NCBI GenBank assembly: GCA_965116055.1
Contig: OZ220466.1
Coordinates: 689,907 to 753,906, forward strand
Origin: Pseudomonadales bacterium
GTDB lineage: Bacteria; Pseudomonadota; Gammaproteobacteria; Pseudomonadales; Azotimanducaceae
DNA: 64,000 bases
Direction of reading: 5' to 3'
Part shown: one piece after another, positions 1 through 64,000 of the stretch
Layout of the letters: each line of letters begins with the position of its first letter
How positions within the stretch are numbered: the first letter of the stretch is position 1
The notes under the pieces: model-generated
What the model was told of the DNA's origin: nothing
The model's input: the letters and a program-made list of their open reading frames with translations, nothing else
Database searches by the model: none
Translations under genes and position numbers: made by a program

Positions 1-1
1 G

Positions 2-1627
2 GTGTCGGTGAAAGGCGAAGAAATGGCCCCGCCTCAGGTCTCGGCTGAAGTTCTTAAGAAGATGAAGAAAACAGCTGAAGATTACCTTGGCGAAACGGTT
101 ACCGACGCCGTCGTTACAGTACCGGCGTACTTTGACGATGCTCAACGCCAAGCTACTAAAGACGCAGGCAAGATTGCCGGGCTTGACGTCAAGCGGATCG
201 TCAACGAACCGACCGCAGCTGCGTTGGCATATGGGATGGATCACAAGCGTGGCGACGCAAAAATCGTGGTTTATGACTTGGGCGGTGGTACGTTCGACGT
301 GTCCATCATCGAAATTGCGGAAGTTGAAGGCGAGCATCAATTCGAAGTACTTTCAACCAACGGTGATACTTTTCTCGGTGGCGAGGACTTTGATCTGCGC
401 ATCATTGAATATCTTGCAGAGGAGTTCAAAGCTCAAAACGGCATTGATCTACATAACGATCCTATCGCGCTGCAACGTCTCAAAGAGGCAGCGGAGACTG
501 CAAAGATAGAACTTTCGACGAGTCAAGAAACGGACATTAATCTGCCCTACATCACGGCTGACCAAACCGGTCCTAAGCACTTGGTCATGAAATTGACGCG
601 GTCCAAACTGGAGGCGCTAGTCGAAGAACTCGTCAACCGCACCTTGGAACCTTGCCGCGTAGCGTTATCCGATGCTGGCTTGACAGTTGGCGACCTTGAC
701 GAAGTCATCCTGGTCGGGGGACAGACACGCATGCCGCTTGTGCAGCAAAAGGTACAGTCAATCTTTGGCCGTGAACCGCGCAAAGACGTAAACCCCGATG
801 AGGCGATCGCTATGGGTGCGGCCATCCAAGGCGGCGTGCTCTCCGGTGATGTGAAAGATGTACTTTTACTCGACGTAACGCCTTTGTCGTTGGGTATCGA
901 AACGCTTGGCGGCGTGATGTCGGTATTGATCGAAAAAAACACCACGATTCCAGCGCGCAAAGAACAAGTGTTTTCCACCGCCGAAGACAATCAAAGTGCG
1001 GTTACGATCCAAGTGCTGCAAGGCGAGCGCAAAGAAGCGCAGCACAACAAACTGTTAGGTCGCTTCGACTTGCAGGACATCCCTCCTGCACCGCGAGGAG
1101 TCCCGCAAATCGAAGTACGCTTTGATATTGACGCGAACGGGATTCTGAACGTCTCCGCGAAAGACCTTGCCACGAACAAGGAGCAGTCGATCGTGATCAC
1201 TGCATCAAGCGGCTTATCGGCTGACGATATCGAAAAGATGGTACAAGATGCGGAAGCCCACAGCGCCGAAGACGAGAAGTTCCAAGAGCTGGTGAACTTG
1301 CGCAATCAAGCGGATGCGCTTGCCCACTCAACGCGTAAGACGTTAGAAGAACAAGGTGATAAGTCGTCGGAGTCAGAGAAGGCAGATATTCAGAAAGCGA
1401 TTGAAGAACTCGAAGAAGCGGCAAAAGGCGATAACAAGGAGGCTATTGAAAACAAGCTCCAGAACTTGACGAAGGTTTCTGCCCCAGTCATTCAACGGAT
1501 GTACCAGGAAACAGCGGCGAATCAGCAGCAACAAGGTGGCACAAGTGCAAGTGCGGATGATGCTTCTGCTTCTGATGACACGTTGGATGCGGACTTTGAA
1601 GAGGTCAAAGACCCCGATAAGAAGTAA
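2..1627 (+). CDS. dnaK: Molecular chaperone DnaK (Hsp70), 5' end cut by window edge
   Basis: The translation carries Hsp70 signatures ([39 protein letters not shown]) and an acidic C-terminal tail. dnaJ follows, as in the canonical dnaKJ operon. Confidence 0.97.
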
Positions 1628-1670
1628 AGAAATAGCCGTGTGCCATTCAGCGTTACTGCATAATTCTGTC

Positions 1671-1708
1671 CCGAAGGATCGTGCCTTGAACCGTGGGCGA
1701 TCCTTCGG
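1671..1708 (+). promoter_or_regulatory. Intercistronic dnaK-dnaJ hairpin (perfect 11-bp inverted repeat CCGAAGGATCG / CGATCCTTCGG, 16-nt loop)
   Basis: The inverted repeat was read directly in the 158-nt dnaK-dnaJ spacer. No U-run follows it, so it looks like an mRNA processing/stability or attenuation structure rather than a full terminator. Confidence 0.45.
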
Positions 1709-1785
1709 TCATATTAGGCGGATGCAACGCGAAACTCCCGCCGTGCGCTGCATTGATGCATGCGTGGCTACCTGTATAACCAACG

Positions 1786-2946
1786 ATGTCTGAAGATTTC
1801 TACCAAGTGCTCGGCGTTCAACGCCACGCGAACGAGAGCGATATTAAGAAGGCATATCGTCGGTTAGCGATGAAGTACCATCCTGATCGCAGCGAAGGCA
1901 AATCGGATACCGACGAAGAAAACTTTAAAAAAGTTAATGAAGCATACGCCGTACTCTCCGACAAGGAGAAACGGGCGGTGTACGATCAATATGGCAAGGA
2001 GGGTCTTCAGGGTCAGTTTGGTTCGAATACATTCTCGTTTGGCGGTCGCGGATTTGAGGATGTATTTGGCGGCGGATTCGACGACATTTTCAGTAGTGTA
2101 TTCGGTGGCCGTACGCGCTCGGCGAGAAGCCATGGGGGCGGCGAGCCAGGCGAAGATCTACAGTACGATCTAACCATTACGCTTGAGCAGGCTGCGCAGG
2201 GTGACCAAGTTGAAATTGACGTTGATGCCATGCGGCGCTGTGATACTTGCCACGGGTCGGGTGCGAAGCCCGGCACGGCGCCCAGGACTTGCCCGGCATG
2301 TAACGGTACCGGCCAGCAATTTATCAATCGAGGATTTCTAAGAGTCGCGTCCACTTGTAGTCACTGTCGAGGTACGGGTCAAGTGATTGACCAACCCTGT
2401 CCAACATGCCACGGACAGGGTCGTCTACGCAAACACAAATCGCTTTCGGTCACGGTGCCGGCCGGCATAGATGACGGCATGCGACTCAAATTACGTGGCG
2501 AAGGTTCTGATGGTTTGCGCGGCGGTCCAGCAGGCGACCTCTATATTCAGTTTTCTGTAAAGCCGCATGAGATTTTTGAACGTGACGGCCGAAATTTGCA
2601 TTGTCGAGTACCTGTCTCGTTCTCGAAGGCTGCCTTAGGTACGGATCTTGAAGTGCCGTCGCTAGACGGTAAATTGCGTATCAAAATACCAGAGGGCACA
2701 CAGAGTGGTCGTGAATTCAGGTTGCGCGGTAAAGGCATGCCGTCGGTTCGTTCGCATGAACGACATGGTGATCTCATTTGCCAAGTCGTCATTGAAACGC
2801 CACAATCGTTGACTTCTAAGCAAAAAGACCTGTTAAAAGCGTTTCAAGAATCGCTGGACAGGAAGCCGAGTAAGCACAGCCCCACGCACCACAATTGGTT
2901 CGAGAAGCTAAAGGGCTATTTCAACCACAATGGCATTGAAGGGTGA
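1786..2946 (+). CDS. dnaJ: Co-chaperone DnaJ
   Basis: J-domain with the HPD motif (KYHPDRS), a G/F-rich linker and four CxxCxGxG zinc-finger repeats (CDTCHGSG, CPACNGTG, CSHCRGTG, CPTCHGQG). Confidence 0.96.
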   Translation: MSEDFYQVLGVQRHANESDIKKAYRRLAMKYHPDRSEGKSDTDEENFKKVNEAYAVLSDKEKRAVYDQYGKEGLQGQFGSNTFSFGGRGFEDVFGGGFDDIFSSVFGGRTRSARSHGGGEPGEDLQYDLTITLEQAAQGDQVEIDVDAMRRCDTCHGSGAKPGTAPRTCPACNGTGQQFINRGFLRVASTCSHCRGTGQVIDQPCPTCHGQGRLRKHKSLSVTVPAGIDDGMRLKLRGEGSDGLRGGPAGDLYIQFSVKPHEIFERDGRNLHCRVPVSFSKAALGTDLEVPSLDGKLRIKIPEGTQSGREFRLRGKGMPSVRSHERHGDLICQVVIETPQSLTSKQKDLLKAFQESLDRKPSKHSPTHHNWFEKLKGYFNHNGIEG

Positions 2947-3758
2947 TCCACGTTGGCATTTGTGGGGCTGCCGGACAGATGGGCTGCACGATTACGCAGC
3001 TGATTGAAGCCAACGAAGACTTGAACCTCACTAGTGCATGCGAACATCCTAATAGCGGCGCGATAGGGCGCGATTGTGGTGAGGTCGCTGGGGTCGGTTC
3101 GGTCGGTGTCGAGATATCGGACGACATTGAGAGCACGGTGCGTGAATGCGATGTGTTGGTGGACTTCAGCCACGCAGATAGCACGACACATATCGCGGCG
3201 CATTGTGTTCGACTAGGCAAAGGGCTTGTTATTGGGACGACCGGACATTCCGATGAGCAGCTCGCCGAAATCAAGTCGTCCGCAGCATCTACTCCGGTAC
3301 TCATGTCGCCGAATATGAGTATCGGCGTAAACGTCATGTTCAATCTAGTCGCGATGGCGACCAAAGCGCTCAGCGATGTCGATATAGAGATTTTTGAAAC
3401 GCATCACGCACTGAAGAATGATTCGCCTTCCGGTACGGCCATACGTTTAGGTGAAGTCGTTGCTGATGCGAGAGGCGTAAAACTTGACGAAAAAGCTGTG
3501 CATGGCCGGGTTGGTTATACAGGTCAGCGTGAGCGGGGGACTATCGGTTTTCATTCAGCCAGAGGCGGCGATATCGTCGGCGAGCATACGGTGATCTATG
3601 CTGGGATTGGCGAACGTGTCGAAGTCACCCACCGAGCGCAAAGCCGCGCTAATTTCGGTGCCGGGGCCATTCGCGCGGTGCGTTTCATCGCGGCAAAAAT
3701 GGCTGATCATCAGACCGGTTTTTACGATATGGATAGTGTGCTGGGGCTTGAGTCTTAA
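2943..3758 (+). CDS. dapB: 4-hydroxy-tetrahydrodipicolinate reductase
   Basis: GTG start overlapping the dnaJ stop (GTGA). N-terminal dinucleotide-binding GAAGQMG. The motif EIFETHHALKNDSPSGTA matches the DapB E-x-HH-x-K-x-D-x-PSGTA signature. The product aligns colinearly with E. coli DapB from memory. Confidence 0.92.
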   Translation: MIHVGICGAAGQMGCTITQLIEANEDLNLTSACEHPNSGAIGRDCGEVAGVGSVGVEISDDIESTVRECDVLVDFSHADSTTHIAAHCVRLGKGLVIGTTGHSDEQLAEIKSSAASTPVLMSPNMSIGVNVMFNLVAMATKALSDVDIEIFETHHALKNDSPSGTAIRLGEVVADARGVKLDEKAVHGRVGYTGQRERGTIGFHSARGGDIVGEHTVIYAGIGERVEVTHRAQSRANFGAGAIRAVRFIAAKMADHQTGFYDMDSVLGLES

Positions 3759-3776
3759 ACTCGTGATTTTTGATTT

Positions 3777-3805
3777 AAAAGAGGAGATTTCTCCTCTTTT
3801 TTTTA
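3777..3805 (+). terminator. Rho-independent terminator after dapB
   Basis: AAGAGGAG-ATTT-CTCCTCTT stem-loop followed by a T-run (TTTTTTTT), 19 nt after the dapB stop. Confidence 0.65.
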
Positions 3806-3836
3806 ATCTGTATTTACCGTTTTGCACAACTTGCCT

Positions 3837-4994
3837 ATGGCCGGCATGACACCAGCGATCCTCGCCTTGGCTGATGGAACGATCTTCCACGGACAATCCA
3901 TAGGTGTGGACGGACATGCAGTAGGTGAAGTCGTATTCAATACCTCAATGACGGGGTATCAGGAGATTCTGACGGATCCGTCTTACATGCGCCAGCTTGT
4001 CACACTGACATACCCGCACATTGGAAACACTGGCACGAATGGAGTTGATTTCGAGTCGACGCGCGCGTGGGCAGAAGGGTTGGTCATTCGCGATCTACCG
4101 GTCCGTTCGTCGAGTCGGCGCGAGCAAGCCTCGTTGACTACTTTTTTACGACGTCAGAACTTGGTTGCGATCGCGGATATCGATACACGCAAACTCACGC
4201 GAAGGATCCGCGAGAGCGGTGCAATGGGGGGTTGTATTAGTGCAGGATCGGACGCGGATGAAACAAGTGCAATCGAACAAGCCCGGATATTTCCTGGATT
4301 GAATGACATGGATTTAGCCAAGCTCGCGTCCCGCCAGGAGGTTATGGCATGGACGGAAGGCAGTTGGTATAGCGAGCATGGGACCGAACGATTTCGAACA
4401 CCCGTCGGTACGGGGTACCGAGTGGTGGCATATGACTTCGGCGTCAAGACCAACATACTGCGTTTGCTGGTCGATCGGGACTGTGAAGTCATTGTGGTGC
4501 CTGCTACGACCAAGGCTCATGAGGCGCTCGCATACGAACCGGACGGGATTTTCTTGTCGAACGGTCCTGGCGACCCTGAACCATGTGACTACGCCGTTGA
4601 AGCAATTCAGCACTTTCTTGATTTAGGACTACCGATATTTGGTATTTGTCTCGGTTATCAACTACTAGCCTTGGCAAGCGGTGCACAGACCGTCAAGATG
4701 CCGTATGGCCACCATGGCGCCAACCATCCAGTCTTCGATCTTGACGCAGAAACTGTGATCATTACGAGTCAGAATCATGGTTTTGCGGTTGATCGTGAAT
4801 CCCTGCCTAAAAACTTACGTGTAACGCACATTTCTTTATTTGATAAGACGCTGCAAGGCATTGTTCGAACGGATGTTCCTGCTTTCGGCTTCCAAGGGCA
4901 TCCTGAGGCAAGCCCCGGACCGCAAGACTGCGGGTTTTTGTTCGACCGGTTTGTCGAGTTGATGCATGAACACAAGCACATGACGCATGCCTAA
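3837..4994 (+). CDS. carA: Carbamoyl-phosphate synthase small (glutaminase) subunit
   Basis: [19 protein letters not shown] and TYPHIGNTG match the CarA N-domain. The class-I amidotransferase motifs are GICLGYQLL (Cys) and [12 protein letters not shown] (His). The ORF opens at 3822 (TTG), but ATG 3837 or 3846 fits the E. coli N-terminus better. Confidence 0.93.
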
Positions 4995-7900
4995 GCGCAC
5001 CGACATTGAATCGGTACTGATTCTTGGCGCAGGGCCGATTGTGATCGGTCAAGCCTGTGAGTTTGACTACTCTGGTGCTCAAGCATGTAAAGCCCTTCAA
5101 GAGGAAGGCTACAAAGTCATCCTGGTGAACTCAAACCCGGCGACCATCATGACCGATCCGTCAATGGCTGCACGCACCTATGTTGAACCTGTTGAATGGC
5201 GGACGGTCGCGCAAATCATCCAACGTGAACGTCCAGACACCCTATTGCCTACGATGGGTGGTCAAACCGCCTTGAATTGCGCGCTTGATCTTGTGCGCGA
5301 GGGCGTGTTAGACCGCTTCGGAGTCGAACTGATCGGGGCGAGTAAGGAAGCTATCGACAAAGCAGAAGATCGCGAGTTATTCGACCAAGCGATGGCCCGA
5401 ATCGGGTTGGAGACCGCCCGATCGGGTATAGCGCACAATCTTGAGGATGCCTTGCAAGTCCAGAAGCTTGTGGATTACCCATGCGTCATTCGACCTTCGT
5501 TCACGCTAGGCGGATCGGGTGGAGGTATCGCATACAACGAAGATGAATTCATAGAGATTTGTGCGCGCGGGCTGGATCTCTCCCCTACGAATGAACTTTT
5601 GATTGACGAGTCGTTGCTCGGTTGGAAAGAGTTTGAAATGGAGGTCGTGCGCGATCGTAAGGACAACTGCATCATCATTTGTTCCATTGAGAACATTGAT
5701 GCGATGGGGGTTCATACGGGCGATTCCATGACGGTAGCGCCGGCCCAAACGCTCACTGATAAGGAATATCAGATCATGCGCAATGCATCGATTGCGGTAT
5801 TGCGCGAGATCGGGGTAGAAACAGGTGGTTCCAATGTGCAATTTGCATTGGATCCAACCAGTGAGCGCATGATCGTGGTCGAGATGAACCCGCGCGTGTC
5901 GCGTTCTTCGGCGTTAGCATCGAAGGCTACCGGCTTTCCGATAGCGAAAGTCGCGGCGAAATTAGCCGTAGGATACACATTAGACGAGTTAGATAACGAA
6001 ATCACCGGGGCAACACCTGCTTCGTTCGAGCCTTCCATTGATTACGTAGTGACGAAATTACCGCGATTCGCATTCGAAAAGTTCGAGCAGGCGGACGATC
6101 GCTTAACGACTCAGATGAAGTCAGTAGGCGAATCAATGGCGTTCGGGCGAACGTTTAAGGAATCGCTACAGAAAGCGTTACGTAGTACGGAGACGAATTT
6201 AACCGGTCTCAATTCGATCATTAGCGTGCAAACTGCAGACGATAAACGCCAATTGATTGCAAATCTCCGTCAACCGGGTGCAGATCGATTGCAATATATC
6301 GGCGACGGTTTCCGCTATGGCTTCAGCGTCGACGAACTTTACGACATGACGTCGATTGATCCTTGGTTTTTAGCACAGATTGAAGATTTGATTCGTACGG
6401 AAGGCGACTTAGCAGGTCGTACGTTAAGTTCAATAGACGCAAGCGGTTGGCGTCGATTAAAAAGAGATGGGTTTAGTGATGCTCGTATTGCTGAACTCCT
6501 CGGTGCGGTAGAGACGCAAGTTCGTGAACATCGCCTAGCACAAGGCGTCAAACCGGTCTACAAACGCGTCGACACGTGTGCAGCCGAATTTTCCGCGGCT
6601 ACGGCGTATCTATATTCGACTTACGAAGACGAATGTGAAGCTAATCCGAGCAGCCGTAAAAAGATCATGGTGCTTGGAGGCGGGCCGAATCGCATCGGCC
6701 AGGGCATTGAATTTGATTACTGTTGCGTGCATGCTGTTATGGCGATGCGTGAAGATGGCTACGAGACCATCATGGTGAATTGCAATCCGGAAACCGTATC
6801 GACCGATTATGACACCTCAGACCGACTGTATTTCGAACCAGTCACGCTTGAGGATGTGCTTGCAATTGTGGATGTCGAACGCCCGGACGGTGTCATCGTT
6901 CAATTCGGCGGTCAGACCCCGCTTAAACTGGTCAATCAGCTGACCGAATTTGGTGTAAAAATTATCGGTACGGACTCAAATGCCATTGCAAAAGCTGAAG
7001 ACCGTGAACTGTTCAAGCAGCTTATAGAACGTATCGGTTTGAAGCAACCGAAAAACTGTACCGTATCCTCAATCAAGGAAGGATTAGCGGCTGCAGGCGA
7101 TATTGGCTATCCGATCGTTGTAAGACCGAGTTTTGTACTAGGCGGTCGGGCTATGGAGATCGTGTACAACGATCGCGAATTGAGCATGTATCTCAAAAAC
7201 GCATTACCCGAATCCCATGCAGCGCCAGTTTTACTTGATCGCTTTCTAGATCAGGCAGTCGAGGTGGATGTCGAAGTTGTAGCGGATGGATCTGAAGTCG
7301 TTGTTAGTGCGATTATGCAACATATTGAGCAAGCTGGAGTGCATTCAGGCGATTCGGCGTGCTCATTGCCTCCCCATGACCTTGACGAAACAATTCAGGG
7401 ACGCATTCGTGAACAAGCGGTTGCATTGGCGAAGGAACTACATGTCGTTGGATTGATGAACGTACAAATGGCGATCCAACAAAACGAAATCTATATATTG
7501 GAAGTCAACCCACGCGCATCTCGGACAGTACCATTCGTCTCGAAATGCATCGGTACGTCCCTAGCGAAGGTGGCGGTTCGCTGCATGGTCGGACAATCAA
7601 TACGCAGTCAAGGGTATGTCAATGGCGTGCAATTGAATCACATATGTGTCAAAGAATCGGTGTTTCCGTTTACGAAATTCCCAGGCGTCGATCCAATCTT
7701 AGGCCCTGAAATGAAGTCCACAGGCGAGGTCATGGGTGTCGGCAAAACTTTTTCCGAAGCCTTTTTCAAAGCGTCACTGGCGGCGGGTGTGACGTTGCCT
7801 TGTAACGGTCTTGCCTTTGTAAGCGTGAAAACTTCAGATCGACCTTTTGTTGCCGCGATGGGTCGTGCACTGGTTGAGCTCAATTTCGATATTGTGGCTA

Positions 7901-8205
7901 CGCGCGGCACGGCGGAGATATTAGCCCAGGCAGGAATCGAAGCGGAGCGGGTGAATAAAGTGACCGAAGGCCGGCCAGATGTATCGGATCTGATTCAAAA
8001 TCGAGATGTCAAATTGATCATTAATACCACGGAAGGCCGTCAGTCTATCGTGGATTCCGCGGTCATTCGACGATTGGCTCTAAAAAACAAGATTACATAT
8101 ACCACGACGCTTGCTGGTGGGATGGCGATTTGCTCGGCAATTCGAGATGGTCGCTCGGATCAGGTTCGCCCATTGCAAGAACTACATGAGGCGCTGACGA
8201 CATGA
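4987..8205 (+). CDS. carB: Carbamoyl-phosphate synthase large subunit
   Basis: 1072 aa with duplicated ATP-grasp halves and a C-terminal MGS-like allosteric domain. Colinear with E. coli CarB. Overlaps the carA stop by 8 nt. Confidence 0.97.
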
Positions 8206-8672
8206 AAATACCTATGACCCTAAATGGTCAATCGCAATTACGCGAAGAACTAGCACGTTTGGAGTCGTCTCTAAGTGAAATCGCCGCGGCCATTGGCGAT
8301 GCGATTAAACTGGGTGACTTAAGTGAAAATGCGGATTATCACGCAAATAAGGAAAAGCAGGGTCTCGTCTTGGCGAAGATTCGCCGTATTAAGTCGCGAT
8401 TGGCGAGTGCACAAGTCATTGATGTTCGCAAGCTAGCAGTAAGCAATCGAGTAGTTTTTGGTACGACTGTCACGATCCTCAATCTTGATTCTGGTGATCG
8501 GCAGGTATATCAAATTGTTGGTGAAGACGAAGCGGACGTTTCCTCCCAAAAACTATCGATCACAACGCCAGTAGCAAGAGCGATGATAACGCAAGAACAA
8601 GGTGATACGATTGAAGTAGCTGGGCAAGATCGAATTGTTAGATATAAAATCGAAAAGGTTCAATATATATAA
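8202..8672 (+). CDS. greA: Transcript cleavage factor GreA
   Basis: 156 aa. [27 protein letters not shown] and the C-terminal [10 protein letters not shown]...G match GreA. ATGA overlap with the carB stop. Confidence 0.93.
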
Positions 8673-8965
8673 CTGTCGTATGATATTTTTAATTATGTTT
8701 TATTTTGTTCGATATAAAAGATAAAACATGGATTCTATTCAAGCGGATCATGTTGTTGCATAGGAATGGATGCCCTATGAACATAGAAGTTTTCATACAT
8801 TATGAAACTAAATCGATAGATTGTTGTCATATAGATACTGCGTCACTAGCCCATACAAAGACAAATCAACAAAAAGTATGAAAAAATGACCATTCTCTTA
8901 TCTCTTGGTAGCGATGGTTATGCTATGATTATGAGCGATTTACGGCAATTCCCGCGGTGTGAGCC

Positions 8966-10903
8966 ATGAGCAGCATGACTAAAAACTTGCTTTTGTGGGT
9001 AGTCATTGGACTCGTTGCGCTGACTCTATTCACAAACTTCACGGGTTCATCGGATTCGCCGGAAATTAGCTATACCGCCTTCGTCGCGGAAGTAGAGGCT
9101 AACCGGGTGAAATCGGTCGTGGAAGAAAACAAGGTCTTGCATGGTACCCGGAAGGACGGCACGACTTTTAAGGTTGTAAAGACGGGCATTCCAGATTCCA
9201 AGATTCTTGACGATCTTCTCAACCGAGGCGTGGAGTTCCGCAGCATTGAGGATAGCGGTAATTCGTTTTGGATGAGCTTGTTGTTAGCTATGCTCCCAGT
9301 CCTGTTTATCGTTGGTCTTTTTGCGCTCATGTTGCGAAATATGCAGGGACTAGGAGGGCGCGGCGGACCATTGCAATTCGCTAAGAGTCGTGCGCGCAGA
9401 CTCACGGAGGAAGAAGTTGACACCACGTTTGCGGATGTCGCTGGCGTGGACGAAGCGAAAGAGGAAGTGCAGGAACTCGTGGAGTTTCTGCGCGATAAAG
9501 AGAAGTTTCAGAAATTAGGCGCCCGGATACCCCGTGGCACGCTTATGGTTGGTGCGCCTGGCACAGGTAAGACGTTGCTGGCGAAGGCTATTGCTGGTGA
9601 AGCGAAGGTTGCTTTTTTCAGCATTTCAGGATCCGATTTCGTCGAAATGTTTGTAGGTGTTGGGGCGTCCCGTGTCCGAGATATGTTTTCGGAAGCGAAA
9701 AACAATGCTCCCTGCATTGTCTTTATTGACGAAATTGATGCGGTTGGGCGCCATCGTGGTGCTGGTTTGGGTAATGGCCACGACGAACGCGAACAAACAC
9801 TTAACCAATTGCTCGTAGAGATGGACGGCTTTCAACCCAATGATGGGGTCATTGTGATCGCCGCCACCAACCGGCCTGATGTGCTGGATCCTGCATTGAT
9901 GCGTCCAGGCCGGTTCGACCGGCAAGTGGTCGTACCTTTGCCTGATATTCGCGGTCGCGAGCAGATCCTCAAAGTTCACATGCGCCGTGCGAAGATCGCA
10001 AATGATGTTCGGCCGGATCTCATCGCGCGCGGTACGCCAGGTTTTTCGGGCGCTGATCTGGAAAACGTGGTCAACGAAGCGGCGCTCTTCGCAGCCCGTA
10101 AGGGTCGTTCTGATGTGACCATGGAAGAGTTCGAGAAGGCTAAGGACAAAATCATGATGGGTGCGGAACGCCGCTCCATGGTGATGTCCGAGAAAGAGAA
10201 GCGAAATACCGCATATCACGAGGCCGGCCACGCGATCGTCGGTTACTCGCTTCCCGATCACGATACGCTTTACAAGATTACCGTTGTACCCCGCGGCCGT
10301 GCGCTTGGTGTGACCACGTTTTTACCCGAGGAAGATCGATACAGTTTGAGTCGATCAGCAGTGGAAGCGCAGATTTGCTCGCTCTTCGGCGGACGTATTG
10401 CGGAAGAGCTGATTAACGGCCCCGATGCTGTCACAACGGGCGCATCGAACGACATTGAACGCGCCACCCAATTAGCGCGAAATATGGTGACGAAGTGGGG
10501 TTTCTCGGATCGGATGGGACCTTTGCAGTACGCGGAAAATGAAAGTGAAGTCTTTCTAGGTATGTCTGCAGGGACGCCGACGAACTCTATGTCGAATGAC
10601 ACAGCTCGTGAAATTGACGAAGAAATTCGGCAGATTGTGGATCGTAACTACGCTCGTGCCAAGTCGATCGTTGAGACCAACATGGACAGACTCCATGCGA
10701 TGGCGAAATGGTTAATTGAATACGAGACGTTGAGCCCAGAGCAGGTCGAAGACATCATGGCAGGGAAAGACCCGCGCCCGCCCGAGGCGCCTCCTATGCC
10801 TGAATCGGGTCCATCACAAGACTTGGCACCCGATTCCGACCCTAATTTGCAAGGTGGTTCGCCGGATGCGCCGCCATTCGGCCCGCCGGCGACAGATTCC
10901 TAG
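8966..10903 (+). CDS. ftsH: ATP-dependent zinc metalloprotease FtsH
   Basis: N-terminal TM helices, Walker [14 protein letters not shown], Walker [14 protein letters not shown] region and the zinc motif HEAGHA. Confidence 0.97.
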
Positions 10904-10928
10904 TTTCTAGTTTCACGGCTTATCGCCA

Positions 10929-12269
10929 TTGGGCGAGGCGAAACAGTTATTCGGTACGGATGGCATTCGCGGTCTTGTCGGCGTTGATCCTGTTACGCCA
11001 TCGTTTGCCTTCCATTTAGGCCGAGTGCTTGCCTGTTTCTTTTTATCTTCTCAGGCGACGGTGTGTACAGGCAGGGATACGCGTCAATCATCCAAGGCGC
11101 TTGAAGCGCAATTGATTGCAGGATTGCATGAAGGTAAAGTCCATGTTGAGACGTTAGGCGTGATGCCAACGCCTGGCATTGCTTACTGCACCAGGCATAG
11201 TCCGGCCGATCTTGGGGTCGCCATCACAGCATCCCACAATGCATTCGAATACAACGGCTTTAAATTGTTCTCGCACAAAGGTGAGAAACTTCATCGCGAG
11301 CATGAGCAAGCCATTGAACAGGCGTTGTTTGAAACGCCGCGCACATCGCCTGCTCGTGAATATTCAGACGGCGACGTGAACTCCGAATTACGCGACGCTT
11401 ATTTGGATTTTTTACGCGGTCGTGCAATGCGAATTGGCAAAGTTTCTCTAACAGGCGTTGTGGATTGCGCACATGGCGCAACGACAATGACCGCGCCGAA
11501 AATGCTTAATGAAGTGTTCGATAAATTGCACTGGATTGGCAATAAACCCACCGGGACTAACATCAACGATCACGTAGGTTCGACTTACCTGGAAACAACA
11601 CAAAATAAAGTTAGAGCAACGCGTGCGGACATAGGTATAGCGTTTGACGGGGATGGCGACAGGGTATTACTCGTGGATCACGAAGGGACAGTGGTCGATG
11701 GAGATCAAATTCTTTATTTGTTAGCTAAGCATAGTGAGTCTGCTACTGATGGCCGAGGGGTAGTAGGCACGGTGATGAGCAACCATGGGCTTCAATTAGC
11801 ACTCAATGAACTTGAGATCCCGTTCGTTCGTGCCGATGTCGGCGACAAAGAAGTGTATGACGAGCTTGTTAAGCGTCAATGGCTACTCGGCGGCGAACCT
11901 TCTGGTCACGTGATATGGCGAGCAGCCTCTCACACCGGCGATGGCGTGCTCATCGCGCTGTGCTTACTAAATCTAGTTGAGCGGTTGGGAAAATCCTTGC
12001 GCGAGTTAGTCTCCGAGGTGTTGATGTTCCCACAAGTACAACGTGGCGTGTATGCGCCGAATCCTGCATTGTTCGCCGAGAGTCCGGCAATATTGGCAAT
12101 CGTGACTGAATACAGGGACCGAATTGCATCCGAGGGCCGATTGCTCGTTCGCCCATCCGGTACGGAGCCCCTGTTGCGGGTAATGGTTGAACACCCGGAT
12201 GAAAAGACGGGGATAGAAGTGGCAAATGCTCTTGTCAAAGCAATTTCACCAGTGACTAAACTGAGTTAA
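10929..12269 (+). CDS. glmM: Phosphoglucosamine mutase
   Basis: TTG start. FGTDGIRG N-terminus, active-site serine loop TASHNAFEYNGFKLF, metal loop FDGDGDR and GGEPSGH sugar-binding loop. Confidence 0.93.
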   Translation: MGEAKQLFGTDGIRGLVGVDPVTPSFAFHLGRVLACFFLSSQATVCTGRDTRQSSKALEAQLIAGLHEGKVHVETLGVMPTPGIAYCTRHSPADLGVAITASHNAFEYNGFKLFSHKGEKLHREHEQAIEQALFETPRTSPAREYSDGDVNSELRDAYLDFLRGRAMRIGKVSLTGVVDCAHGATTMTAPKMLNEVFDKLHWIGNKPTGTNINDHVGSTYLETTQNKVRATRADIGIAFDGDGDRVLLVDHEGTVVDGDQILYLLAKHSESATDGRGVVGTVMSNHGLQLALNELEIPFVRADVGDKEVYDELVKRQWLLGGEPSGHVIWRAASHTGDGVLIALCLLNLVERLGKSLRELVSEVLMFPQVQRGVYAPNPALFAESPAILAIVTEYRDRIASEGRLLVRPSGTEPLLRVMVEHPDEKTGIEVANALVKAISPVTKLS

Positions 12270-12339
12270 ATAGTCAAGATGGGGCACTTTAAATCGCTAA
12301 AATCTGCCCTCGAATCGCAGTGGCTTTGACTGTAAGATC

Positions 12340-13083
12340 GTGCGAAAACCCGTCGTCGCGGCCAATTGGAAGATGAACGGGTCATTGGAGCTTTGCAAGC
12401 AATTCGCCGCCGATCTGGTGCGTCCTAACTATGCAGATGTGTGGATTTTCCCGACGGCATTGCACTTGAATAGTTTAACTAGCATGTTGCATGGTAGCCG
12501 TATTTCGACGGGCGCGCAAAATGTGTCGTCCGAAACGGACGGTCCATTTACCGGTGAAATCTCTGCATCCATGGTCGCAAATATGCATGCAGAGCTAGCG
12601 TTAACGGGTCATTCGGAACGTCGAGCCCAATTCGGTGACTCCGACAGCCTAGTGGCTCAAAAATTTAAACGAATTAGCGAGGCTGGGTTGATGCCAGTGC
12701 TTTGCGTCGGCGAAACGCTGGAAGAGCGAAAGGCGGGGTTAGCTTCCACTGCCGTACAAAGGCAGTTGCGCGAGGTCGAAGCGAGTTGGGATCGCCCCGA
12801 CTTTTCGCATCGTGCCATCGCGTACGAACCTGTTTGGGCTATCGGTACTGGGAAAGCTGCTACCGCTGATGTCGTGCAAGAAATGCATCGGGAAATTCGC
12901 ACATATGTCGAGAATGTGAATACTGGAAAAGGCGATAATCTGCGTATCCTTTATGGCGGTAGTGTGAACGCAAAGAATGCCCGTGAATTGATTGTGCAAG
13001 AGGATATTGATGGTTTTCTTGTTGGCGGTGCATCATTGGATGTCATTGAATTCAATCGAATTTGTGAAGCGGTAAAGGAATAG
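12340..13083 (+). CDS. tpiA: Triose-phosphate isomerase
   Basis: GTG start. ANWKMNG, the GHSERR motif and the catalytic AYEPVWAIGTG motif. Confidence 0.94.
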   Translation: MRKPVVAANWKMNGSLELCKQFAADLVRPNYADVWIFPTALHLNSLTSMLHGSRISTGAQNVSSETDGPFTGEISASMVANMHAELALTGHSERRAQFGDSDSLVAQKFKRISEAGLMPVLCVGETLEERKAGLASTAVQRQLREVEASWDRPDFSHRAIAYEPVWAIGTGKAATADVVQEMHREIRTYVENVNTGKGDNLRILYGGSVNAKNARELIVQEDIDGFLVGGASLDVIEFNRICEAVKE

Positions 13084-13084
13084 C

Positions 13085-13543
13085 ATGGGTACCGTCGAAA
13101 CTGTCTTACTCATCTTACTTGTTGTGGACGCGCTTGCACTCATAGGATTGGTATTGATTCAACAGAGTAAAGGTGCTGACGTAGGCGCAGCATTTGGCAG
13201 CGGGAGCGCTGGAACCATGTTTGGCCCGTCTGGCGGGGCCTCTTTTTTAGTGAAGGTTACGACTGTTCTTGCGATTTTGTTTTTTGTCATCACGTTTGCC
13301 TTGGCTTACACTGCGAAGCAACGGGCTGACCGCTTGAGCGGATTTCAGTTAAGAGAGCCGCCGGCTGAAGTCGAATCGACTCAGGATATCCCAGACGTTG
13401 GCGCGGAATCGGTCGTTGACGATACCACGGTATTGGAAGGCGATGAGATTCCTATACTTGCCGAACCTAGCGACAGTGTTGAGGCTGCTGCGGAGGAAGA
13501 CCCTGAACCTGGTACCACACAGGAAGACGAAGTGCAACAATAG
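13085..13543 (+). CDS. secG: Preprotein translocase subunit SecG with an acidic C-terminal extension
   Basis: The first ~75 aa align to E. coli SecG (LIQQSKGADVGAAFGSGSAGTMFG, second TM helix). Synteny tpiA-secG-tRNALeu. The last ~70 aa are a D/E-rich tail. Confidence 0.85.
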   Translation: MGTVETVLLILLVVDALALIGLVLIQQSKGADVGAAFGSGSAGTMFGPSGGASFLVKVTTVLAILFFVITFALAYTAKQRADRLSGFQLREPPAEVESTQDIPDVGAESVVDDTTVLEGDEIPILAEPSDSVEAAAEEDPEPGTTQEDEVQQ

Positions 13544-13553
13544 CATGTTTACC

Positions 13554-13639
13554 GCCGAAGTGGTGGAACTGGTAGACACGCTGTCTTGAGGGGGCAGTGG
13601 GCTATGCCCGTGGAGGTTCAAATCCTCTCTTCGGCACCA
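13554..13639 (+). tRNA. leuU: tRNA-Leu (anticodon GAG), leuU-like
   Basis: The 86-nt sequence GCCGAAGTGGTGGAACTGGTAGACACGCTGTCTTGAGGGGGCAG...GGTTCAAATCCTCTCTTCGGCACCA is near-identical in architecture to E. coli leuU. It has a long variable arm, anticodon loop TTGAGGG and an encoded CCA. Confidence 0.92.
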
Positions 13640-13791
13640 AATACGCTTGCACGCGAAATGCCGCATCCCGCCAGAAATACGATATATAGCAATATAGGAT
13701 TTTTCCGTGTTCACCCCTGCGCGGAAATCCGCTTCATTTCGCTCCCATACGTTATCCAAATAGGGCCACAAAAAACGTGGTATAAGGAAAA

Positions 13792-14172
13792 TTGACCGTC
13801 AAGCTGATTCGCGCGACCAACAAACCGGGGTTTTACGGTGATGGCAACGCGCTTTTCTTGCGGGTCTTGCCGGGTGGCTCCAAACAATGGGTCCAGCGAC
13901 TCACCGTCCGGGGCAGGCGGCGAAACATTGGCCTCGGCGGCGTTCGTTGGGTGACGCTCGCCGAAGAGCGCGAGTCCGCCCATGAGAACCTACGCGTCAC
14001 CCGTCGCGGCGACCTGCCGGAAGCCAGACGCAAGCCGAAGATGTCGTTGTTCCGCGACGCGGCCCAGGGCAATTACGATTCCCTCTGTCCGAGATGGCGC
14101 ACCGAAAAGGTCGCCGCGAGCGGGATGCAGCAGCTCGAACGCTTGGGCGATCTGCCTGTGGGCCGCGGATGA
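13792..14172 (+). pseudogene. P4-type tyrosine integrase, N-terminal (arm-binding/DUF4102-like) fragment only
   Basis: KPGFYGDGNALFLRVLPGGSKQWVQRLTVRGRRRNIGLGGVRWVTLAEERE...RRGDLP matches the N-terminal consensus of P4-like integrases (KPG.Y.DG.GLyL.V...GsK.W..Ry...Gk...lgLG.yp.vsLaeAR). The ORF stops after 126 codons, so the core-binding and catalytic R-H-R-Y domains are missing. Confidence 0.72.
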
Positions 14173-16214
14173 TCGTACCGATTTTTCCACCCTTGGATGG
14201 GGAAACCGCTGAGCGATTCCATGCGTTGGCTACGAAACTCGCCTGCGCCCAGCGTACGCGCAACGCGAAGGAAATGAGTAGCGCATTGGAAGAAGAGACA
14301 GCTTGGTGCCGGTCGGCGAGGTGTAGCGAAAAGTATGTATTGGCCTATGAAGCGTGTGTCCGGGTTCTTACCGATCTCGCGCGGCTCGGTTGGCGCATCG
14401 TCGAACAAGGCTACGGGTTTGCCTTGGAGAAAGGCAAGGAACGGACGGGCCAGACGGCAGAAGAGATCGTGGCCAGCAAGGAGGCGCTGCGCCGTGAGTT
14501 GCAGCCCGTTGTCGATGAACAAAGGCGGCAACTCGCCGTAGTCGACTTCATCGCTCGGATGGAGGGAGAAGACAGCTACGGACGACGTAGCGTGCGGCTG
14601 CTCATGGCGGATGGAGCTGAGCTGGCGGCGAGGCTGGCGCCGGCGTGCACGCTGGAGGGTGAAGATCGGGTGGCATCGCTGAGCGATGCCATCAAGCCCT
14701 ATCTTCAGAAGGCGGACAAGAGTGTGGATCCGACGACAGGTCGTCGGCTTCGCGAGATCTGGCGTTATTTCCGGTATAGCTGGTCAATCCCCCAAGTGCC
14801 CACGCCGGGTCGGCAGTTGCTTTATCTCGTGAGGGATGCCGCGCACCCGGCACACCCGGTCATCGGCATCGCCGCACTCAACAATTGCCCACTCGAAATG
14901 GGCGAGCCGCGCGAGCGGTACATCGGCTGGCACTTCTCGGTGATCGTCGAACGCTTCACCGATGCCTTAGGGAGGGGCAAGGCGGCGCTAGAGGAGGAAG
15001 TCCGATGGCTCGAACGTCAGATCGAGACCTCACTCGCGGAAATCGACTGGACCAACCTCGTCACGGCGGCGGAAGTCGCCACTCCTGACGATGCAGTGAT
15101 CCGCCGGCTTGCGCGACGCGGGCAGGAATTCTCGAAGTTGCGGGAGACTTTGCTGAGGGCGGCTGCTGGGTCCTTTCAGGATCGGCTTGAGGCCGATCTC
15201 GCGGACGATGAAACGGCGCCCCCGGTGGATGACGACATCCTACAGCTGGAGGCGAAGGCATCGGTTGATTCACGCATGTACATGGCCCGCAAGCAACTCG
15301 TGGCGCGGAAGCGAGCCTCCGCATTGTTGCGTCTGCTGTCGGCCCGGCTCGTCATCGCCGAGCACCGGGACGAACTCACCGATCCCGAACGCGCGTCTGC
15401 AGCACTTGGCAAGGACAAGGTAAGAGGCGCGGTGAATATCGTGCTAGAGGCGCTGAAAGGGCGACGGGCAGGAGCCAATCTCCTTGAAATCACGACTTGC
15501 GGCGCGATCGCGCCCTACAATCGAATTCTCGGCGGCAAGCTCGTCGCCCTGCTGATGCTGAGCCCGCAGATCGGTGTTGACTATCGACGCCGTTATTCGG
15601 GCCCGTCAATCATCTCGTCACAAATGAAGAACCAGCCGGTGATCCGCGATAATGCGCTCGTCTATCTCGGCACGACCAGCCTCTACGTCTACGGATCTAG
15701 CCAATACAACCGGCTGCGTCTGCCGGCCGGGACGATCGCGCCGGACCAAGAGTGCATCCGTTACGATGAGATCGGTCAGACCTCCGGTTTCGGGACGATA
15801 CAGTTTTCGCCCGAAACGAGCCGTGCGATTAATGTCTTTCTAGCCCGTGAACACGGTTTCAAAGAGGTCAACAGCGTTTTCGGGGAAGGAACGAGTCCGA
15901 AGCTCCGCAAGGTGCAGATGGGGCTGCGCAGGCTGGGATTCGATCCAGGCAAGTTGATCCAGCATCGCCAACACCGCCTGATTTATGGCGCATCGCTGTT
16001 TCCGGCGGCGCGGGAGTGGTTGCAAGAACGCGTTGACGATCTGCCAGGCTATGTCGCAGCGCCGGATGGTTGCGGGGACGCCACCGAACGCATTGCCGCT
16101 TTTTGGAGGCGGCGCTGGCTCTCAAGCCGTCTTTGTCACCGGCCCAGCATGGTTGCTTTAGCGCGCGACGGTTTCGTACCCTTAGGAGAGACGGTGGGAA
16201 ATTCGGGCGGATGA
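14169..16214 (+). CDS. Island gene A: ~681-aa DUF4338/DruA-like protein with a long charged insert (function unknown)
   Basis: Two motif blocks are visible. The first is WRYFRYSWSIP..GRQLLYLVRDAAHPAHPVIGIAALNNCPLEMGEPRERYIGW. The second, ~230 aa later, is NLLEITTCGAIAPYNRILGGKLVALLMLSP...LVYLGTTSLYVYGSSQYNRL. From memory this pattern resembles the DUF4338 family (DruA of type I Druantia). The ORF is open from 14094. I prefer ATG 14169 because it forms an ATGA overlap with the integrase-stub stop. The stop overlaps the gene B start (ATGA). Confidence 0.55.
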   Translation: MIVPIFPPLDGETAERFHALATKLACAQRTRNAKEMSSALEEETAWCRSARCSEKYVLAYEACVRVLTDLARLGWRIVEQGYGFALEKGKERTGQTAEEIVASKEALRRELQPVVDEQRRQLAVVDFIARMEGEDSYGRRSVRLLMADGAELAARLAPACTLEGEDRVASLSDAIKPYLQKADKSVDPTTGRRLREIWRYFRYSWSIPQVPTPGRQLLYLVRDAAHPAHPVIGIAALNNCPLEMGEPRERYIGWHFSVIVERFTDALGRGKAALEEEVRWLERQIETSLAEIDWTNLVTAAEVATPDDAVIRRLARRGQEFSKLRETLLRAAAGSFQDRLEADLADDETAPPVDDDILQLEAKASVDSRMYMARKQLVARKRASALLRLLSARLVIAEHRDELTDPERASAALGKDKVRGAVNIVLEALKGRRAGANLLEITTCGAIAPYNRILGGKLVALLMLSPQIGVDYRRRYSGPSIISSQMKNQPVIRDNALVYLGTTSLYVYGSSQYNRLRLPAGTIAPDQECIRYDEIGQTSGFGTIQFSPETSRAINVFLAREHGFKEVNSVFGEGTSPKLRKVQMGLRRLGFDPGKLIQHRQHRLIYGASLFPAAREWLQERVDDLPGYVAAPDGCGDATERIAAFWRRRWLSSRLCHRPSMVALARDGFVPLGETVGNSGG

Positions 16215-17821
16215 GTGAGGGAGGACGCCGCGCGGAACCTACGATGGCCACAAACGACGGCGCCAGACTGTGGCGCATGCTTGCCGTGGCGGGCAGGGAA
16301 GCGATCGCCGAAGCGTTGACGGAGGAGGATTTCGAGCGGCTGCATGTTGTCGGTAGTATTGAGCGGTTCCTTGTCGACCAGGTGCAGATGGGCAGGAGTA
16401 TTGTAGTCACCGGAAATGCCGGGGACGGCAAGACGCACTTGCTGCGGCGCGTGAAGCCTAATCTCGAGAGCGCCGGCGCCGTTGTGGTCGAAGACGCGAC
16501 TGCCGAGATGATGGGTGATGATCCGCGTCCGGTTCTTGAGAAGTGGCGCAAGGCTGTGGAAGCCGGGCAGCCGTTTTGCCTGGCGGCGAATGAGTACCCG
16601 CTCTACCAGTTGAGATTGGCGGACGAATCTGCCCCGCATCTGGCGGAAGTTGACCGGCAATGCCGGCACCGCCTGGATTATGGAGAGGGCGAGCGGTCCG
16701 AGTGCAAGGGCGACACCGTGGTGATTGATCTCAGCCTCCGTAACCCGCTGAGTGCCGAGTTCTTCGGGGCTATGCTGGACAGGCTGCTGAACGACGAAGG
16801 GCTGAAGGCAGCACTGGCGAGCCCGAAAGAGTTGGCCGCCCGCCAAAATGTCGAGCTTCTTTCTCATCCACGGGTGCGGGCGCGGTTGCAGGTGCTGGCC
16901 GACCGGCTGGTGGCGTTGGGCCATCGTGCCACGGTGCGCGAGCTGTGGATCCTGTTGGCGCGAATGGTGTTCGGTCGGGGCGAGCGCGACACGTATCAAT
17001 GCGCAGACTGGTATTCGGAGGCGTTGTTCGCTCGGGACGACCGTTTCGAGCTGATGGATGCCCTGCGGGCGATGGATCCCGCCGATTGCAGCCACCCAAC
17101 ATGGGATGCTGCGCTGGATGCCCGCGAGTCCGCAGTGCGCGACGGGTGGGCGCTGCGCGCGCCAGTGCTGCCGCCGCATCCGACGCTTAAGTGGGAAGAT
17201 TTCGCTGCGCTCAAGCGCCGGTTCTATTTCGAGCACGACAAAGGCGAGGAGGCGTTCGAGTTGGACGACGCGGATGAGATTGAGTTCAGGCGGCACTTGG
17301 ACGGAAACGGTGCCTCAGGCCCGACGCTGGTTGCAAGATTGGTCGAATCCATCAACGCAGCCTACTGCCCTGTCCGCTTTGAGTTGCGCGATCAGCATTT
17401 GTATCTGTGGAACGGTCACCGCTTTCACGAGCAGCCGTCCCGGTCCTTCGTCGCCACCGAACGCGTGGCCACGGAGCAATTCGTCACGAAAGTGCCGCGC
17501 CTGCCGGAGCGGCTAGACGGGTGTTTCAAGTATCGGCCGGACCATATCTTGCTGACCGCACAAAAGCATCCGGGAACGCCGCGGCTGCGAATTGACTTCC
17601 CGCTCTGGCAGACGCTTCGCCGACTGGAGCGCGGCCTGCCGCGAAAGCTGATTCCGGAGCGCGACATTCATCGCCTGGACGCCTTCCTCCAGGAGCTCGG
17701 TGCGGGGCCGGTAGGGACTCGCGACAGCATCTGGTCTGTTCACATAGAAAACTTGGAACTGATCCAAGTGAATCTCAGCGCGGATAGGAGTCGCTTCGAG
17801 CGGGTGCGCCGCTATGGCTAA
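16211..17821 (+). CDS. Island gene B: 536-aa P-loop NTPase (family unassigned)
   Basis: Walker A IVVTGNAGDGKTHLLRRV, followed by an acidic hydrophobic strand AVVVEDATAE. The remaining ~430 aa have no motif I recognise. The ORF is open from 16070, but ATG 16211 gives an ATGA overlap with the gene A stop. Confidence 0.7.
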   Translation: MSEGGRRAEPTMATNDGARLWRMLAVAGREAIAEALTEEDFERLHVVGSIERFLVDQVQMGRSIVVTGNAGDGKTHLLRRVKPNLESAGAVVVEDATAEMMGDDPRPVLEKWRKAVEAGQPFCLAANEYPLYQLRLADESAPHLAEVDRQCRHRLDYGEGERSECKGDTVVIDLSLRNPLSAEFFGAMLDRLLNDEGLKAALASPKELAARQNVELLSHPRVRARLQVLADRLVALGHRATVRELWILLARMVFGRGERDTYQCADWYSEALFARDDRFELMDALRAMDPADCSHPTWDAALDARESAVRDGWALRAPVLPPHPTLKWEDFAALKRRFYFEHDKGEEAFELDDADEIEFRRHLDGNGASGPTLVARLVESINAAYCPVRFELRDQHLYLWNGHRFHEQPSRSFVATERVATEQFVTKVPRLPERLDGCFKYRPDHILLTAQKHPGTPRLRIDFPLWQTLRRLERGLPRKLIPERDIHRLDAFLQELGAGPVGTRDSIWSVHIENLELIQVNLSADRSRFERVRRYG

Positions 17822-19160
17822 CGCAACGCGAACGAAAGCGGACACGGCCGCCGTGCGCCGTGTACATGGTGCTATCCTCGGGTACCACCCTTACCGTATG
17901 AAGCCGGTTCACTTTGCCACGAGTTTCCTTCTGGCGTTGACTGGCCGATACCGCCGGCTCGAATACCTGAACAAAGCGTCGGTGCCGAAGACAGTACCTA
18001 GGGGCAGGCCGAACATCCAGAACGAGTACCTGGACGTTCGGCTTCATTCCCGGCTGGTCGATCTTGAGAAACTGGACCCGTCGGTTGACCTGGAGTCGTT
18101 CCGCATGCTTCGTGCGCACCTGAACGCAGCATACAACAACGACGGTTCAGCTCTCGCAGCCAGCTTTTCGCCCTATTCGACGTTCGGGGTGGACTACAGT
18201 GCCCCCTCGGCCCGATACATCTCGAACCGATCGAAGAACCATGGTTATTCGGGGAGCTTCGTCGTTTCGGTCTTGGAAGCCACCGCCGAGGGACGGGAAG
18301 CACTCGGAAGCATCAGGCGGCTGCTAGAGCTTCCGCCGCCGCCGCTGGATGCGTTCGGCGAGCCTCTGCTTGACGACGTGGACGAGGAATGGTGCGATCA
18401 GCACGACGAGTTCTACGGCACGATCGAGCCTGGAAGGCTGGCGCGGGTCGGGTCGGAAATGAAGGACTGCACGGTTGCGATAGGCTGCCTCGCCGCGAAT
18501 CTCGAGCGACTGCGATCCAGCTATTCGCTGCGCTACATGGTGCTAGGTCTCTGTTGTTGGCTGTTTGCCTACATGATGCGCCGGGGAAGCGATTCGCCGC
18601 CGCTGCTAATTGACGCGGTGCAGGGACGTAATCCCAGGATCCGCGCACAGAGCAGGGCCACCTATGCGCGGGCGCTGGACCTCTTTTCCTCCAGCTACGA
18701 CCGGGCTTTCTCGCTGGCCGGTAGCTCGGGGATCAAGGAAGACGACTGGGATGTGTTCGCCCGCTCGGAGAAAACCCGCCAAGAACTGGATGATCACTTT
18801 CGGGACTTGGGTGTGCGGATCGGCATCGTGCAGCCCCGCTCAACGGTCGCCAAGCACAAACATGTTGAACTGCAAGCGGACACGCTTCGGGTGCTCTCGT
18901 ACAGCCTGCTTAAAGAGGGCCAAGTGCTGACTCTGCCGACATTCGCAGACCAACTCAGAAGAGTCTGGTCAATTCTGGTCGGTGCCCACGCTTCGGACGG
19001 CGACGTTCTGCGCGCAAACCGCTTCGGTCCCCTTGATCACGATGAGGATCTGCGATCGAACGCGGCTGCGTTCCGATCGCTGTTGGTGAGGCTAGGCTTG
19101 GCGGTAGAGCCGTCCGACGGGCTGACACTGGTCGCGATCAACGCGGAAGAGGCGATCTGA
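17814..19160 (+). CDS. Island gene C: 448-aa hypothetical protein, no recognisable motif
   Basis: Long high-GC ORF with GC3-rich codons. It overlaps gene B by 8 nt (ATGGCTAA) and ends 1 nt before gene D. No P-loop, nuclease or TM motifs were seen. Confidence 0.65.
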   Translation: MANATRTKADTAAVRRVHGAILGYHPYRMKPVHFATSFLLALTGRYRRLEYLNKASVPKTVPRGRPNIQNEYLDVRLHSRLVDLEKLDPSVDLESFRMLRAHLNAAYNNDGSALAASFSPYSTFGVDYSAPSARYISNRSKNHGYSGSFVVSVLEATAEGREALGSIRRLLELPPPPLDAFGEPLLDDVDEEWCDQHDEFYGTIEPGRLARVGSEMKDCTVAIGCLAANLERLRSSYSLRYMVLGLCCWLFAYMMRRGSDSPPLLIDAVQGRNPRIRAQSRATYARALDLFSSSYDRAFSLAGSSGIKEDDWDVFARSEKTRQELDDHFRDLGVRIGIVQPRSTVAKHKHVELQADTLRVLSYSLLKEGQVLTLPTFADQLRRVWSILVGAHASDGDVLRANRFGPLDHDEDLRSNAAAFRSLLVRLGLAVEPSDGLTLVAINAEEAI

Positions 19161-19161
19161 G

Positions 19162-22100
19162 ATGGCGCGCACGGCAGCATCGCTGGTGAGCGAGGCACTG
19201 GCGTCTTGGATTCTCTCGCGGCTGGGCCATGAGAACGATTTCGCGCGCGAGGGACTTCCAGAGTTCGACATTCCGTGCCTGATGCAGGCACTTTCGGAGG
19301 GAGGCCTGCCTGCCGGAAGATTCTCGCTGGCGCTGGTCGGATTCGAGACGACAGAAGAGGAGGTGCGGGCGCTCGCGGACGCGAATGGTCTCAGCGCGCT
19401 TGCCGGGGTGACACTTGATCTCCATGTCGCCACCGAGTGGCGCAATGATCGCAACCGGCATCCGAGGATCGTCGCACTGGCGCTCGGCTACAATCCGGGC
19501 GTGCACGGCTTGCGCTTCTTCTCCCGCGCCTCTTCGGGAGAACTCGCAGCCATTCTGCTGGGCTGGGCGGAGAACGCATCCGAGTTCACGACCACCCCAC
19601 AGCACCAAGAGTTGCTGAAGACGCTGCGTCTGGCGCGGGGGCTGGGGTCGGTTCGTTCCCTGGAAGGCGTTGCGGCCTTTCTCGCCGAATGGAGCAAGGG
19701 AGGTGACGGGGCGATTGGCAGGCCGCGCGATGTTCTTCCCGCTCTCGGACTGCTCCGCGATCCGCGATTGTTTGAGGCAGACGACCTGGCCAAGCGTCTC
19801 GAACACAATCTGCGTGTAGGGGAGAGCGTCACCATCATGTCACCAGGAGACATCCGGCAGCGGCGCAAGCGCGCGACGCACTACCGCGATGCGGAGACGG
19901 CTGAGCTGGTGACCCAAGCGCTGGACCGACTGGAAGCCCATCGGCGCGGCGATCCCGACGCAGGGCTGACGTTGGAGGATGCGGATCGCCTCATGAGCCT
20001 TCCCGTTGACCCACCACCGGCCTCCTGCTCGGAGACGGACGAGCCAGACATTTCCGACGAACACGACGACGCCGAGGAAAAGGACGAGCCCAGACTGCAC
20101 GAGATGGCGGTGGATGCACTACTGGAAGGTCGCGATGAAGATCTCGCGGCCATCGGTGAGCTCCTTGAAGCCGCGTGGGAAGAGTTTCGGCGGAACGGGG
20201 ATCTACTGGTGTCCAGTCAGGAAACCAGCCAGGGAGTGGCTCGGCTCGAAGAGCACGTCGACCCCAAAGTCATTGACTGGGTTGCCGCCTTCTGCTGCGA
20301 GGATCGCTATGGCGGGCTCATTGAGACCGACATTGATGACCTGTCGCAGGCGCTTGCCCGCTATACCGAGTTCGACCCCCTATTCCTGGACCCAGGCGCG
20401 ATCTGGAAGCATGACGGGGTCTCCTACTCCATTGAGGAGCTGCTCAAAGGGTGGGATAAAGTGGATGCTGTCGCCGAAGCCCGCCCACGCCTGATCGCAG
20501 CGATGTGGCGCGATTTCGTCGCCGCGCGCACCTCGCTTGCGAAGGGAGGGATGACGAGTCCGCTTCTCATCCATCCTCGCGAGTGGCTTGATACCCATCC
20601 CGAAACACGAGATTTCTGCGCGCGCTACCTTGCGGTGGCGACCGAACTCTACAAGGCGATCCAGCAGAATTATCGGGCAGTCTGGGACCAGTCGCCCGAG
20701 TGGGCGCAGGCGACGCTGGACGCGATTCTGTCGCTTGACCTAGTACAAGTTCGGATTGCGGGTCTTGACGGCGGATTCAGCGCCAAGGCGGTGATGTTGC
20801 CGCTGCATCCGCTGCATCTGTGGCGATACCAGCGTTTCGGAGAAATTCTCCGCGATCTCTCGCGTACGGGACCGATGTCCGAAGGCGACAAAAAGGTCGT
20901 CATTGAGGAGTTGCGCCGTCCGGAACACTTTGTCAGCGTCATAAGAACCGGGGCCACGCCGGAAGGACGGGGGCTCAACCAGTTGCTTCCCGTCGCTAAC
21001 CAGATTCGCGGCCTCGCGACGTTCGAGAACCTGCACAATGCGATCAGCAGCGCCGATGGTATGGAGACGCTGGTTCTCGCGCTTAATCGCTTCGTGATGC
21101 TTTACCCCAACCATCCGCGGCCGCTCCGGTTGACGCTGGTCAATCCACCCGAACCAGCTCGGCTACTGGAACGACTGACGAAATTCCTGAATGAGCGGCA
21201 GAACATCGGCGGACGTCTTCCCGCCCTCAAAGTGACAGTCGTCGCCACGGCCGGGCACCGGGATCGGCTGACGGCGATGTCGGTACTCGAAAGCAAGGCG
21301 CAGGACCTGGTTTACGAGCAAGTCTCCGCCGGCCGACTTGATCTGCGCGTGGAACGCGATTCCTTTGAGAATCTCGACCGGCTGGTAACGGAGGTGCTGT
21401 CGAAGCGTCCGCAGCACTTGGTGGCGATCTTCGACGAGTCCGCGGTCTCGGTCAAGCGCAGGCGGGTCGAGCGCCTACTGCCCATGAGTCCGTTCTGCGT
21501 GCGCAACGAGATCGTGATTGATCGGATGCTGGGCGATATCAGCCTGAGTCCACATCCGGGTGAACCGCCGTTCTCGGATTTCGTGATGATGATCCACGAG
21601 TTCGAGCAGGAGCAGCGGGACAGCACGATGGTCGCCTCGGCGGATGCTGACCGGCTACGCTCGACGATTGATGACCTGCTGATCGGAGAGCGAGCGCCGG
21701 CGCGCTGGGTCCTGCTCGCGGATCGCGCTCTGCCGCCGGAAAGCGGCATGACGTCCATCCGCCTCTTGCAGCGTAGGGAGGGACATCGCCAGGTGCTGCT
21801 GAGCGCAGCTGACTATGGACGGTTGTCGACATTAATGCGTGCCGCGTTCAGTAACTGTAATCTAACGATCACGAATGAGGGGTTGGGTCACGTTCTGCGG
21901 CAGGGCGTGAACTTGGTCGGTGCCGGTTTGCTTGACATGATCAAGAAGCAGTCCGGATTGCCAGACAAATCGTTGGTGCTCGGGTTCGTGGGCATGCTGC
22001 TCGCCGCTCGACATGTGCGAAGCGAGGATCCGCATGCACTGGTCGCCTCGGTTGACGGGTCGGTCGCACGCCTCTGGCTTAAGCTGAGCCCTGTGGGTGA

Positions 22101-23937
22101 CCGCAGGCGCTGCGATCTGATTGCGCTTCGTCGAGGGGCGAACGAGTCATTTCGTATCACCTGTATTGAAGTCAAGACAACTGGGGAATCAATCCTTTCT
22201 GACGAGACAGCATTGATTGGTTATGCGGCTGACCAGATCGAGCGTACGGCGGCGGTACTGTCGAGCGCGGTTGGCGAGTCGGGGCCGTTCGCGGCACCGC
22301 GCTTGGAAATGTTGAAAGAGGTCTTGGTGAGGGCGGCATCAAGCCGCTGGGGCGAGGAGCAGGACGATGTCGCTCAGCGCAAGATCTGGGGTCCGCTGCT
22401 CAAGGACCTGCTCGGGGACGGTCCCGAACCGTCGGTCGTGCGGGTGGACGGCGAGATCGTCATCGTGAAACTGCGCTCAACGGAGCCGGCCCGGGTGAGG
22501 CCACTCAGGGGGAGAGAGATCCCGCTTTCAGTCAGGACAATAAACGAGAAGGAGGCGGAGTTCCTGTTCGACAATGATTTCGTAACCGAGGCTCCGCCGG
22601 AAGGCGCGGATTCGGACGGCGATGCTTCAGATGCAGAACAGAGGGGCGGGCATAATTCGCCCAGTGAAGAGGCGCCGCTACCGGCTGAACGTGCTTCTAA
22701 ACCGGAATCGGGATTGCGTGATGGTTACGGGACCAGGGATACGGCGACTGAAACAGGCGGGGATGAGCCATCGTTGATCGCTGCCGATGCGGCGGCCGGG
22801 AGAAAACGTCGGGACGGGACGGAGGTGCCGACGACCTCGGCGGTCGTCGACCGCGCGAACGAAGCAGTTGTCGAAGGGGAGGGGGTGAGCGCGGGTTCGG
22901 TCTGGCCGCCGCGCGTGAACGCGCTGGGGATGGTCGGACAATACGAAATCGCCCAAGAACTGGACAATCAAGCGCGCAAGGCAAGGGGCTGGGGCGAGAG
23001 GTTCCTGGACAAGTTGTTCGTCGGGCCCGCCGGCGTTGGCAAAACGACGCTCGCCCGTCGGATCGCTGAACGACTGCTTCAGCTAGAACCGATCGTGTTC
23101 AACGGCGCAGATCTTCGCCGGCCGGACATGATCGTGGAGCGACTGATGGAGGCCGGCAAGGCACCGGGCACCGGCGGACGCAGCGTTGAGGTCACAGTCG
23201 CCCCCTGCCTAATCTTCATAGACGAGGTGCATGCGGTTGCAAGCCAGGTTTCGACAGTTCTACTCAGCGCGTTAGACGAGCGGCGTAGCACCACGATCGG
23301 AAATGTGGTTTACAGTTTTGAGGATGTCGTGTTCCTGCTGGCGACCACGGATCCGGGTAGGCTCTCGGAGGCGTTCCAGAGCCGGCCGGACAAGACGATC
23401 CTGCGGTCTTACACGCTCGAGGAGGTGGCCGGGATTGTCTGGCTCCACTCCGTGGAGACGCTTGAGCAAACGGGCCTCAGCCGCGAGACCTGTATTGAGA
23501 TTGCGGCGCGCATGCAGTGCAGCCCGCGGCCGAGTGTCAACATCCTCAAGCCACTGGTGGCGAGTTTCTACGGCACAGCAGAGTACGGGCTGGGACGCGT
23601 GCCGACCAAGGAAGAAGTCGCGGACCTGATGAACACGGGTGCCGTGGCGAGGTGGTTCGAAGATACACAGGGCATTGACCGAAACGGCCTTACCTCGGTG
23701 CATGTGGAATATCTCAAGCTGCTACAGATCCGCGGTACCTCGGCGGAGGAAGAGATTCGCCGGGCGCTCGGAATCTCGAACCGGGCCGACTTCGTGATCG
23801 TATCGGAGTATCTGACCCGTCTCGACCTGATCCGCGTCGGACCTGGCGGTCGAGGTCTGACCTCCGATGGCAGGCGTTATCTCAACGCGTCGTCTCCGCC
23901 TGACTTCCGCGACAGGATCTCACGTCGCATTGCCTGA
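19162..23937 (+). CDS. Island gene D: 1591-aa multidomain protein (large unknown N-region, PD-(D/E)xK-like motif, acidic disordered linker, complete RuvB-like AAA+ ATPase with C-terminal winged helix)
   Basis: The nuclease-like motif is CDLIALRRGANESFRITCIEVKTT (D985...E1003-x-K1005, nt 22114-22176). The RuvB-like part begins at PPRVNALGMVGQYEIAQEL. It has Walker A FVGPAGVGKTTLARRIAE (nt 23023-23046), Walker B CLIFIDEVHAV (D1354 E1355) and sensor-1 FLLATTDPGRLSEAFQSRPD. The C-terminal block GIDRNGLTSVHVEYLKLL...ALGISNRADFVIVSEYLTRLDLIRVGPGGRGLTSDGRRYL mirrors the RuvB C-domain consensus (GLD..D..yL..l...G....iA.alg......e.v.EPyLi..g.i.RTpRGR..T). Confidence 0.8.
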   Translation: MARTAASLVSEALASWILSRLGHENDFAREGLPEFDIPCLMQALSEGGLPAGRFSLALVGFETTEEEVRALADANGLSALAGVTLDLHVATEWRNDRNRHPRIVALALGYNPGVHGLRFFSRASSGELAAILLGWAENASEFTTTPQHQELLKTLRLARGLGSVRSLEGVAAFLAEWSKGGDGAIGRPRDVLPALGLLRDPRLFEADDLAKRLEHNLRVGESVTIMSPGDIRQRRKRATHYRDAETAELVTQALDRLEAHRRGDPDAGLTLEDADRLMSLPVDPPPASCSETDEPDISDEHDDAEEKDEPRLHEMAVDALLEGRDEDLAAIGELLEAAWEEFRRNGDLLVSSQETSQGVARLEEHVDPKVIDWVAAFCCEDRYGGLIETDIDDLSQALARYTEFDPLFLDPGAIWKHDGVSYSIEELLKGWDKVDAVAEARPRLIAAMWRDFVAARTSLAKGGMTSPLLIHPREWLDTHPETRDFCARYLAVATELYKAIQQNYRAVWDQSPEWAQATLDAILSLDLVQVRIAGLDGGFSAKAVMLPLHPLHLWRYQRFGEILRDLSRTGPMSEGDKKVVIEELRRPEHFVSVIRTGATPEGRGLNQLLPVANQIRGLATFENLHNAISSADGMETLVLALNRFVMLYPNHPRPLRLTLVNPPEPARLLERLTKFLNERQNIGGRLPALKVTVVATAGHRDRLTAMSVLESKAQDLVYEQVSAGRLDLRVERDSFENLDRLVTEVLSKRPQHLVAIFDESAVSVKRRRVERLLPMSPFCVRNEIVIDRMLGDISLSPHPGEPPFSDFVMMIHEFEQEQRDSTMVASADADRLRSTIDDLLIGERAPARWVLLADRALPPESGMTSIRLLQRREGHRQVLLSAADYGRLSTLMRAAFSNCNLTITNEGLGHVLRQGVNLVGAGLLDMIKKQSGLPDKSLVLGFVGMLLAARHVRSEDPHALVASVDGSVARLWLKLSPVGDRRRCDLIALRRGANESFRITCIEVKTTGESILSDETALIGYAADQIERTAAVLSSAVGESGPFAAPRLEMLKEVLVRAASSRWGEEQDDVAQRKIWGPLLKDLLGDGPEPSVVRVDGEIVIVKLRSTEPARVRPLRGREIPLSVRTINEKEAEFLFDNDFVTEAPPEGADSDGDASDAEQRGGHNSPSEEAPLPAERASKPESGLRDGYGTRDTATETGGDEPSLIAADAAAGRKRRDGTEVPTTSAVVDRANEAVVEGEGVSAGSVWPPRVNALGMVGQYEIAQELDNQARKARGWGERFLDKLFVGPAGVGKTTLARRIAERLLQLEPIVFNGADLRRPDMIVERLMEAGKAPGTGGRSVEVTVAPCLIFIDEVHAVASQVSTVLLSALDERRSTTIGNVVYSFEDVVFLLATTDPGRLSEAFQSRPDKTILRSYTLEEVAGIVWLHSVETLEQTGLSRETCIEIAARMQCSPRPSVNILKPLVASFYGTAEYGLGRVPTKEEVADLMNTGAVARWFEDTQGIDRNGLTSVHVEYLKLLQIRGTSAEEEIRRALGISNRADFVIVSEYLTRLDLIRVGPGGRGLTSDGRRYLNASSPPDFRDRISRRIA

Positions 23938-24114
23938 AGCGTTTTGGCTCGGCGGGATTTGTTGGCGTAAGGGAGGCGACGAAGAGGGTGTAAATCTCGT
24001 ATGGCGATGACGGTTTGGGTCTGACATCCGGGATTCATGCGGCGCGTCTGGTAAGGTACAACACTCTCGGCATCGCGCTACCGTGACAAAATCCAGCTTT
24101 GGACCCACAGATTG

Positions 24115-25010
24115 TCACCAAACCCCGTAATCGGGAACCCGAGAAGGCTCTTGTGTTGTTATATGTGTATCTTGTCCGACATGCTCGACAATAAAGTTCG
24201 TTTCGATGGTGTTGTCGGCAATAAGCTGATCTTCAAGGTCGTTCGACGGCGGAAGCGTTTCGAAATGTCTGGCTAGGTCTTCCTCACTAAACCCGCGCTT
24301 CAGGATGCCCTTTTGAACTTCTCGGCCTCTTGATCGACATCCACGATCATGTGCCAGGGATTTCAAAGGTCTCCACCAATGCCGGATAGATCCCGGCATT
24401 ACCGCTCTGCTTGAAGTCGACAACGGCGACGCCGTGTGTATCAAGAGGCCAGCCTAGATCTTTGCCGAGCGCATGTACAAAGAGGTATTCGGTAACGCCT
24501 TCGACAAGAAGCTAGCGGCGGGCGAAGAAGATTTCTCCGCGGACACGCCGTCCATGAAAACCGAGTTCTTCTTCATCCTCGGTCGTCGGGAGAATGCGGC
24601 CTTGGTGACGAAGGCGGCGGATCGCTTCGGCGCGTTCATGACGGTCGGGATCGCGCTGATAGCACTCGAAAGGCGATCAGACATGGTCATGTCGAACCAG
24701 ATCGTACCGCCACGCTCTTGGTCGGAATGCCTTGCAAGAAGATTTGGTCGCCTGATGCCGCGATGAACGCATCATGACTGTCGTTCCAAGGCAGCTCGGA
24801 AACGATATACGGCGGTAGTAAGGAAAATTCGGCACAGCCACCCGCAACCGAACCAGCCTGATGTCGCGCAACGGCACATTCTGGACAAAATACGGGGAGT
24901 AGGTCGTCATGACTTTCTGACCGGATAACTCCTGCACACGCTCCCACAATTTGTGCGCCGCTTGCGGGTGGAGATGAACCGCCGGTTCCTTTATAGCGAA
25001 AAAAAGAAAG
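24115..25010 (-). pseudogene. OLD-family (ABC-type ATPase + Toprim) nuclease remnant, 5'-truncated and frameshifted
   Basis: Four frame segments read on the minus strand. (1) FAIKEPAVHLHPQAAHKLWERVQELSGQKVMTTYSPYFV is the Walker-B/D-loop/H-loop region of OLD/AAA_15-type ATPases (consensus IEEPE.HLHP....TTHSP). (2) LLVEGVTEYLFVHALGKDLGWPLDTHGVAVVDFKQSGN carries the Toprim Glu. (3) IPWHMIVDVDQEAEKF carries the Toprim DxD. (4) The C-terminal tail. In-frame stops and frameshifts separate the segments. The Walker A half is absent. Confidence 0.72.
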
Positions 25011-25096
25011 CGGTTAGGTTTCCATATTGGAGCGCGTGAGATACGTGCACTTCCTCTACGAGGCAGACTAACGGTAAAACTTATAATTTAGGCGCT

Positions 25097-25173
25097 TGCG
25101 GGGTGGAGCAGTCTGGTAGCTTGTTGGGCTCATAACCCAAAGGTCGTAGGTTCAAATCCTACCCCCGCAACCA
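25097..25173 (+). tRNA. metY: tRNA-Met (CAU), initiator type (metY-like)
   Basis: The 77-nt sequence TGCGGGGTGGAGCAGTCTGGTAGCTTGTTGGGCTCATAACCCAAAGGTCGTAGGTTCAAATCCTACCCCCGCAACCA aligns base-for-base with E. coli tRNA-fMet. It has three consecutive G:C pairs in the anticodon stem and A11:U24. It lies upstream of rimP-nusA-infB, as metY does in E. coli. Confidence 0.9.
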
Positions 25174-25606
25174 CTTCGGTTAAGACGCCGAGCGGCAGTG
25201 CAGGCGTTAAAACCCCTTTTCGGAAGATGTCCAATTGACCTCTATTGGTTTTTCGGCATACTCAACGGCGATGTCATCTAATCGCCCGATCACATCAAAC
25301 CCAATCTAACGCGTGGTTGCTCACTTCTTCCTTATAATCCTTAGTACTCAGATTCGGTGCTGAATGCTTCCGGGTATTACGATGGGAGTCTTGAGCTTGG
25401 TCTGGTATGCGTAGGTCGCCATACATTGCGACGACTGTCCTACATTAACGGCGTTTGACAGCCTGCGGATCGTTTAAGTCACGTCCCCGCATCAGCAAGG
25501 CTGGGAGGTGAGATATTCGTTTATTTGGCGACCTGATGCAGATTGATCGCTTTGCCTCGGTCGTTATACGACGAATTGCGCACGGTTTACCTCGGGGAGA
25601 CGTGCG

Positions 25607-26068
25607 TTGATCGGGCCGCGCGTAGCGTTCATATATGAGCTGGTGAAACCAACAGTAAACCATCTCGGATTTGAACTTTGGGGAGTTGAACAAACAGGAG
25701 TAGGACGTCACAAGCGGATATGCATCTTTATTGATGCTCCACAAGGCATTTCAATATCAGATTGCGAGATGGTGAGCCAGCAGCTGGAGACACTACTTGC
25801 AGTAGAGGATGCAGTTGCTGGGACATACGACTTGGAAGTCTCGTCGCCTGGCATTGATCGCTTGTTATTCACGAAGAATCAGTACGGTCGCTATCTGGAT
25901 TCCAAGCTTGACTTGCGGTTGCATATGCCGATTGATGGGAGTAGGCACTTGCGAGGGATATTGCAATCAGTTGCGGCAGATTCATTTGCTCTTCTTGTCG
26001 GGAACGAATTGAAAGCTATCCCTTTCGTGCAAGTGCGTCGTGCTCGTCTGGTTCCTAATTTCGAGTAA
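25607..26068 (+). CDS. rimP: Ribosome maturation factor RimP
   Basis: 153 aa. LGFELWGVE...ICIFID...GISISDCEMVSQQL...YDLEVSSPGIDR match RimP. Located immediately upstream of nusA. TTG start as given by the ORF track. Confidence 0.88.
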   Translation: MIGPRVAFIYELVKPTVNHLGFELWGVEQTGVGRHKRICIFIDAPQGISISDCEMVSQQLETLLAVEDAVAGTYDLEVSSPGIDRLLFTKNQYGRYLDSKLDLRLHMPIDGSRHLRGILQSVAADSFALLVGNELKAIPFVQVRRARLVPNFE

Positions 26069-26082
26069 CCGCAGAGAGTCAT

Positions 26083-27687
26083 ATGGGGTTTAAAGAAGTA
26101 AAGAGTGCGGTCGAATCGATCGCCAACGAGAAAGGTATTCAGGAAAACGTTGTATTCGAGGCGATCGAATCGGCATTATCGGTTGCGACGAAGCGAAGGC
26201 ACGGCCCCGAGAAAGAGTTCCGCGTCGCGATTGATTGGGAACACGACAAACAATCAACTTTTCGTATCTGGCACGTTGTCGACCCCGACGATATGCCTTT
26301 CTATGTACAAGAAGATCAATCTGGCGACAAACTGGAGGAAGAACGGATTCCATTTAATCCAGATGCCCATCTAACCCTGGCGCAAGCACGTGAACGATCT
26401 CCTTCGCTGGAAATCGGTCAGTCTTGGGAAGAACCCCATGAAAATGTCAATATGGGTCGTATCGTTGCGCAGATCTCCAAGCAAGTCATCAACCAGGAAG
26501 TTCGTCGCGCCGAACGAGAGCGCATCATTGCTGAATATCGACCGAAAATTGGTGAACTGATCACAGGAAAAGTATCGCGCTTTTTAACTAACAATAAGAC
26601 GAAAGAAACCAGGTCGGTGATACTGGAACTGCCGCAAATGGCAGAAGGTCGCCTTGACCGCGAAAACTTGATTCCTATTGGCGATGGCAAGCGTGAGATC
26701 CTTCATAAAGACGACCAAGTTAAAGCCTATCTTTTGGATGTCACGGCCGAGGATCGGGGCCAGAATCTCATTTTGTCGCGAACTGATGACGGCATGTTGG
26801 TGGAGTTGTTCAAGCGCGAGATTCCTGAAGTCCATGAGGATGTGATCAAAATTCGAGGCGTCGCGCGTTCGCCAGGACGCCGTGCGAAAGTTGCGGTGAG
26901 TACGAACGACCAGCGCATTGACGCGGTGGGCTCATGCGTTGGAATTAAAGGTTCTCGCATTCAAAGCATCTCAAGCGAGATTTGCGGCGAGAAGATTGAT
27001 GTTTTCTTGTGGTCCGAAGATCCGGCCGAATTCGTTCTTAATGCGATGGCGCCTGCTCGTATCCAACGTATTGAAATAGACGAAGAGTCGCATGCAATGG
27101 ACCTAGTAGTCGAAGAACACCAGAGCGGTTCTGCCATTGGTGAGCACGGCATGAATGTCCGGCTAGCTTCCGAGATCACGGGGTGGACGTTAAAGGTCGT
27201 CACACGCGAGAAGTACGATGAAAAAGTTCTACGACAAGAAAATTACACGGTCAATCGCTTCGTTAAAGCGCTGGAGATTGAAAACAAGGTAGCCAAGGAT
27301 TTGTTCGATGCAGGTTATGTCAATTTAGAGCAAGTTGGAGAAGCGACGACGGAGGAGCTTGCGCTTGCATCAAGATCGCTTGATGCCGGAACGGCACAAG
27401 TGATGATTGATCGTGCAGGTGATATCCTGCTTGACGAAGTGCTATCGGGCGAAACGAAAGAAGGTACCGCCGTACCAGCTGACGATTTGCGTTATATGAA
27501 AGGGATGGACGATGTATTAGCGAGCCTCTTGGCGGCTAACGGTGTCGTCACGATGGATGATTTAGCTGAGCTTTCGATTGACGAGTTGCTTGACATAGAC
27601 GAGACGATCGAAGAGAAACGTGCGGGTGAACTCATTGTTACGGCGCGTAGACCATGGTTCGAAGACGAAAAAGCAAGCAACGGTTGA
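26083..27687 (+). CDS. nusA: Transcription termination/antitermination factor NusA
   Basis: N-terminal RNAP-binding domain, S1 and KH1/KH2 (VGSCVGIKGSRIQSIS), plus duplicated acidic C-terminal HhH repeats typical of gammaproteobacterial NusA. Confidence 0.96.
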   Translation: MGFKEVKSAVESIANEKGIQENVVFEAIESALSVATKRRHGPEKEFRVAIDWEHDKQSTFRIWHVVDPDDMPFYVQEDQSGDKLEEERIPFNPDAHLTLAQARERSPSLEIGQSWEEPHENVNMGRIVAQISKQVINQEVRRAERERIIAEYRPKIGELITGKVSRFLTNNKTKETRSVILELPQMAEGRLDRENLIPIGDGKREILHKDDQVKAYLLDVTAEDRGQNLILSRTDDGMLVELFKREIPEVHEDVIKIRGVARSPGRRAKVAVSTNDQRIDAVGSCVGIKGSRIQSISSEICGEKIDVFLWSEDPAEFVLNAMAPARIQRIEIDEESHAMDLVVEEHQSGSAIGEHGMNVRLASEITGWTLKVVTREKYDEKVLRQENYTVNRFVKALEIENKVAKDLFDAGYVNLEQVGEATTEELALASRSLDAGTAQVMIDRAGDILLDEVLSGETKEGTAVPADDLRYMKGMDDVLASLLAANGVVTMDDLAELSIDELLDIDETIEEKRAGELIVTARRPWFEDEKASNG

Positions 27688-27716
27688 TTGCCACAATTGC
27701 AGAGGTAACTGTCTAA

Positions 27717-30317
27717 ATGCCCACTCGTACGGTAACGCAAGTCGCAGCGAGTTTTAAGAAGACGCCCGCTGAGGTCGTCAAACTGGCAACTGAGTTAGGG
27801 ATTGATTGTTCCGATACGAATGCGGAGCTTGATTTATCTGCGATTAAAGCTCTAGGTGCTGCGATTAAAGGTGGTAAGAGCGTACCGGTCGCTCCTAAGC
27901 CGACTCATCCGCCTCGCGTTGCTGCAGAACATCAGATTCAGCGTAAACAAAACGCGAGTTCGCGTGTGAACCGCAATCAAATGTACGGCGGTCGCACGAA
28001 TAGTGGTGCGGCGACGGTGGTTGTGAAGATGGGAGCAGGTCGGAGTGCTCCAGCAACTGCACGGAGTGATGCCACTGCACCGCCAGGCCAGCGAAGCGGA
28101 CTGACTCGAGCGCGGGACGCGAGCAGTGAGCTCAAACGTCAGGCGGCTCAGATTCGCGAAGAACAAGAACGTCGCCGCGAAGCGGAACGACAAGATCAGG
28201 AAGAGCGTGAGCGACGGCTTCAAGCTCGTAAAAACGAAGAGCAACGCAAGCGCGAAGCTGAAGAAGCGAAACGACGCAAAGAGGAACGCGCAAAGCAACA
28301 GAAAACTCTCCAGCCTGCGAAATCGGAGCCGGAACGTGCGACGCGCCCGGTCAAACAAAAAGACACGCCTTCGCGAGGTTGGCAACGCGGCAACGTTAAT
28401 CGCGCTGGCGGGCGAAACGGCCGGCGCAGTGGATTGCGGGAGTTTACGAAAGGCGAAGACGATCGTAGTCGAGTACCGCGCGCCGGACGGCGTCGAGGTC
28501 CGATCAGACCTCTTGATCGGGTTTCGGATCTGGAACAAGGTGGTGGGTTTCAACGGCCGGAAGCGTTCGTCGTGCGCGAGGTCGAAATCGGCGAGTCCAT
28601 TGCGGTTGGTCATCTCGCGCAAGCGATGTCGATTAAGGCGACTGAACTTATCAAGAAGTTGATGGACCTCGGTGTGATGGTCACGATCAATGCAGTGTTG
28701 GATCAAGACACGGCATCCTTGATCGTAGAAGAGTTCGGACACAAAGTTAAGTTAGCTACCACCCAAGAAGAAGAGCTCATTGAAGCCACCAAGGTCGAAG
28801 GCGAGGAGTTTCCTCGCCCGCCCGTCGTTACGGTGATGGGGCACGTTGATCATGGAAAGACATCTCTACTTGACTACATTCGTAAAACGAAAGTCGCTGC
28901 AGGCGAAGCAGGCGGTATTACGCAACACATAGGCGCATACCACCTAACGACAGCCCATGGTGAGATCACGTTTCTTGACACACCAGGCCACGCTGCGTTT
29001 TCCGCAATGCGCGCCCGTGGTGCTCATTCGACTGATATTGTCGTGTTAGTCTGTGCGGCCAACGATGGTGTCATGCCACAGACGCAGGAAGCTGTCAATC
29101 ACGCACAAGCGGCAGACGTACCGATGGTGGTTGCGGTCAATAAGATCGACCTTGATAGCGCCGATCCGCAACGCGTGCGCGGTGAATTAGCAAGACTTGA
29201 GGTTATTCCTGAAGAATTCGGCGGGACAACGCAATTCATCAACGTTTCCGCGGAGACAGGCGAAGGTATTGATGATCTCCTGGAAGCGATTTCCGCCCAA
29301 GCGGAAATACTCGAGTTGAAAGCTGTTCCTGAAGCAGCGGGGCGCGGGTTGGTTATCGAATCGAAACTTGAACGTGGCCGCGGCGCCGTCGTCTCGCTAT
29401 TGGTGCAAAACGGCACGCTGAAACAAGGCGATGTCGTTATCGCCGGCGAATACTACGGGAAAGTTCGCTCACTCGTGGACGATCAAGGCCGCAAGATTAA
29501 GAGCGCTGGTCCAGCGATCCCGGTCGAGGTTCTTGGTTTCAATGGCACGCCCGAAGCTGGCGAAGGTTTCTCGGTTTCACCGGATGAAAGACAGGCGCGC
29601 CAGCTTGCCGAAACCCGAGCGCATAAGAGTCAAAAACAACAACATCAGATTCAGCAGAAAGCCCGTTTGGACGATATGTTCAAGCATTTGGGTAAAGGCG
29701 AGAAACGCGTGCTCCATGTGGTTTTGAAGGCCGATGTGAGAGGTTCACTGGAAGCCATTACACATGCATTTGGCGAGATTGGCAACGACGAAGTCTCAGT
29801 ACAGGTACTTGGTTCCGGGATTGGTGGAATCAACGAATCGGACATCAATATGGCGTTGACCTACGACGCCATGGTCTTCGGCTTCAATGTACGGGCTGAT
29901 AAACCAGCGAAAGCGTTGATTGATCGCAATCGCATGGAAGTGCGCTACTATCAAGTGATTTACGAATTGCTTGACGATGTTAAAGCGATGCTCTCTGATA
30001 TGTTGATACCGGAAGAGCGCGAGGAAATCGTCGGTACGGCCGAAGTGCGCGAGGTCTTTACGTCACCTCGTTTCGGTCAGGTTGCGGGCTGTTTGGTAGT
30101 GGAAGGTACGGTATTTCGCAACAAGAGAATCCGTGTGTTGCGCGATAACACCGTTATTTACGAAGGCGAGCTTGAATCTTTGCGTCGTTTCAAAGACGAT
30201 GTTCAGGAAGTGAACAATGGCATTGAGTGCGGTATCGGCGTTCGGAATTACAACGATGTACGTCAGGGCGATTTAATTGAGGTATACGAAACTCGACAAG
30301 TCGCGCGCGCGTTGTGA
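27717..30317 (+). CDS. infB: Translation initiation factor IF-2
   Basis: Charged R/E/K-rich N-region. GTPase motifs [19 protein letters not shown] and NKID. C-terminal IF2 domains. Confidence 0.97.
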
Positions 30318-30703
30318 ATCGGAAACAAAAGTTATTCCAGCGTCCAAAGCAATTCGGGCGCGAGCTGCGGGTCGGTGATTTCATTCGTATCGAAATGACT
30401 GATCTTCTTCGTAATGCCATGCGCGATCCACGTGTCGACGCGTCCCTATTAACGATCGCAGATGTCAAAGTATCGCGCGATTTAGCCTATGCGGATATAT
30501 ACGTGTCGTATCACGGCCGCACCGAGAGTACGTCCGAAGCAGTGATTCTTGATGTCATGCAACGAGCGGCCGGTTTTTTTCGTTCGAAGCTGGCGCAACG
30601 TCACAGTATGCGCGTGACTCCGTCATTGCGCTTTCATGTCGACAAGACTGAAGAGAAGGCTAATCGTCTTGAGGCGTTGTTAGCGCAGTCACGACAATCG
30701 TAG
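30314..30703 (+). CDS. rbfA: Ribosome-binding factor A
   Basis: 129 aa. The KH-like core (DPRV...[19 protein letters not shown]...LRFHVD) matches RbfA. GTGA overlap with the infB stop. Confidence 0.9.
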
Positions 30704-31624
30704 ATGGGTCGGCGTTTGCGTTCGCGCGGCCGTGTCGTTGATGGGGTGGTGCTACTGGATAAGCCATACGGATGGACATCTAACGTCGCTGTCCAACGCG
30801 TTAAAAGGTTATTTAATGCGCGGAAGGTTGGACACACGGGAACGCTTGACCAACGCGCAACCGGTGTCTTGCCCTTATGCTTTGGCGAAGCGACGAAATT
30901 CTCGAAATACGGGTTAGACGCGAATAAGTCCTATCGCGTCGTTGTGCAACTTGGCGTCGCAACGGCGACCGGCGACACAGAAGGCGCTGTGATTGCGGAA
31001 AGGCCAGTTCCGACGTTAGGTCGCGGATATGTAGAAGACAAGCTAGAAGCCTTCCGCGGCTATATTAGCCAGGTGCCGTCCATGTATTCGGCGATTAAAC
31101 GAAACGGACAGCGGCTTTATAAGCTAGCTCGTCAAGGGGTGGAAGTCGAACGCGCCCCGCGGGGGATTACTATCTACCGCAATGAGATCATGCGAATGTG
31201 TCGCGACACGATTGAGCTTGAGATTGATTGTTCTAAAGGTACCTACATTAGAACCCTGGTCACAGACTTGGGCGAAGCGTTGGGTTGTGGGGCACATGTT
31301 GCCGAATTAAAGCGAATTCGAGTAGGACACTTTGATATTGAAGATTGTGTTAGTTACGATCGCTTGCTGGATGCTAAGAACGGAGGCGATCTTATGGCGC
31401 ACCTAAGCCCTATTTCTTCCATGATTGAGGGTTGGGCTGATATAAAATTACCGTGTCCCACAGCTTATCTTGTGCGACAGGGGCAGGCTGTGGCCGTCCC
31501 TCCACGCTCTCCTACGCGCGGGTGGGTAAAACTACTCGAAGAACGCGCCGACGGCGAGTTAACTTTTTTAGGTGTAGGCGAAATCCAGGGCGGGCGTTTA
31601 GCCCCTCGTCGGCTTGTAACCTAA
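30704..31624 (+). CDS. truB: tRNA pseudouridine-55 synthase TruB
   Basis: GVVLLDKPYGWTSN...VGHTGTLD (catalytic Asp)...LCFGEATKF, with a PUA-like C-terminus. Confidence 0.94.
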   Translation: MGRRLRSRGRVVDGVVLLDKPYGWTSNVAVQRVKRLFNARKVGHTGTLDQRATGVLPLCFGEATKFSKYGLDANKSYRVVVQLGVATATGDTEGAVIAERPVPTLGRGYVEDKLEAFRGYISQVPSMYSAIKRNGQRLYKLARQGVEVERAPRGITIYRNEIMRMCRDTIELEIDCSKGTYIRTLVTDLGEALGCGAHVAELKRIRVGHFDIEDCVSYDRLLDAKNGGDLMAHLSPISSMIEGWADIKLPCPTAYLVRQGQAVAVPPRSPTRGWVKLLEERADGELTFLGVGEIQGGRLAPRRLVT

Positions 31625-31651
31625 ATCAAATCACCATTCTATTGAGCAAAC

Positions 31652-31921
31652 ATGGCATTAACCGCCGAGACTAAACAGAAAGTCGTTTCTGAGTACCAAC
31701 GGAGCGAAAACGATACTGGTTCACCAGAAGTCCAGATCGCTCTGCTAACCGCAAATATAAATTCCCTTCAGGAGCATTTCACTACGCATAAAGGCGACCA
31801 TCATTCGCGACGAGGATTGAAAGCGATGGTGGATCAGCGACGAAAGTTGCTTGATTATCTGAATAGGAACGAATACGAACGCTATGCAAAGTTGATACAG
31901 AGACTAGGTCTCCGTCGGTAG
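31652..31921 (+). CDS. rpsO: 30S ribosomal protein S15
   Basis: 89 aa. [25 protein letters not shown] matches S15. Confidence 0.96.
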
Positions 31922-31935
31922 CTACGGAGTAAATA

Positions 31936-34058
31936 TTGAGTATTGTTCGAGAGCAATTTGAGCTAGCGGGAGAAACCGTTGTACTAGAAACAGGTCGTGT
32001 CGCAAGACAAGCGACCGGTGCGGTTATGGCTAGCATGGGAGATACGGTTGTGCTATGCACGGTTGTAGGTAATCCCAATCCACGACCAGGTCAGGATTTT
32101 TTTCCACTGACGGTTAATTATCAGGAGAAAATGTTTGCTGCCGGGAAGATACCTGGCGGTTTTTTTCGTCGCGAAGGCAGGCCGGCCGAAAAGGAAACGT
32201 TGACTAGTCGGTTAATTGACCGACCGTTGCGACCACTGTTTCCCAAGGGCTTCTTGAACGAAGTCCACGTCGTTGCTACCGTCTTGTCGGCTGATAAAAA
32301 GCACGATCCGGACATACTTGCAATGATCGGCTGTTCAGCTGCTCTGGCGATATCGGGTATTCCTTTTAATGGGCCTATTGGTGCGAACCGCGTGGGCTTT
32401 GACCCGACTGAAAACCTTTACCTTCTCAATCCGTCGTATGAACAGCTTGCTGAATCGCACCTCAACATGATCGTCGCAGGCACGGAAGCTGCTGTATTGA
32501 TGGTTGAATCGGAAGCGCAGGAACTGGCTGAAGATACCATGCTTGGGGCTGTGTTATTTGCCCATCATGAAATGCAAGTTCAAATTGACGCGATTAAGCG
32601 ATTAGCGGACCAAGCTGGAAAGCCTGCTTGGACATTCACACTGCCGCCAACGGATGACGAGTTAACAGATGCGGTGGTCGCAAGCGTAGGCGAGCAATTA
32701 GGCGACGCGTATCGAATAACTGATAAACGAGCGCGAATGACGCAGGTTGATACATTGAGAACTGGCGCGATTGAGGAACTTAGCGAGACCTACGGTGGGG
32801 ATGAAGTCGCTGCAGCTATTTCAGCGCTAGAAAAGAAGATTGTGCGCGAGCGCGTACTAAATAGCGAGCCACGGATTGATGGGCGATCAACCACGGACGT
32901 TCGTAAGCTGGATATTGAAGTGGATATGCTGCCGCGAGCGCACGGCTCAGCATTGTTTCAACGCGGGGAGACTCAAGCCATAGTCGTTGCTACCCTAGGC
33001 CCCGAGAAGGATTCAGCGCTGATTGAGGGGTTAACTGGAACTAATTACGACAAGTTCCTCTTGCACTACAACTTTCCACCGTATAGTGTAGGCGAGGCTG
33101 GCATGCTCGGTTCACCCAAACGACGCGAGATCGGTCACGGTCGGTTAGCGCGCCGAGCTATTGAGCCTATGTTACCTGACTTGACCGAATATCCGTATAC
33201 GGTTCGGGTGGTGTCTGAAATTACGGAAAGTAACGGGTCAAGTTCGATGGCAAGCGTCTGCGGTACGTCTTTGGCACTGATGGACGCGGGTGTGCCGATT
33301 CGTTCTGCCGTGGCTGGTGTGGCTATGGGCTTGGTGTTGGAAGGCGACCGCTCGGCGATATTGACCGACATTCTCGGGGATGAAGACCATTTAGGTGACA
33401 TGGACTTTAAGGTTGCAGGTACTTCGCAAGGCATCACTGCCTTGCAAATGGATATCAAGATTGATGGCATCACCGACACGATCATGGAACAAGCCCTCAA
33501 CCAAGCGCACGATGCGAGACTTCACATACTGAATAGTATGAATATGGTCATCGCGGAAGCGCGTCCGGAACCGCCTGCTAACGCACCGTCCACCGACATC
33601 ATGAATATTGCGCCGGATAAAGTTCGCGACGTCATAGGTAAGGGTGGTGCGGTCATTAAATCGATTCAAGCTGACACAAATGCCATCGTTGATCTCAAGG
33701 ACGACGGGACGGTTACGATTTTTGCGGAGACTCGGTCTGATCTAGACGATGCCAAAGCGCGTATTGAAGCGATCGTTGCAGATCCGGAAATCGGTGAGAT
33801 CTACGAAGGCACCGTGCAGCGTATTGAGCAGTATGGCGCTTTTGTCAATTTCTTACCCGGGAAAGACGGCTTGCTCCATATTTCGCAAGTTGCGTACGAA
33901 CGAATCGAAAACATTCGCGACCATCTCAGTGAAAGTCAGAAAGTCCGGGTCAGGGTGACAGAGATCGACAACCGCGGACGCATTTCTTTGACGATGAAAG
34001 GCGTTGAGCAGGATGAGCCTGCTTCTCCTGGGACGAGTGCAGAAGACGCTTCGTTCGG

Positions 34059-34062
<4 letters not shown>
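31936..34062 (+). CDS. pnp: Polyribonucleotide nucleotidyltransferase (PNPase)
   Basis: TTG start. Two RNase PH domains ([29 protein letters not shown]), plus KH and S1 ([20 protein letters not shown]) domains. Confidence 0.97.
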
Positions 34063-35996
<1,934 letters not shown>

Positions 35997-36014
35997 ATGG
36001 AATAGAGGTTAGGG

Positions 36015-37553
36015 TTATTTTTGACGTGTCTTGATTTTACGAACCTGCTTGGTTAGTAGCGCATTTGAGGGTGGTGGACCATTCGGGGCGAGCGCAGCGT
36101 CAACTTCCGCTGCGATCAATTTGCTGCGTTCGACTCCCCATTGATCAAATGGGTTGATTTGCCAAAGATGACCAAGGCAGGCGACTTTGTGCTCAAATAG
36201 TGCGATGAGCATCCCAAGCGTGGTTGCGTCAGTTTGGTCTAGCAGTATCAGAGTTGAGCCATGTCCGCCCTGAATCGTCTTTTCCGGGGCGGTTGCATCG
36301 GTATGCCCAAAAAACATCACTTGACGCTGGGCTAGGCAGTTTGCGAGCATCCATCGGTCTGTCGTATTCTGCACGGCAGCGGTCGCAATGAAGTCGGCAC
36401 TAAAGGCGTGGGTGCCCTGATGCAGCCACTGATGCCAAGCATGCTGGCCGTCGGTTTCGTGGCCGCCCCAGACAACGCCAGTGGTGGGGTGGGAGACAGG
36501 CTGGTTTTGGGTCGTCATTGACTTGCCGAGACTTTCCATTTCTAACTGTTGGAGATAAGCGACAAGCCATCGCAAGTTCGCGCTGTAGGCTAACACCGCA
36601 TGCGAGGCCACGCCAAGACAATTTGTATTCCAGAAGGCGAGCAATGCGAGCATGACAGGGGCGTTTCGTGCACTTGGCATGGCTGAGGCATGGCAATCCA
36701 TAGCTGCTGCACCTTGGCGTAGTTGGTTGAACCGTTTGGGACCTAAGGCGAGCACGACTGGGAGACCCATAGCTGACCAAACCGAAAAGCGCCCGCCGAC
36801 TTCTTGAGGCACCTGAAATCGATGGCCGGGTAGGGCGGAAAGGCTTGCATCGTTCGATGAGATCAACACAAAATTGGAGGCAAGCGCACTGGATTGATTG
36901 GTTCGTTCGGCAAACCATTGCCGCACGGTCTGGTAGTTTTGCTGTGTTTCCGGGGTCGTAAACGACTTTGATGCTACGATAACGAGCGTGGTCGAAGGCG
37001 TAAGTGCTCGGAGGGTTGGCTCAACTAGGCTCGTATGCGTGCTTGACAGAAAATGTATGCGTAAGCGCGTGCTAGCTAGCGCATCGCAAAGGAATTGTTG
37101 TCCTAGATGGCTCCCACCGATCCCGATGTGAAGAATGTCTGTGAAAGGCTCGCCGCTATAGCTTCTCAAATTGGCGTTAAGTATGCGGTTCGCGAAGTCA
37201 AGTAGATTGATGTGTGCTTGTTGTACTTGTGCGTCGAAAAGTTCGTTCTTGGTAGGCGTTCCACGCATGGCTGAGTGCAGGGCGGCGCGGTTCTCGCTGA
37301 CGTTTATCGTATTGCCTGCGAATTGTTGGCGCAATTGACCCGGAAGATCAAGGCGGTCGCCCAGTTCGCTTAACAATCGAAGAACCTCGTCGTCCGCGCG
37401 TTGCAAGGACCAATCGAGTGACAGGCCATCAACGGAGAGCGAAAGGTTCTCGGGATCCTCACTGCTTGGTTGATAAGAGTCAGGACGCCGATTTCGGTGA
37501 GTCCGTCCTGCTGCTTGGAGCCGGCGCATAAGCTGCGCGACGGCGGAATCCAT
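36015..37553 (-). CDS. pgi: Glucose-6-phosphate isomerase
   Basis: NRAALHSAMRG, the SIS-domain IGIGGSHLG and ASKSFTTPET, and GVVWGGHETDGQH. The ORF is open to 37703. I prefer ATG 37553 (MDSAVAQL...), which starts 1 nt after the panC stop and removes a 50-codon overlap with panC. Confidence 0.9.
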   Translation of the reverse strand: MDSAVAQLMRRLQAAGRTHRNRRPDSYQPSSEDPENLSLSVDGLSLDWSLQRADDEVLRLLSELGDRLDLPGQLRQQFAGNTINVSENRAALHSAMRGTPTKNELFDAQVQQAHINLLDFANRILNANLRSYSGEPFTDILHIGIGGSHLGQQFLCDALASTRLRIHFLSSTHTSLVEPTLRALTPSTTLVIVASKSFTTPETQQNYQTVRQWFAERTNQSSALASNFVLISSNDASLSALPGHRFQVPQEVGGRFSVWSAMGLPVVLALGPKRFNQLRQGAAAMDCHASAMPSARNAPVMLALLAFWNTNCLGVASHAVLAYSANLRWLVAYLQQLEMESLGKSMTTQNQPVSHPTTGVVWGGHETDGQHAWHQWLHQGTHAFSADFIATAAVQNTTDRWMLANCLAQRQVMFFGHTDATAPEKTIQGGHGSTLILLDQTDATTLGMLIALFEHKVACLGHLWQINPFDQWGVERSKLIAAEVDAALAPNGPPPSNALLTKQVRKIKTRQK

Positions 37554-37554
37554 A

Positions 37555-38400
37555 CTATCGCACAACGCCGAGGTTATCGATGAGTCGCGTGCGACCGAGC
37601 CGAGCAGCTGCGAATATACGCACTGGAGCTGTATCTGACTCGGGCGAACCCAGTGTATCCGGGTTGCGAATCGACAAATAATCAGGCTTAAAGCCAGCGG
37701 CACACAGTTTTTTCAGCGCGATTTGCTCTAACTCATCGTAAGATGTTGAACCTTCACGAAGATGGGTAGCGGTTTCGCGCAGTGTAAGGAACAATATAGG
37801 CGCTTTTTCGCGTTCTTCTTGAGTAAGGTAACGATTGCGACTCGACATGGCCAAGCCATCTCGCTCGCGACAGGTAGGTACGCTGATTATTTGGACGGGC
37901 ATATCAAGTTGACTAACCATGCGTTTGATAATCGTTAGTTGTTGCCAATCTTTCTCCCCGAAAAATGCAAAATCAGGTTGGGCTATTTGAAATAACTTGG
38001 TAACGACGGTGGTTACGCCGTCAAAATGACCTGGGCGACTTGCACCACAAAGTTCATTGCTGAGGTTCGGGACGGTGACTGTGGCGTGCTCGAACTGTCC
38101 GTTCGGGTACATTTCTTTAATCGGTGGCGCAAACAGCAGATCAACATCGTAGCGTTCCAATTTCGCCGCGTCGTCTGTTAAGGTTCGGGGGTAGCTCGTA
38201 AAGTCCTCTTGAGGCCCGAACTGCATGGGATTGACGAAAATGGTCGCAATTGAGAAGGTGCAATGCTTACGACAGCAATCCACCAAGCGTAAATGCCCGG
38301 CATGTAGATCACCCATCGTAGGTACAAGGCCTACGACTTTATTTAAGCCTTGGACGCGTCTACGGTCTCGTAGATTCTGAATCGTTTCGACGACATCCAT
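37555..38400 (-). CDS. panC: Pantoate-beta-alanine ligase
   Basis: LVPTMGDLHAGHLRLV (HIGH-type motif) and FGEKDWQQ. Synteny with panB. Confidence 0.94.
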   Translation of the reverse strand: MDVVETIQNLRDRRRVQGLNKVVGLVPTMGDLHAGHLRLVDCCRKHCTFSIATIFVNPMQFGPQEDFTSYPRTLTDDAAKLERYDVDLLFAPPIKEMYPNGQFEHATVTVPNLSNELCGASRPGHFDGVTTVVTKLFQIAQPDFAFFGEKDWQQLTIIKRMVSQLDMPVQIISVPTCRERDGLAMSSRNRYLTQEEREKAPILFLTLRETATHLREGSTSYDELEQIALKKLCAAGFKPDYLSIRNPDTLGSPESDTAPVRIFAAARLGRTRLIDNLGVVR

Positions 38401-38408
38401 GAGTCGTC

Positions 38409-39233
38409 CTAGTTGAAGCTATGCTCGGGACCGGGAAATCGTTCTTCGTGAACGGCGCGTGCATATGCCTCGAACGCGCCTTTGATCCCGGCATCTGCGC
38501 TTTCCGGCATGAAGTTTTTGACGAATTTCGGCACGCGAATACTTGAGGGAGTAATACCGAGCATGTCGTGCATCACCATGATTTGACCGTCGGTGTGAGG
38601 ACCAGCGCCGATGCCGATGACCGGAATGTCGAGCGACTGCGTGATCTCCTTGCCGAGATGGGTGGGTACGCATTCGAGTAGTAGGATGGATGCGCCCGAG
38701 TCTTGCAGGATGCGCGCCTCCTCAATCATGGTGTTCGCTTGTTGTGGGTTGCGACCCTGGACGCGATAGCCGCCTAGCCGGTTGATCGCTTGGGGGGTCA
38801 AGCCCATATGAGCGCAGACCGGAATACCACGTTCGAACAGCAAACGCGTACTTTCGGCTAGCCAAGCGCCACCTTCAAGTTTGACCATATGCGCGCCTGA
38901 GCGCATAAGCGCGGCAGCGCTTTCGAGAGATTGATTGGCAGATGCATAACTCATGAACGGTAGATCGGCCATGATGAGGCTGCTTTTATTGCCGCGCCGC
39001 ACGGTGTTCATGTGGTAAACCATGTCATCAAGCGTCACAGGCAGCGTACTATCGTGCCCCTGCAGCACCATGCCAAGCGAGTCACCGACCAAAATAACTT
39101 CAATGCCGCTCGTGCTGATCAGCTCAGCAAAGAGTGCGTCATATGCTGTCAAGGCAGCAAATTTCTGTCCTTTTTTCTTCATCGCATTCAGTGTATTAAT
39201 AGACACTGGACTGCGCGTCGACTGTGAGCTCAT
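38409..39233 (-). CDS. panB: 3-methyl-2-oxobutanoate hydroxymethyltransferase
   Basis: LTAYD....[29 protein letters not shown] and VKLEGG are KPHMT signatures. Confidence 0.94.
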
Positions 39234-39351
39234 AGGTGCTTGCTTAGATCGCGAATGAACCTTTGGACAATCTTAATCAGTATCAGCGACTCGCATTTAA
39301 TTTGTTAGCCGCAACCGCAAGTTTGCGATGTTCGGCAATTTGTCGATCCTA

Positions 39352-40572
39352 CTAAGGTGTGCGGCGGTGATCCATTCGTCCGTCGCGCGTGGGTTGTATA
39401 CGGGATTTGCTTGGCGGCTGTCGATTCTTCCACCAGGCAGCGACAGACGGTTTGATTTCGCCGGTTTTAGCCCGAAAGCTTAATAGATGAACGGCTGCCC
39501 TTACACTTGGGTGTGCGAGGGTGCGTTTAACGCGCTTACGACGCTCCAGGTTGGATTGAAGCATGAAAACGCTTTGGATGAACTCTTCGCTTTTGCGATC
39601 AATACTTACAAACTGGCGAGCCAAACGTACGACATCCTTACAAGCGCGCACGCGTAGTTTCCCAACATCAGCTTCTAATCCGCGTGCCGCTTGCAGATCC
39701 TGCAAGCGGTCGGTATAGAGATGCCACAACATGACTGCAAACAAAAAGGCTGGGGATAGCTTGTCACTAGAGGCAACGCGCCGGTCGGATTGAAGCATGG
39801 CGAGTTCGATCAGGGTAGCTGCGTTGGGATGTTGCGGGAAAACTTCCGCTAATAAATTGAAGTCGGCCATCAATTGGTAGCTGGCTGCGCCATGTCCCGT
39901 AAGGAACAACTTAACCAGTTCATCCCGCATACGAGGGCGACTCACATGACGTAATGAAGACTTAGTCGTCGCGATCGCATCTATGCCCTCTTGGTCTATC
40001 TCAAAGTCTAGTTTGGCGGCGAACCGCACCGCTCGAATCATGCGCACGGGGTCTTCGATAAAGCGTTTTTCGGCAGCCCCTATTGAGCGTATGACTCGCG
40101 CATCAAGGTCGCTCAAACCGCCGACATAGTCAACGACGTTGTATTGTCGTGGGTCCAGGTATAGCGCGTTGACTGTGAAGTCACGACGAAATGCATCTTG
40201 ACGTTGATTTCCGTAAGTATTGTCCAATGTGTATCTGCGCCGTCTAAACACCCGAATCGTTGCGGGTGGTTCTCTGCGATACGTGGCAATTTCATAGACC
40301 GTGTCGTGTCGGCATACATGTACGAGTCGAAAACGTCGCCCGATAATGGTGGCATTTGGAATGAGTTGACGAACTTTTTCGGGGGATGCATTCGTTGTTG
40401 TATCAAAGTCTTTCGGCATGTGACCGAGTAAGTAGTCACGAATACAACCGCCGACGAGATAAGCGTCGTATCCCGCCCGGCTCAAAGTTTTCAGTATGCG
40501 TTTGAGGTCGGTGGGGATGAGTTGCTTGTCGAAGTCGTCAAGCGCGACAATCTTGGGTTTCTTAGTAGGCAA
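39352..40572 (-). CDS. pcnB: Poly(A) polymerase I
   Basis: Nucleotidyltransferase head GYDAYLVGGCIRDYLLG..PKDFD, RFRLVHV and RRDFTVNALY. Located with gluQ and dksA, as in E. coli. Confidence 0.92.
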   Translation of the reverse strand: MPTKKPKIVALDDFDKQLIPTDLKRILKTLSRAGYDAYLVGGCIRDYLLGHMPKDFDTTTNASPEKVRQLIPNATIIGRRFRLVHVCRHDTVYEIATYRREPPATIRVFRRRRYTLDNTYGNQRQDAFRRDFTVNALYLDPRQYNVVDYVGGLSDLDARVIRSIGAAEKRFIEDPVRMIRAVRFAAKLDFEIDQEGIDAIATTKSSLRHVSRPRMRDELVKLFLTGHGAASYQLMADFNLLAEVFPQHPNAATLIELAMLQSDRRVASSDKLSPAFLFAVMLWHLYTDRLQDLQAARGLEADVGKLRVRACKDVVRLARQFVSIDRKSEEFIQSVFMLQSNLERRKRVKRTLAHPSVRAAVHLLSFRAKTGEIKPSVAAWWKNRQPPSKSRIQPTRDGRMDHRRTP

Positions 40573-40689
40573 ATGAACAGTAAATTAGCAAGAGATGTGC
40601 CGTTGAGGGGTTATCGCGGTGTGACTTTTCGAAGCTATCCGCTGAACAGGTGGGCGAGCGAGTTTTCAAGGTTATACCATCGACTGCGG

Positions 40690-41562
40690 TTAGATGCTGA
40701 CAAACTCCTTGATCGCCCGATGTTTAGGTACTTCCTGTATATTCCAGCGCTCCGTTGCCCACTCAAGGAGCGAGGCAATACGGCGTAGTTTGGCCGGTGG
40801 TTTCATACCGAGTAGCTGCAACGTGCTAATCAAATTCAGCCATGGTGTGTTATTGTCAATGGCGACGGCTTGATCGCGCTTCGAGAGCTTGATATCGTCG
40901 CGTTGATTGAGAACCGGTATGTGGGCATAACGCGGCTCGGTAAATCCGAGCGTTCGAATAAGAAAAAGCTGGGCCAGGGTATTTTCGAGTAAATCGGCAC
41001 CTCGTACCACATCAGTGACGCCCATAAGATGGTCATCCACAATGACTGCGAGTGGATAGGCGGTTATGAACTCTTTTCGCATAACGATGAAGTCACCGTC
41101 GCTTTCAGCAAGATTCCCATTCACCTCACCTTGCACACGATCTTGAAAACTGATCCTGTGACTCGGCACGTGCACACGAATGGCTGCAGGTTCGGAAGGC
41201 TGCTCAATTCTGGATCTGCAATAACCAGGGTAGGTCCTTGATCGTTTGAGTTTTTTTCGAGAACACGTACAGTAAAACACAAGATTTTGTTGACGCAAGA
41301 TCTCGATGGCGCGCTCATAATGCTGGCAATGGTTTGTTTGATGCTGCACGATGCCATCCCATATCAAACCATGGTTAGCAAGCGTCGACAACGCGATTTG
41401 CGCTGCTTCTTCGGTGGAGCGCGGTGCGTCAATATCGTCTAGTCGCAATAGCCATTGACCTTCGTGTGCACGAGCGTCGAGGTAACTGGCAACCGCCGTT
41501 AGCAGAGACCCAAGATGAAGAGGTCCTGAAGTAGTGGGCGCGAACCTTCCTATGTAGGGCAA
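40690..41562 (-). CDS. gluQ: Glutamyl-Q tRNA(Asp) synthetase
   Basis: 290 aa truncated GluRS paralogue. GRFAPTTSGPLHLGSL, LRLDDID, the zinc-cluster cysteines (CTCSRKK..YPGYC) and VLNQRDDIKLSKR. Confidence 0.9.
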   Translation of the reverse strand: MPYIGRFAPTTSGPLHLGSLLTAVASYLDARAHEGQWLLRLDDIDAPRSTEEAAQIALSTLANHGLIWDGIVQHQTNHCQHYERAIEILRQQNLVFYCTCSRKKLKRSRTYPGYCRSRIEQPSEPAAIRVHVPSHRISFQDRVQGEVNGNLAESDGDFIVMRKEFITAYPLAVIVDDHLMGVTDVVRGADLLENTLAQLFLIRTLGFTEPRYAHIPVLNQRDDIKLSKRDQAVAIDNNTPWLNLISTLQLLGMKPPAKLRRIASLLEWATERWNIQEVPKHRAIKEFVSI

Positions 41563-41574
41563 ATGTGATGTTTA

Positions 41575-43170
41575 TCAGCCGAACTGACGCTCTTCTTGTT
41601 CCTCAAGATCCTTGCAGTTTATGCATAGATCGGCTGTCGGTCGGGCTTCTAGACGTGCAATTCCGATGGGATAGCTGCAACTTTTGCAGTAACCGTAATC
41701 GCCATTCTCGATTTTTTCCAGTGTTTCCTTGATTTTGCTGATGAGCTTACGCTCGCGATCTCGGATTCGTAATTCAGTACGGCGGTTATCTTCCTCTGTC
41801 GCCTGATCTAGTTCGTCAGGTAAATTCTTAGGTTCGGAGACTAGCTTACCGTGTGCATCGCCCGCACTCTCGTCCAATCCGTTGAGCTGATCCAACAGAA
41901 TCTGCCTAAACCGCGAAAGTTGTTTCGCGTTCATGTAATCGTCTGAGGTGTCAATTTCAATAGGTAGAGCGCGAGATTCGAGTTTTGACATACGATCAAA
42001 TTCGGTTTCACCGGCCTTTCGAGCCTGCCGGGCAGAACTGGCGGAGGCACGTCGGGGGCGTCGTGCCACTATGCTGAGAGGGCCAGATTCGAGCGCGGCC
42101 GATGAATTTTTCGTTGTTTTGGGCTTATTAGCGGCAGTTGCCCTGGACGTTTTTTTGGTTGTTTTCTTTGGGCTTTTTGCCTGAGCGCTCTTAGCTTTCG
42201 CAACCGTTTTACTCAGACGAGCCTGAACAGTTTGCTTCGATTTTGTATTCTGTTTGGCGGCCGTGCGACTTTGTGGCGACTTCGTAGGCGTTCGTTTAGT
42301 AGCTGGTTTTTTTGCCGTGCCGCTTGTTCGTGTCGCTCGTTTTGGCGCTGTCTTTTTCGTTACTTCAGACTTTACAGCCGTTGTTTTTTTAGAAGCCGCT
42401 GCGGTTCGCTTGATTGTTTTCTTTGTGTTAGTCGGTGAGGCTTTTTTAGTCGACGAGGGTCGCCGCGAGGTGGCGGCAGGTTTGGCCGCCGTGGTAGTTT
42501 TTTTAGTTGCGCGAGCGCTTGATTTCACTGTGCGTTTCGTAGTCGATCTAACCGCTTTTTTGGTAGGACTTGAGCTCGCCTTGGTTGCCGCGACGGGTTT
42601 TGATTGAGTGCGCGTTGGTGTCTTTTTCACCTTGGCTCTACTACTTGTCGCTTTAGTTTTTTTCGCAGCAGCGTTTGATGTCTTTGCAGTCGCTCGTGAC
42701 GTGGCAGCGACTTTTTTCGTGCGAGATGTTGTGGCCGAAGTTGTACGGGTTCGGTTTGATGTAGCTGCGGTTGCTTTTCTCGTAACTGTCTTCTTAGCCG
42801 TCGTACTCGTCTTGCGAGCTGGAGTCGATCTTGCCTTTTTGGTGGCCTCGGAACTGCTCTTTTTCGCTGATTTTGCGGCAGTTCGTTTCGTTGTGCTAGC
42901 GGAAGGTTTTTTTGCTACCGTCTTTTTTGTTGTTTTGGTCGCGCGCGACGCGGTAGTGCGGTTATCAGCTCGTGTTGTCGCAGTCGTACGTTTCTTTGTT
43001 GCAGTACTGCTACTGCGCGGCGTCGTTTTACGCGCGGCACTTGATGCTTTGACTTTGGTTGTTGGGCTTGCCGTAGCCGTTGATTTCTTTCGGGTGGATT
43101 CGACTTTCTTGTTCGTCTTCACATTCTTCGTTTGGGTGGATTTTTTCGTAGCCATCTCGACGCTCTCCAC
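41575..43170 (-). CDS. dksA: RNA polymerase-binding factor DksA with ~380-aa basic low-complexity N-terminal extension
   Basis: The last ~120-150 aa are canonical DksA. They include YMNAKQLSRFRQIL, the coiled-coil tip DELDQA (DxxDxA), RDRERKLISKI and the C4 zinc finger CKSC...CINC with RLEARPTADLC. The preceding ~380 aa are almost only K/T/A/S/R. Confidence 0.9.
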   Translation of the reverse strand: MESVEMATKKSTQTKNVKTNKKVESTRKKSTATASPTTKVKASSAARKTTPRSSSTATKKRTTATTRADNRTTASRATKTTKKTVAKKPSASTTKRTAAKSAKKSSSEATKKARSTPARKTSTTAKKTVTRKATAATSNRTRTTSATTSRTKKVAATSRATAKTSNAAAKKTKATSSRAKVKKTPTRTQSKPVAATKASSSPTKKAVRSTTKRTVKSSARATKKTTTAAKPAATSRRPSSTKKASPTNTKKTIKRTAAASKKTTAVKSEVTKKTAPKRATRTSGTAKKPATKRTPTKSPQSRTAAKQNTKSKQTVQARLSKTVAKAKSAQAKSPKKTTKKTSRATAANKPKTTKNSSAALESGPLSIVARRPRRASASSARQARKAGETEFDRMSKLESRALPIEIDTSDDYMNAKQLSRFRQILLDQLNGLDESAGDAHGKLVSEPKNLPDELDQATEEDNRRTELRIRDRERKLISKIKETLEKIENGDYGYCKSCSYPIGIARLEARPTADLCINCKDLEEQEERQFG

Positions 43171-43305
43171 AATTAAAAGGTGGGAAAGATACTTACTATA
43201 AAAAACAATTGGCGAAGAATTTGTTTAGCCGCGCTGCGCAATCGCGAATTACGACAAAAATGAGGTTCGGCGCAATTGGTAAATAAGGCACAGTGTATTA
43301 CTTCG

Positions 43306-44010
43306 ATGCATTTTGCGTTGCCGCTGAATTCGGCCACGATGTTGCGTCGTTACAAACGTTTCTTAGCGGATGTACGGCTGCCAAACGACGCGCGTATGAC
43401 CTTGCACTGCGCCAACACAGGGGCTATGTTGGGCTGCGTCTTCCCGCAGTTCCCCGTGTTTTATTCCCTTAGCGACAATCCCCAACGTAAATTGCGTGGC
43501 ACTTTAGAGCTAGTGCAGACGCCTGACGATCACCTGGTTTGCGTGAATACAAATCAAGCTAATCGCTTGGTAAAACAAGCGTTAGCCAATCGGGCGATTG
43601 TCGGACTTAGCGGTGAGTCATTTCGAAGTGAGGTGAAGATACCTGATGAATCAGGACGTTTCGATTTCGGCAACGAGAACGTATATGTCGAAGTGAAAAG
43701 CGTAACCTATCTACGGGATGGCGTTGGCGTATTTCCAGACGCAAAAAGCGTACGCGCGACGAAGCACGTGAACGCGCTGCGTCGTTGCGTCGAACGTGGC
43801 AAACGCGGTGTATTGGTATTCTGTGTGCTACATACGGGCATTGAGCAAGTTGCGGTCGCCGCGGATATTGATCCGATTTACGCTGTCGCTGTCAGCAAGG
43901 CGATAGATGCTGGCGTCGAAGTTTTGGCGTTTCGCTGTAACGTTAGCCGAGAGAAGCTTGAGCTCGAGCGGCCGATTGAGTTCCTGCACCCGTCGAATAG
44001 GATCGCATAA
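43306..44010 (+). CDS. sfsA: Sugar fermentation stimulation protein SfsA (DNA-binding, nuclease-fold)
   Basis: LRRYKRFLADV......LHCANTGAM, YVEVKSVT and FPDA.S.RATKH align with E. coli SfsA. The start was chosen at MHFALPL (the ORF is open from 43276). Confidence 0.88.
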   Translation: MHFALPLNSATMLRRYKRFLADVRLPNDARMTLHCANTGAMLGCVFPQFPVFYSLSDNPQRKLRGTLELVQTPDDHLVCVNTNQANRLVKQALANRAIVGLSGESFRSEVKIPDESGRFDFGNENVYVEVKSVTYLRDGVGVFPDAKSVRATKHVNALRRCVERGKRGVLVFCVLHTGIEQVAVAADIDPIYAVAVSKAIDAGVEVLAFRCNVSREKLELERPIEFLHPSNRIA

Positions 44011-44986
44011 CGGCTTCGTACGCTTCAATGGAATGGAGGCGCGCACCGCCGACTTGAATGACACGTGACGCGGCAAAGTTCGCAAATCGTGCGGCATCGT
44101 GTGTGTCTCCATGGGTTATCGCAGCCAAATAGGCCGCAGCAAACATGTCGCCTGCGCCATTCAAGTCAACGGGGTCTACATCAAAAGCATCAACATGCAC
44201 GCGAGCGCCGCCGGTATCAATTGAACAACCATTGGGGCCTAACGTAATGACGACTTCGCGAGCGATATCGTGTAATTCCGTCAACGCGATATCGAGTCGA
44301 TCAGTTTTGCACCATTCCAGGGCCTCCTCTATATTGGCGAAGACTCGTGTAAGTCCATTGCCTATGATCGATTCGAGCTGTGGTCGGAATGCTCTGACGA
44401 TACTGGTGTCCGCTAATGTGAGATTGGTGTCAAGTCCAGCTGCGTCTGCGAGTTCGCGAGCGCGACACGCAGCACGATAGCCCGTCGGCGACGAGGCGAG
44501 GTAGCCCTCAATAAACAGACTTCGTGCGAGTGACAGCGCATCGGCGTCGATTTGCATTGGCAATAACTGCTCCGACACACCGAGAAAGGTGTTCATTGTG
44601 CGCTCGGCGTCAGCCGTGACCAAGACCAGACACTGCCCAGTAACGGCGTCCTGTGCTGGCAATATTTCATTTGTGCCGATGCCAACCTGCTCAAGTTGGG
44701 CGACGAAGAATCGACCAGCCGCATCGGGAGCGACTCGACATGCCAGATACGTTTTCAGGCCAAAGCCGCGCAGCGCATACATCGTGTTGGCAACCGAACC
44801 CCCGCACATGGAGACAGTAGCTTCTCGGTCCAATGCTTTATTCAGATGCAACATGCGTTCTCGATCAACGAGCGTCATGCGTCGCTTCTCAATATGGTGT
44901 TTTATGAGAAAAGCATCCGATACGCGATATTCGACATCCAGTAGCGCATTGCCGACGCCAAATACATCAATGAACGTATGATTCAT
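43943..44986 (-). CDS. PfkB-family carbohydrate/nucleoside kinase (adenosine-kinase-like)
   Basis: [20 protein letters not shown] and the C-terminal [12 protein letters not shown] motif of ribokinase-fold kinases. The 3' end overlaps the convergent sfsA by ~68 nt. Confidence 0.8.
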
Positions 44987-46269
44987 GCGAGCTTGGCGAA
45001 TACTCTATCGGCGGCCGCAATGGTCGCCTCCACGATCGTATCGTCATGGGCTGTGCTTATGAACGCGGATTCGAACGGAGAGGGTGCGAAATAAATGCCC
45101 TCCGCAAGCATGCCGTGAAAGAACTTGCGGTATGTATCGGCATCCGATGTGGCTACGTCAGCATAGCATGAAACTGACGGAGCATCAGTGAAAAAGATGC
45201 TAAACATGCCAGTAACACGATTGATCAAGACATTGAGACGGTGATCGCGAGCGATTTGATTAAGCCCAGCGACCAGACGCTCGGTTTGCTCTTGGAGCAT
45301 CTTATATTGGTCTGGGCCAAGCGAAGTAAGTAATGCATAACCCGACTGCATCGCCATAGGGTTCCCGGATAGCGTACCCGATTGATAGATGGGACCTACG
45401 GGGGCTAGTTGATCCATGAGATGTGAGCGTCCACCTAGTGCGCCAACCGGTAAACCACCACCAATTACCTTGCCTAACGTTGTTAAGTCTGGCATCACAT
45501 CGTAAAGTGCTTGCGCGCCGCCTTGCGCGACGCGAAAACCGGTCATGACCTCGTCGAAGATCAGCAAAGCCTCATGACGAGTCGTCAAGTCACGTAGTAG
45601 AGGCAGGAAGCCGGGTTGCGGCGGGATGCATCCCATGTTGCCAGCAACAGGTTCGACAATCACGGCGGCAATGTCTTCGCCGAATCGGTCGAACACTTCA
45701 GTAACCGCTTCGCAGTCGTTGTACGGTATCGTTAAAGTATGCTGCGCGAGATCGGCTGGAACTCCAGGTGAATCGGGTAAACCGAGTGTCAACACACCAG
45801 ACCCGGCTTTGACGAGCAACGAATCTCCGTGACCATGAAAGCCACCCTCGAACTTGATAATTCTGGCGCGCTCGGTAATGCCTCGCGCCAAACGAATCGC
45901 AGACATGGTTGCTTCGGTGCCGGAATTGACCATGCGTACTTTTTCTATTGATGGCACGCGTTCGCAAATGAGTTCGGCCATGTGCACTTCGATCTCGGTT
46001 GGCGCCCCGAAACTCATAGCGAGCTGCGCTTGGTTCGTAACGGCATCTACCACAGGTTGAAAACCGAATCCTTGCAACATGGGACCCCATGAAGCCACGT
46101 AATCAATAAAGCGATTGCCGTCCACATCAACGGTAAAAGCTCCGTTGGCTTCCTGAAAGAATAGTGGCGTCCCGCCAACACCGCGGAATGCGCGGACGGG
46201 GGAATTTACACCGCCCGGGATAACGACGCAAGCGCGCTTGAACAAGGCTTCAGATGTCGATCGGTTCAT
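44983..46269 (-). CDS. hemL: Glutamate-1-semialdehyde 2,1-aminomutase
   Basis: [31 protein letters not shown] and the PLP-lysine context [10 protein letters not shown]. Confidence 0.95.
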
Positions 46270-46295
46270 GTGGGTTTTAATCTAAAGTAAGCACG

Positions 46296-46724
46296 CTAAA
46301 TGGTCGGTTTGAAAACGGCTAGAAAGACGATCACGACCAGCATCGCGAGAGGTAATTCATTGAAAATTCGATAGAACTTTTGACTTCGGCGATTCTTATT
46401 TTCGCGGAATGCGCGAATCATGCCGCCGCACATGCCGTGGTAGGCGAATAACGCGAGTACACAAAGCAATTTAACCCAGAACCAAAGCGTATGCTGGTAT
46501 GCGCTCCAATTAAGCACCGCAAGCCATATACCGAAAAGCAGAGTTAGTAATGCGGCCGGTGTCATGATCGCGCGATAGAGGCGTCGTTCCATCGTCGCGA
46601 GCATGTTTTCAGTTGCTGAATTCGGTGCTTCGCAGTGATAGACGAACAATCGCGGGAGATAGAACATTGCCGCGAACCATGCCACCATCGCGATCAGATG
46701 CAACGACTTCAGCGTGAGAAACAA
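46296..46724 (-). CDS. hemJ: HemJ-type protoporphyrinogen IX oxidase (UPF0093 membrane protein)
   Basis: 142 aa, 4 TM helices. N-terminal LKSLHLIAMVAWFAAMFYLPRLFVYH matches the HemJ family. Adjacent to hemL. Confidence 0.7.
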   Translation of the reverse strand: MFLTLKSLHLIAMVAWFAAMFYLPRLFVYHCEAPNSATENMLATMERRLYRAIMTPAALLTLLFGIWLAVLNWSAYQHTLWFWVKLLCVLALFAYHGMCGGMIRAFRENKNRRSQKFYRIFNELPLAMLVVIVFLAVFKPTI

Positions 46725-46733
46725 GCGACGGTC

Positions 46734-48053
46734 CTAGATCGGTTCGTTGCGGGATCGAAGGCTTATGCCTTGCGCGGCCAGGCGGGCTTCGAAGATCGAT
46801 TGATCACTCCAAAATTTTATTTTGCATTCGTGTGCGAGCAAGATTGGTAAAGCGACTTGCAGCGCCAACCACAGGTTCATCGTAAGTTCTAGAAACAATA
46901 CGGTTGCTGCGAATGGTGTATTGAATACAGTACCTAGCATCGTGGTAGCGCCCAGGAGAGCGTATACACCGACTGGTGCAGAGATAAGCTCGGGCACCGT
47001 TAAACTAAGTGTGGTATAGCATAGTGCGCCGAACGCCGCACCGGTAACTAGTGTGGGTCCAATGACACCCAACGGAACTCCGAAAGCCACGGAAGTAGAA
47101 GTAAGTAGGAGCTTGATAGTAACGAATAAAAGCAAGTAGCCGAGCCCGACTGAGGCATCCGATCGTAGAAGCCCCTCGAACGTGTCGTAACCTAACCCGA
47201 GCGCGTCAGGAAAAACCATGGCAAGTCCGGCTGTCATCATCGTGATAGTCAGGAGCCTGGCAAAGAATGGCCCCCTGACGCGCGTGAAGTAGACGACCAA
47301 ACGCATATTTGCTACACCGACGAACAAAACCGGAATAGCCAGGGCGGTGACAATGAGCCACTCGTCAATAGCTAGCGTGTTGTACACCCGATCACCCATT
47401 GTGAGTTGATCGATACCAAGCCAGATGGCTAAAACATTTCCCAGTACCGCCGCAACGATCAAGATTGGAAAGTTCCTCGCCGCCATGGGTCCGTTCTTGG
47501 TGATGGTAGATACGAATATCACAGCGGCGAATGGCGTATGAAATCCTGCCGCCATGGCGGCAGTCATGCCGACGCGAATCATCAGATCAGCTTCAGCTCG
47601 GTTTAGTTGTAAACGTGATTGAATCGTGGACCCTAGCCAAGCACCGATGTGCAATCCCGGGCCGTCCCGCCCTCCTGAAAATCCAGCCCCCAATGCAGTG
47701 ATTGCGCTTATAAACTGCATGAAGGCATTGCGCCATGGCAAGTCGCCGTCGTGGTTGGCCATTCGATTTAATGTGTGGGGAATGCCAACATCGCGTCCAT
47801 CAACATGAAATATCTGTGCATATGCCGTCAGCAACAGGAACCCGACCAATGGAAGTAGAGATCGGTGCCATAGTGGGGCGTCCTCAAAACGGTCGATACG
47901 AATTCCCACTGCAAGCGATAGTAACTGGATGCTATGAAATAGCATGCCGACCGCTAGGGTCACGACAATCGCGATGATTGTGGTCAGCCCTAAGAGTCGA
48001 AGGTATGATCTGACATCGAACGACGGCTGCAACGCGGTAACTCGTTTGCTCAC
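46734..48053 (-). CDS. ClC-family chloride channel/transporter homologue (divergent selectivity motifs)
   Basis: 439 aa polytopic protein. ClC-like motif order: DVGIP (for GSGIP), [16 protein letters not shown] (for GREGP..IG), [16 protein letters not shown] and [18 protein letters not shown] (for GxFxP). Confidence 0.72.
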
Positions 48054-48082
48054 GTCAGTCGTTAAAATTCAAGACGAACGCC

Positions 48083-48415
48083 ATGACTACCGATATTCAA
48101 TTTTCTGAGCGCGCCGCTCGCAAAGTGCATGACTTAATCGTCGAAGAAGGCGACCCAGACTTGAAGTTGCGCGTTTTCATAACAGGTGGCGGATGTAATG
48201 GATTTTCGTACGGCTTTACGTTCGATGATGCAATGGCTGAAGACGATGCCGTCGTTGAGCAGGGCGGTGTGTTGATGGTTGTTGATGCAATGAGTTACCC
48301 ATATCTGGCTGGTGCGGAGATTGATTACAAAGAGGATCTACTAGGGTCACAGTTCATCGTGAATAACCCCAATGCGTCCTCAACCTGTGGATGCGGCAAT
48401 TCATTCGCCCTATAA
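48083..48415 (+). CDS. erpA: Iron-sulfur cluster insertion protein ErpA (A-type carrier)
   Basis: 110 aa. [23 protein letters not shown] and the C-terminal STCGCGNSF cysteine triad. Confidence 0.92.
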
Positions 48416-48430
48416 AGCGTTGAGTTCGCG

Positions 48431-49528
48431 TTATCTTGCGGGATAAAAACAACCTAGTACACGGTGTCCGACAGCCCCCGTTGTATGTGGTTGATTCCCC
48501 GGCAATCTTTTTACAAAGAGCCAAGCTAAGTAAGCAAACGCGCTTGCTTCGAGCGCATCGCCATTGATGCCCAGTTTGTCGGTAGGGAACACTTTGCGCT
48601 GAGGGCTTAGTGCCTGCAGTCGTTTTAATAGCACGATGTTGTGCCTTCCGCCCCCGCATACAACGATTTCAGAGCTTTTTGGCGCAGTTCGGTCAATGGC
48701 GTCAATGATCGTGCGTGCAGTCACTTCAAGCAAAGTTGCTTGCACATCTTCGGGCGATACTGGCGCGATAGAGGTGAGGAATTGCTTTAAATAGTTGAGA
48801 TTAAAGTGTTCTTTGCCGGTGCTTTTCGGTGGTGTGCGAGCGAAGTACGGGTCGTTGAGTAAGTTGGCGAGCAAGACTTGATGAACTTTCCCTGAACGAG
48901 CCCATGTACCGCCTTTGTCGTACGGTACGCGTCGACAGTCTTGTGACCATGCATCTAGCAATGCATTGCCGGGGCCTGTGTCGAATCCGCTTTGCAGACC
49001 CTCGTGTGGATGAAGAATCGTCGCGTTAGCGATGCCACCGATGTTCAGAATGACGCGGAATTTAGTTGTATGACCTAAAAGCGCTTCATGGTAACCAGGT
49101 ACGAGAGGTGCCCCCTGCCCGCCCGCGGCGAGGTCGCGACTTCGGAAATCAGTAACCACATCTATACCGCACGTTTCAGCGATAACGCTACCGCTACCGA
49201 TTTGAATGGAGAATGGATGCAACCCATTTGGGTGATGTCGAATCGTCTGACCGTGACTCCCAATGACGCCGATCTCTTGAGGTTCGATGCGTTGCTTGTC
49301 CAAGAAGGCCAGCACAGTCGTCCCAATAAATTTCCCCAATTGCACGTGAGCTTCGCCCATACGTGCAATTTCATTTTGACCCGGTATCGCGAGCGCTATC
49401 AATCGCTCGCGCAGTTCAGACGGAAATGGCGCGGTGAAAAACGCTTTCGGGTGTAAATCGGGCAGGTTGAGCAGTGCGAGATCTAAGCTATCAACACTGG
49501 TGCCGGTCATGACACCGACGGACAGCAT
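48431..49528 (-). CDS. anmK: Anhydro-N-acetylmuramic acid kinase
   Basis: N-terminal GVMTGTSVDSLDLAL, NIGGIAN and FDTGPGN. The erpA/anmK/M23/tyrS neighbourhood is as in Pseudomonas. Confidence 0.88.
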   Translation of the reverse strand: MLSVGVMTGTSVDSLDLALLNLPDLHPKAFFTAPFPSELRERLIALAIPGQNEIARMGEAHVQLGKFIGTTVLAFLDKQRIEPQEIGVIGSHGQTIRHHPNGLHPFSIQIGSGSVIAETCGIDVVTDFRSRDLAAGGQGAPLVPGYHEALLGHTTKFRVILNIGGIANATILHPHEGLQSGFDTGPGNALLDAWSQDCRRVPYDKGGTWARSGKVHQVLLANLLNDPYFARTPPKSTGKEHFNLNYLKQFLTSIAPVSPEDVQATLLEVTARTIIDAIDRTAPKSSEIVVCGGGRHNIVLLKRLQALSPQRKVFPTDKLGINGDALEASAFAYLAWLFVKRLPGNQPHTTGAVGHRVLGCFYPAR

Positions 49529-49547
49529 GTCGCTTCAACCGGTGACG

Positions 49548-50897
49548 CTATTGCGGTACGATGGCAACTGGTTCTACTATTTGCTGTTCGTTGCGGAATC
49601 GATCCATGATTCGAATATAGTTTTGAACGCTTGCTAAAAATCGATCTCTCTGAATTCCTTCAAGGCTTTCGACACTTGGATTCGGAACGCTAAGCGGGTT
49701 AATGTGATGACCGTGCTGAATGACTTCGTAATGCAGATGCGGGCCAGTGCTGAGGCCGGTGGATCCCACATAACCAATGGTGTGCCCTCGGGTGATGCGT
49801 GAACCGCGTGCGATGCCACGTGCGAAACCACTTAGATGAAGATAGCGCGTCTCGAAGCCGTTCGCATGCTGGATTGCGAGAAAATTACCGGCTGCAGGAT
49901 CGTTCCGTTTCACATACGTAACTACGCCATCGGCAGTTGAGCGTACGGGAGTTCCGCGGGGCGCAGCATAGTCCACGCCTCTATGTGCACGGGTATAACC
50001 TAGAATCGGATGTTTGCGCGCATTCGAGAAATTCGAGGAAATGCGCTTATAGCGCAACGGTGCCTGAAGGAACTGTTTCTGAATCGCTGCACCATCCGCT
50101 TCGTAGTGCAGACCATCGGAGTGCAGATAGGCTTCATACAGTTTCCCACGACTGGTGAATCGTAATGCAAAGATATCGCCGTCTTGTACGTGAACCTGGT
50201 TAACGTAGACCTGTTCGTAATAGATCTCGAATTCATCGTTGGGACGAATATTGCGCCAGAAATCAATGTCATATTCGAGAATTTGCGTCGCGCGGAGAAC
50301 GGTTGATTCCATAAGTCCGCTACTACGCTTGGCTGCGCTAATCGGTGATTCGCCAGCTCGAATGATGACATGGGCGACCGCCTTAACGTATTCTCGTTCA
50401 GCATACGTTGCAGTGACGTCAATGTGATCATTGTGAAAACTGAATTGACGCGTCTGTCCATGTGCGAGCGTCTGGCTGACTGACAGCAATTGTCGATCTT
50501 GGTTTAATCGTAGGACGAGTGTTGAACCCGGTTGCAGTTGATGCAGTTCGCGGCATGGTCCACCACACGTGACGATACGATTGATATCTTGCGTTGCAAC
50601 CCCTGACTTTGTAAGAAGCCCCCCTAATGTATCGCCGTATTCGATAGTCATCGACACTAATACAGGCGCCAGCGGGTGGTCGTAGAGAATTGCCGGCAGC
50701 TCGGGTTGAACTTGCACAAGTGGCGCGGCTATTGGCTCGTGCAATGCAACGGATGTGGGAAATGAAAGATACGCTTGCGCCGATAGATAGACGACGCTTG
50801 CAATGAACGCACTGCATAGGGCACGTACGGGGAATTTAAACCGTTTTTTAGGACGGCCGAATCTCGAACTAGCCGTTCCAACGTTGTCTCGTTTCAC
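49548..50897 (-). CDS. M23-family murein DD-endopeptidase (MepM/YebA-like)
   Basis: N-terminal signal/TM segment. C-terminal HRGVDYAAPRGTPV...GNFLAIQHANGFETRYLHLS...GSTGLSTGPHLHYEV (HxxxD and HxH zinc motifs). Confidence 0.88.
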   Translation of the reverse strand: MKRDNVGTASSRFGRPKKRFKFPVRALCSAFIASVVYLSAQAYLSFPTSVALHEPIAAPLVQVQPELPAILYDHPLAPVLVSMTIEYGDTLGGLLTKSGVATQDINRIVTCGGPCRELHQLQPGSTLVLRLNQDRQLLSVSQTLAHGQTRQFSFHNDHIDVTATYAEREYVKAVAHVIIRAGESPISAAKRSSGLMESTVLRATQILEYDIDFWRNIRPNDEFEIYYEQVYVNQVHVQDGDIFALRFTSRGKLYEAYLHSDGLHYEADGAAIQKQFLQAPLRYKRISSNFSNARKHPILGYTRAHRGVDYAAPRGTPVRSTADGVVTYVKRNDPAAGNFLAIQHANGFETRYLHLSGFARGIARGSRITRGHTIGYVGSTGLSTGPHLHYEVIQHGHHINPLSVPNPSVESLEGIQRDRFLASVQNYIRIMDRFRNEQQIVEPVAIVPQ

Positions 50898-51130
50898 GCG
50901 ATATGCACTCCTTGCGTCATCGCCGGCCCACTTCCGTGTGGGTCTCGAAATGAATGCGACACTGCACTTATTAGCTGTCGTTGCTTAAAAATGCGTCCGA
51001 CCGCGGGACTTAATCTGCATTGATGAACCGCTTGTCGCGAAATGTGTCTGTTCAATTTGGTGAACGAATTAGTATATTGGAAACAAGCGTCTGAACCGCA
51101 TCAAATCTGACGCGCATAGGATCACTAACC

Positions 51131-52411
51131 ATGATGGACATTCTCAGCGATCTCAATACACGCGGATTGCTGGTGCAAAGATCGCATGAACAGGCATTTG
51201 ACGACCATCTTGTTAGTCAGTCCAGGACAGTATATTGCGGGTTTGACCCGACGGCCCCTAGCCTTCATGTAGGCAATCTGGTTCCGCTGCTCGCGCTGGG
51301 ACGCTTCCAACGAGCTGGTCACAAGCCGATCATTCTAGTTGGCGGTGCGACAGGACTTATTGGCGACCCGTCGGGAAGGGACGAGGAACGCCAATTACAT
51401 CCGACCGACGTTGTGGAAGCGTGGGTTGAGCGACTTGCGGAACAAGCTAATCGATTTGTTAGTTTCGAGGGATCGAACAGCGCGCGAGTTGTCAACAATT
51501 ACGACTGGGCTAGTCGTATGAATTTGATCGAGTTTCTACGGGATATCGGCAAGCACTTTTCGGTGAATGCATTGATTCAGCGAGAGGCGGTAAAAAGTCG
51601 GCTTGTACGTGAAGGGCACGGCATATCGTATACCGAATTCAGTTACGCGTTGGTGCAAGCGCTTGATTTTCTGCAGCTGTATCGCGAATACGACTGCACC
51701 ATTCAATTAGGCGGTCAAGACCAGTGGGGCAATATCGTGAGCGGCGTGGATCTGATCCGCCGGGTAGTGGGCGGCTCGGCGTTTGCATTGACTTTTCCAC
51801 TGGTAACGCGAAGCGATGGTAGAAAGTTTGGCAAGAGCACAGGCGATGCGGTTTGGCTTGATCCGAAACTCACCTCTCCTTATTCGTTTTACCAATTTTG
51901 GATGAATGCCGACGATGTGGATGTGCCTCGTTTCTTAAACTACTTTACGTACGATTCTGCTGATGACATCAAGGCAACGGTCAATGCTCATAAGATTGAT
52001 CCTGCACGGCGTGATGGACAGCGCCGATTAGCGACACGGGTGACGGAACTGGTGCATGGGCGAGCGGGTCTGCAATCGGCGGAGCGCATTACGGAAGCGC
52101 TATTCGGCGGTGATATTGGTCGGTTGAATGCGGCGGATCTGGAGCAGCTTTATTTAGACGGCATCACCAGCGCGCCGGTTCGCAAGGGTGACTTCCTAGT
52201 GGACGGCATAGTGGCATTAGGTATGGCGCCGTCGAAAAGTCGGGCGCGGAAGTTGCTACAAGCTTCCGCGGTCGTTTTAAATGGCGCGAAAGTAGAGAGT
52301 CCCGATGCCACGTTGACGCGCGCGAACGCGTTATTTGAAACCTACCACTTGGTACGTCGAGGTAGAAAAACCTGGGGTTTGTTGAAGCATCAAGATGCGG
52401 TTGAAAAATAA
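51131..52411 (+). CDS. tyrS: Tyrosine-tRNA ligase (type 2, TyrZ-like)
   Basis: HIGH variant SLHVGNL, KMSKS variant KFGKS and a C-terminal S4-like domain. Confidence 0.92.
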   Translation: MMDILSDLNTRGLLVQRSHEQAFDDHLVSQSRTVYCGFDPTAPSLHVGNLVPLLALGRFQRAGHKPIILVGGATGLIGDPSGRDEERQLHPTDVVEAWVERLAEQANRFVSFEGSNSARVVNNYDWASRMNLIEFLRDIGKHFSVNALIQREAVKSRLVREGHGISYTEFSYALVQALDFLQLYREYDCTIQLGGQDQWGNIVSGVDLIRRVVGGSAFALTFPLVTRSDGRKFGKSTGDAVWLDPKLTSPYSFYQFWMNADDVDVPRFLNYFTYDSADDIKATVNAHKIDPARRDGQRRLATRVTELVHGRAGLQSAERITEALFGGDIGRLNAADLEQLYLDGITSAPVRKGDFLVDGIVALGMAPSKSRARKLLQASAVVLNGAKVESPDATLTRANALFETYHLVRRGRKTWGLLKHQDAVEK

Positions 52412-52415
52412 ACGG

Positions 52416-52443
52416 TTGCATCGCGAGTTGTTGTTCCTATAAT
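52416..52443 (+). promoter_or_regulatory. rrn promoter (sigma-70 type): TTGCAT -16 nt- TATAAT
   Basis: Read directly. The -35 TTGCAT is at 52416-52421 and the -10 TATAAT is at 52438-52443, ~180 nt upstream of the mature 16S 5' end. Confidence 0.6.
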
Positions 52444-52496
52444 CTCTAACCCTTATGTCGAAGGTGGCAGGCTTTCTTGCCGCCTGCGAACAAGGA

Positions 52497-52509
52497 TGCT
52501 CTTTAACAA
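52497..52509 (+). promoter_or_regulatory. rrn leader boxA antitermination element (TGCTCTTTAACAA), preceded by a boxB-like hairpin
   Basis: Exact match to the E. coli rrn boxA consensus. The hairpin GGCAGGCTTTCTTGCC lies just upstream. A second boxA-like GATCTTTAACAA lies in the spacer before the 23S (about 54494-54510). Confidence 0.75.
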
Positions 52510-52624
52510 TTGGAACTTTCCATTCGTGTGGGCGCTCGATTCATTGAGCTGAGAACGCAAACCAATTCGCTTGTGACTTGAGACTCCGTTAGGAGAGCTT
52601 GGGTACGCGAGCAAACCAATCTTT

Positions 52625-54160
<1,536 letters not shown>

Positions 54161-54268
54161 ACCTAACGGCCGGCGACTGTCGCTTGGCGACGGGACGCAC
54201 GGTCCAGTTCGACGCTCGTGCGTTGAGCGTTCACATGAATGGATAGTTCCATATGAAACGACGCCGTG

Positions 54269-54345
<77 letters not shown>

Positions 54346-54373
54346 TAAGGCGCGCTGCGCCGAAGAAATAGAT

Positions 54374-54449
54374 GGGGCCGTAGCTCAGCTGGGAGAGCGG
54401 TTGCTTTGCACGCAACAGGTCAGGAGTTCGATCCTCCTCGGCTCCACCA
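54374..54449 (+). tRNA. tRNA-Ala (UGC) in rrn spacer
   Basis: GGGGCCGTAGCTCAGCTGGGAGAGCGGTTGCTTTGCACGCAAC...CTCCACCA. The G3:U70 identity pair is present. Confidence 0.95.
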
Positions 54450-54675
54450 TGATGTCGCCGTTTTAACAATGCACAACATAACATGGTGCGTTTGATCTTT
54501 AACAATTCAGGAATCAATTGATTCACCGCAAGTAGAAATGCCAGGAATAGCTTTTGCTTTTTGGAAAAGCTATTCCGTGAGCCGCGTGAGCGGCTCGTTG
54601 GTGTCTGGCGAACAAGATCGTCGTCACAAGCGATTGCGATCGGGTGTTCGGTTTCGACTGAGCATCGGGTTATAT

Positions 54676-57593
<2,918 letters not shown>

Positions 57594-57677
57594 ATAACCG
57601 GATGTTCATTTATCCGGGCGTTTTGTCAGACAGGCATTTGTACTGGCTTTAATGTGGATTGATTGATTCCTGCACTT

Positions 57678-57797
57678 TGACCTGACGATCATAGCGAGTT
57701 GGTACCACCTGAACCCATTCCGAACTCAGTAGTGAAACGGCTCTGCGCCAATGGTAGTGTGGGGTTTCCCCACGTGAGAGTAGGTCGTTGTCAGGTC
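57678..57797 (+). rRNA. rrf: 5S ribosomal RNA
   Basis: Aligns with E. coli 5S (CCACCTGAACCCATTCCGAACTCAGTAGTGAAACG...GGTAGTGTGGGGTTTCCCCACGTGAGAGTAGG). The ends are approximate to within a few nt. Confidence 0.92.
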
Positions 57798-57806
57798 TTT
57801 TCTTAG

Positions 57807-57845
57807 AACCCCGACAGGTTAACCTGATCGGGGTTTTGTGTTTTA
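57807..57845 (+). terminator. rrn operon rho-independent terminator
   Basis: AACCCCGA...TCGGGGTT stem followed by TTTGTGTTTT, immediately after the 5S. Confidence 0.7.
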
Positions 57846-57976
57846 GAGTCTGCTTAATAAACAGTTGTGAGTCTAGCTTTGATGTGAATAACCTGAAAAG
57901 AAATAGAAAGGATCCGAGCTTGATGGATCCACGATCCTATACTCATCGCTTTCCAAGAATTTACGTATGACTTCAT

Positions 57977-58498
57977 TCAGTGGGACCGTAAACTAGCCAG
58001 GATCTTGCGCAGTCCAGATATAACAATGAGTATCAGCGCCAAAACCAGGCTGCCACCATTAAGCGAGTGCTTCATCATTGTGAAGGTAGATGCCCATGTA
58101 ACTTGTGTCGAATTGATGTCGGGATATTGAATAAGCATCGTTGTGATCTGGACATTCTCAAGCAGGTCACACATACCGGCGAAGACTGGAATGAATGCTA
58201 GCCACCGTAATGAATCTGTTGGGCGGAAGCGATAGATTAGGCCTGAGAAGCAAGTGATATAAACAAGTGGTAACAAGGTATCAATTGTCATACTTGACCA
58301 TGCATAGTTAGTCCTGCCGACATCACCGTAACTACCAAGTGTGGACATGGCAACATCAAATGAGTAGTTGAACATCACGTCTAGCATTTGTCCGTGGATC
58401 GGTAAATTTGGGATAATGAAGAAAAGAATCAAGATCGTGGCTATGCCGGTTCCAACTAAGGTACCGTTTTTAGCTGCTATCTCAAGATAGGCTCTCAT
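57977..58498 (-). CDS. Small polytopic membrane protein, unknown function
   Basis: 173-aa ORF with ~5 hydrophobic helices in low-GC DNA. No motif recognised. Confidence 0.5.
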   Translation of the reverse strand: MRAYLEIAAKNGTLVGTGIATILILFFIIPNLPIHGQMLDVMFNYSFDVAMSTLGSYGDVGRTNYAWSSMTIDTLLPLVYITCFSGLIYRFRPTDSLRWLAFIPVFAGMCDLLENVQITTMLIQYPDINSTQVTWASTFTMMKHSLNGGSLVLALILIVISGLRKILASLRSH

Positions 58499-58987
58499 CT
58501 CACCTTTCGAAGCTCAATGCATACAGTCTAGTATTATGGTATATCGGGCTACCTACGTACTTATCGAACTAGGGTCATAGTATCCAAAACTGGATTAAAC
58601 GGATGATGCAAGGATACCCTATCCGAAACATCCGGCGATTGAGTGCAGTGAATGATTTGTTGATGCTCAAAGGACATGGCTCTATCTCACAGGGATGCCT
58701 GGAAGTAAATTCGCTAGTATGGTTCATCTATATCGTTGGTGTTACCAATTAATTGGGGCGAGGGGACGAAGGGCGCTAGGAGCCAGCGCCTTAGAAAATT
58801 TCCCGGGATAAAATTAGGAAAATATATCTTCTATAGAGATAGTCAGTAAGATAATCTACATGAAAAATAAATATGATAGTATATCCTATTCACTGGATAC
58901 TAAATCGTTTTGCGACGCAGGCTTATAGCTAACGCTAGACGCGCTACAAAAGCATGCTGTGAGAAATATGTTTCTGTAATGAATGTC

Positions 58988-59470
58988 TTAGGGAACTAGT
59001 TTGTTGCGCTGGACCCGGACAAGGACCAGAGTCGAGTCCACCACCTGACCTCCGCGCATCTCGTAACCCTGCTCGCGCAACTGCGCTTCAACATCCTCAA
59101 ACAACTCCCGCATGGTGTTCTCGTCCAGCGCGTCACGATACCGCGCAATGGTCTGCCGTGAAGGTAGTGGTTGACCTGGTACCACATCGAGAAACCGGGT
59201 GACGCTACGGGAATCAAGCACCGCATAGGCCATTTTCTCACACGACAGGTTGCCCATCCGACCAATGAGCAGCACCTTGAACATCATCACCACGTCATAC
59301 GCAGGACGACCGCCTTGCGATGGGTCGGCGGCTTCATGACGCCAACACGCTTCCAGGATCGGCCGAAACCTCTCAAAATCAACCAATTGTTTCATCTGCT
59401 CCAATGGGTCGCCGAGTTGATCAAGTTCTTCGTAGGCTTCCCGTGCACTAAAAAGTTTTGATTTGGTCAT
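58988..59470 (-). mobile_element. IS5/IS1182-type transposase, N-terminal (DUF772-like) fragment without DDE domain
   Basis: FERFRPILE......GGRPAYDVVMMFKVLLIGRMGNLSCEKMAYAVLDSRSVTRFL....PLPSRQTIARYRDAL...RELFEDV...L...G.....GQVVDSTLV matches the conserved N-terminal region of IS5-family transposases. The ORF ends where the DDE catalytic core should begin. No terminal inverted repeats were identified. Confidence 0.72.
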
Positions 59471-59791
59471 GATGGTTGAGGAACTCATAGACAGGTGAAA
59501 GGTTGTAAATATACCCTCACAAAGTGCATTGGCAAGGCGAAGGTCACTTTTTGCCATCCCGCAGAGTCAGATGACATAGCCATGAAAAGAGGAGGTTTTG
59601 AGGGGTGCCTTTATGCTTATGTCGCTTTCTACGGTACCTGTCCTGTGCTATCTTGATCGCGTTAACACACAGGAGCAAAACGATTGATACTGATCTTCTG
59701 ATCACTTGTATTGTAAAATAATAACTAGCCCATAACTCTCTAGCTGGGTCGGGCGCTAAATTCACTATTACTGAGCACTGAGAGGATTCAA

Positions 59792-61609
59792 ATGGATTGC
59801 ACATTTATGCGTATAACTGACGTACTAAAAGCCTTTTACGTTGTCCCTGATTTTCAGAGAGATTATGTATGGAAGGAAGATAACGTCGTCACCTTATTAG
59901 GAGATATCAAGACAAGCCTAGATTCTTTAGAACCAGGCGATACAAGTGATGACGACATTTATTTTATAGGATCCATGGTCGTCTTTGCACACGGTTCGAA
60001 AGCTAATAGCAAGTTTTTACTTATAGATGGGCAGCAGAGGATGACTACCCTTTTTCTCCTATTTTGTGCTATAAAGAATAGACAAATTGAGAAAGGGTTG
60101 AATGTACCCAGCTGGCTAACCGGTATGCTTCATTCGGCGGAGCCAGGTCCAGATGGCCAAGATGAGGTGACGTATCGGCTAGAGCTAAATTACAAAAGAA
60201 ACCAGGAATTGCTTGAAGGCGCATTTAATGGAAAATTACTTAATGAGCCCAAATCTGCACTACAGAAATCGCAACAGAATATCATTGATGCTTACGATTA
60301 TATATATTGTTATCTTAAAGATAATGACGACATAGATTCTGACCTCTTAGTTTTCGCTACACGCATTCGGTCACACGTCGGGTTAGTAAGAATAGAAGCC
60401 GACGATCTACAAAAAGCAATGATCGTCTTTGATACCCTCAACTATCGCGGTGTAGAACTTGATGGATTTGATTTGCTTAAAAATATGCTTTACACCAAGG
60501 CAGAAAATGAAAACAAAACACAACGTTTGACGCAGCATTGGGATGAAATTAAAGAAAATTTAAGCTACAGAGGGGTTAAACCTATGAGATTTCTAAGATA
60601 CTTTATTGTTAGTATCGATAAATCGCTCTTAGGTCGACCACCAACTGAAAAAAAGGCTTTTGGGTGGTTTCAAAATGCTAACAATCGTTCAAAACACAAT
60701 ATTAATAGTGATCCCGTGCGATTTGCCGAGAGACTCAGTACGGCTTCCTCGTACTACAAACGTTTACTATTTGACAGCATTGACCATAACGGGCAACACT
60801 CTACTGCATTAGATTCTTTAAATTCAATCGTTGGGTCGAGTGGTCGCCAGCACATGGGGTTGATGTTGACAGCTATCAACAAAAATTGTCCATCAAACTT
60901 ATTTGAAATCATAGTCCGTTGTGTTGAGTCTGTTTTATTTTATAGCTTTTCGACAAAACTTAGAAGCCAAGAACTTGAAACCCTTCTAGCACATTGGACA
61001 AACAAACTCCAAAATATTGACGTCTTGAATCAAGAGTGCGTACATGAATTTGTTCAAGGGATTAAAAGAGATATGGAGGATATTGTTGATCGGTTCTATC
61101 AAGGGTTTGAGAATTTTGGCCAAGATGTAGTTTCACAAAAATATCGCCAGAAATACATATTGGCAAAATACCTTAAATTTGGCGAGCCTAAAAAACCAGA
61201 TCTATTTATCAGTCATATTATGAAGAACAAAGAACTCGAAATCGAGCATGTCTATCCTCGGAATCCATCTTCCGATGCGCGTCGGGAATTTCAGATATCT
61301 GGTAATCCTAAACCTGAATCCGAAGAAGAAATGAAATGTATCGGTCTACTGGCGAACCTGTTGTTGATGGAAGGATTTCAGAATAAAGCAGTGTCAAACA
61401 AAGCCTATTCAAAAAAGAAAGGGCACTATGCAGATTCAAATTTCTGGATGGTTAAGAAATTTGCAAATGCAACCCCCAATACTACAGCGTCCATGACACA
61501 TTCACTACAGAAATGGCCTACGCATGCTTCATGGAATTTTGAAGAACTTAAGCGTAGACAAATGGAATACGCCAAAATTGCCAGGAAAATCTGGAACTTT
61601 GGCCTCTAA
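59792..61609 (+). CDS. GmrSD-family type IV (modification-dependent) restriction endonuclease, DUF262 + DUF1524
   Basis: The N-terminal ParB-like DUF262 motifs are VPDFQRDYVW and LLIDGQQRMTTLFLL. The C-terminal His-Me/HNH-like DUF1524 motifs are ELEIEHVYPRNP and NLLLMEGFQNKAVSNKAYSKK. ~37% G+C (a sample line at 60241 is 22/60). Confidence 0.8.
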   Translation: MDCTFMRITDVLKAFYVVPDFQRDYVWKEDNVVTLLGDIKTSLDSLEPGDTSDDDIYFIGSMVVFAHGSKANSKFLLIDGQQRMTTLFLLFCAIKNRQIEKGLNVPSWLTGMLHSAEPGPDGQDEVTYRLELNYKRNQELLEGAFNGKLLNEPKSALQKSQQNIIDAYDYIYCYLKDNDDIDSDLLVFATRIRSHVGLVRIEADDLQKAMIVFDTLNYRGVELDGFDLLKNMLYTKAENENKTQRLTQHWDEIKENLSYRGVKPMRFLRYFIVSIDKSLLGRPPTEKKAFGWFQNANNRSKHNINSDPVRFAERLSTASSYYKRLLFDSIDHNGQHSTALDSLNSIVGSSGRQHMGLMLTAINKNCPSNLFEIIVRCVESVLFYSFSTKLRSQELETLLAHWTNKLQNIDVLNQECVHEFVQGIKRDMEDIVDRFYQGFENFGQDVVSQKYRQKYILAKYLKFGEPKKPDLFISHIMKNKELEIEHVYPRNPSSDARREFQISGNPKPESEEEMKCIGLLANLLLMEGFQNKAVSNKAYSKKKGHYADSNFWMVKKFANATPNTTASMTHSLQKWPTHASWNFEELKRRQMEYAKIARKIWNFGL

Positions 61610-61842
61610 CCGAAAACCTAGCCAATTAGGCTTCTTTGCTCATAGCCGAATGAAAGATACCTCCTAAAACCCCAGTTCCATTGACCATGGTATCTATTAA
61701 AATATTGACTTTATTAATTTATCAATTTTTAGATAATCAACTCCAAGATCAATTTTAGGAGGGTTTGAGAGGTGCCATGAAAACAAAGATCATTCTTTAT
61801 TCTATAATCAAATTTCTGCTTTATTGATCTGCGTGAAAGACC

Positions 61843-63141
61843 ATGTCGGAGTTACCTCATGCTGATGGCGTGATACCATCTGAGTTTCATCCTGACAATA
61901 TCGCTGCGCTCTCAAATGAGGAAGCGCAATTGCAAGATGCTAAGTGGTTCAGGTCCGGTGAGCCATTTCGTTCCATGCACAAGAACAATCCATGGTTAAG
62001 ACCTCCTGTCGGTGGTAATGGCGTACCCTCAACTCGTCCTGCTGAATCCTTGACCGAAGAAATCCCGTGCCCTCTATTCGAGGCAGGACGCGGTGCAGAG
62101 GGTGGTGGCTTGAACGGTACGCCATACTACGATACGACCGTCATTCGAAAGCACAACTATTGGCGTAAATTCGACGATCTACCACATGAAACCAAGGACA
62201 TTAATAAGGCCCGTCAAGATTTAGACAAGTACGGCTTTTGCCTGATCGAAGATGCGATGAGTGAGTATCAACGATCATATATGCGGGATCGGCTTGAACG
62301 ACAAGCCGAAGCGGAAAGGGCGTGTGGCTTGGCTGATATGACGCCGCATTTTCACATCATGTGGACATTGGTTAACAAGGGCGACTGCTTCGCAAAATGC
62401 ATCGAATTTGATCCCGAGTGGGTTCAAGGGGGACCGATGATTGAGCAGTTGAATTTCGAACTGCTTGGTCCGGGGCATTACGCCTATTCATTTGCCTCGA
62501 ACATCGCCCGTCCAGGTAGTTATCCCCAGAACCTGCATCAGGACTCTGGTGCTATTCACCCAATTCAAACTCCGCATGCCCCAATCTTGGTCAACACCGT
62601 GTACATCATGCAGGATGTCAGTGATGTCAATGGTGGTACGCTTGTGATCCCAACCAGTCATCGTCTTGTGGCGAACACGAAACCTGGTGAAGAGGTGGGG
62701 CCATTACCACCGGCAATCAATGTCGAAGCTAAAGGCGGCACGGTCATGTTGATGGACGGTCGGTTACTTCACGGCACTGGCGTGAATCACACTGACGAGT
62801 GGCGATACATCATGACTAACTCGAACGTCAAGCCGTGGCTACGGCAACAAGAGAACTGGCAGCTTTCGATTGATCCCGAGGTGCTTGAGAATGCATCCGA
62901 GAAACTCCTACAACGGATGGGGTACTACTCATCCGGTTTGCTTGAAATTGCCACCTATTCAGGGCCGAAAACTACCGTTGAAACCCGTTTAGCGATGGAT
63001 CGAGGTGAGTACAAACGGATCCGCGCTATGGACTTGCCGGTGTGCGAGGATACGAAGTCGGAATTGACAATCTATAAGATGAAACAGAAAATCGACGTCG
63101 CTCGTTCGGCTAAGCGCGAGGCAAAAACGAACGCATACTAG
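61843..63141 (+). CDS. Phytanoyl-CoA dioxygenase (PhyH)-family Fe(II)/2-oxoglutarate oxygenase
   Basis: HxD facial-triad element NLHQDSG, VYIMQDVSDVNGGTLVIPTSH, the distal His in MDGRLLHGTG, and R in EWRY. The ~110-aa N-terminal region is unassigned. Confidence 0.7.
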   Translation: MSELPHADGVIPSEFHPDNIAALSNEEAQLQDAKWFRSGEPFRSMHKNNPWLRPPVGGNGVPSTRPAESLTEEIPCPLFEAGRGAEGGGLNGTPYYDTTVIRKHNYWRKFDDLPHETKDINKARQDLDKYGFCLIEDAMSEYQRSYMRDRLERQAEAERACGLADMTPHFHIMWTLVNKGDCFAKCIEFDPEWVQGGPMIEQLNFELLGPGHYAYSFASNIARPGSYPQNLHQDSGAIHPIQTPHAPILVNTVYIMQDVSDVNGGTLVIPTSHRLVANTKPGEEVGPLPPAINVEAKGGTVMLMDGRLLHGTGVNHTDEWRYIMTNSNVKPWLRQQENWQLSIDPEVLENASEKLLQRMGYYSSGLLEIATYSGPKTTVETRLAMDRGEYKRIRAMDLPVCEDTKSELTIYKMKQKIDVARSAKREAKTNAY

Positions 63142-63152
63142 CCGGTTAGGCG

Positions 63153-64000
63153 TTAACTCCTACTCGGTAGCTCAATCGTTGCCGATGCATAAGCTGTTGC
63201 CAAGCTTGCTTGGTTTCGATTTTCAATGGACAATTCCACGAAGTGTTTTCCATTGTTCTCGTACTTATTCGCAATTCGACCGATCACTGTATTCGTGTCG
63301 CCAACGACATTCGGATGGCGAATTGACGCATGCAGTTTTTTGAGTGTGCCATAGTCTCCCATCCAATCTGTCGCCGCTTGCGCTAGCCAACAGACTCGTT
63401 GCGGCCCGTAGTCAAACTGACCTGGCATGTTGCGACGTTTTTCCGCATGCTCCTTATCGAACCGTCCGCCTCCGCCTAAATCAATGGATCCTTCTGCTGC
63501 CAATGCGGTTCGCGTGCTACGACCGGTGCCGAGTACACCGTGCGTGAATAAAAATAGCTCTGTCACAGAGTACGTCCCTTTCCTTAGAGGGTCGAGCTCA
63601 TCACCAATTTCGACATCTTCCCAAAACCGTTTTTCCTTTCCTTGTCGTTGACGCTCGAATACGAGTGGATCGGCAGGCACAATGTGGTGTTCTGACATTT
63701 GTTCTGCTTCGCGAGTGTACGACAATGTTCTCCCGGTGTTTTGGTAGCGTGCCATTAACGTTTTTATCGTCGCAACAACTTCCTTGCGCTGATTTGTAAA
63801 GACCACGTGACCGGTATTGAAATTGATCGGACCAATACGCGCGCTGGTCTTTCTCATCGTTTCGCCAACGGTTTCCATTGCTGTAATCGTGTCGTCGCGC
63901 CATATCGGCCTAACGAAATCAATTTCAGCTCCCGCGTAATTCACGGGTAGATATTGGGTATTGACGCGCGCCCGATCAATCGCACCTGTTTCACCTGCAA
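63153..64000 (-). CDS. MaoC-like / double hot-dog acyl dehydratase family protein, 5' end beyond window
   Basis: The C-terminal half (WEDVEIGDEL......YSVTELFLF...FDYGPQR..W....TDWMGD.G.LKKL...IR.PN..GDT......I) resembles MaoC/hot-dog hydratases. The reading frame stays open upstream of the listed Met to the window end. Confidence 0.55.
   Translation of the reverse strand, partial: AGETGAIDRARVNTQYLPVNYAGAEIDFVRPIWRDDTITAMETVGETMRKTSARIGPINFNTGHVVFTNQRKEVVATIKTLMARYQNTGRTLSYTREAEQMSEHHIVPADPLVFERQRQGKEKRFWEDVEIGDELDPLRKGTYSVTELFLFTHGVLGTGRSTRTALAAEGSIDLGGGGRFDKEHAEKRRNMPGQFDYGPQRVCWLAQAATDWMGDYGTLKKLHASIRHPNVVGDTNTVIGRIANKYENNGKHFVELSIENRNQASLATAYASATIELPSRS

Follow-up and report, generated by a model that had tools for sequence, protein, structure and literature searches.

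A tRNA-Leu island in an uncultured gammaproteobacterium, no longer mobile, carries an intact four-gene operon that resembles an anti-phage DNA-restriction system

Introduction

What separates a tRNA-Leu gene from an initiator tRNA-Met gene in an uncultured gammaproteobacterium, how did it get there, and what might its genes do? The E. coli islands KpLE2 at leuX and CP4-57 at ssrA are tRNA-associated and carry P4-type integrases. A sequence-only reading of the 64-kb stretch analysed here (the window, to which all coordinates refer) had proposed an insert of ~11.4 kb between the two tRNA genes and had taken it for one tRNA-targeted island, since immobilised. The host lineage is represented solely by metagenome-assembled genomes (MAGs). 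We find that the foreign high-GC segment is real. As a whole it is probably the decayed remnant of at least one island, together with a surviving FGH-type restriction-like defence operon of high-GC origin.

Results

The ends of the segment are defined by the following features.

13554-13639, + strand: tRNA-Leu(GAG), orthologue of E. coli leuU (ARAGORN, Rfam)
13640-13791, no strand: left island end, the AT-rich (45% G+C) interval between the tRNA and the integrase fragment
25001-25081, no strand: right island border, the last window-specific bases by alignment to the relative L005, without an att repeat
25097-25173, + strand: initiator tRNA-Met(CAT), metY orthologue (ARAGORN, Rfam)

The tRNA-Leu(GAG) sequence is identical in the window and in L005, and the tRNA-Met has the traits of an initiator (a C1/A72 mismatch and GGG/CCC in the anticodon stem). 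Downstream of the tRNA-Met, rimP-nusA-infB form the far-side backbone, and the tRNA-Met region is 94.6-97.5% identical to that of relatives. Three related genomes (L005, L045 and L046) have an empty junction consisting of tRNA-Leu, 102-104 nt and tRNA-Met, which confirms the ~11.4-kb insert and is the arrangement that had been expected of relatives lacking it. Homology of the window to these genomes stops at 13,642 and restarts at 25,082-25,097 (by blastn, and by alignment for L005), and the left end shares only 'AAAT' with the L005 spacer. The right border had been placed at 25,010, but the relatives place it at 25,081. The two tRNA genes had also been described as neighbours in E. coli, but in E. 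coli K-12 yhbX and argG separate leuU from metY. These data support the view that the 11.44-kb segment at 13,643-25,081 is a tRNA-targeted island that is no longer mobile.

The first gene past the tRNA is an integrase fragment.

13792-14172, + strand: P4-type tyrosine integrase fragment, 126 codons (Pfam Arm-DNA-bind_3, PF13356, E 4e-11)

As the sequence-only reading had recognized, this gene is of the P4 type and truncated: PF13356 matches residues 2-81, the ORF has no other Pfam match, and the N-terminal, arm-type DNA-binding domain alone is left, the catalytic domain being gone. In tblastn searches, the fragment is 30-41% identical to genes annotated as 'site-specific integrase' or 'integrase arm-type DNA-binding domain'. 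It adjoins the tRNA-Leu 3' end, the presumed integration site (attL side), in the orientation of the tRNA, and its TGA stop shares bases with the ATG of cargo gene 1 in an ATGA overlap. The tRNA-Leu 3' end is not repeated elsewhere in the window when as many as 3 mismatches are allowed over 25 nt or 30% over 12-45 nt; its closest look-alike there is only the generic T-arm of other tRNAs. Repeat searches likewise found no attR-like repeat at the right border, and the missing direct repeat reported earlier is now established by computation, degenerate copies included. Because att repeats are missing, we infer integrase-mediated entry from the position and the integrase remnant. A consensus scan of 13640-13791 found no consensus sigma-70 promoter, and a leader of ~60 nt upstream of the operon that is common to relatives of the cassette is missing from the window.

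The computed G+C, GC3 and tetranucleotide profiles show the step. From 13.79 to 23.94 kb, G+C is 61-64% and GC3 69-76%, against ~51% and 47-57% in the backbone. Measured per 1 kb, G+C runs at 0.50-0.53 as far as 13.5 kb, 0.60-0.645 at 14.0-24.0 kb, 0.53-0.565 at 23.5-25.5 kb and 0.49-0.50 thereafter. By element, G+C is 0.643 in the integrase fragment (GC3 0.76), 0.606-0.626 in the four cargo genes (GC3 0.69-0.74), 0.552 in a gajA remnant at the distal end and 0.51-0.52 in the backbone (GC3 0.47-0.57). The rise that had been read off at the tRNA-Leu 3' end is therefore real but sets in at 13.79 kb, the first 152 nt past the tRNA being AT-rich. The fall near 25.0 kb is real as well, but the high-GC stretch itself stops earlier, where the last cargo gene ends with its stop codon (23.94 kb), and a 52-55% zone continues to 25.0 kb. 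Between cassette and backbone the correlation of tetranucleotide composition is r = 0.62-0.76; for the cassette it is 0.78-0.84 with DNA flanking alphaproteobacterial-type loci and 0.87 with another cassette copy (L013), while parts of the backbone correlate with each other at 0.89-0.91. Private changes of the window lineage in the cassette comprise 397 GC-to-AT and 69 AT-to-GC substitutions, consistent with its residing in a lower-GC genome.

The zone of intermediate composition contains a decayed gene.

23938-24198, no strand: segment between the operon and the gajA remnant, 261 nt, 52% G+C, no family match
24199-25000, - strand: Gabija gajA pseudogene (PADLOC GajA model PDLC00062)

One minus-strand frame matches PDLC00062 at model positions 306-520 (E 6.5e-64), and positions 531-571 lie in another frame. 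Of the 639 model positions the remnant keeps only ~306-571, interrupted by in-frame stops and a frameshift, and it has lost the N-terminal 305 residues; the last decayed gajA codons may lie in 23938-24198. The minus strand at ~25,000-24,199 is clearly GajA-derived, but only the middle and C-terminal part of gajA is left and gajB is absent, which makes it a pseudogene and not a Gabija (GajAB) system. The dead gajA is probably a trace of older defence cargo at the site. The proposal of one island thus stands as regards an immobilised island, but the segment is a mosaic.

The high-GC part downstream of the integrase fragment is an intact four-gene operon.

14169-16214, + strand: cargo gene 1, DruA-like DUF4338 protein, 681 aa (PADLOC DruA, Pfam DruA)
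16211-17821, + strand: cargo gene 2, SspF/DndF-like P-loop protein, 536 aa (PADLOC SspF/DndF, hhalign DptF)
17814-19160, + strand: cargo gene 3, SspG-like protein, 448 aa (SspG matches of orthologues and remote homologues)
19162-23937, + strand: cargo gene 4, H-type protein with a nuclease motif and a RuvB-like AAA+ domain, 1,591 aa (Pfam AAA, RuvB_N and RuvB_C; NCBIfam RuvB)

All four ORFs are full length by comparison with homologues, the dN/dS of the operon is 0.15-0.20, and the gene order is kept in ~22 of 29 genome loci, the others being cut at contig ends or disrupted. The operon occurs in Alphaproteobacteria, Binatia, Acidobacteriota, Verrucomicrobiota, Gemmatimonadota, Spirochaetia and Latescibacterota. 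Its closest copies are in alphaproteobacterial MAGs (82-88% protein identity), and the nearest named matches are alphaproteobacterial too (Rhodospirillaceae/Rhodospirillales, Propylenella, Mesorhizobium, Aminobacter, Rhizobium, Caulobacter and Sphingomonas). The best cargo-protein matches fall in high-GC lineages, in agreement with the high-GC donor suspected earlier, and the donor appears most like Alphaproteobacteria. DNA similarity to the nearest relatives runs from the druA ATG to the gene 4 stop only, ending at 23,930-23,954, and the flanks differ in each genome; because it is confined to the operon, the segment may have come from more than one donor or in more than one event.

Cargo gene 1 matches the PADLOC DruA model PDLC00001 (E 4e-126) and Pfam DruA (PF14236, 3e-26), and its homologues reach 88% identity. 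Public annotation labels them 'Druantia anti-phage system protein DruA', but the DruB, DruC, DruD and DruE models are unmatched at the locus, and it is the DruE helicase that marks a Druantia system. Lacking DruB-E, the locus is not Druantia type I, and that label would be a mis-annotation. In 12 distant loci, genes 1 and 2 form one fused ORF, which agrees with the published fusion of a GNAT-like DUF4338 domain to the N-terminus of DndF (PMC10853773). The protein of gene 2 has a Walker A motif (GNAGDGKT), a 'DAT' motif and an asparagine at the Walker B position, the last shared with DptF; it matches PADLOC SspF (6e-11) and DndF (8e-4), and hhalign aligns it with DptF over 239 columns (probability 92.9%, E 3.6e-7).

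No family model matches the sequence of gene 3 itself. However, PADLOC SspG is matched by 9 of 20 orthologues (best 2.6e-7) and by 9 of the 10 remote homologues scanned (down to 1.9e-16). The gene 3 family is small, with only 126 clusters in 1.84 billion representatives. The gene 4 protein consists of a conserved body (1-1130), a low-complexity linker (~1130-1250) and a RuvB-like AAA+ ATPase with a winged helix (1257-1577; NCBIfam RuvB 5e-16), for which RuvB is the best PDB sequence match. The body contains the invariant D985...E1003-V-K1005, which is PD-(D/E)xK-like, and an NPPx motif following a strand. In 7 of 20 orthologues, distant relatives among them, the C-terminus is instead a DndH-type HerA/FtsK ATPase (down to 2e-76). 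Foldseek searches of the PDB with the AF2 models of genes 1 and 4 (pLDDT 81.6 and 80.1) gave no match at E <= 0.001, the top sub-threshold matches for gene 4 being Rossmann methyltransferases, so the GNAT and methyltransferase-like folds are unconfirmed here.

Discussion

The segment is best explained as an island that has decayed around a surviving operon. A P4-type tyrosine integrase would have inserted one or more islands at the tRNA-Leu(GAG) 3' end, and later deletions would have stripped the integrase of its catalytic part and erased the attachment repeat at the far end, which would leave the segment fixed in the chromosome. The operon probably lost its own leader and may now be read from the start region of the integrase fragment via ATGA coupling. 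As in KpLE2 and CP4-57, the segment begins directly past a tRNA 3' end with a tRNA-oriented integrase gene, has a foreign composition and accessory (defence) cargo, and is missing from relatives. In contrast to these islands, its integrase is reduced to the arm-binding domain, flanking direct repeats are absent, a second tRNA gene lies right at the far border, and excision is no longer possible.

Whether one event sufficed is a separate matter. We give a little less than even chances to at least two events, by tandem accretion or cassette swapping, in which an older Gabija island was followed by a tRNA-proximal high-GC element or by the bare operon through recombination; the integrase fragment and the operon may then have arrived separately. 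The contrast between a heavily decayed gajA remnant at 55% G+C and an intact operon at 62%, the loss of gajB at the operon end, the confinement of DNA similarity to the operon and its unrelated mobile neighbours in other loci all point this way. However, the integrase fragment shares the high G+C and GC3 of the operon, and no internal att copy lies between the two putative islands. Such a history would refine the decayed-island explanation, not contradict it.

We infer from homology and architecture that the operon is a stand-alone FGH-type restriction-like defence module, and in appearance it is a DNA-restriction system directed against phages. The F and G subunits would sense nucleotides and bind DNA, and the H subunit would be a hexameric ATPase tracking along double-stranded DNA whose PD-(D/E)xK domain nicks or cuts invading DNA. 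The DUF4338 protein may act jointly with F, because both form one polypeptide in other phyla.

The likeness to DndFGH/DptFGH lies in three consecutive genes of similar size (536, 448 and 1,591 aa here; 532-536, 438-445 and 1,675-1,729 aa in two DptFGH loci), an F-like P-loop that is canonical in its Walker A motif and has the Walker B asparagine, and an H-like D...(17-18 residues)...EVKT right before the linker and the C-terminal motor ATPase. Sister cassettes have the DndH-type HerA/FtsK domain. The DUF4338-F fusion and the lack of linked modification genes are both noted for FGH loci, many of which have no such genes (PMC10853773); none of the dnd modification genes is linked to the operon within the window. 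In contrast, the H protein of the window ends in a RuvB-like AAA+ domain with a winged helix, DUF4338 is a separate gene, gene 3 has no similarity to DptG, the H body has no significant profile similarity to DptH, and the NCBIfam Dpt models do not match the cargo proteins.

Experiments have shown that SspFGH acts against phages, damaging DNA that is not modified (PMC8092258). Gene 2 matches SspF best, the gene 3 family matches SspG models, and 3 of 20 gene 4 orthologues have a weak N-terminal match to SspH (E <= 0.1, best 7e-4). However, SspH has an FtsK-like C-terminus and is the partner of SspABCD phosphorothioation, whereas the operon of the window has a RuvB-like motor and an additional DUF4338 gene, and partner modification genes are absent from the window.

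The proposed defence role is based on this homology and on the neighbours of the cassette, which are a Gabija remnant and, in other loci, toxin-antitoxin genes and conjugative-element-type genes. It is unlikely that the operon is not anti-phage and instead serves a mobile element (in DNA processing, partition or exclusion of competitors) or DNA repair. RuvB-like ATPases function in recombination, conjugative-element-type genes (DUF932, DUF736, DUF2958, ParB_N) surround the cassette in some loci, and the cassette was not found among 2.9 million viral contigs. Against this, the operon has homology to SspF, SspG and DndF, sister cassettes have DndH-type ATPases, the nuclease motif is conserved, and the cassette of the window persists without a mobile-element backbone beside a second defence-gene remnant; phage defence and element exclusion can also coexist.

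Two further accounts are very improbable. Although the NusA proteins of relatives are merely 72-87% identical and the tRNA-to-rimP region is rearranged in several of them, a segment ancestral to the lineage and deleted in the relatives examined is contradicted by the foreign composition, by cargo 85-88% identical to alphaproteobacterial proteins whereas host NusA reaches only ~45% identity with the NusA of any named genus, by the short spacer common to three relatives and by the integrase remnant at the tRNA end. A chimeric join in this metagenome-derived contig is scarcely credible: the lineage is known from MAGs only and relatives' contigs tend to break near the site (L041), but on a single 3.13-Mb contig the backbone is collinear on either side, the foreign block begins exactly past the tRNA with an integrase fragment, which is an island signature, and the excess of GC-to-AT changes fits residence in a lower-GC genome.

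As an island the segment is unremarkable. Its interest lies in the uncharacterised four-gene cargo, left unidentified by the sequence-only reading, which by its sequence belongs with the Dnd/Ssp FGH kind as a distinct variant.

An 11.4-kb insert between tRNA-Leu and initiator tRNA-Met

In L005 (GCA_026706935.1), the closest relative of the host, secG is followed by tRNA-Leu(GAG), a 102-nt spacer and tRNA-Met. By blastn the collinearity of the window with L005 breaks off at 13,642 and resumes at 25,082, and the alignment is identical across the tRNA and 'AAAT' and diverges afterwards; the foreign DNA starts 4 nt past the tRNA-Leu(GAG) 3' end. In the metagenome contigs L045 and L046, whose tRNA-Leu is identical in its 3' half, the junction is likewise empty, the spacer measuring 104 nt, and homology to the window ends at 13,642 and restarts at 25,097. 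These breaks and restarts of homology define a window-specific insert at 13,643-25,081 (11,439 bp). The high-GC insert of ~11.4 kb between tRNA-Leu and tRNA-fMet that a sequence-only reading had proposed is thus borne out, as is the empty junction expected in relatives, while the right border, placed near 25,010 in that reading, moves to 25,081. The same reading took the two tRNA genes to be neighbours in E. coli, which holds only loosely, since E. coli K-12 has yhbX and argG between leuU and metY.

Among the other relatives, L041 carries no junction information, ending 838 bp before nusA, and within 10 kb of rimP, L007, L008 and L043 lack secG as well as the tRNAs. A metagenome scan for the host-specific secG/tRNA-Leu string returned no conspecific contig. 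NusA of the window shares 87% identity with the protein of an uncultured 'Gammaproteobacteria bacterium' MAG and 72-87% with those of about a dozen relatives of the clade; beyond them identity falls to 53%, and to ~45% for named genera, indicating that the host is a member of a poorly described gammaproteobacterial lineage.

Features and composition of the island and backbone (tRNA genes called by ARAGORN and Rfam)
13554-13639, plus strand: tRNA-Leu(GAG)
13792-14172, directly after tRNA-Leu and in the same orientation: P4-type integrase fragment (PF13356, E 4e-11); G+C 0.643, GC3 0.76
14,169-23,937: cargo operon of four overlapping or abutting genes, 9.8 kb, intact; G+C 0.606-0.626 and GC3 0.69-0.74 among the four genes
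~25,000 to 24,356, minus-strand frame: gajA remnant; G+C 0.552
25097-25173, plus strand: tRNA-Met(CAT), with initiator features (mismatched C1/A72 and an anticodon stem closed by three G-C pairs)
Backbone: G+C 0.51-0.52, GC3 0.47-0.57

The G+C content in 1-kb windows is 0.50-0.53 before 13.5 kb, 0.60-0.645 at 14.0-24.0 kb, 0.53-0.565 at 23.5-25.5 kb and 0.49-0.50 beyond. The computed profile therefore contains the step counted by hand, with slightly different edges: the first 152 nt after tRNA-Leu are AT-rich, and high G+C stops at 23.94 kb, from where an intermediate zone extends up to 25.0 kb. Tetranucleotide usage also carries a foreign signature, with correlations of 0.62-0.76 between cassette (the four-gene operon) and backbone, 0.78-0.84 between cassette and the flanking DNA of alphaproteobacterial-type loci, and 0.87 between the cassette and its copy at L013, a locus in another genome; backbone segments correlate with one another at 0.89-0.91. 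Promoter and terminator consensus scans at both island borders were uninformative.

Three other regions of the window stand out in composition. A second foreign-looking block, at 57,800-61,700 with a G+C of 0.38-0.41, directly follows the rRNA operon:

52624-54160: 16S rRNA
54676-57593: 23S rRNA
57681-57796: 5S rRNA
58988-59557, minus strand: transposase fragment (DUF772)
59792-61609, plus strand: intact GmrSD-type (DUF262/DUF1524) type IV restriction endonuclease

At 41,575-43,170, the minus strand encodes a zinc-finger protein of the DksA/TraR type, in which residues 417-525 match Pfam DksA_N and zf-dskA_traR. Its N-terminal extension of ~400 residues abounds in K, T, A and S and accounts for an extreme AT skew, as low as -0.55, at 41.5-43.5 kb. 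At 8,000-9,500, in a stretch that immediately precedes ftsH (8966-10903) and reaches into its start, G+C dips to 0.42-0.44; L046 is homologous to the window at 8,000-8,672, so the dip probably reflects native intergenic or leader sequence and not an island.

Integration signs and decay

Classical P4-type islands carry the integrase gene directly behind the tRNA, pointing in the same direction, and such integrases are ~400 codons long. The first gene of the insert is a truncated P4-type integrase, as had been recognized from the sequence: it has 126 codons, and its sole Pfam match is the arm-type DNA-binding domain PF13356, without a catalytic domain. By tblastn it matches genes annotated as integrases at 30-41% identity, of which many are alphaproteobacterial. 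The 3' end of tRNA-Leu has no second copy (attR) at up to 30% mismatch: a mismatch-tolerant pattern search, a sliding comparison over lengths of 12-45 nt, blastn-short and a repeat finder returned only a generic T-arm similarity to tRNA-Met; the earlier failure to see a repeat at the right border therefore stands.

At the distal end, the gajA remnant, a Gabija pseudogene, matches positions 306-520 of the 639 of the GajA model (E 6.5e-64), and positions 531-571 continue in another frame; the remnant contains in-frame stops and lacks the first 305 residues, and gajB is absent. The shortened integrase and the loss of gajA and gajB sequence indicate that deletions trimmed both ends of the island, and we infer that it can no longer excise. 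With its 55% G+C, more advanced decay and distal position, the gajA remnant suggests an older cargo and an island built up stepwise. On the proximal side, the TGA of the integrase fragment overlaps the ATG of druA, and the integrase coding sequence stands where relatives of the cassette have a leader. A single deletion may have taken away the 3' two-thirds of the integrase gene together with all sequence between it and the operon start codon, in which case expression of the operon would now be driven from the integrase start region.

The insert shares with tRNA-integrated islands of the tyrosine-integrase type its position at a tRNA 3' end, its atypical composition and its absence from relatives, and differs from them in the lack of flanking attL/attR repeats; its tRNA-proximal integrase is represented by the arm-binding fragment. 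The proposal of a tRNA-targeted, since immobilised island is supported by position, integrase remnant, empty junctions and composition together. As an island it is ordinary, a textbook case that matters mainly for annotation.

In this uncultured gammaproteobacterial lineage, the leuU/metY interval is a hot spot for insertions, and the 3' ends of tRNA-Leu and tRNA-Met both appear to serve as insertion points. L005 and another relative, L006, carry a different block of ~4.9 kb after tRNA-Met, with hipBA, AHSA1, EcKL-type kinase and ABM monooxygenase genes (4488-9382 in L005). L046 has ~3.1 kb of sequence without relation to the window after its tRNA-Met (10270-13392 of the reverse complement).

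The cargo operon

The four cargo genes are tightly packed, with ATGA start/stop overlaps at two junctions and 1 nt between the last two genes. Gene 1 (681 aa) encodes a DruA/DUF4338 protein (PADLOC PDLC00001, 4e-126; Pfam PF14236, 3e-26). Gene 2 (536 aa) matches PADLOC SspF at 6e-11 and DndF weakly. A gene 2 profile of 19 orthologues aligned by hhalign with DptF, the F protein of two Dnd-type loci used for comparison, at 92.9% probability (E 3.6e-7, 239 columns), and its GNAGDGKT, DAT and LAANE motifs align with GSSGDGKS, DAT and VGINI of DptF. Both have a canonical Walker A, the 'DAT' motif and an Asn at the Walker-B position; DndF is a derived P-loop kinase, and these three features are its described hallmarks (PMC10853773).

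Gene 3 (448 aa) gave no direct model match with the window's own sequence. Its family matches SspG in 9 of 20 orthologues, and 9 of the 10 remote homologues scanned match SspG as well (down to 1.9e-16); the putative tie of the window's gene 3 to SspG runs solely through these relatives. It is a rare family, counting 126 clusters in a set of 1.84 billion representatives.

Gene 4 (1,591 aa) consists of a conserved body of 1,130 residues, a low-complexity linker and a C-terminal RuvB-like AAA+ module with a winged helix. The C-terminus matches NCBIfam RuvB (5e-16 over residues 1257-1577), has RuvB as its best PDB sequence match and contains GPAGVGKTT and FIDEVH motifs. Three body residues, D985, E1003 and K1005 ('CDL...IEVKT'), are invariant, with the spacing found in DptH ('DDV...LEVKT'), and an NPPx motif behind a predicted strand lacks the aromatic residue of active methyltransferases. 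No Pfam family was found in the body, nor in the central and nuclease region of six orthologues. With Dpt profiles of two sequences each, hhalign comparisons of the gene 4 body with DptH and of gene 3 with DptG were non-significant.

AlphaFold models of gene 1 and of gene 4 residues 1-1130 have a pLDDT of 81.6 and 80.1, respectively. Foldseek of these models, which as whole multidomain models are poor queries, found nothing in the PDB at E <= 0.001. The best sub-threshold matches of gene 4 are Rossmann methyltransferases (probability 0.95-0.98), and gene 1 drew a few GNAT acetyltransferases at E 2.6-5; these results would fit, but do not confirm, the domains assigned in PMC10853773. PDB sequence searches with the single proteins and with gene 1-3 profiles gave chance-level P-loop matches only, and solved structures cover only the generic AAA+ module of the cassette proteins.

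The cassette in other genomes and its origin

Gene 1 relatives were found at 29 loci in a genome-collection scan, and the four-gene order is kept at ~22 of them, the remainder being broken by contig ends or disrupted. The locus titles name Alphaproteobacteria, Binatia, Pseudomonadales, Vicinamibacterales, Bryobacterales, Verrucomicrobiota, Longimicrobiales, Spirochaetia and Latescibacterota, among others. The cassette is widely transferred, with at least eight phyla in the loci sampled, and it was absent from the viral contigs scanned with the DruA-like protein. All four genes show dN/dS values of 0.15-0.20 against three close relatives.

At 12 distant loci, with ~44% identity, a fused ORF of 1,184-1,303 aa takes the place of genes 1 and 2; this is the DUF4338-DndF fusion to which PMC10853773 devotes a single sentence. 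Seven of 20 gene 4 orthologues have a DndH-type HerA/FtsK C-terminus, matched over the last ~370 residues only (E down to 2e-76), and the window's clade and some fused-type loci have a RuvB-like AAA+ C-terminus instead. The two kinds of C-terminus on one conserved body indicate that the motor has been swapped.

Toxin-antitoxin genes, transposases and conjugative-element-type genes neighbour the cassette elsewhere, and it seems to be often housed in decayed islands. Truncated arm-domain integrase fragments and a DDE transposase lie a few kb upstream of the DruA-like gene at two cassette loci, L014 (6,900-9,800) and L025 (86-364). The N-terminal body of an H-type orthologue (residues ~100-626) matches haloarchaeal plasmid genes annotated as 'DNA translocase FtsK' (H6, H7, H9, H11 and H16) at 22-24% identity (E 1e-13 to 6e-10). 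The H body may have archaeal relatives, perhaps related to the Pbe systems of haloarchaea.

The nearest cassettes are in alphaproteobacterial MAGs, at 85-86% DNA and 82-88% protein identity, in keeping with the high-GC donor that had been suggested; named matches include Rhodospirillaceae, Propylenella, Mesorhizobium, Aminobacter, Rhizobium, Caulobacter and Sphingomonas. DNA similarity to the nearest cassettes runs from the druA ATG (14,166-14,169) to 23,930-23,954, and the window lacks a ~60-nt upstream leader common to the close relatives. The window cassette has a G+C 3-4 points below its closest relatives, and its private changes comprise 397 GC-to-AT and 69 AT-to-GC substitutions, consistent with, and no proof of, amelioration in a host of 51% G+C.

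Comparison with known defence systems

From its homologies, the cargo is best described as a putative variant of the Dnd/Ssp FGH type in which DUF4338 is a gene of its own and the motor is RuvB-like. Like SspFGH, it has SspF and SspG homologues in one operon, the G homologue being recognized through relatives. SspH has an FtsK-like C-terminus, whereas that of gene 4 is RuvB-like, and the SspH match to gene 4 is weak and N-terminal, in 3 of 20 orthologues at E <= 0.1 (best 7e-4). SspFGH is further characterized by its dependence on phosphorothioation by SspABCD. Compared with DndFGH/DptFGH, gene 2 has the Walker A and Walker-B Asn of DndF. DndG is a triple winged-helix protein; the gene 3 family connects by profile to SspG, and the two-sequence DptG profile gave no similarity. 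DndH combines an inactive methyltransferase and active REase body with a HerA/FtsK C-terminus; gene 4 has a putative nuclease motif at DptH-like spacing, with a non-significant profile alignment, and the RuvB-like AAA+ module with winged helix in place of HerA/FtsK.

Druantia type I, in which a DUF4338 gene likewise comes first, shares only DruA (DUF4338) with the window. Although public annotation reads 'DruA', we rejected this label because DruB, DruC, DruD and the DruE (DUF1998) helicase are absent, and genes 2-4 match no Dru model in PADLOC or Pfam. A PT-dependent Dnd system, which would include the dndBCDE modification genes, was rejected for want of linked dnd genes: tblastn found no DndB/C/D/E within the 64-kb window, and within 10 kb of the cassettes only one weak DndC-like match, at a locus with a disrupted cassette. 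An active Gabija, which requires intact GajA and GajB, was dismissed since gajA is a pseudogene (positions 306-571, with stops and a frameshift) without GajB.

No description of the cassette or of the AAA+ swap was found in a limited collection of literature mentioning DUF4338, and no mention of the HerA/FtsK-to-RuvB-like replacement was found in PMC10853773, the comparative study that mentions the DUF4338-DndF fusion.

Proposed function and implications

The operon of the island is intact and conserved, and homology relates it to SspF, SspG and DndF as well as to predicted H-type nuclease-motor proteins. DNA nicking and translocation are described in PMC11662687, and SspFGH damages non-modified DNA (PMC8092258). 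By analogy with DndFGH and SspFGH, F would bind nucleotide and G would bind DNA, and H would move along duplex DNA by its ring ATPase and nick or cut foreign DNA; the DUF4338 protein would work with F, because the two are fused elsewhere. We tentatively propose that the DruA-F-G-H operon could be a distinct, modification-independent defence system in which a RuvB-like, branch-migration-type motor replaces the HerA/FtsK pump and the DUF4338 protein, with its putative acetyltransferase fold, acts as a sensor or second effector.

The cargo is more important than the island, as a candidate defence system encoded in a compact, testable operon, which annotation pipelines label 'Druantia DruA' and 'AAA family ATPase'. 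Fusion and operon linkage in the cassette connect the Druantia type I protein DUF4338 with the F subunit of restriction systems of the Dnd/Ssp type, and the cassette documents the replacement of a HerA/FtsK motor by a RuvB-like AAA+ motor. If the proposal is true, Druantia and FGH restriction systems would be linked by a module they share, DUF4338, and the H nuclease could be driven by unrelated classes of ring translocase.

Follow-up and report, generated by a model that had tools for sequence, protein, structure and literature searches.

The window, a 64-kb stretch of DNA from a Pseudomonadales bacterium, contains four tightly coupled genes on a tRNA-linked island, and the question it raises is whether these genes encode a new defense system, a variant of a known one, or a function other than defense. 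An initial annotation of the window had proposed a single cassette of four coupled same-strand ORFs that formed a new or very divergent system. ORF calling confirmed the cassette as described: four intact, start/stop-coupled ORFs (A to D) occupy 14169-23937 on the + strand, and the tRNA-Leu, the high GC content, and the junction sequences were all recovered. The features of the island are listed below.

13554-13639, + strand: tRNA-Leu(GAG), detected by ARAGORN; presumed integration site of the island
13792-14172, + strand: truncated P4-type integrase, 126-aa Arm-DNA-binding N terminus only (Pfam Arm-DNA-bind_3, 4e-11)
14169-16214, + strand: gene A, 681 aa
16211-17821, + strand: gene B, 536 aa
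17814-19160, + strand: gene C, 448 aa
19162-23937, + strand: gene D, 1591 aa
24677-24949, - strand: ATPase-gene fragment, DUF2813/OLD-like N terminus; decayed island tail

ATGA junctions join the integrase stub to A (14169-14172), the stop codon of the stub overlapping the start of A, and join A to B (16211-16214). The B/C junction is ATGGCTAA (17814-17821), and the C/D junction is TGAGATG (19158-19164). With these starts, the four products are identical to public gene calls, which carry no product name. Chance can be dismissed as the source of these ORFs because each is full length against its homologues and because the four-gene order is found in approximately 35 independent loci.

The region from 14 to 24 kb has a GC content of 0.60 to 0.645 and a GC3 of 0.69 to 0.76, compared with a GC content of approximately 0.50 in the flanks, and the high-GC DNA begins approximately 150 nt downstream of the tRNA. 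The integrase stub (GC, 0.643; GC3, 0.76) has the same composition as the cassette. No att direct repeat was found at the island. A dead OLD-family nuclease gene had been claimed to flank the cassette. What stands of that claim is a DUF2813/AAA-ATPase-like stretch of 35 to 52 aa within the minus-strand fragment, which matched Pfam DUF2813 below the cut-off (E value, 0.0045) and genes annotated as "AAA family ATPase" by tblastn (4e-8); the remainder of 24.0-25.0 kb gave no matches. The cassette may not be active in this host, as the surrounding island has decayed.

Gene B had been annotated as encoding a P-loop protein, and Walker A motifs had been reported in both B and D. These were located at aa 68 to 75 of B (GNAGDGKT; nt 16412-16435) and at aa 1288 to 1295 of D (GPAGVGKT; nt 23023-23046). 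To this can be added the kinship of B with SspF, DndF, and DptF. B matched four PADLOC models for SspF, a Walker A P-loop protein of approximately 550 aa (PDLC02795 was best, at 4.7e-11, followed by 02793, 02796, and 02794), as well as PADLOC DndF (5.6e-4), and a fused B homologue in locus L073 gave a stronger SspF match (1e-20). The NCBIfam DptF model did not match B. The B-family HMM matched canonical DptF proteins in Aliivibrio, Massilia, and E. coli loci at approximately 1e-7, and hhalign aligned the B family with DptF over approximately 260 residues (columns 42 to 300 versus 33 to 295; probability, 92.8%; E value, 4e-7). This alignment set GNAGDGKT on SSGDGKS and AAN(126)E on GIN, placing Asn126 of B at the position of the Walker B Asp, and also aligned a DAT motif. 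DndF is characterized by a P-loop kinase-like core with a canonical Walker A motif, by the hallmark Asn where Walker B normally has Asp, and by a large helical lid (Rakesh, Aravind and Krishnan 2024, PMC10853773). The profile matches identify B as a DndF/SspF-type P-loop (kinase-like) protein.

Gene C gave no direct match in Pfam, PADLOC (v2), or NCBIfam. A profile search returned 238 relatives among 1.84 billion representatives, with a second tier made up of proteins of 470 to 540 aa. All 10 of the second-tier relatives tested matched PADLOC SspG (E values from 1e-4 to 8e-16), and the C family aligned over its full length with this tier of 52 proteins (hhalign probability, 100%; E value, 5e-56). 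The C homologue in locus L041 gave a weak direct match to SspG (0.0047), and comparison of the C family with canonical DptG by HMM and hhalign gave nothing significant. The AlphaFold model of C (pLDDT, 82.5) is mostly helical with short hairpins, and its top Foldseek match in the PDB was DndG (7exx), with a probability of 0.91 but an E value of 0.12 and a TM score of 0.35. DndG is a protein of approximately 450 aa with three winged-helix domains (PMC10853773). By the transitive profile chain to SspG, and with DndG as its best structural match, C is assigned to the SspG/DndG family; it is predicted to be a DNA-binding subunit, helical with winged-helix units.

Gene D is predicted to encode a long scaffold that includes a nuclease domain, followed by a linker and a motor, as follows.

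19162-22587, + strand: N-terminal scaffold of D, aa 1-1142; no Pfam or PDB sequence match
21079-21441, + strand: Rossmann-like stretch of D, aa ~640-760, from the secondary structure of the model; inferred boundaries
21967-22566, + strand: predicted PD-(D/E)xK nuclease domain of D, aa ~936-1135, with D985, E1003, and K1005
22588-22896, + strand: acidic disordered linker of D, aa 1143-1245; pLDDT ~30, alignments without consensus
22909-23937, + strand: RuvB-like AAA+ module with C-terminal winged helix, D aa 1250-1591; matched by Pfam AAA, RuvB_N, and RuvB_C

None of 32 scaffold members had a match in Pfam, and a profile search of the PDB also found none. From the N terminus, the scaffold model (pLDDT, 78.6) predicts an alpha/beta domain and a helical region, then a Rossmann-like domain and finally the nuclease domain. 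Foldseek placed small Rossmann methyltransferases on top, none of them significant. The motif N661-P662-P663 (NPPE) is invariant and lies at the end of a strand, and it may be a relic of amino-methyltransferase motif IV. A nuclease-like D...ExK motif had already been pointed out in D. We found that D985, E1003, and K1005 are invariant in every full-length homologue compared (24 to 32 homologues, down to 27 to 33% identity), with clades bearing FtsK/HerA included, and that a helix-strand-strand-strand pattern surrounds them in the model.

The order predicted for D, with a restriction endonuclease domain ahead of a hexameric-type motor at the C terminus, is also that of DndH. The N-terminal scaffold of DndH consists of an inactive SNF2 C-domain, an HTH, two beta-sandwiches, a TRD, an inactive DAM methylase, and the REase (PMC10853773). 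The scaffold of D is approximately 200 aa shorter than that of DndH/DptH, no such pair of beta-sandwiches is evident in its predicted secondary structure, and its sequence is not significantly similar to that of canonical DptH, against which hhalign returned only weak collinear patches (E values, 0.006 and 0.11). The PADLOC DndG/H and SspG/H models and the NCBIfam DptG/H models gave no direct match to C or D.

The C-terminal module of D had been called RuvB-like, and this description held. It matched Pfam AAA (1.1e-15), RuvB_N, and RuvB_C, and a PDB profile search ranked RuvB first (9e-13). A tblastn search of PLSDB with the motor returned only genuine ruvB genes, at 27 to 28% identity over 94% of the query. 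Residues 1250 to 1591 align with RuvB end to end, C-terminal winged helix included. Conservation extends to Walker A, Walker B (LIFIDE, aa 1350 to 1355), both sensors (1 and 2), the arginine finger, T1395/T1396, R1408, and R1456, and homologues show no variation at the AAA+ catalytic residues. The module differs from RuvB itself in its score against NCBIfam RuvB PRK00080 (58.4 bits over model positions 27 to 327 of 330, compared with an equivalog cut-off of 282), in its fusion behind a 1140-aa nuclease scaffold, and in having no ruvA/ruvC context. By sequence, the motor is a complete RuvB-like AAA+ module.

The same scaffold is found with other motors. The linker at aa 1143 to 1245 is the point at which motor domains differ between clades, and homology of D to FtsK/HerA-type proteins stops at aa 1130 to 1204. 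The H protein of the sister-clade locus L073 (1566 aa, compared with 1561 positions in the SspH model) shares the scaffold (HMM, 3e-220 over aa 1 to 1204) and ends in an SspH-type, FtsK-like ATPase (PADLOC SspH, 2e-55). In eight Acidobacteriota/Spirochaetia loci, which form a sister clade, the scaffold carries a DndH-type HerA/FtsK ATPase (PADLOC DndH, 1e-68; 1.2e-68 in L041). A neighbor-joining tree of the scaffold placed the AAA+ proteins in one clan, with the FtsK/HerA forms outside it. These comparisons indicate that an FtsK/HerA DNA pump was swapped for a RuvB-like AAA+ motor in the branch of the window. For DndH, only HerA/FtsK "capture" has been described (PMC10853773).

These results bear directly on the proposal that the cassette is a categorically new system, without kinship to Dnd or Ssp and alike in gene sizes alone. 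C and D have no curated full-length HMM and are absent from PADLOC v2, and no sequence match to the N terminus of D turned up in Pfam or the PDB, as would be expected of such a system. However, B aligns to DptF with the Asn-for-Asp Walker B of that family, C is chained to SspG, the scaffold of D occurs with SspH-type and DndH-type motors, and a DUF4338-DndF fusion is already in print (PMC10853773). We consider categorical novelty very unlikely, and the profile comparisons have largely refuted it already. The resemblance to DptFGH/SspFGH, dismissed in the initial annotation as fitting neither, reflects true homology, as the B-DptF, C-SspG, and D-scaffold comparisons show.

The cassette shares with SspFGH, of the SspABCD-SspFGH phosphorothioate system (Wang et al. 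2021, PMC8092258), its three-gene core order, similar sizes, and a nuclease-plus-translocase design; SspFGH damages DNA, and the same is predicted for the cassette. It is nevertheless not a canonical SspFGH or DptFGH, as had been claimed. SspH, of approximately 1560 aa, has an FtsK/SpoIIIE-like C terminus, whereas D has no FtsK-like domain and carries the AAA+ motor instead, which also separates it from the HerA/FtsK-driven DndH; moreover, the cassette has an extra DruA gene, and the curated DptF/G/H models are unmatched by B, C, and D. Searches of Pfam, PADLOC, and NCBIfam gave no set of full-length HMM hits that assigned all four genes to one described system. The cassette is thus best described as a divergent, unnamed variant, neither a known system nor a categorically new one.

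Gene A was correctly described as DUF4338/DruA-like. It matched PADLOC DruA1 (PDLC00001) at 3.4e-126 and 420 bits, with residues 42 to 658 covering positions 44 to 642 of the 675-position model, and Pfam DruA (DUF4338) at 92.8 bits; PGAP names A-like proteins "Druantia anti-phage system protein DruA." By these matches A is a full-length DruA-family protein. DUF4338 has been described as GNAT-like (PMC10853773). A might suggest a variant of type I Druantia (DruABCDE), in which B, C, and D replace DruB, DruC, and DruD and DruE is lost or lies downstream. Indeed, a DruE1-type helicase of 2053 to 2060 aa is found directly downstream of D in three loci (L008, L009, and L062). However, B, C, and D did not match the PADLOC DruB, DruC, and DruD models, and B and C instead have their homologues in SspF and SspG. 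DruE, a YprA-family helicase (DUF1998/MZB), is missing from the window and from approximately 30 of the approximately 33 complete loci. A Druantia variant is therefore highly improbable, and the earlier exclusion of type I Druantia was upheld.

The A-B-C-D order was found wherever the contig allows, in at least eight phyla, so the conserved co-occurrence that the initial annotation had asked for was strongly borne out. The loci are distributed among Alpha- and Gammaproteobacteria, Acidobacteriota, Verrucomicrobiota, Bacillota, Binatia, and Spirochaetia. In most lineages A and B are fused into a protein of approximately 1240 aa, and the clade of the window has a separate DruA gene. DruA(DUF4338)/GNAT-DndF fusions have been noted previously in the DndFGH family (PMC10853773).

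The flanks vary between loci and include transposases, restriction-modification genes, mad2, and DruE. One reading of this setting is that the cassette is a DNA-handling module serving a mobile element itself, in segregation, transfer, exclusion of competing elements, or addiction. It would suit what FtsK/HerA and RuvB motors do in DNA transport and in recombination, and it agrees with the integrase-linked island, the transposases or excisionase-like genes that adjoin the cassette in some loci, and the derivation of DndH motors from mobile elements and segregation systems (PMC10853773). However, in many loci housekeeping genes flank the cassette and mobility genes are absent, defense genes recur among the neighbors, and the invariant nuclease triad together with the Dnd/Ssp kinship points to restriction. 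We regard a mobile-element function as unlikely.

The reported lack of modification genes was also substantiated. A phmmer search found no DndB/C/D/E or Dcm homologue in the window or within 10 kb of the cassette in approximately 60 loci, and no PT-related Pfam family was found among 117 neighboring ORFs. Apart from one weak DGQHR match in L006, no DndC-like/DGQHR-like gene adjoins the cassette. Unlike SspFGH and DndFGH, the cassette thus has no sspBCD-like genes nearby, as judged with the DndC-like/DGQHR-like and Pfam searches, and no linkage to the dndABCDE phosphorothioation genes. SspFGH/DndFGH without a modification partner damage host DNA; they need PT-modified self DNA and are otherwise toxic (PMC8092258), which, with no modification genes nearby, counts against a standalone reading. 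The cassette might instead be a restriction module reliant on a modification system elsewhere in the genome, through phosphorothioation or another mark; the searches covered the 64-kb window and, in the other genomes, 10 kb of flank on either side. Against this stand the negative searches themselves and the finding that the full set of eight dnd genes is present in only 7% of taxa with any dnd gene (316/5228) (PMC10853773). In most cases DndFGH occurs apart from dndABCDE, and its standalone occurrence has been described (PMC10853773). Dependence on a remote modification system seems to us rather doubtful.

We consider the cassette likely to be a horizontally acquired restriction machine of the DndFGH/SspFGH class that stands alone and acts on invader DNA, with an added DruA and a swapped motor. 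By analogy with these systems, B would be the P-loop kinase-like nucleotide-binding subunit and C a multi-winged-helix DNA binder, and both would assemble with D, which would provide further DNA-binding surfaces, the PD-(D/E)xK nuclease, and a ring-forming translocase of double-strand DNA. The complex would load on meeting foreign DNA, and the RuvB-like AAA+ ring would move along the duplex, driven by ATP; the nuclease would nick or cut the DNA, blocking phage or plasmid replication, and self DNA would be spared. A may act in the same complex as a GNAT-like accessory sensor or back-up effector.

More tentatively, DruA-F-G-H might constitute a distinct, modification-independent immune family across Bacteria and Archaea, one large clade of which exchanged FtsK/HerA for a RuvB-type branch-migration motor; we hold this to be improbable at present. 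If so, the system may have moved away from linear duplex DNA that is entering or being segregated and toward branched intermediates of phage replication or recombination, and DruA would be a shared sensor or effector linking the Druantia and Dnd/Ssp worlds. A related cassette, DruA-F-G-H(FtsK), was found on haloarchaeal plasmids.

The cassette had been described in the initial annotation as four long, coupled ORFs, and this was confirmed: all four lie on the plus strand, and the junctions, each where it had been placed, read in order ATGA, ATGA, ATGGCTAA and TGAGATG. The products, with identical starts, correspond to existing public gene calls. The 12.5-kb region had no match when searched against the E. 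coli genome, which excludes E. coli as the host. The features are as follows.

13554-13639, tRNA-Leu(GAG), followed by a 126-aa integrase ORF
14169-16214, plus strand, ORF call, gene A
16211-17821, plus strand, ORF call, gene B
17814-19160, plus strand, ORF call, gene C
19162-23937, plus strand, ORF call, gene D

The cassette and the 126-aa ORF upstream of it have a GC content of 61-64% (GC3, 0.69-0.76); the flanking genes secG, rimP and nusA are at ~50%. The 126-aa ORF corresponds to the Arm-DNA-binding N terminus of an integrase (Pfam, 4e-11). Downstream of the cassette, the region at 24.0-25.1 kb contains only short ORFs, one of which (24677-24949, minus strand) shows a weak resemblance to DUF2813/OLD-like genes in their ATPase part. 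The dead OLD gene proposed earlier for this flank is therefore plausible but thin. A search for att direct repeats returned only chance matches and the similarity of two tRNA 3' ends, and a promoter and terminator scan gave no signal above shuffled expectation.

PADLOC analysis of A revealed a DruA1 match across almost the entire protein (420 bits), and the Pfam DruA family matched as well. B matched four SspF models and one DndF model in PADLOC, with generic AAA Pfam models below threshold. The B-family HMM also matched DptF of three canonical dptFGH loci taken from plasmids (~1e-7), and hhalign comparison of the B family with DptF gave a probability of 92.8% over 240 columns. In the alignment of B with DptF, the Walker A and DAT motifs are superposed, and Asn126 of B aligns at the unusual Asn-for-Asp Walker B position of DndF. 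No match to C was found in Pfam, PADLOC or NCBIfam. When 1.84 billion representatives were searched with the C profile, 238 C relatives at 50% identity were recovered, among them a tier of 470- to 540-aa proteins. The C family aligns with this tier over the full length (hhalign probability, 100%; E, 5e-56), and PADLOC matched SspG in all 10 members of this tier that were tested. Modeled with AlphaFold (pLDDT, 82.5), C had the DndG crystal structure 7exx as its single best PDB match, albeit a weak one (probability, 0.91; E, 0.12; TM, 0.35). The C family was not significantly similar to DptG by HMM or hhalign, and PDB sequence searches yielded no match for A, only P-loop noise for B and none for the C profile.

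Matches to D in Pfam and NCBIfam were confined to residues ~1250 to 1590, where AAA, RuvB_N, RuvB_C and the full length of the RuvB equivalog model were recognized. RuvB also ranked first in a PDB profile search with this motor part, which in PLSDB matched only genuine ruvB genes (27-28% identity). D is nevertheless not a true RuvB; its equivalog score of 58 bits, against a cutoff of 282, and its context rejected that assignment. Within the D family, the Walker A and Walker B motifs, the sensor-1 threonines, R1408 and R1456 do not vary, and no clade deviates from the nuclease triad D985/E1003/K1005. The linker between scaffold and motor (residues 1143 to 1245) is disordered in the D model.

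No Pfam family was found in the N-terminal 1,150 residues of 32 D homologues, and a PDB profile search with the scaffold gave no match. The scaffold model (pLDDT, 78.6) returned nonsignificant matches to small Rossmann methyltransferases. These matches are consistent with the report that DndH contains an inactive methylase domain, but fall short of proving one here. An invariant NPP(E) at residues 661 to 664 (N661-P662-P663 being encoded at 21142-21150) lies at the end of a beta-strand predicted for the Rossmann-like part and looks like a relic of amino-methyltransferase motif IV minus the aromatic residue. No methyltransferase motif I was found in D, and no pair of beta-sandwiches was visible in its predicted secondary structure. 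When the D family was compared with 22 canonical DptH proteins by hhalign, nothing beyond a generic match at the P loop and some weak, collinear patches was obtained; homology between the scaffold and canonical DptH is therefore unproven by sequence.

The scaffold also occurs with other motors. At eight loci from Acidobacteriota and Spirochaetia, the homologue shares only residues ~20 to 1170 with D (33% identity) and terminates in a DndH-type HerA/FtsK ATPase (PADLOC DndH, 1.2e-68). At a further locus, L073, the scaffold (3e-220 over residues 1 to 1204) terminates in an SspH-type domain (2e-55), and the gene is preceded by a DruA-SspF fusion and an SspG-like gene. Another locus, L071, carries F, G and H without DruA. 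In a neighbor-joining tree of the scaffold, the AAA+ proteins all group into a single clan that excludes the FtsK/HerA forms, which argues that the motor was probably replaced once, at the disordered linker. A related cassette is carried by haloarchaeal plasmids (in Halobaculum litoreum, NZ_CP126157.1, 227317-237412; L074:5809-15904). It comprises a DruA, so named by PGAP, that is split into two pieces, as well as F-like genes, one G-like gene, an H-like gene of 1,002 aa and, encoded separately, a "DNA translocase FtsK"; cassettes of this type are therefore present in both Bacteria and Archaea. Separately, plasmids of Sinorhizobium (L066:2725-13579) and Pseudoalteromonas (L069:1087-11495) carry a trio of F-, G- and H-like proteins (~680 to 705, 503 to 506 and 1,623 to 1,820 aa) adjoining a DNA cytosine methyltransferase and, in Sinorhizobium, also Vsr. 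The H-like protein terminates in a DndH-type HerA/FtsK domain (1e-66 to 1e-69), whereas the F-like and G-like proteins both went unrecognized by PADLOC.

D has relatives in at least 131 clusters at 90% identity (E ≤ 0.001), nearly all full length, and members of the D and C branch are annotated at most as "AAA family ATPase" or "hypothetical protein." A scan based on the D alignment, with one genome per species, yielded 57 loci spanning Alpha- and Gammaproteobacteria, Acidobacteriota, Verrucomicrobiota, Bacillota, Cyanobacteria, Binatia and Spirochaetia. ORFs were called at all loci and searched with A to D. The order A-B-C-D was retained at every locus where the contig permits, and in most lineages outside the crown group of the window (D identity of 51% or higher), A and B form one protein of ~1,240 aa. 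The retained order and this fusion indicate that A to D are one functional unit. The flanks vary by locus (housekeeping genes, a transposase, excisionase-like genes, restriction-modification genes, mad2 and DruE), so the cassette behaves as a self-contained mobile unit. In Caulobacter, Sphingomonas and Sphingopyxis, the region upstream of the cassette holds a conserved, divergently oriented set of three genes (~267, 377 and 770 aa; L003:511-4747, L014:52-4366 and L016:525-4797, all minus strand); its largest protein contains HATPase_c_3 and matches PADLOC mad2 (3.6e-18).

The initial annotation interpreted the operon as an undescribed system. It does belong to no known system, and that part stands, but it is not categorically new in kind, as B and C tie it to SspF/DndF and SspG. 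Membership in Druantia type I was rejected because DruB to DruE are missing. Membership in canonical DptFGH or SspFGH also was rejected, since curated models fail, the motor differs and there is no phosphorothioation (PT) module. No DndB/C/D/E or Dcm homologue was found within 10 kb at any locus or in the window, and no PT-related family was found among 117 neighboring ORFs. DndFGH is mostly uncoupled from dndABCDE (Rakesh, Aravind and Krishnan, NAR 2024, PMC10853773), and both SspFGH and DndFGH are toxic without a modification partner (PMC8092258). The 2024 survey describes DndG as a triple winged-helix protein of 450 to 500 aa and DndH as a protein of ~1,700 aa with a C-terminal REase and a repeatedly "captured" HerA/FtsK ATPase. 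It also reports that DndF cores sometimes carry an N-terminally fused GNAT domain "annotated as DUF4338" (PMC10853773); the DruA-DndF fusion is thus already known in print. Literature searches (DndH with RuvB, DruA with GNAT, and "DruA-like") found no description of the RuvB-like motor variant. The cassette is best placed within the F-G-H restriction-module class, as a divergent branch that is associated with DruA and driven by an AAA+ motor. Neither C nor D is modeled in PADLOC v2. The branch is not detectable with that version, so current defense inventories either overlook it or report it as a piece of Druantia.

The homologies, conserved catalytic residues, gene linkage and fusion, and motor exchange are established; beyond these, we infer by analogy with DndFGH and SspFGH that A, B, C and D most likely form a complex. 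In this complex, C and the D scaffold would recognize DNA, B would sense a nucleotide or an infection signal, the RuvB-like ring would translocate along duplex DNA at the expense of ATP, and the PD-(D/E)xK domain would nick or cleave it, with A as an accessory sensor or effector.

The motor slot is open to a second ATPase superfamily, RuvB-type AAA+, which extends the published capture of HerA/FtsK pumps by DndH and suggests that a generic ring translocase acting on double-stranded DNA, rather than one particular pump, is what the complex requires. DruA, a signature protein of Druantia type I, is a regular partner of F-G-H across many phyla, often fused to F, which ties this Druantia protein to Dnd/Ssp-type restriction and provides a second, simpler genetic setting in which to study DruA. 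At three alphaproteobacterial loci, a DruE1-type helicase of 2,053 to 2,060 aa (PADLOC DruE1, E = 0; Pfam DEAD/YjiV_N/Helicase_C/MZB) lies directly downstream of the cassette (L009:14921-21082, L008:8095-14274 and L062:16490-22672, all plus strand), followed by a 573-aa NERD/SLFN-like helicase. This places DruA and DruE together on an island that lacks DruBCD, an arrangement that could reflect a hybrid system or mere neighborhood.

Elsewhere in the window, SecG (13085-13543, plus strand; 152 aa) exceeds the typical length and ends in an acidic tail of low complexity at its C terminus. A 531-aa ORF (41575-43170, minus strand) lies in the sole 1-kb bin of extreme AT skew (-0.55 on the plus strand), with no tandem repeat detected there. 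GC content falls to 0.39-0.43, against a background of ~0.51, at 8001-9000 and at 58000-62000, the latter downstream of an rRNA operon marked by tRNA-Ile and tRNA-Ala (54269-54449); both stretches could be further foreign DNA.

Follow-up and report, generated by a model that had tools for sequence, protein, structure and literature searches.

The closest described relatives of the locus analyzed here belong to the Ssp and Dnd systems. SspFGH, the restriction arm of the SspABCD-SspFGH system (Wang et al., mBio 2021, PMC8092258), and DndFGH are toxic or damaging to host DNA that lacks phosphorothioate marks. According to the accessible text of Rakesh, Aravind & Krishnan (NAR 2024, PMC10853773), DndFGH is commonly decoupled from modification without any GNAT, the DndF/SspF-type F protein is a proposed sensor subunit, and DUF4338 is assigned as a GNAT domain fused to DndF. 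The link between DUF4338 and such a partner, to which a preliminary description of the present locus made no reference, is already published as DUF4338 (GNAT)-DndF fusions. DUF4338 is also the DruA family, for which type I Druantia is named, yet our literature search found no paper testing the action of DruA and no functional study of it.

In the window, the 64,000-nucleotide stretch of DNA analyzed here, the DUF4338 gene (gene A) lies near a tRNA-Leu gene and is followed by three further genes, F, G and H:

13554 to 13639, + strand: tRNA-Leu(GAG), the left border of the island (ARAGORN)
13792 to 14172, + strand: remnant ORF, whose TGA overlaps the ATG of gene A (ATGA)
14169 to 16214, + strand: gene A, long-form DruA/DUF4338 protein, 681 aa (Pfam DruA and PADLOC DruA1)
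16211 to 17821, + strand: gene F, SspF/DndF-like P-loop protein, 536 aa (PADLOC SspF and DndF)
17814 to 19160, + strand: gene G, SspG-family protein, 448 aa (assigned via homologues)
19162 to 23937, + strand: gene H, SspH/DndH-family large subunit with a swapped motor, 1591 aa (assigned via homologues)

We conclude that gene A does not belong to Druantia but opens an anti-phage cassette of four genes, SspFGH/DndFGH-like and acquired horizontally. Our best overall explanation, to which we assign a probability of about 0.6, is that A would be the DruA subunit of the A-F-G-H cassette, likely an acyl-CoA-dependent accessory, and that the cassette would operate without phosphorothioate marking.

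The sequence comparisons confirmed that gene A belongs to the long form of the DruA (DUF4338) family, an assignment that the preliminary description had made from motifs. The ORF at 14169-16214 (+) is intact, and its ATG at 14169 agrees with the 'MIVP...' start of the homologues. The Pfam model PF14236 (DruA) matches with 92.6 bits, against a curated cut-off of 27 bits, in two stretches that correspond to profile positions 60-119 and 137-296 in the genome search and convert to about aa 193-255 and 444-619 of the protein. PADLOC DruA1 (PDLC00001) matches with E=4e-126 and 420 bits over positions 43-642 of 675. The motifs quoted in the preliminary description map to aa 200-254 for the N-block and to aa 437-516 for the C-block, and WSxP..GR, RD, GAxxPY..LGGKL, TTS..SSxYNR and GEG/GNGP are common to gene A and the short forms of the family. 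Gene A is under purifying selection, with a dN/dS of 0.16 against the related locus L002. Searches of the PDB with sequences and profiles, including phmmer, returned nothing meaningful for A.

The protein is divided into four regions:

14169 to 14693, + strand: N-terminal domain, aa 1-175 (AlphaFold2 secondary structure and conservation)
14694 to 14930, + strand: first half of the DUF4338 core, aa 176-254 (Pfam profile positions 60-119)
14931 to 15476, + strand: helical insert, aa 255-436, 182 aa (AlphaFold2, composition and conservation)
15477 to 16211, + strand: second half of the DUF4338 core and C-terminal helices, aa 437-681 (Pfam profile positions 137-296)

The N-terminal domain, about 175 residues where roughly 200 had been estimated, consists of helices and a beta-hairpin at 76-87 in the AlphaFold2 model, contains the invariant residues D69 and W75, and is possibly winged-helix-like. 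The first half of the core contributes strands 177-181, 216-223 and 231-239 and the motif WRYFRxxWSxP...PGR...RD...W, and the second half begins with strand 438-446, followed by the invariant columns PYNxxLGGKL, TTSLY..GSSQYNR, FGEGxSP and WxxRW. In this confident model (pLDDT 88.8, pTM 0.86), both Pfam blocks give strands to one α/β core, as the preliminary description had asked of a structure prediction, and the helical region sits between strands 231-239 and 438-446. The description had also recognized the split, but its spacer of about 230 residues shortens to 182. Its reading of the spacer as rich in E, R, A and L agrees with the composition (A 16.5%, L 12.6%, R 12.1%, E 9.3%, D 8.2%; charged residues 34%, versus 27% in the whole protein), and residues 246-437 are all helix in the model, with long helices at 256-289, 308-333, 368-398 and 416-437. 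P306, L377 and K381-R382 are conserved in the insert. Pfam scans at E<=5 gave nothing above noise for the insert or the N-terminal domain.

The insert does not set the window copy apart. It is present in every long-form member, the Druantia-linked ones included, and is built into the PADLOC model PDLC00001. Short-form DruA proteins (about 400 aa) lack both the insert and the large N-terminal domain and, when aligned with gene A, have only about 20 residues at the insert site. As judged from these alignments, a helical insert of ~180 residues is the rule throughout a large long-form subfamily (430 clusters at E<=1e-30) and no anomaly of the window copy.

The Foldseek search with a short-form model against the PDB placed acetyltransferases, mostly of the GNAT family, in almost all of the top 50 positions, including CBU0801 (probability 0.91, TMt 0.60) and GCN5 (probability 0.8-0.85), with a best E of only 0.044. 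The full-length AlphaFold2 model of A gave only noise (best E 0.38), and no match of either model reached E<=1e-3. The likeness to GNAT acetyltransferases such as GCN5 and Coxiella CBU0801 lies in the order of the core strands and helices and in a glycine-rich loop after the fourth strand, whereas A differs in its 180-residue insertion between two core strands, its large extra domains and the lack of a significant score in fold and profile comparison. This fold search is no more than suggestive of a GNAT-like core. Since hhalign comparison of the DruA core to a 29-paralogue GNAT profile yielded a probability below 1% whether or not the insert was included, we do not claim GNAT membership from our own data. 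The invariant PYNxxLGGKL follows directly after strand 438-446 and, by analogy with the established GNAT topology, would lie at the place where GNATs bind the CoA pyrophosphate. The canonical GNAT motif is Q/RxxGxG/A, and the pyrophosphate-loop motif in A is approximate only, reading R-I-L-G-G-K.

This approximate loop and the very weak GNAT similarity could also point to A being a catalytically dead, GNAT-derived adaptor or sensor, whose N-terminal domain and arm would bind to a DNA structure or a phage protein and thereby activate F/H without acyl transfer. The conserved arm residues (L377, K381-R382) and the N-terminal domain suggest interaction surfaces, and A is fused to the proposed sensor subunit, as the accessible text of PMC10853773 terms F. 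However, the dense invariant polar motifs (TTS, SSxYNR, FGEG, PY..LGGK) occur in long and short forms alike, across gene contexts, and look like an active site rather than a scaffold, and we consider a dead adaptor unlikely.

The three partners of A are the next question. The preliminary description had called them entirely different from those of Druantia; they are indeed not DruB-E, but they are of known kinds, namely relatives of SspF, SspG and SspH/DndH. The start of gene F overlaps the stop of gene A (ATGA). F contains the Walker A motif GNAGDGKTH, and four PADLOC SspF models match it (best 4.6e-11), as does DndF (5.6e-4). Window G matched no family model in Pfam, PADLOC or NCBIfam and no PDB sequence directly, and Pfam scans at E<=5 gave nothing above noise for G or for three pieces of H. 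The distant homologues bridge the gap: 22 of 43 G homologues match PADLOC SspG (best 2.6e-17), and an HMM of those homologues matches almost the whole of window G (1.5e-36). Likewise, SspH is matched by 14 of 25 H homologues (2.5e-77) and DndH by 8 of 25 (3e-75), and an HMM of the distant H proteins spans residues 3-1206 of window H at 1.8e-146, with the motor outside. G and H of the window, too divergent for direct model matches, can thus be assigned to the Ssp/Dnd families through their homologues only. DndG, for its part, is described as containing a triple winged-helix module.

Two parts of H bear on its function:

22114 to 22176, + strand: motif D985 ... E1003-V-K1005, at least 90% conserved among 36 homologues
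22930 to 23892, + strand: C-terminal RuvB-like AAA+ ATPase with winged helix, aa 1257-1577 (Pfam, NCBIfam and PDB)

The first resembles a PD-(D/E)xK site, a reading drawn from the motif itself, as no nuclease family model matched. The C-terminus matches Pfam AAA (1.1e-15), RuvB_N and RuvB_C, NCBIfam RuvB (5.3e-16) and RuvB and FtsH in the PDB, and the Walker A motif of H is conserved among the homologues. Among 25 H relatives, the motors match a HerA-type ATPase model (PADLOC mad8) in 19, Pfam FtsK_SpoIIIE in 11 and AAA+ in 6. By these profile matches, the FtsK/HerA pump is replaced in H of the window's clade by a RuvB-like AAA+ motor.

The cassette therefore compares with SspFGH of PMC8092258 in its three-gene order and sizes, in the Walker A motif and SspF match of F, in the SspG and SspH matches of the G and H homologues, and in an H with a nuclease-like motif that is conserved and, at the C-terminus, a motor. 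It differs in the extra DruA gene, the absence of sspBCD from the genome, and a motor that is RuvB-like rather than FtsK-like. In terms of SspFGH/DndFGH membership, the F subunit and, via homologues, the G and H body are present; the FtsK/HerA-type motor and the pairing with sspBCD or dndABCDE are absent. The systems in the accessible text of PMC10853773 are alike in that DUF4338 is joined to a P-loop F followed by G and H, as in the ~1200-aa fusions among the window's relatives, and in that DndFGH is proposed to work on its own, uncoupled from modification by phosphorothioates. In the window, by contrast, A and F are separate, overlapping genes. That text gives HerA/FtsK for all DndH proteins and makes no mention of RuvB, and the long-form N-terminal domain and helical insert are absent from its description.

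The four genes behave as a unit. Their start and stop codons overlap, dN/dS against L002 is 0.16-0.18 across all four at similar dS, and nucleotide homology between the window and L002 covers exactly the four genes (14168-23927, 85%). Relatives with 56-86% identity in A carry the same four genes. The survey of homologous gene neighborhoods that the preliminary description had proposed covered 87 loci and returned A-F-G-H contexts and Druantia-I-like loci. Since a scan of genome contigs with the single protein gave only three loci, the census was built on metagenome contigs picked as best long-form DruA matches and is a biased sample; its loci were labelled by single-sequence phmmer because the HMMs of A and F cross-contaminated each other through fusion proteins. 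At 53 of the 87 loci, A and F form a single fused gene, with G and H next in line wherever the contig is long enough, and 15 further loci, the window's among them, have the split arrangement A, F, G, H. Proteins of 1150-1303 aa account for 34 of the top 150 representatives, and the Walker A motif of F is present in the C-terminal half of one fusion protein (P0122). In the tree, the window's split clade is nested among fused clades, and its lineage appears to have split A and F secondarily. Neighbors of the related cassettes include a Lamassu component (LmuB), type I R-M genes and PDC defence-candidate systems.

On the island, G+C climbs from about 0.51 to 0.60-0.65 just downstream of tRNA-Leu(GAG). 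The remnant ORF resembles, when read by eye, the N-terminus of a P4-type integrase, and no homologue of it was found upstream of A in related loci. No att-type direct repeat of the tRNA-Leu 3' end was detected at the far border of the island, where only a tRNA-Met T-arm is similar, and the right edge is devoid of long ORFs. The truncated integrase-like ORF, the missing att repeat and the empty right edge would fit a decaying island that carries the cassette as inert cargo and A as a gene with no current function. The four intact, translationally coupled ORFs under a dN/dS of 0.16-0.18 argue against such decay, which we regard as very improbable.

The absence of DruB-E beside A, noted at the outset, held for the three downstream genes in Pfam, PADLOC and NCBIfam scans. 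Window A and the DruA of type I Druantia (PF14236; PADLOC DruA1) are of one family, and long forms carrying this insert also stand beside DruD1 and DruE1; the window differs in having no adjacent DruB-E. The Druantia-I-like loci, with a GHKL ATPase, DruD1 and DruE1 (L127, L107 and L115), contain long-form copies that form their own tree cluster (SH-aLRT 93), and this 13-row cluster holds all GHKL- or Druantia-linked copies. Window A falls outside it, in the large FGH-linked part. The GHKL ATPase always precedes the Druantia-linked copies and is missing at the window locus. The genome also encodes a DruE-family helicase, its only one (1750 aa, PADLOC DruE3 2.5e-92), in a cluster with an SNF2 helicase and a methyltransferase. 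This helicase, together with the association of long-form DruA with DruD1/DruE1 in other organisms, raises the notion of A as a true Druantia component working in trans. Yet the DruE cluster lies about 495 kb from A with partners of its own, A-F-G-H transfers as a unit without any DruE, and the tree position and missing GHKL ATPase oppose it, so that a role in trans is hardly credible. The window locus and its hundreds of relatives show one long-form DruA module wired into two families of large effector proteins, Ssp/Dnd FGH-type and DruE-type helicase, and the idea of a portable module shared between systems proved correct.

As for modification genes, the genome (one contig, 97% complete) contains no DndC/SspD-type gene, no DndD and no sspBCD. 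The PAPS-reductase matches fall on just two open frames, of 307 aa and 246 aa, lengths in keeping with cysD and cysH. Around the sampled related cassettes, Ssp/Dnd modification genes are likewise absent. With SspFGH/DndFGH damaging unmodified host DNA when modification genes are absent (PMC8092258), A might conceivably replace SspBCD/DndABCDE phosphorothioation as a self-marking immunity enzyme and protect the host from F-G-H by acylating its DNA, nucleotides or the restriction complex itself. Consistent with this are the lack of DndC/SspD and DndD in the genome and of modification genes beside related cassettes, the first-gene position of A, its many invariant Arg, Lys and Trp residues, and the GNAT-mediated DNA modification proposed for BREX-related systems (PMC12839542). 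On the other hand, A is covalently fused to F in most relatives, and a modification enzyme that scans freely would not usually be tethered in this way; Druantia-I-like loci use the same long-form A; and DndFGH is often decoupled from modification without any GNAT in the accessible text of PMC10853773. We therefore hold self-marking to be quite unlikely. If true, prokaryotic immunity would have a novel type of self mark, epigenetic or at the protein level, and such an acyltransferase would license type I Druantia likewise, as the first biochemical function for DruA.

Returning to our preferred explanation, A would be the first subunit of a self-contained A-F-G-H cassette on the tRNA-Leu island, built of a helical N-terminal domain, a probably GNAT-like α/β core and a four-helix arm of ~180 residues between core strands. 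H would be the effector, as its motif and family matches suggest, joining the nuclease-like motif to an ATP-driven motor, here of the RuvB type. A probably works physically attached to F, because most relatives have both as a single polypeptide. The most likely role of A, in our judgment, would be that of an accessory enzyme dependent on acyl-CoA, or of a regulator descended from an enzyme. Engagement of the F sensor may lead A to act on a protein or a nucleic acid, and A may thereby either license or back up DNA attack by H. The cassette would do so without phosphorothioate marking. Besides the weak GNAT scores and the indirect assignment of G and H, two points count against this explanation: H lacks the FtsK/HerA motor known from characterised DndH and SspH, and characterised SspFGH and DndFGH are toxic in the absence of phosphorothioate marks (PMC8092258), which bears on how host DNA would be spared here. 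The compact, modification-gene-free context of four genes is suited to testing the role of DruA.

The protein of ~530 aa that precedes DruA in Druantia-like loci was considered as an F homologue and rejected (hhalign probability 0.2%); its N-terminus reads like a GHKL-type ATPase. Annotation pipelines call genes such as A "Druantia anti-phage system protein DruA" where there is no Druantia, as on Haloplanus and Hymenobacter plasmids.

Three gene families place the genes that follow A, the DruA/DUF4338 protein. F matches four SspF models of PADLOC (best E = 4.6e-11) and DndF (5.6e-4). Direct searches with G and H from the window gave no match except the AAA+ domain of H, and the family memberships of both come from relatives: 22 of 43 G relatives match SspG (best 2.6e-17), 14 of 25 H relatives match SspH (2.5e-77), and 8 of the 25 match DndH (3e-75). 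An HMM built from distant G proteins only recovers the window's G at 1.5e-36, and one from distant H proteins recovers residues 3-1206 of H at 1.8e-146, ending ahead of the motor. That motor varies: the PADLOC HerA-type ATPase model (mad8) is matched by 19 of the 25 H relatives, Pfam FtsK_SpoIIIE by 11, and a RuvB-like AAA+ domain is found in six, all from the window's clade. D985...E1003-V-K1005 of H, conserved like its Walker A in at least 90% of 36 homologues, reads as a PD-(D/E)xK-type nuclease motif. Since F, G and H match these families and the motor is RuvB-like, the cassette belongs to the SspFGH/DndFGH type of module, headed by a DruA gene and with its motor exchanged. With A and F split and a RuvB-like motor, it varies a type already in print, and A adds a member to a family for which models exist.

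The four co-directional genes form an operon, with start and stop codons overlapping or abutting, and fill an island with a G+C content of 61-62% over window positions 14001-24000, versus about 52% on both sides. The island is set between tpiA-secG on one side and tRNA-Met/rimP-nusA on the other, and its high-G+C stretch starts directly after a tRNA-Leu gene.

13554-13639: tRNA-Leu(GAG)
13792-14172: ORF of 126 codons, putative P4-type integrase N-terminus
14169-16214, forward: A, DruA/DUF4338 protein, 681 aa
16211-17821, forward: F, SspF/DndF-like P-loop protein
17814-19160, forward: G, SspG family
19162-23937, forward: H, SspH/DndH-family large subunit

The resemblance of the 126-codon ORF to a P4-type integrase N-terminus was read by eye; its TGA overlaps the ATG of A, the first cargo gene. 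No att-type repeat was found at the far island border. Between the H stop and tRNA-Met (23938-25096), both strands hold short ORFs only and the G+C content is intermediate (0.50-0.58), which suggests that the island has decayed at its right end.

The preliminary description had assigned A to DUF4338/DruA from motifs, and the assignment is borne out. A matches Pfam DruA (PF14236) at 92.6 bits (cut-off 27) in two stretches (profile positions 60-119 and 137-296 in the genome search) and the PADLOC DruA1 model PDLC00001 (675 positions) nearly end to end (E = 4e-126); PDLC00002 (407 positions) is matched in pieces only. The two-block split of the core is likewise real and far beyond chance, with the quoted motifs at aa 200-254 and 437-516, so that the spacer, enriched in A, L, R, E and D, measures 182 residues and not the ~230 proposed. 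HMMER, run exhaustively on 1.84 billion cluster representatives, yielded 1358 relatives of A, 430 of them at E ≤ 1e-30, and among the best 150 the full-length entries are nearly all ~620-760 aa or ~1150-1300 aa long. All 26 long forms that were aligned, the most distant at 29% identity, keep the insert, with P306, L377, K381 and R382 conserved within it. Because long forms also occur in Druantia-I-like loci and PADLOC already models them, the insert does not single out A.

The AlphaFold2 model of A, built from an alignment of 54 relatives (33-86% identity), is confident (pLDDT 88.8, pTM 0.86) and predicts the following elements.

aa 1-175: N-terminal domain, helical with one β-hairpin
aa 177-181, 216-223, 231-239: strands of the first Pfam block
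aa 246-437: between the blocks, helix throughout, four long helices
aa 438-446, 499-503, 533-538, 603-609: strands of the second Pfam block

The insertion site is clean when aligned with short-form DruA (~400 aa, without the N-terminal domain and the insert): it lies C-terminal to R(D/E)xxIGW and ahead of (L/M)(E/D)I..CGA, where short forms have ~20 residues. Whether the two blocks assemble into one fold, perhaps GNAT-like, had been raised as a question. The high pTM and the strand order suggest that they form one core with an all-helical insert, and support for the GNAT part is weak. The full-length model had no match in the PDB, hhalign gave no match to a profile built from 29 GNAT paralogues, and PDB sequence and profile searches with A were empty. 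A separately modelled short-form DruA (397 aa; pLDDT 86, pTM 0.85) returned acetyltransferases almost throughout its top 50 fold matches, mostly of the GNAT family, such as CBU0801 (probability 0.91, TMt 0.60) and GCN5 (0.80-0.85), all with E-values of at least 0.04. A pyrophosphate-binding loop is a GNAT feature whose position is set by the known topology, and by analogy the invariant PYNxxLGGKL, directly after strand 438-446 of A, may occupy that site. The core of A is probably GNAT-like by its predicted fold; Rakesh, Aravind and Krishnan describe DUF4338 as a GCN5-like acetyltransferase domain (PMC10853773).

In BFVD, the full-length model matched uncharacterised giant-virus proteins far better than any PDB entry: Faunusvirus A0A3G4ZXG3 (469 aa, E = 1.6e-8), Yasminevirus A0A5K0UAJ3 (1260 aa, E = 1.2e-6) and Dasosvirus A0A3G4ZRA1 (1157 aa), the latter two close in length to A-F fusions. 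Real transfer could explain these matches, as could contamination of the metagenomic bins of giant viruses.

A and F are linked by fusion. Among the best 150 relatives of A, 34 are 1150-1303 aa long, and the C-terminal half of the homologue P0122 carries the Walker A and next strand of F. We surveyed 87 loci (80 from metagenomes, retrieved with a long-form profile, and seven others): 53 have a fused A-F gene, with G and H next wherever the contig is long enough, and 15, the window's included, have A, F, G and H split. A maximum-likelihood tree places the window's A in a clade of nine rows, made up of split forms (SH-aLRT 100). This clade groups with five fused forms at weaker support (88), and together they are nested in a larger, mostly fused clade (99). 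Because the split clade is nested among fused forms, the separate genes would fit secondary fission of a fused gene, as does the ATGA overlap of the A stop and F start. In a single metagenome locus of the 87 (L080, 413-11378), the DruA gene comes last instead of first (F-G-H-A).

A second context of long-form DruA was found in 13 loci, where A stands between a ~530-aa protein, read from its N-terminal sequence as a GHKL-type ATPase, and a ~1000-aa protein. The N-terminus of the former matches PADLOC MzaB, and it was not F-like on comparison; the ~1000-aa protein had no PADLOC match in the Druantia-I-like loci. A DruE1 query from L127 was matched in four of the 13 (L127, L107, L115 and L124), the first three of which also match DruD1; the PADLOC matches in L127 and L107 reach E = 0 for DruE1 and 1e-114 for DruD1. 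L126 has an SNF2 helicase, and L046 an SNF2 helicase and a 2077-aa DruE-family match. In the Druantia-I-like loci (L127, 8332-21595; L107; L115; L126, 2347-12353; L046), the GHKL-type ATPase is always ahead of DruA, and DruD1 and DruE1 or an SNF2 helicase lie downstream. The A copies of this context form their own cluster (SH-aLRT 93). Occurrence in both FGH-type cassettes and these 13 loci supports the earlier idea of a portable module, of which the Ssp/Dnd half is already published. Another non-Druantia context, possibly Tn7-like cargo, is seen in L045 (13622-18981; Sulfuritortus calidifontis, by the name of the identical protein P0270): a 397-aa short-form DruA (PDLC00002, 4.4e-80) directly follows a TniQ-like gene and precedes a 404-aa unknown and a 614-aa HerA-like ATPase, with DruB-E absent after it.

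The cassette moves as a unit of four genes. Nucleotide homology with an Alphaproteobacteria MAG locus (L002) covers 14168-23927 at 85%, exactly the four genes, and no flanks outside them are shared. A, F, G and H are each under purifying selection (dN/dS 0.16-0.18, dS 0.43-0.56). A search of 18 further species in the host genus recovered no copy of the long-form gene; one of these species has a distant, partial DruA-family match. Plasmids of Haloplanus sp. GDY1 (Archaea; L163, 8977-18806) and Hymenobacter canadensis (Bacteroidota; L162, 9229-19740) carry cassettes with an FtsK-type H, so the cassette is also present in haloarchaea. RefSeq labels their first gene 'Druantia anti-phage system protein DruA' and their last 'DNA translocase FtsK', and in neither cassette is DruA followed by Druantia genes. 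A divergent 1808-aa DEAD/DEAH helicase lies upstream in the Haloplanus record, and an IS3 element interrupts the Hymenobacter cassette.

Around related cassettes lie, among others, type I R-M genes, PDC defence-candidate systems and a Lamassu component (LmuB), and none of the neighbours is an Ssp or Dnd modification gene. Nor were a DndC/SspD-type PAPS reductase or DndD found in the host genome, a single contig at 97% completeness. We consider that A would act while bound to F, which PMC10853773 proposes to be a sensor of nucleotides or invader molecules, and that H would bring the nuclease and the ATP-driven motor. A itself may be an accessory enzyme that transfers acyl groups, or a regulator that arose from such an enzyme; the searchable literature yielded no tested function for DruA. 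It may support restriction in the manner of a co-effector, as has been suggested in print, or it may license H. A self-marking role for A would be speculative but attractive, since without phosphorothioate marks both SspFGH and DndFGH are toxic (PMC8092258), and this cassette has no such marks.

About 495 kb upstream of the window, the host genome holds three co-directional genes (G000:C1:195041-206777; L015, 7042-18778), encoding a 1750-aa DruE/YprA-family helicase (PADLOC DruE3, 2.5e-92), a 954-aa SNF2 helicase (DpdE, 1.5e-207; DrmD, 2e-86) and a 1208-aa N6-methyltransferase (DrmMI, 8.8e-71). This cluster is DISARM/Druantia-like and unrelated to the DruA island.

Follow-up and report, generated by a model that had tools for sequence, protein, structure and literature searches.

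The window, meaning the whole 64-kb stretch of DNA that was analysed, contains a compact island in which GC content rises from 0.52 to 0.61–0.63 between 14 and 24 kb and settles again at about 0.52 beyond 24 kb (Table 1). Next to the tRNA-Leu gene lies what is left of a tyrosine integrase, a 126-aa product reduced to its N-terminal arm-DNA-binding domain; its ORF runs into the beginning of the DruA gene. Past the right-hand side of the island, host sequence (rimP-nusA-infB) takes over again. No att-type direct repeats of the 3′ end of tRNA-Leu were found across the island, and it holds neither mobility genes other than the truncated integrase nor ruvA or ruvC. It is occupied by an operon that encodes, in order, a DruA protein (DUF4338), a DndF/SspF-like protein, a DndG-like protein and, last, a protein of 1591 aa that is referred to here as H. 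The four genes are tightly linked by start/stop overlaps, with the ATG of gene 2 overlapping the DruA stop codon (ATGA), and the cassette is translationally coupled. Homologues of dndBCDE are absent from the 64-kb window, as are any modification genes linked to the cassette, and no sspABCD genes accompany it.

Table 1. Features of the island and its borders, with the regions of the H protein; positions are those of the window.
Feature	Position	Strand	Basis
tRNA-Leu(GAG)	13554..13639	+	ARAGORN; left boundary of the 62%-GC island
Tyrosine integrase remnant	13792..14172	+	Pfam Arm-DNA-bind_3, E 4e-11
Gene 1, DruA (DUF4338), 706 aa	14094..16214	+	PADLOC PDLC00001, Pfam PF14236
Gene 2, DndF/SspF-like P-loop protein, 536 aa	16211..17821	+	PADLOC SspF, hhalign
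Gene 3, DndG-like protein, 448 aa	17814..19160	+	AF2 model and Foldseek
Gene 4, DndH-like H subunit, 1591 aa, ATG start	19162..23937	+	DndF/DndG-like partners and homology
H: N-terminal domain, residues 1–280	19162..20001	+	LGLLxDP...RLxxN motif common to DptH
H: acidic disordered linker 1, residues 281–313	20002..20100	+	pLDDT <50; 39% D/E
H: central region, residues 314–930	20101..21951	+	hhalign against DptH; Foldseek
H: predicted PD-(D/E)xK nuclease domain, residues ~931–1137	21952..22572	+	D965, D985, E1003, K1005, Q1025
H: disordered linker 2, residues 1138–1247	22573..22902	+	D/E/G/S/P/A/T-rich (74% of residues)
H: RuvB-like AAA+ module, residues 1248–1591	22903..23934	+	NCBIfam, PDB profile, tblastn, motifs
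tRNA-Met	25097..25173	+	ARAGORN; right of island

The product of the first gene matches the PADLOC DruA model PDLC00001 over residues 66–683 (E 4e-126) and Pfam PF14236 (E 3e-26). DUF4338 has been described as GNAT-like, and its fusion to DndF is also on record (PMC10853773); a preprint on the YprA-family helicases (Druantia, DISARM, Dpd) contains nothing on partners of DruA. For the gene 2 protein the best match in the defence databases is PADLOC SspF (E 6e-11), and hhalign pairs its residues 42–299 with residues 37–296 of DptF (probability 67%, E 5e-5). Its Walker A motif (GNAGDGKT), the conserved DAT that follows strand 2 and an Asn at Walker B (LAANE) are the same P-loop traits, the Asn included, that have been described for DndF (PMC10853773, section 20). 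The gene 3 protein yields a confident AF2 model (pLDDT 87.5, pTM 0.89), for which a Foldseek search of the PDB returns 7EXX (‘structure of DndG’; probability 1.00, E 1e-2, TM 0.38) as the sole confident match, all others having probabilities below 0.1. Its profile gives no sequence signal against DptG (hhalign) or against the DndG sequence of the PDB, and the protein is DndG-like by predicted fold alone, at a TM of 0.38.

The H reading frame noticed in the preliminary description is borne out at its full length, and every RuvB and nuclease motif quoted there is present and has been located. RuvB is a stand-alone protein of about 335 aa that acts with RuvA and RuvC; a complete RuvB-like unit, made up of ATPase, lid and winged helix, occupies residues ~1249–1577 of H. 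It opens with PPRVNALGMVGQ (residues 1249–1260) and continues with Walker A GPAGVGKT (K1294; residues 1288–1295, nt 23023–23046), Walker B LIFIDEVH (D1354/E1355; 1350–1357), sensor-1 LLATTDPG (T1395/T1396; 1392–1399), the arginine finger R1408 within FQSRPD (1405–1410), sensor-2 CSPRPSVN (R1456; 1453–1460) and, behind the lid, a C-terminal winged helix at 1509–1574. [quoted passage not shown] The pre-sensor-1 hairpin, which in RuvB contacts RuvA, is seven residues shorter than its RuvB counterpart.

Several comparisons agree on the kind of AAA+ module that this is. The NCBIfam RuvB model NF000868 matches it with an E value of 5e-16 over model positions 27–327 of 330, at a score that lies below the RuvB equivalog cut-offs of NF000868 (58.4 bits vs 282) and likewise of TIGR00635 (50.7 vs 299). 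When the family profile is compared with the PDB, RuvB chains come out on top (3pfi, 6e-14; 1in4, 1e-12), the alignment to 1in4 spanning RuvB residues 27–326 of 334 with the winged helix included, and matches to Clp and FtsH chains cover the ATPase core alone. With the last 351 aa as query, tblastn retrieves genes annotated as ruvB that are 24–28% identical to it and align along more than 90% of its length; the matches to DnaX and Clp are partial. AAA_5 is merely a secondary match of the module, and neither DUF87 nor FtsK_SpoIIIE matches the C-terminus of H, in contrast to its relatives. The resemblance is thus specifically to RuvB, as opposed to a generic AAA+ domain; it is far beyond chance and runs the full length of RuvB.

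Ahead of this module, H is predicted to carry an intact PD-(D/E)xK nuclease domain. The D...ExK arrangement that had been proposed as a nuclease motif consists of CDLIALRR (D985) at residues 984–991 and ITCIEVKTT (E1003, K1005) at 999–1007; together with D965 and Q1025 these residues are invariant in a set of 30 members that are 16–39% identical to H. In the AF2 model (pLDDT 82) they are placed on a helix-strand-strand-strand-helix core of the order typical of such nucleases. Both acidic linkers noticed earlier are real, the second comprising about 110 residues that are poorly conserved and of variable length among homologues. The first ~950 aa, reported as unplaceable, indeed elude the sequence models of Pfam, NCBIfam and the PDB: whole H and four N-terminal pieces had no NCBIfam or PADLOC match to DptH, DndH or SspH at E ≤ 10, the same cut-off gave nothing meaningful in Pfam for four N-terminal segments, and PDB sequence and profile searches of H found no match outside the AAA+ module. 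Foldseek searches of the PDB with a model of the N-terminal 1150 aa give weak local matches alone, the best being to the amino-methyltransferase folds 3p9n (probability 0.99) and 2esr (0.96), both weak at E ≥ 0.03, with a weak match to McrC (probability 0.69). The central region contains an invariant PLHPLHLW motif at 546–554 and, at 661–663, an (N/D)PP motif set in a Rossmann-like segment, and is probably an inactive methyltransferase and target-recognition part of a DndH scaffold.

Searching with a profile built from the first ~1130 aa yields 397 protein clusters (50% identity level), of which 161 reach E ≤ 1e-30; most of the proteins are 1500–1600 aa long. Beyond the nearest clade these relatives, which make up most of the 397 clusters, have FtsK_SpoIIIE or DUF87/HerA C-termini. 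By such profile evidence the N-terminal ~1100 aa of H and its nuclease appear to belong to a large family whose members mostly carry HerA/FtsK ATPases, and in a rough tree the RuvB-type clade is nested within the HerA/FtsK-type radiation. Against PADLOC, the best matches of the relatives are to DndH (9e-77) and SspH (8e-88), matches that are confined to the C-terminal ATPase and on their own are no proof of N-terminal homology. The relative P0250 combines an H-type N-terminus (E 1e-227) with a DndH-type HerA ATPase (3e-70), and it is one of the close HerA-type relatives of the RuvB-type H, as are those at loci L031 and L040.

The link to DptH was made with a canonical DptH profile of 120 sequences and, as query, a family alignment restricted to the N-terminus. 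With this broad profile, hhalign aligns H residues 2–240 with DptH 3–237 (probability 81.7%, E 1e-5) and H 445–1038 with DptH 557–1138 (probability 96.3%, E 1.8e-9), pairing PLHPLHLW with PFHPLNLS of DptH and the nuclease motif with the DptH motif D...LEVKTG...Q; a DptH hmmsearch also reaches the N-terminal region (residues 1–280) at E 3e-8. A reversed-profile control gives 0.5% probability. Both the deeper DptH profile and the N-terminus-only query were needed for the link to be seen: the narrow profile of the RuvB-type clade alone reaches 2.8% probability against DptH, though on the right diagonal, and a mixed family alignment compared with two DptH sequences matched in the ATPase region alone. 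Through the broad family profile, the N-terminal scaffold of H would be colinear with canonical DptH. The subunit sizes are 536, 448 and 1591 aa here versus 536, 438 and 1675 aa for DptF, DptG and DptH. The suspicion that H might belong to a known family such as DptH is borne out in part, by what the N-terminus, the nuclease and the DndF/DndG-like partners suggest; the RuvB-like motor does not fit it.

The cassette is complete, with gene order kept, in each related locus of sufficient length (~30 loci), in Alphaproteobacteria, Acidobacteriota, Gammaproteobacteria, Verrucomicrobiota, Bacillota, Planctomycetota and others. DruA is encoded in all sufficiently long related loci, either separately from gene 2 or fused to it, as in a group about 40% identical in which DruA and F are one protein; the DruA gene is absent from two canonical dptFGH loci that were examined. 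A haloarchaeal plasmid encodes DruA, F, G and an H that is annotated as ‘DNA translocase FtsK’. Several of the related loci are flanked by other defence-type genes. A read-through of the gene tables for the related loci examined, short of a dedicated dnd/ssp search, showed no dndBCDE homologues next to the cassette.

The reading that we regard as probable, taken as a whole, is that a horizontally acquired four-gene cassette with a defence (anti-phage) function encodes a DndH-family translocase-nuclease in which a RuvB-like AAA+ module takes the place of HerA/FtsK. DndFGH has been reported as a 2:2:1 F:G:H complex that binds DNA, translocates along it and nicks it (PMC10470545), and the complex encoded here may act in the same manner. 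By this analogy ATP-driven DNA translocation would probably be coupled to nicking or cleavage, and of the modes of action that a motor joined to a nuclease might have, translocation-coupled cleavage is the most plausible. DNA binding would fall to the wHTH-type G subunit together with the N-terminal modules of H, and sensing or licensing to F, a nucleotide binder of the P-loop kinase-like type. H itself would supply the scaffold, consisting of N-terminal DNA-binding modules, a degenerate methyltransferase-like/target-recognition region and an intact PD-(D/E)xK nuclease. Its RuvB-like module would, through the conserved arginine finger, assemble into a ring or oligomer and use ATP to pump dsDNA, and the tethered nuclease would nick or cleave foreign DNA during translocation. 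Formation of a ring is an assumption, and a 2:2:1 complex without an obvious hexameric motor counts against it. DruA, as an obligatory fourth component, could supply a self-mark, regulate the complex or serve as a back-up effector. A wider proposal, entertained tentatively and on balance doubtful, is that DruA-F-G-H constitutes a distinct defence system of bacteria and archaea that is free of modification genes, in which DruA provides self/non-self discrimination or licensing and H is a chassis for unrelated motors, namely FtsK, HerA, FtsK with a Lon protease domain, and RuvB-like AAA+.

The RuvB-like module might be a sensor or switch rather than a processive dsDNA pump, for example one that recognises branched DNA or the recombination and replication intermediates of invaders, or one that licenses the nuclease through ATP-gated oligomerisation. 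RuvB usually acts on Holliday junctions and the module keeps a DNA-binding winged helix, its shortened hairpin indicates divergence from a RuvA-dependent machine, and DndFGH contains a single H subunit in its 2:2:1 arrangement (PMC10470545). Sister proteins that carry FtsK or HerA pumps at the same position nevertheless suggest equivalence as a translocase, and with the Walker motifs, arginine finger and sensor residues all intact the alternative is unlikely. An ordinary phosphorothioate (PT)-dependent DptFGH/SspFGH module, reading PT marks for which dnd or ssp genes at another genomic site are responsible, would fit the subunit sizes and the resemblances of F, G and H, but is quite improbable. 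The proteins are unmatched by the NCBIfam DptF, DptG and DptH models or fall far below their cut-offs, dndBCDE homologues are missing from the window, the motor is RuvB-like, and a DruA gene is obligatory here and missing from the two canonical dptFGH loci; DndFGH has moreover been argued to be often decoupled from PT modification (PMC10853773).

That H is a novel McrBC-like enzyme, complete in one chain and without kinship to any known defence family, would agree with some of the search results: no curated defence model matches it, its N-terminal 950 aa lack Pfam, NCBIfam and PDB sequence matches, and the literature searched contains no link between DndH/DptH/SspH and RuvB. This explanation is highly improbable and is largely refuted by the N-terminal family, the DptH alignment and the conservation of the cassette, in that DruA, F-like and G-like genes precede the H gene in all sufficiently long loci, the N-terminus and nuclease appear homologous to those of hundreds of HerA/FtsK proteins and through these to DptH, and the AAA+ module is RuvB-like, not McrB-like. 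The free-standing, single-chain system envisaged in the preliminary description accordingly gives way to one subunit of a conserved four-gene cassette, and the McrBC likeness proposed with it stands as a concept and not as a relationship of the AAA+ modules. Least probable of all is that the cassette serves a mobile element in replication, segregation or transfer and not host defence. The island is tRNA-associated and has an integrase remnant, and FtsK/HerA and RuvB motors also work in DNA segregation and recombination; yet the integrase is truncated and other mobility genes are absent, the nuclease is apparently intact, the DruA, DndF-like and DndG-like partners are defence-associated, and the cassette recurs in unrelated contexts, often beside PIN/HEPN, NERD or YprA-type helicase genes.

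The large translocase-nucleases of the DndFGH type are still poorly understood. According to the only detailed domain analysis, from 2024, all DndH proteins end in a HerA/FtsK ATPase, captured from various sources; RuvB is unmentioned there (PMC10853773). A RuvB-like motor at the position to which that analysis always assigns HerA/FtsK is new, and no report of such a motor swap was found in the literature searched; the earlier impression of an undescribed architecture applies to the motor, the scaffold apparently being of the known DndH kind. A RuvB-type clade on such a scaffold indicates that motor capture crosses ATPase superfamilies. The cassette family amounts to a natural motor-swap experiment, in which comparison of RuvB-type and HerA-type versions could reveal whether the role of the motor lies in translocation as such, in the choice of substrate or in localisation. 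Through the cassette DruA, so far known from Druantia type I, also becomes part of a second system. Publicly, H relatives are annotated as ‘AAA family ATPase’, ‘RuvABC helicase subunit’ or ‘DNA translocase FtsK’, and no further, so that defence finders at present miss the cassette. Under the wider, doubtful proposal of a distinct DruA-F-G-H system, the RuvB-type version would mark the first time that a motor of the branch-migration class powers a restriction-type enzyme, and the target of this enzyme might be branched intermediates of phage replication or recombination.

Among known proteins, RuvB shares with the module its three domains in the same order, the IGQ pre-Walker segment, Walker A and B, sensor 1, the arginine finger and sensor 2, as well as TPR/SPR and PRGR/PGGR-type winged-helix motifs; the module differs in its 24–28% identity, its fusion to a 1240-aa nuclease scaffold, its shorter pre-sensor-1 hairpin and a context without RuvA or RuvC. 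In McrBC, the AAA+ protein McrB is GTP-specific and the McrC nuclease is a separate subunit. H has in common with it the pairing of an AAA+ motor with a PD-(D/E)xK nuclease, the concept of translocation-dependent cleavage and the weak McrC match by Foldseek, whereas its AAA+ module is RuvB-like and not a McrB GTPase, motor and nuclease form one chain that has a DndH-like scaffold, and the partners are different. Druantia type I consists of DruA with DruB, DruC, DruD and the DruE (DUF1998/YprA) helicase. The cassette shares with it DruA (DUF4338; PADLOC match 4e-126), but has no DruB–E, for none of which the other three cassette proteins gave a PADLOC or Pfam match, and no DUF1998/YprA helicase occurs in the island.

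Resemblance to SspFGH lies in the match of F to SspF (6e-11) and in the SspH matches of FtsK-type H relatives in their ATPase region; H itself has no SspH match, sspABCD are lacking, and the motor is of another type. With DndFGH/DptFGH the cassette shares the three-subunit core of matching sizes, an F with Asn at Walker B and a G of DndG-like predicted fold, and with DndH/DptH in particular an N-terminal scaffold that appears colinear, the P(L/F)HPL motif, the D...(L/I)EVKT...Q motif and an ATPase placed C-terminal to the nuclease. It departs from these systems in that a DruA gene is always present, no dnd modification genes are linked to it, its sequences have diverged so far that none of the curated Dpt models picks them up, and the C-terminal ATPase is a RuvB-like AAA+ module rather than HerA/FtsK. 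Repeated acquisition of different DNA-pumping ATPases by a DndH-type scaffold has been described as ‘HerA/FtsK capture’ (Rakesh, Aravind and Krishnan, 2024; PMC10853773). The cassette follows the same principle, but the motor captured here comes from the AAA+ superfamily and is RuvB-like.

The open reading frame of gene 4 is genuine, and all of the motifs that a preliminary description had quoted from its product, H, were found where it had placed them. The RuvB layout proposed for the C-terminus is likewise borne out, with some 340 residues matching RuvB along its entire length. The NCBIfam RuvB model is matched at positions 27-327 of 330 (E 5e-16), and when a profile made from 90 homologues was compared with the PDB, RuvB crystal structures ranked first (3pfi, 6e-14; 1in4, 1e-12, over RuvB residues 27-326 of 334, winged helix included). 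Clp and FtsH chains match the ATPase core only, and the module is RuvB-like rather than a generic AAA+ ATPase. Annotated ruvB genes were also recovered by tblastn with the last 351 aa of H, over >90% of the query at 24-28% identity. The module is strongly divergent, scoring 58 bits against an NCBIfam equivalog cut-off of 282 bits, and is therefore considered RuvB-like but not orthologous to RuvB. Its pre-sensor-1 hairpin has seven residues fewer than the RuvB one. Walker A K1294, Walker B D1354/E1355, and sensor-1 are conserved throughout the family, as are the arginine finger (R1408) and sensor-2 (R1456).

Upstream of this module, residues D985, E1003, K1005, and Q1025 show no variation, even among 30 family members whose identity to H is 16-39%. 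In the AF2 model (pLDDT 82, pTM 0.65), they sit on a helix-strand-strand-strand-helix core, the order expected of PD-(D/E)xK enzymes, which supports the predicted nuclease fold of the D...ExK segment. Both acidic linkers are disordered or unconserved. Foldseek searches with the whole N-terminal model returned weak matches only, the best being amino-methyltransferase Rossmann folds; these agree with, without proving, a counterpart of the inactive methyltransferase domain reported in DndH (PMC10853773). In the Rossmann-like region, a β-strand is followed by an (N/D)PP motif (LVNPPEP) that members of the wide family share (consensus LVDPP). It resembles the (D/N/S)PP(Y/F/W) motif of amino-methyltransferases but without the aromatic residue, and is lost in canonical DptH (NVINMG).

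Curated models (NCBIfam and PADLOC) detected no link between H and DptH. In a profile-profile comparison of a 66-sequence N-terminal family profile with 120 canonical DptH N-termini, H residues 445-1038 matched DptH 557-1138 with a probability of 96.3% (E 1.8e-9, broad family profile), and a second, colinear match paired H 2-240 with DptH 3-237 (81.7%, E 1e-5); the reversed-profile control gave 0.5%. The alignment places the family signature PLHPLHLW opposite DptH PFHPLNLS, and the nuclease motif CDLI...IEVKTT...DQ opposite DDVL...LEVKTG...EQ. A narrow profile of the RuvB-type clade alone gave a non-significant 2.8%, and the connection to DptH is therefore transitive.

When the N-terminal 1130 aa of H were used in an exhaustive HMMER search, 397 clusters at 50% identity were recovered (161 with E<=1e-30), most of the proteins being 1500-1600 aa long. 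The RuvB-like C-terminus is confined to the nearest clusters. The others possess a Walker A of the FtsK or HerA type together with the Pfam domain FtsK_SpoIIIE or DUF87, and match PADLOC DndH (to 9e-77) and SspH (to 8e-88) in the ATPase region only. In one relative, P0250, an H-type N-terminus (E 1e-227) is joined to a HerA ATPase of the DndH type (3e-70). Plasmid-encoded "ATP-binding proteins" of Shinella, Sinorhizobium, and Rhizobium (H5-H8) are 51-55% identical to this HerA-type C-terminus. They do not match the N-terminal scaffold, and may point to a donor of the motor or to a separate use of it. In another relative, P0274 (1760 aa), the C-terminal end is elaborated further: the same scaffold is followed by the alpha and motor domains of FtsK, and these by a Lon protease C-terminal domain (Lon_C 5e-47; PADLOC BrxL 7e-18). 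In a rough tree built by neighbour joining from the N-terminal region, RuvB-type proteins form one clade, with a few HerA-type members interleaved, within a large FtsK/HerA-type radiation.

Gene 4 is the last of four genes in an operon whose start and stop codons overlap or abut. The operon lies on an island of 10 kb with a GC content of 61-63%, against 52% for the chromosome (see table). The integrase at the left edge, directly 3' of tRNA-Leu, is truncated, and the island therefore looks like a decayed tRNA-integrated element; an att-like direct repeat was sought there and not found. At the right edge, a short ORF may be what is left of a further defence gene. The gene 2 product is alignable with canonical DptF (hhalign E 5e-5) and has the traits reported for DndF (PMC10853773): its Walker A is canonical, strand 2 is followed by an acidic residue, and the Walker B Asp is replaced by Asn. 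The gene 3 product has no sequence match to any named protein; the sole credible PDB neighbour of its model is the DndG crystal structure 7EXX (probability 1.00, E 1e-2, TM 0.38), all remaining matches having probabilities <0.1. The 64-kb window contains no dnd genes, and genes 2-4 are without a model in PADLOC 2.0.

Features of the island and of related loci (coordinates without a locus prefix refer to the window)
Feature	Coordinates	Strand	Details
Island borders			left secG/tRNA-Leu(GAG); right tRNA-Met/rimP-nusA-infB
Truncated P4-type tyrosine integrase	13792-14172	+	126-aa ORF; Pfam arm-DNA-binding domain only, 4e-11
Gene 1			DruA/DUF4338; PADLOC 4e-126
Gene 2 (F)	ATG at 16211		536 aa; P-loop protein; best defence-database match SspF, 6e-11
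Gene 3 (G)			448 aa; AF2 model pLDDT 87.5, pTM 0.89
Gene 4 (H)	19162-23937	+	1591 codons
LVNPPEP of H	21136-21156		residues 659-665
Right-edge ORF	24677-24949	-	90 aa; weak DUF2813 (OLD/GajA-type ATPase) fragment match, E 0.0045
DruA-F fusion	L001 4964-8689		also L023, L027, L030, L031, L040
DruA-F fusion, G, and H	L031 8986-13593; L040 6649-11277		H without RuvB-like C-terminus
Haloarchaeal cassette	L042 1515-11344		Haloplanus sp. GDY1 plasmid NZ_CP098517.1; same four genes
Rhizobium locus	L005 16490-24393		2060-aa DEAD/YjiV_N/MZB (YprA/DruE-like) helicase and NERD helicase adjoin cassette
Sphingomonas locus	L003 15014-16597		PIN and HEPN genes adjoin cassette

Full-length homologues of H (about 130 clusters, 42-86% identity) are annotated as "AAA family ATPase" or "RuvABC helicase subunit" and nothing else. 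Among 34 genome loci from at least eight phyla, the set of DruA, F, G, and H is complete in every contig of sufficient length. In a more distant branch (~40% identity), DruA and F are fused into one protein of ~1240 aa, which argues that DruA and F associate physically and matches the DUF4338-DndF fusions recorded by Rakesh et al. (PMC10853773). At L031 and L040, H presumably ends in a HerA-type motor, as in the relatives P0247, P0250, and P0260; the two loci are close natural comparators for a motor-swap study. In the haloarchaeal cassette, PGAP names DruA, leaves two proteins as hypothetical, and calls the last one "DNA translocase FtsK"; this is a 1535-aa DndH-like protein containing the nuclease. 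The surroundings of the Rhizobium and Sphingomonas cassettes are like defence islands.

The description that fits H best is that of a DndH-family subunit in which a RuvB-like AAA+ module has taken the place of the C-terminal DNA pump, in the setting of a DruA-associated DndFGH-like cassette. Experiments have shown that DndFGH binds DNA, translocates along it, and nicks it (PMC10470545). By analogy, H would likely couple ATP-driven translocation to nicking or cleavage by its tethered nuclease, with F and G supplying sensing and DNA recognition. As for the role of the motor, the chief alternative is that of a branched-DNA sensor or licensing switch instead of a pump.

The fusion that the preliminary description likened to a single-chain McrBC is real and apparently undescribed; it represents an exchange of motors within a restriction complex of known type, not a new kind of system. 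The literature searched contained no paper linking DndH, DptH, or SspH with RuvB, and the 2024 DndFGH analysis, according to which all DndH proteins terminate in a HerA/FtsK ATPase whose captured origins vary, makes no mention of RuvB (PMC10853773). In size, F, G, and H (536, 448, and 1591 aa) parallel DptF, DptG, and DptH of a Massilia plasmid (536, 438, and 1675 aa).
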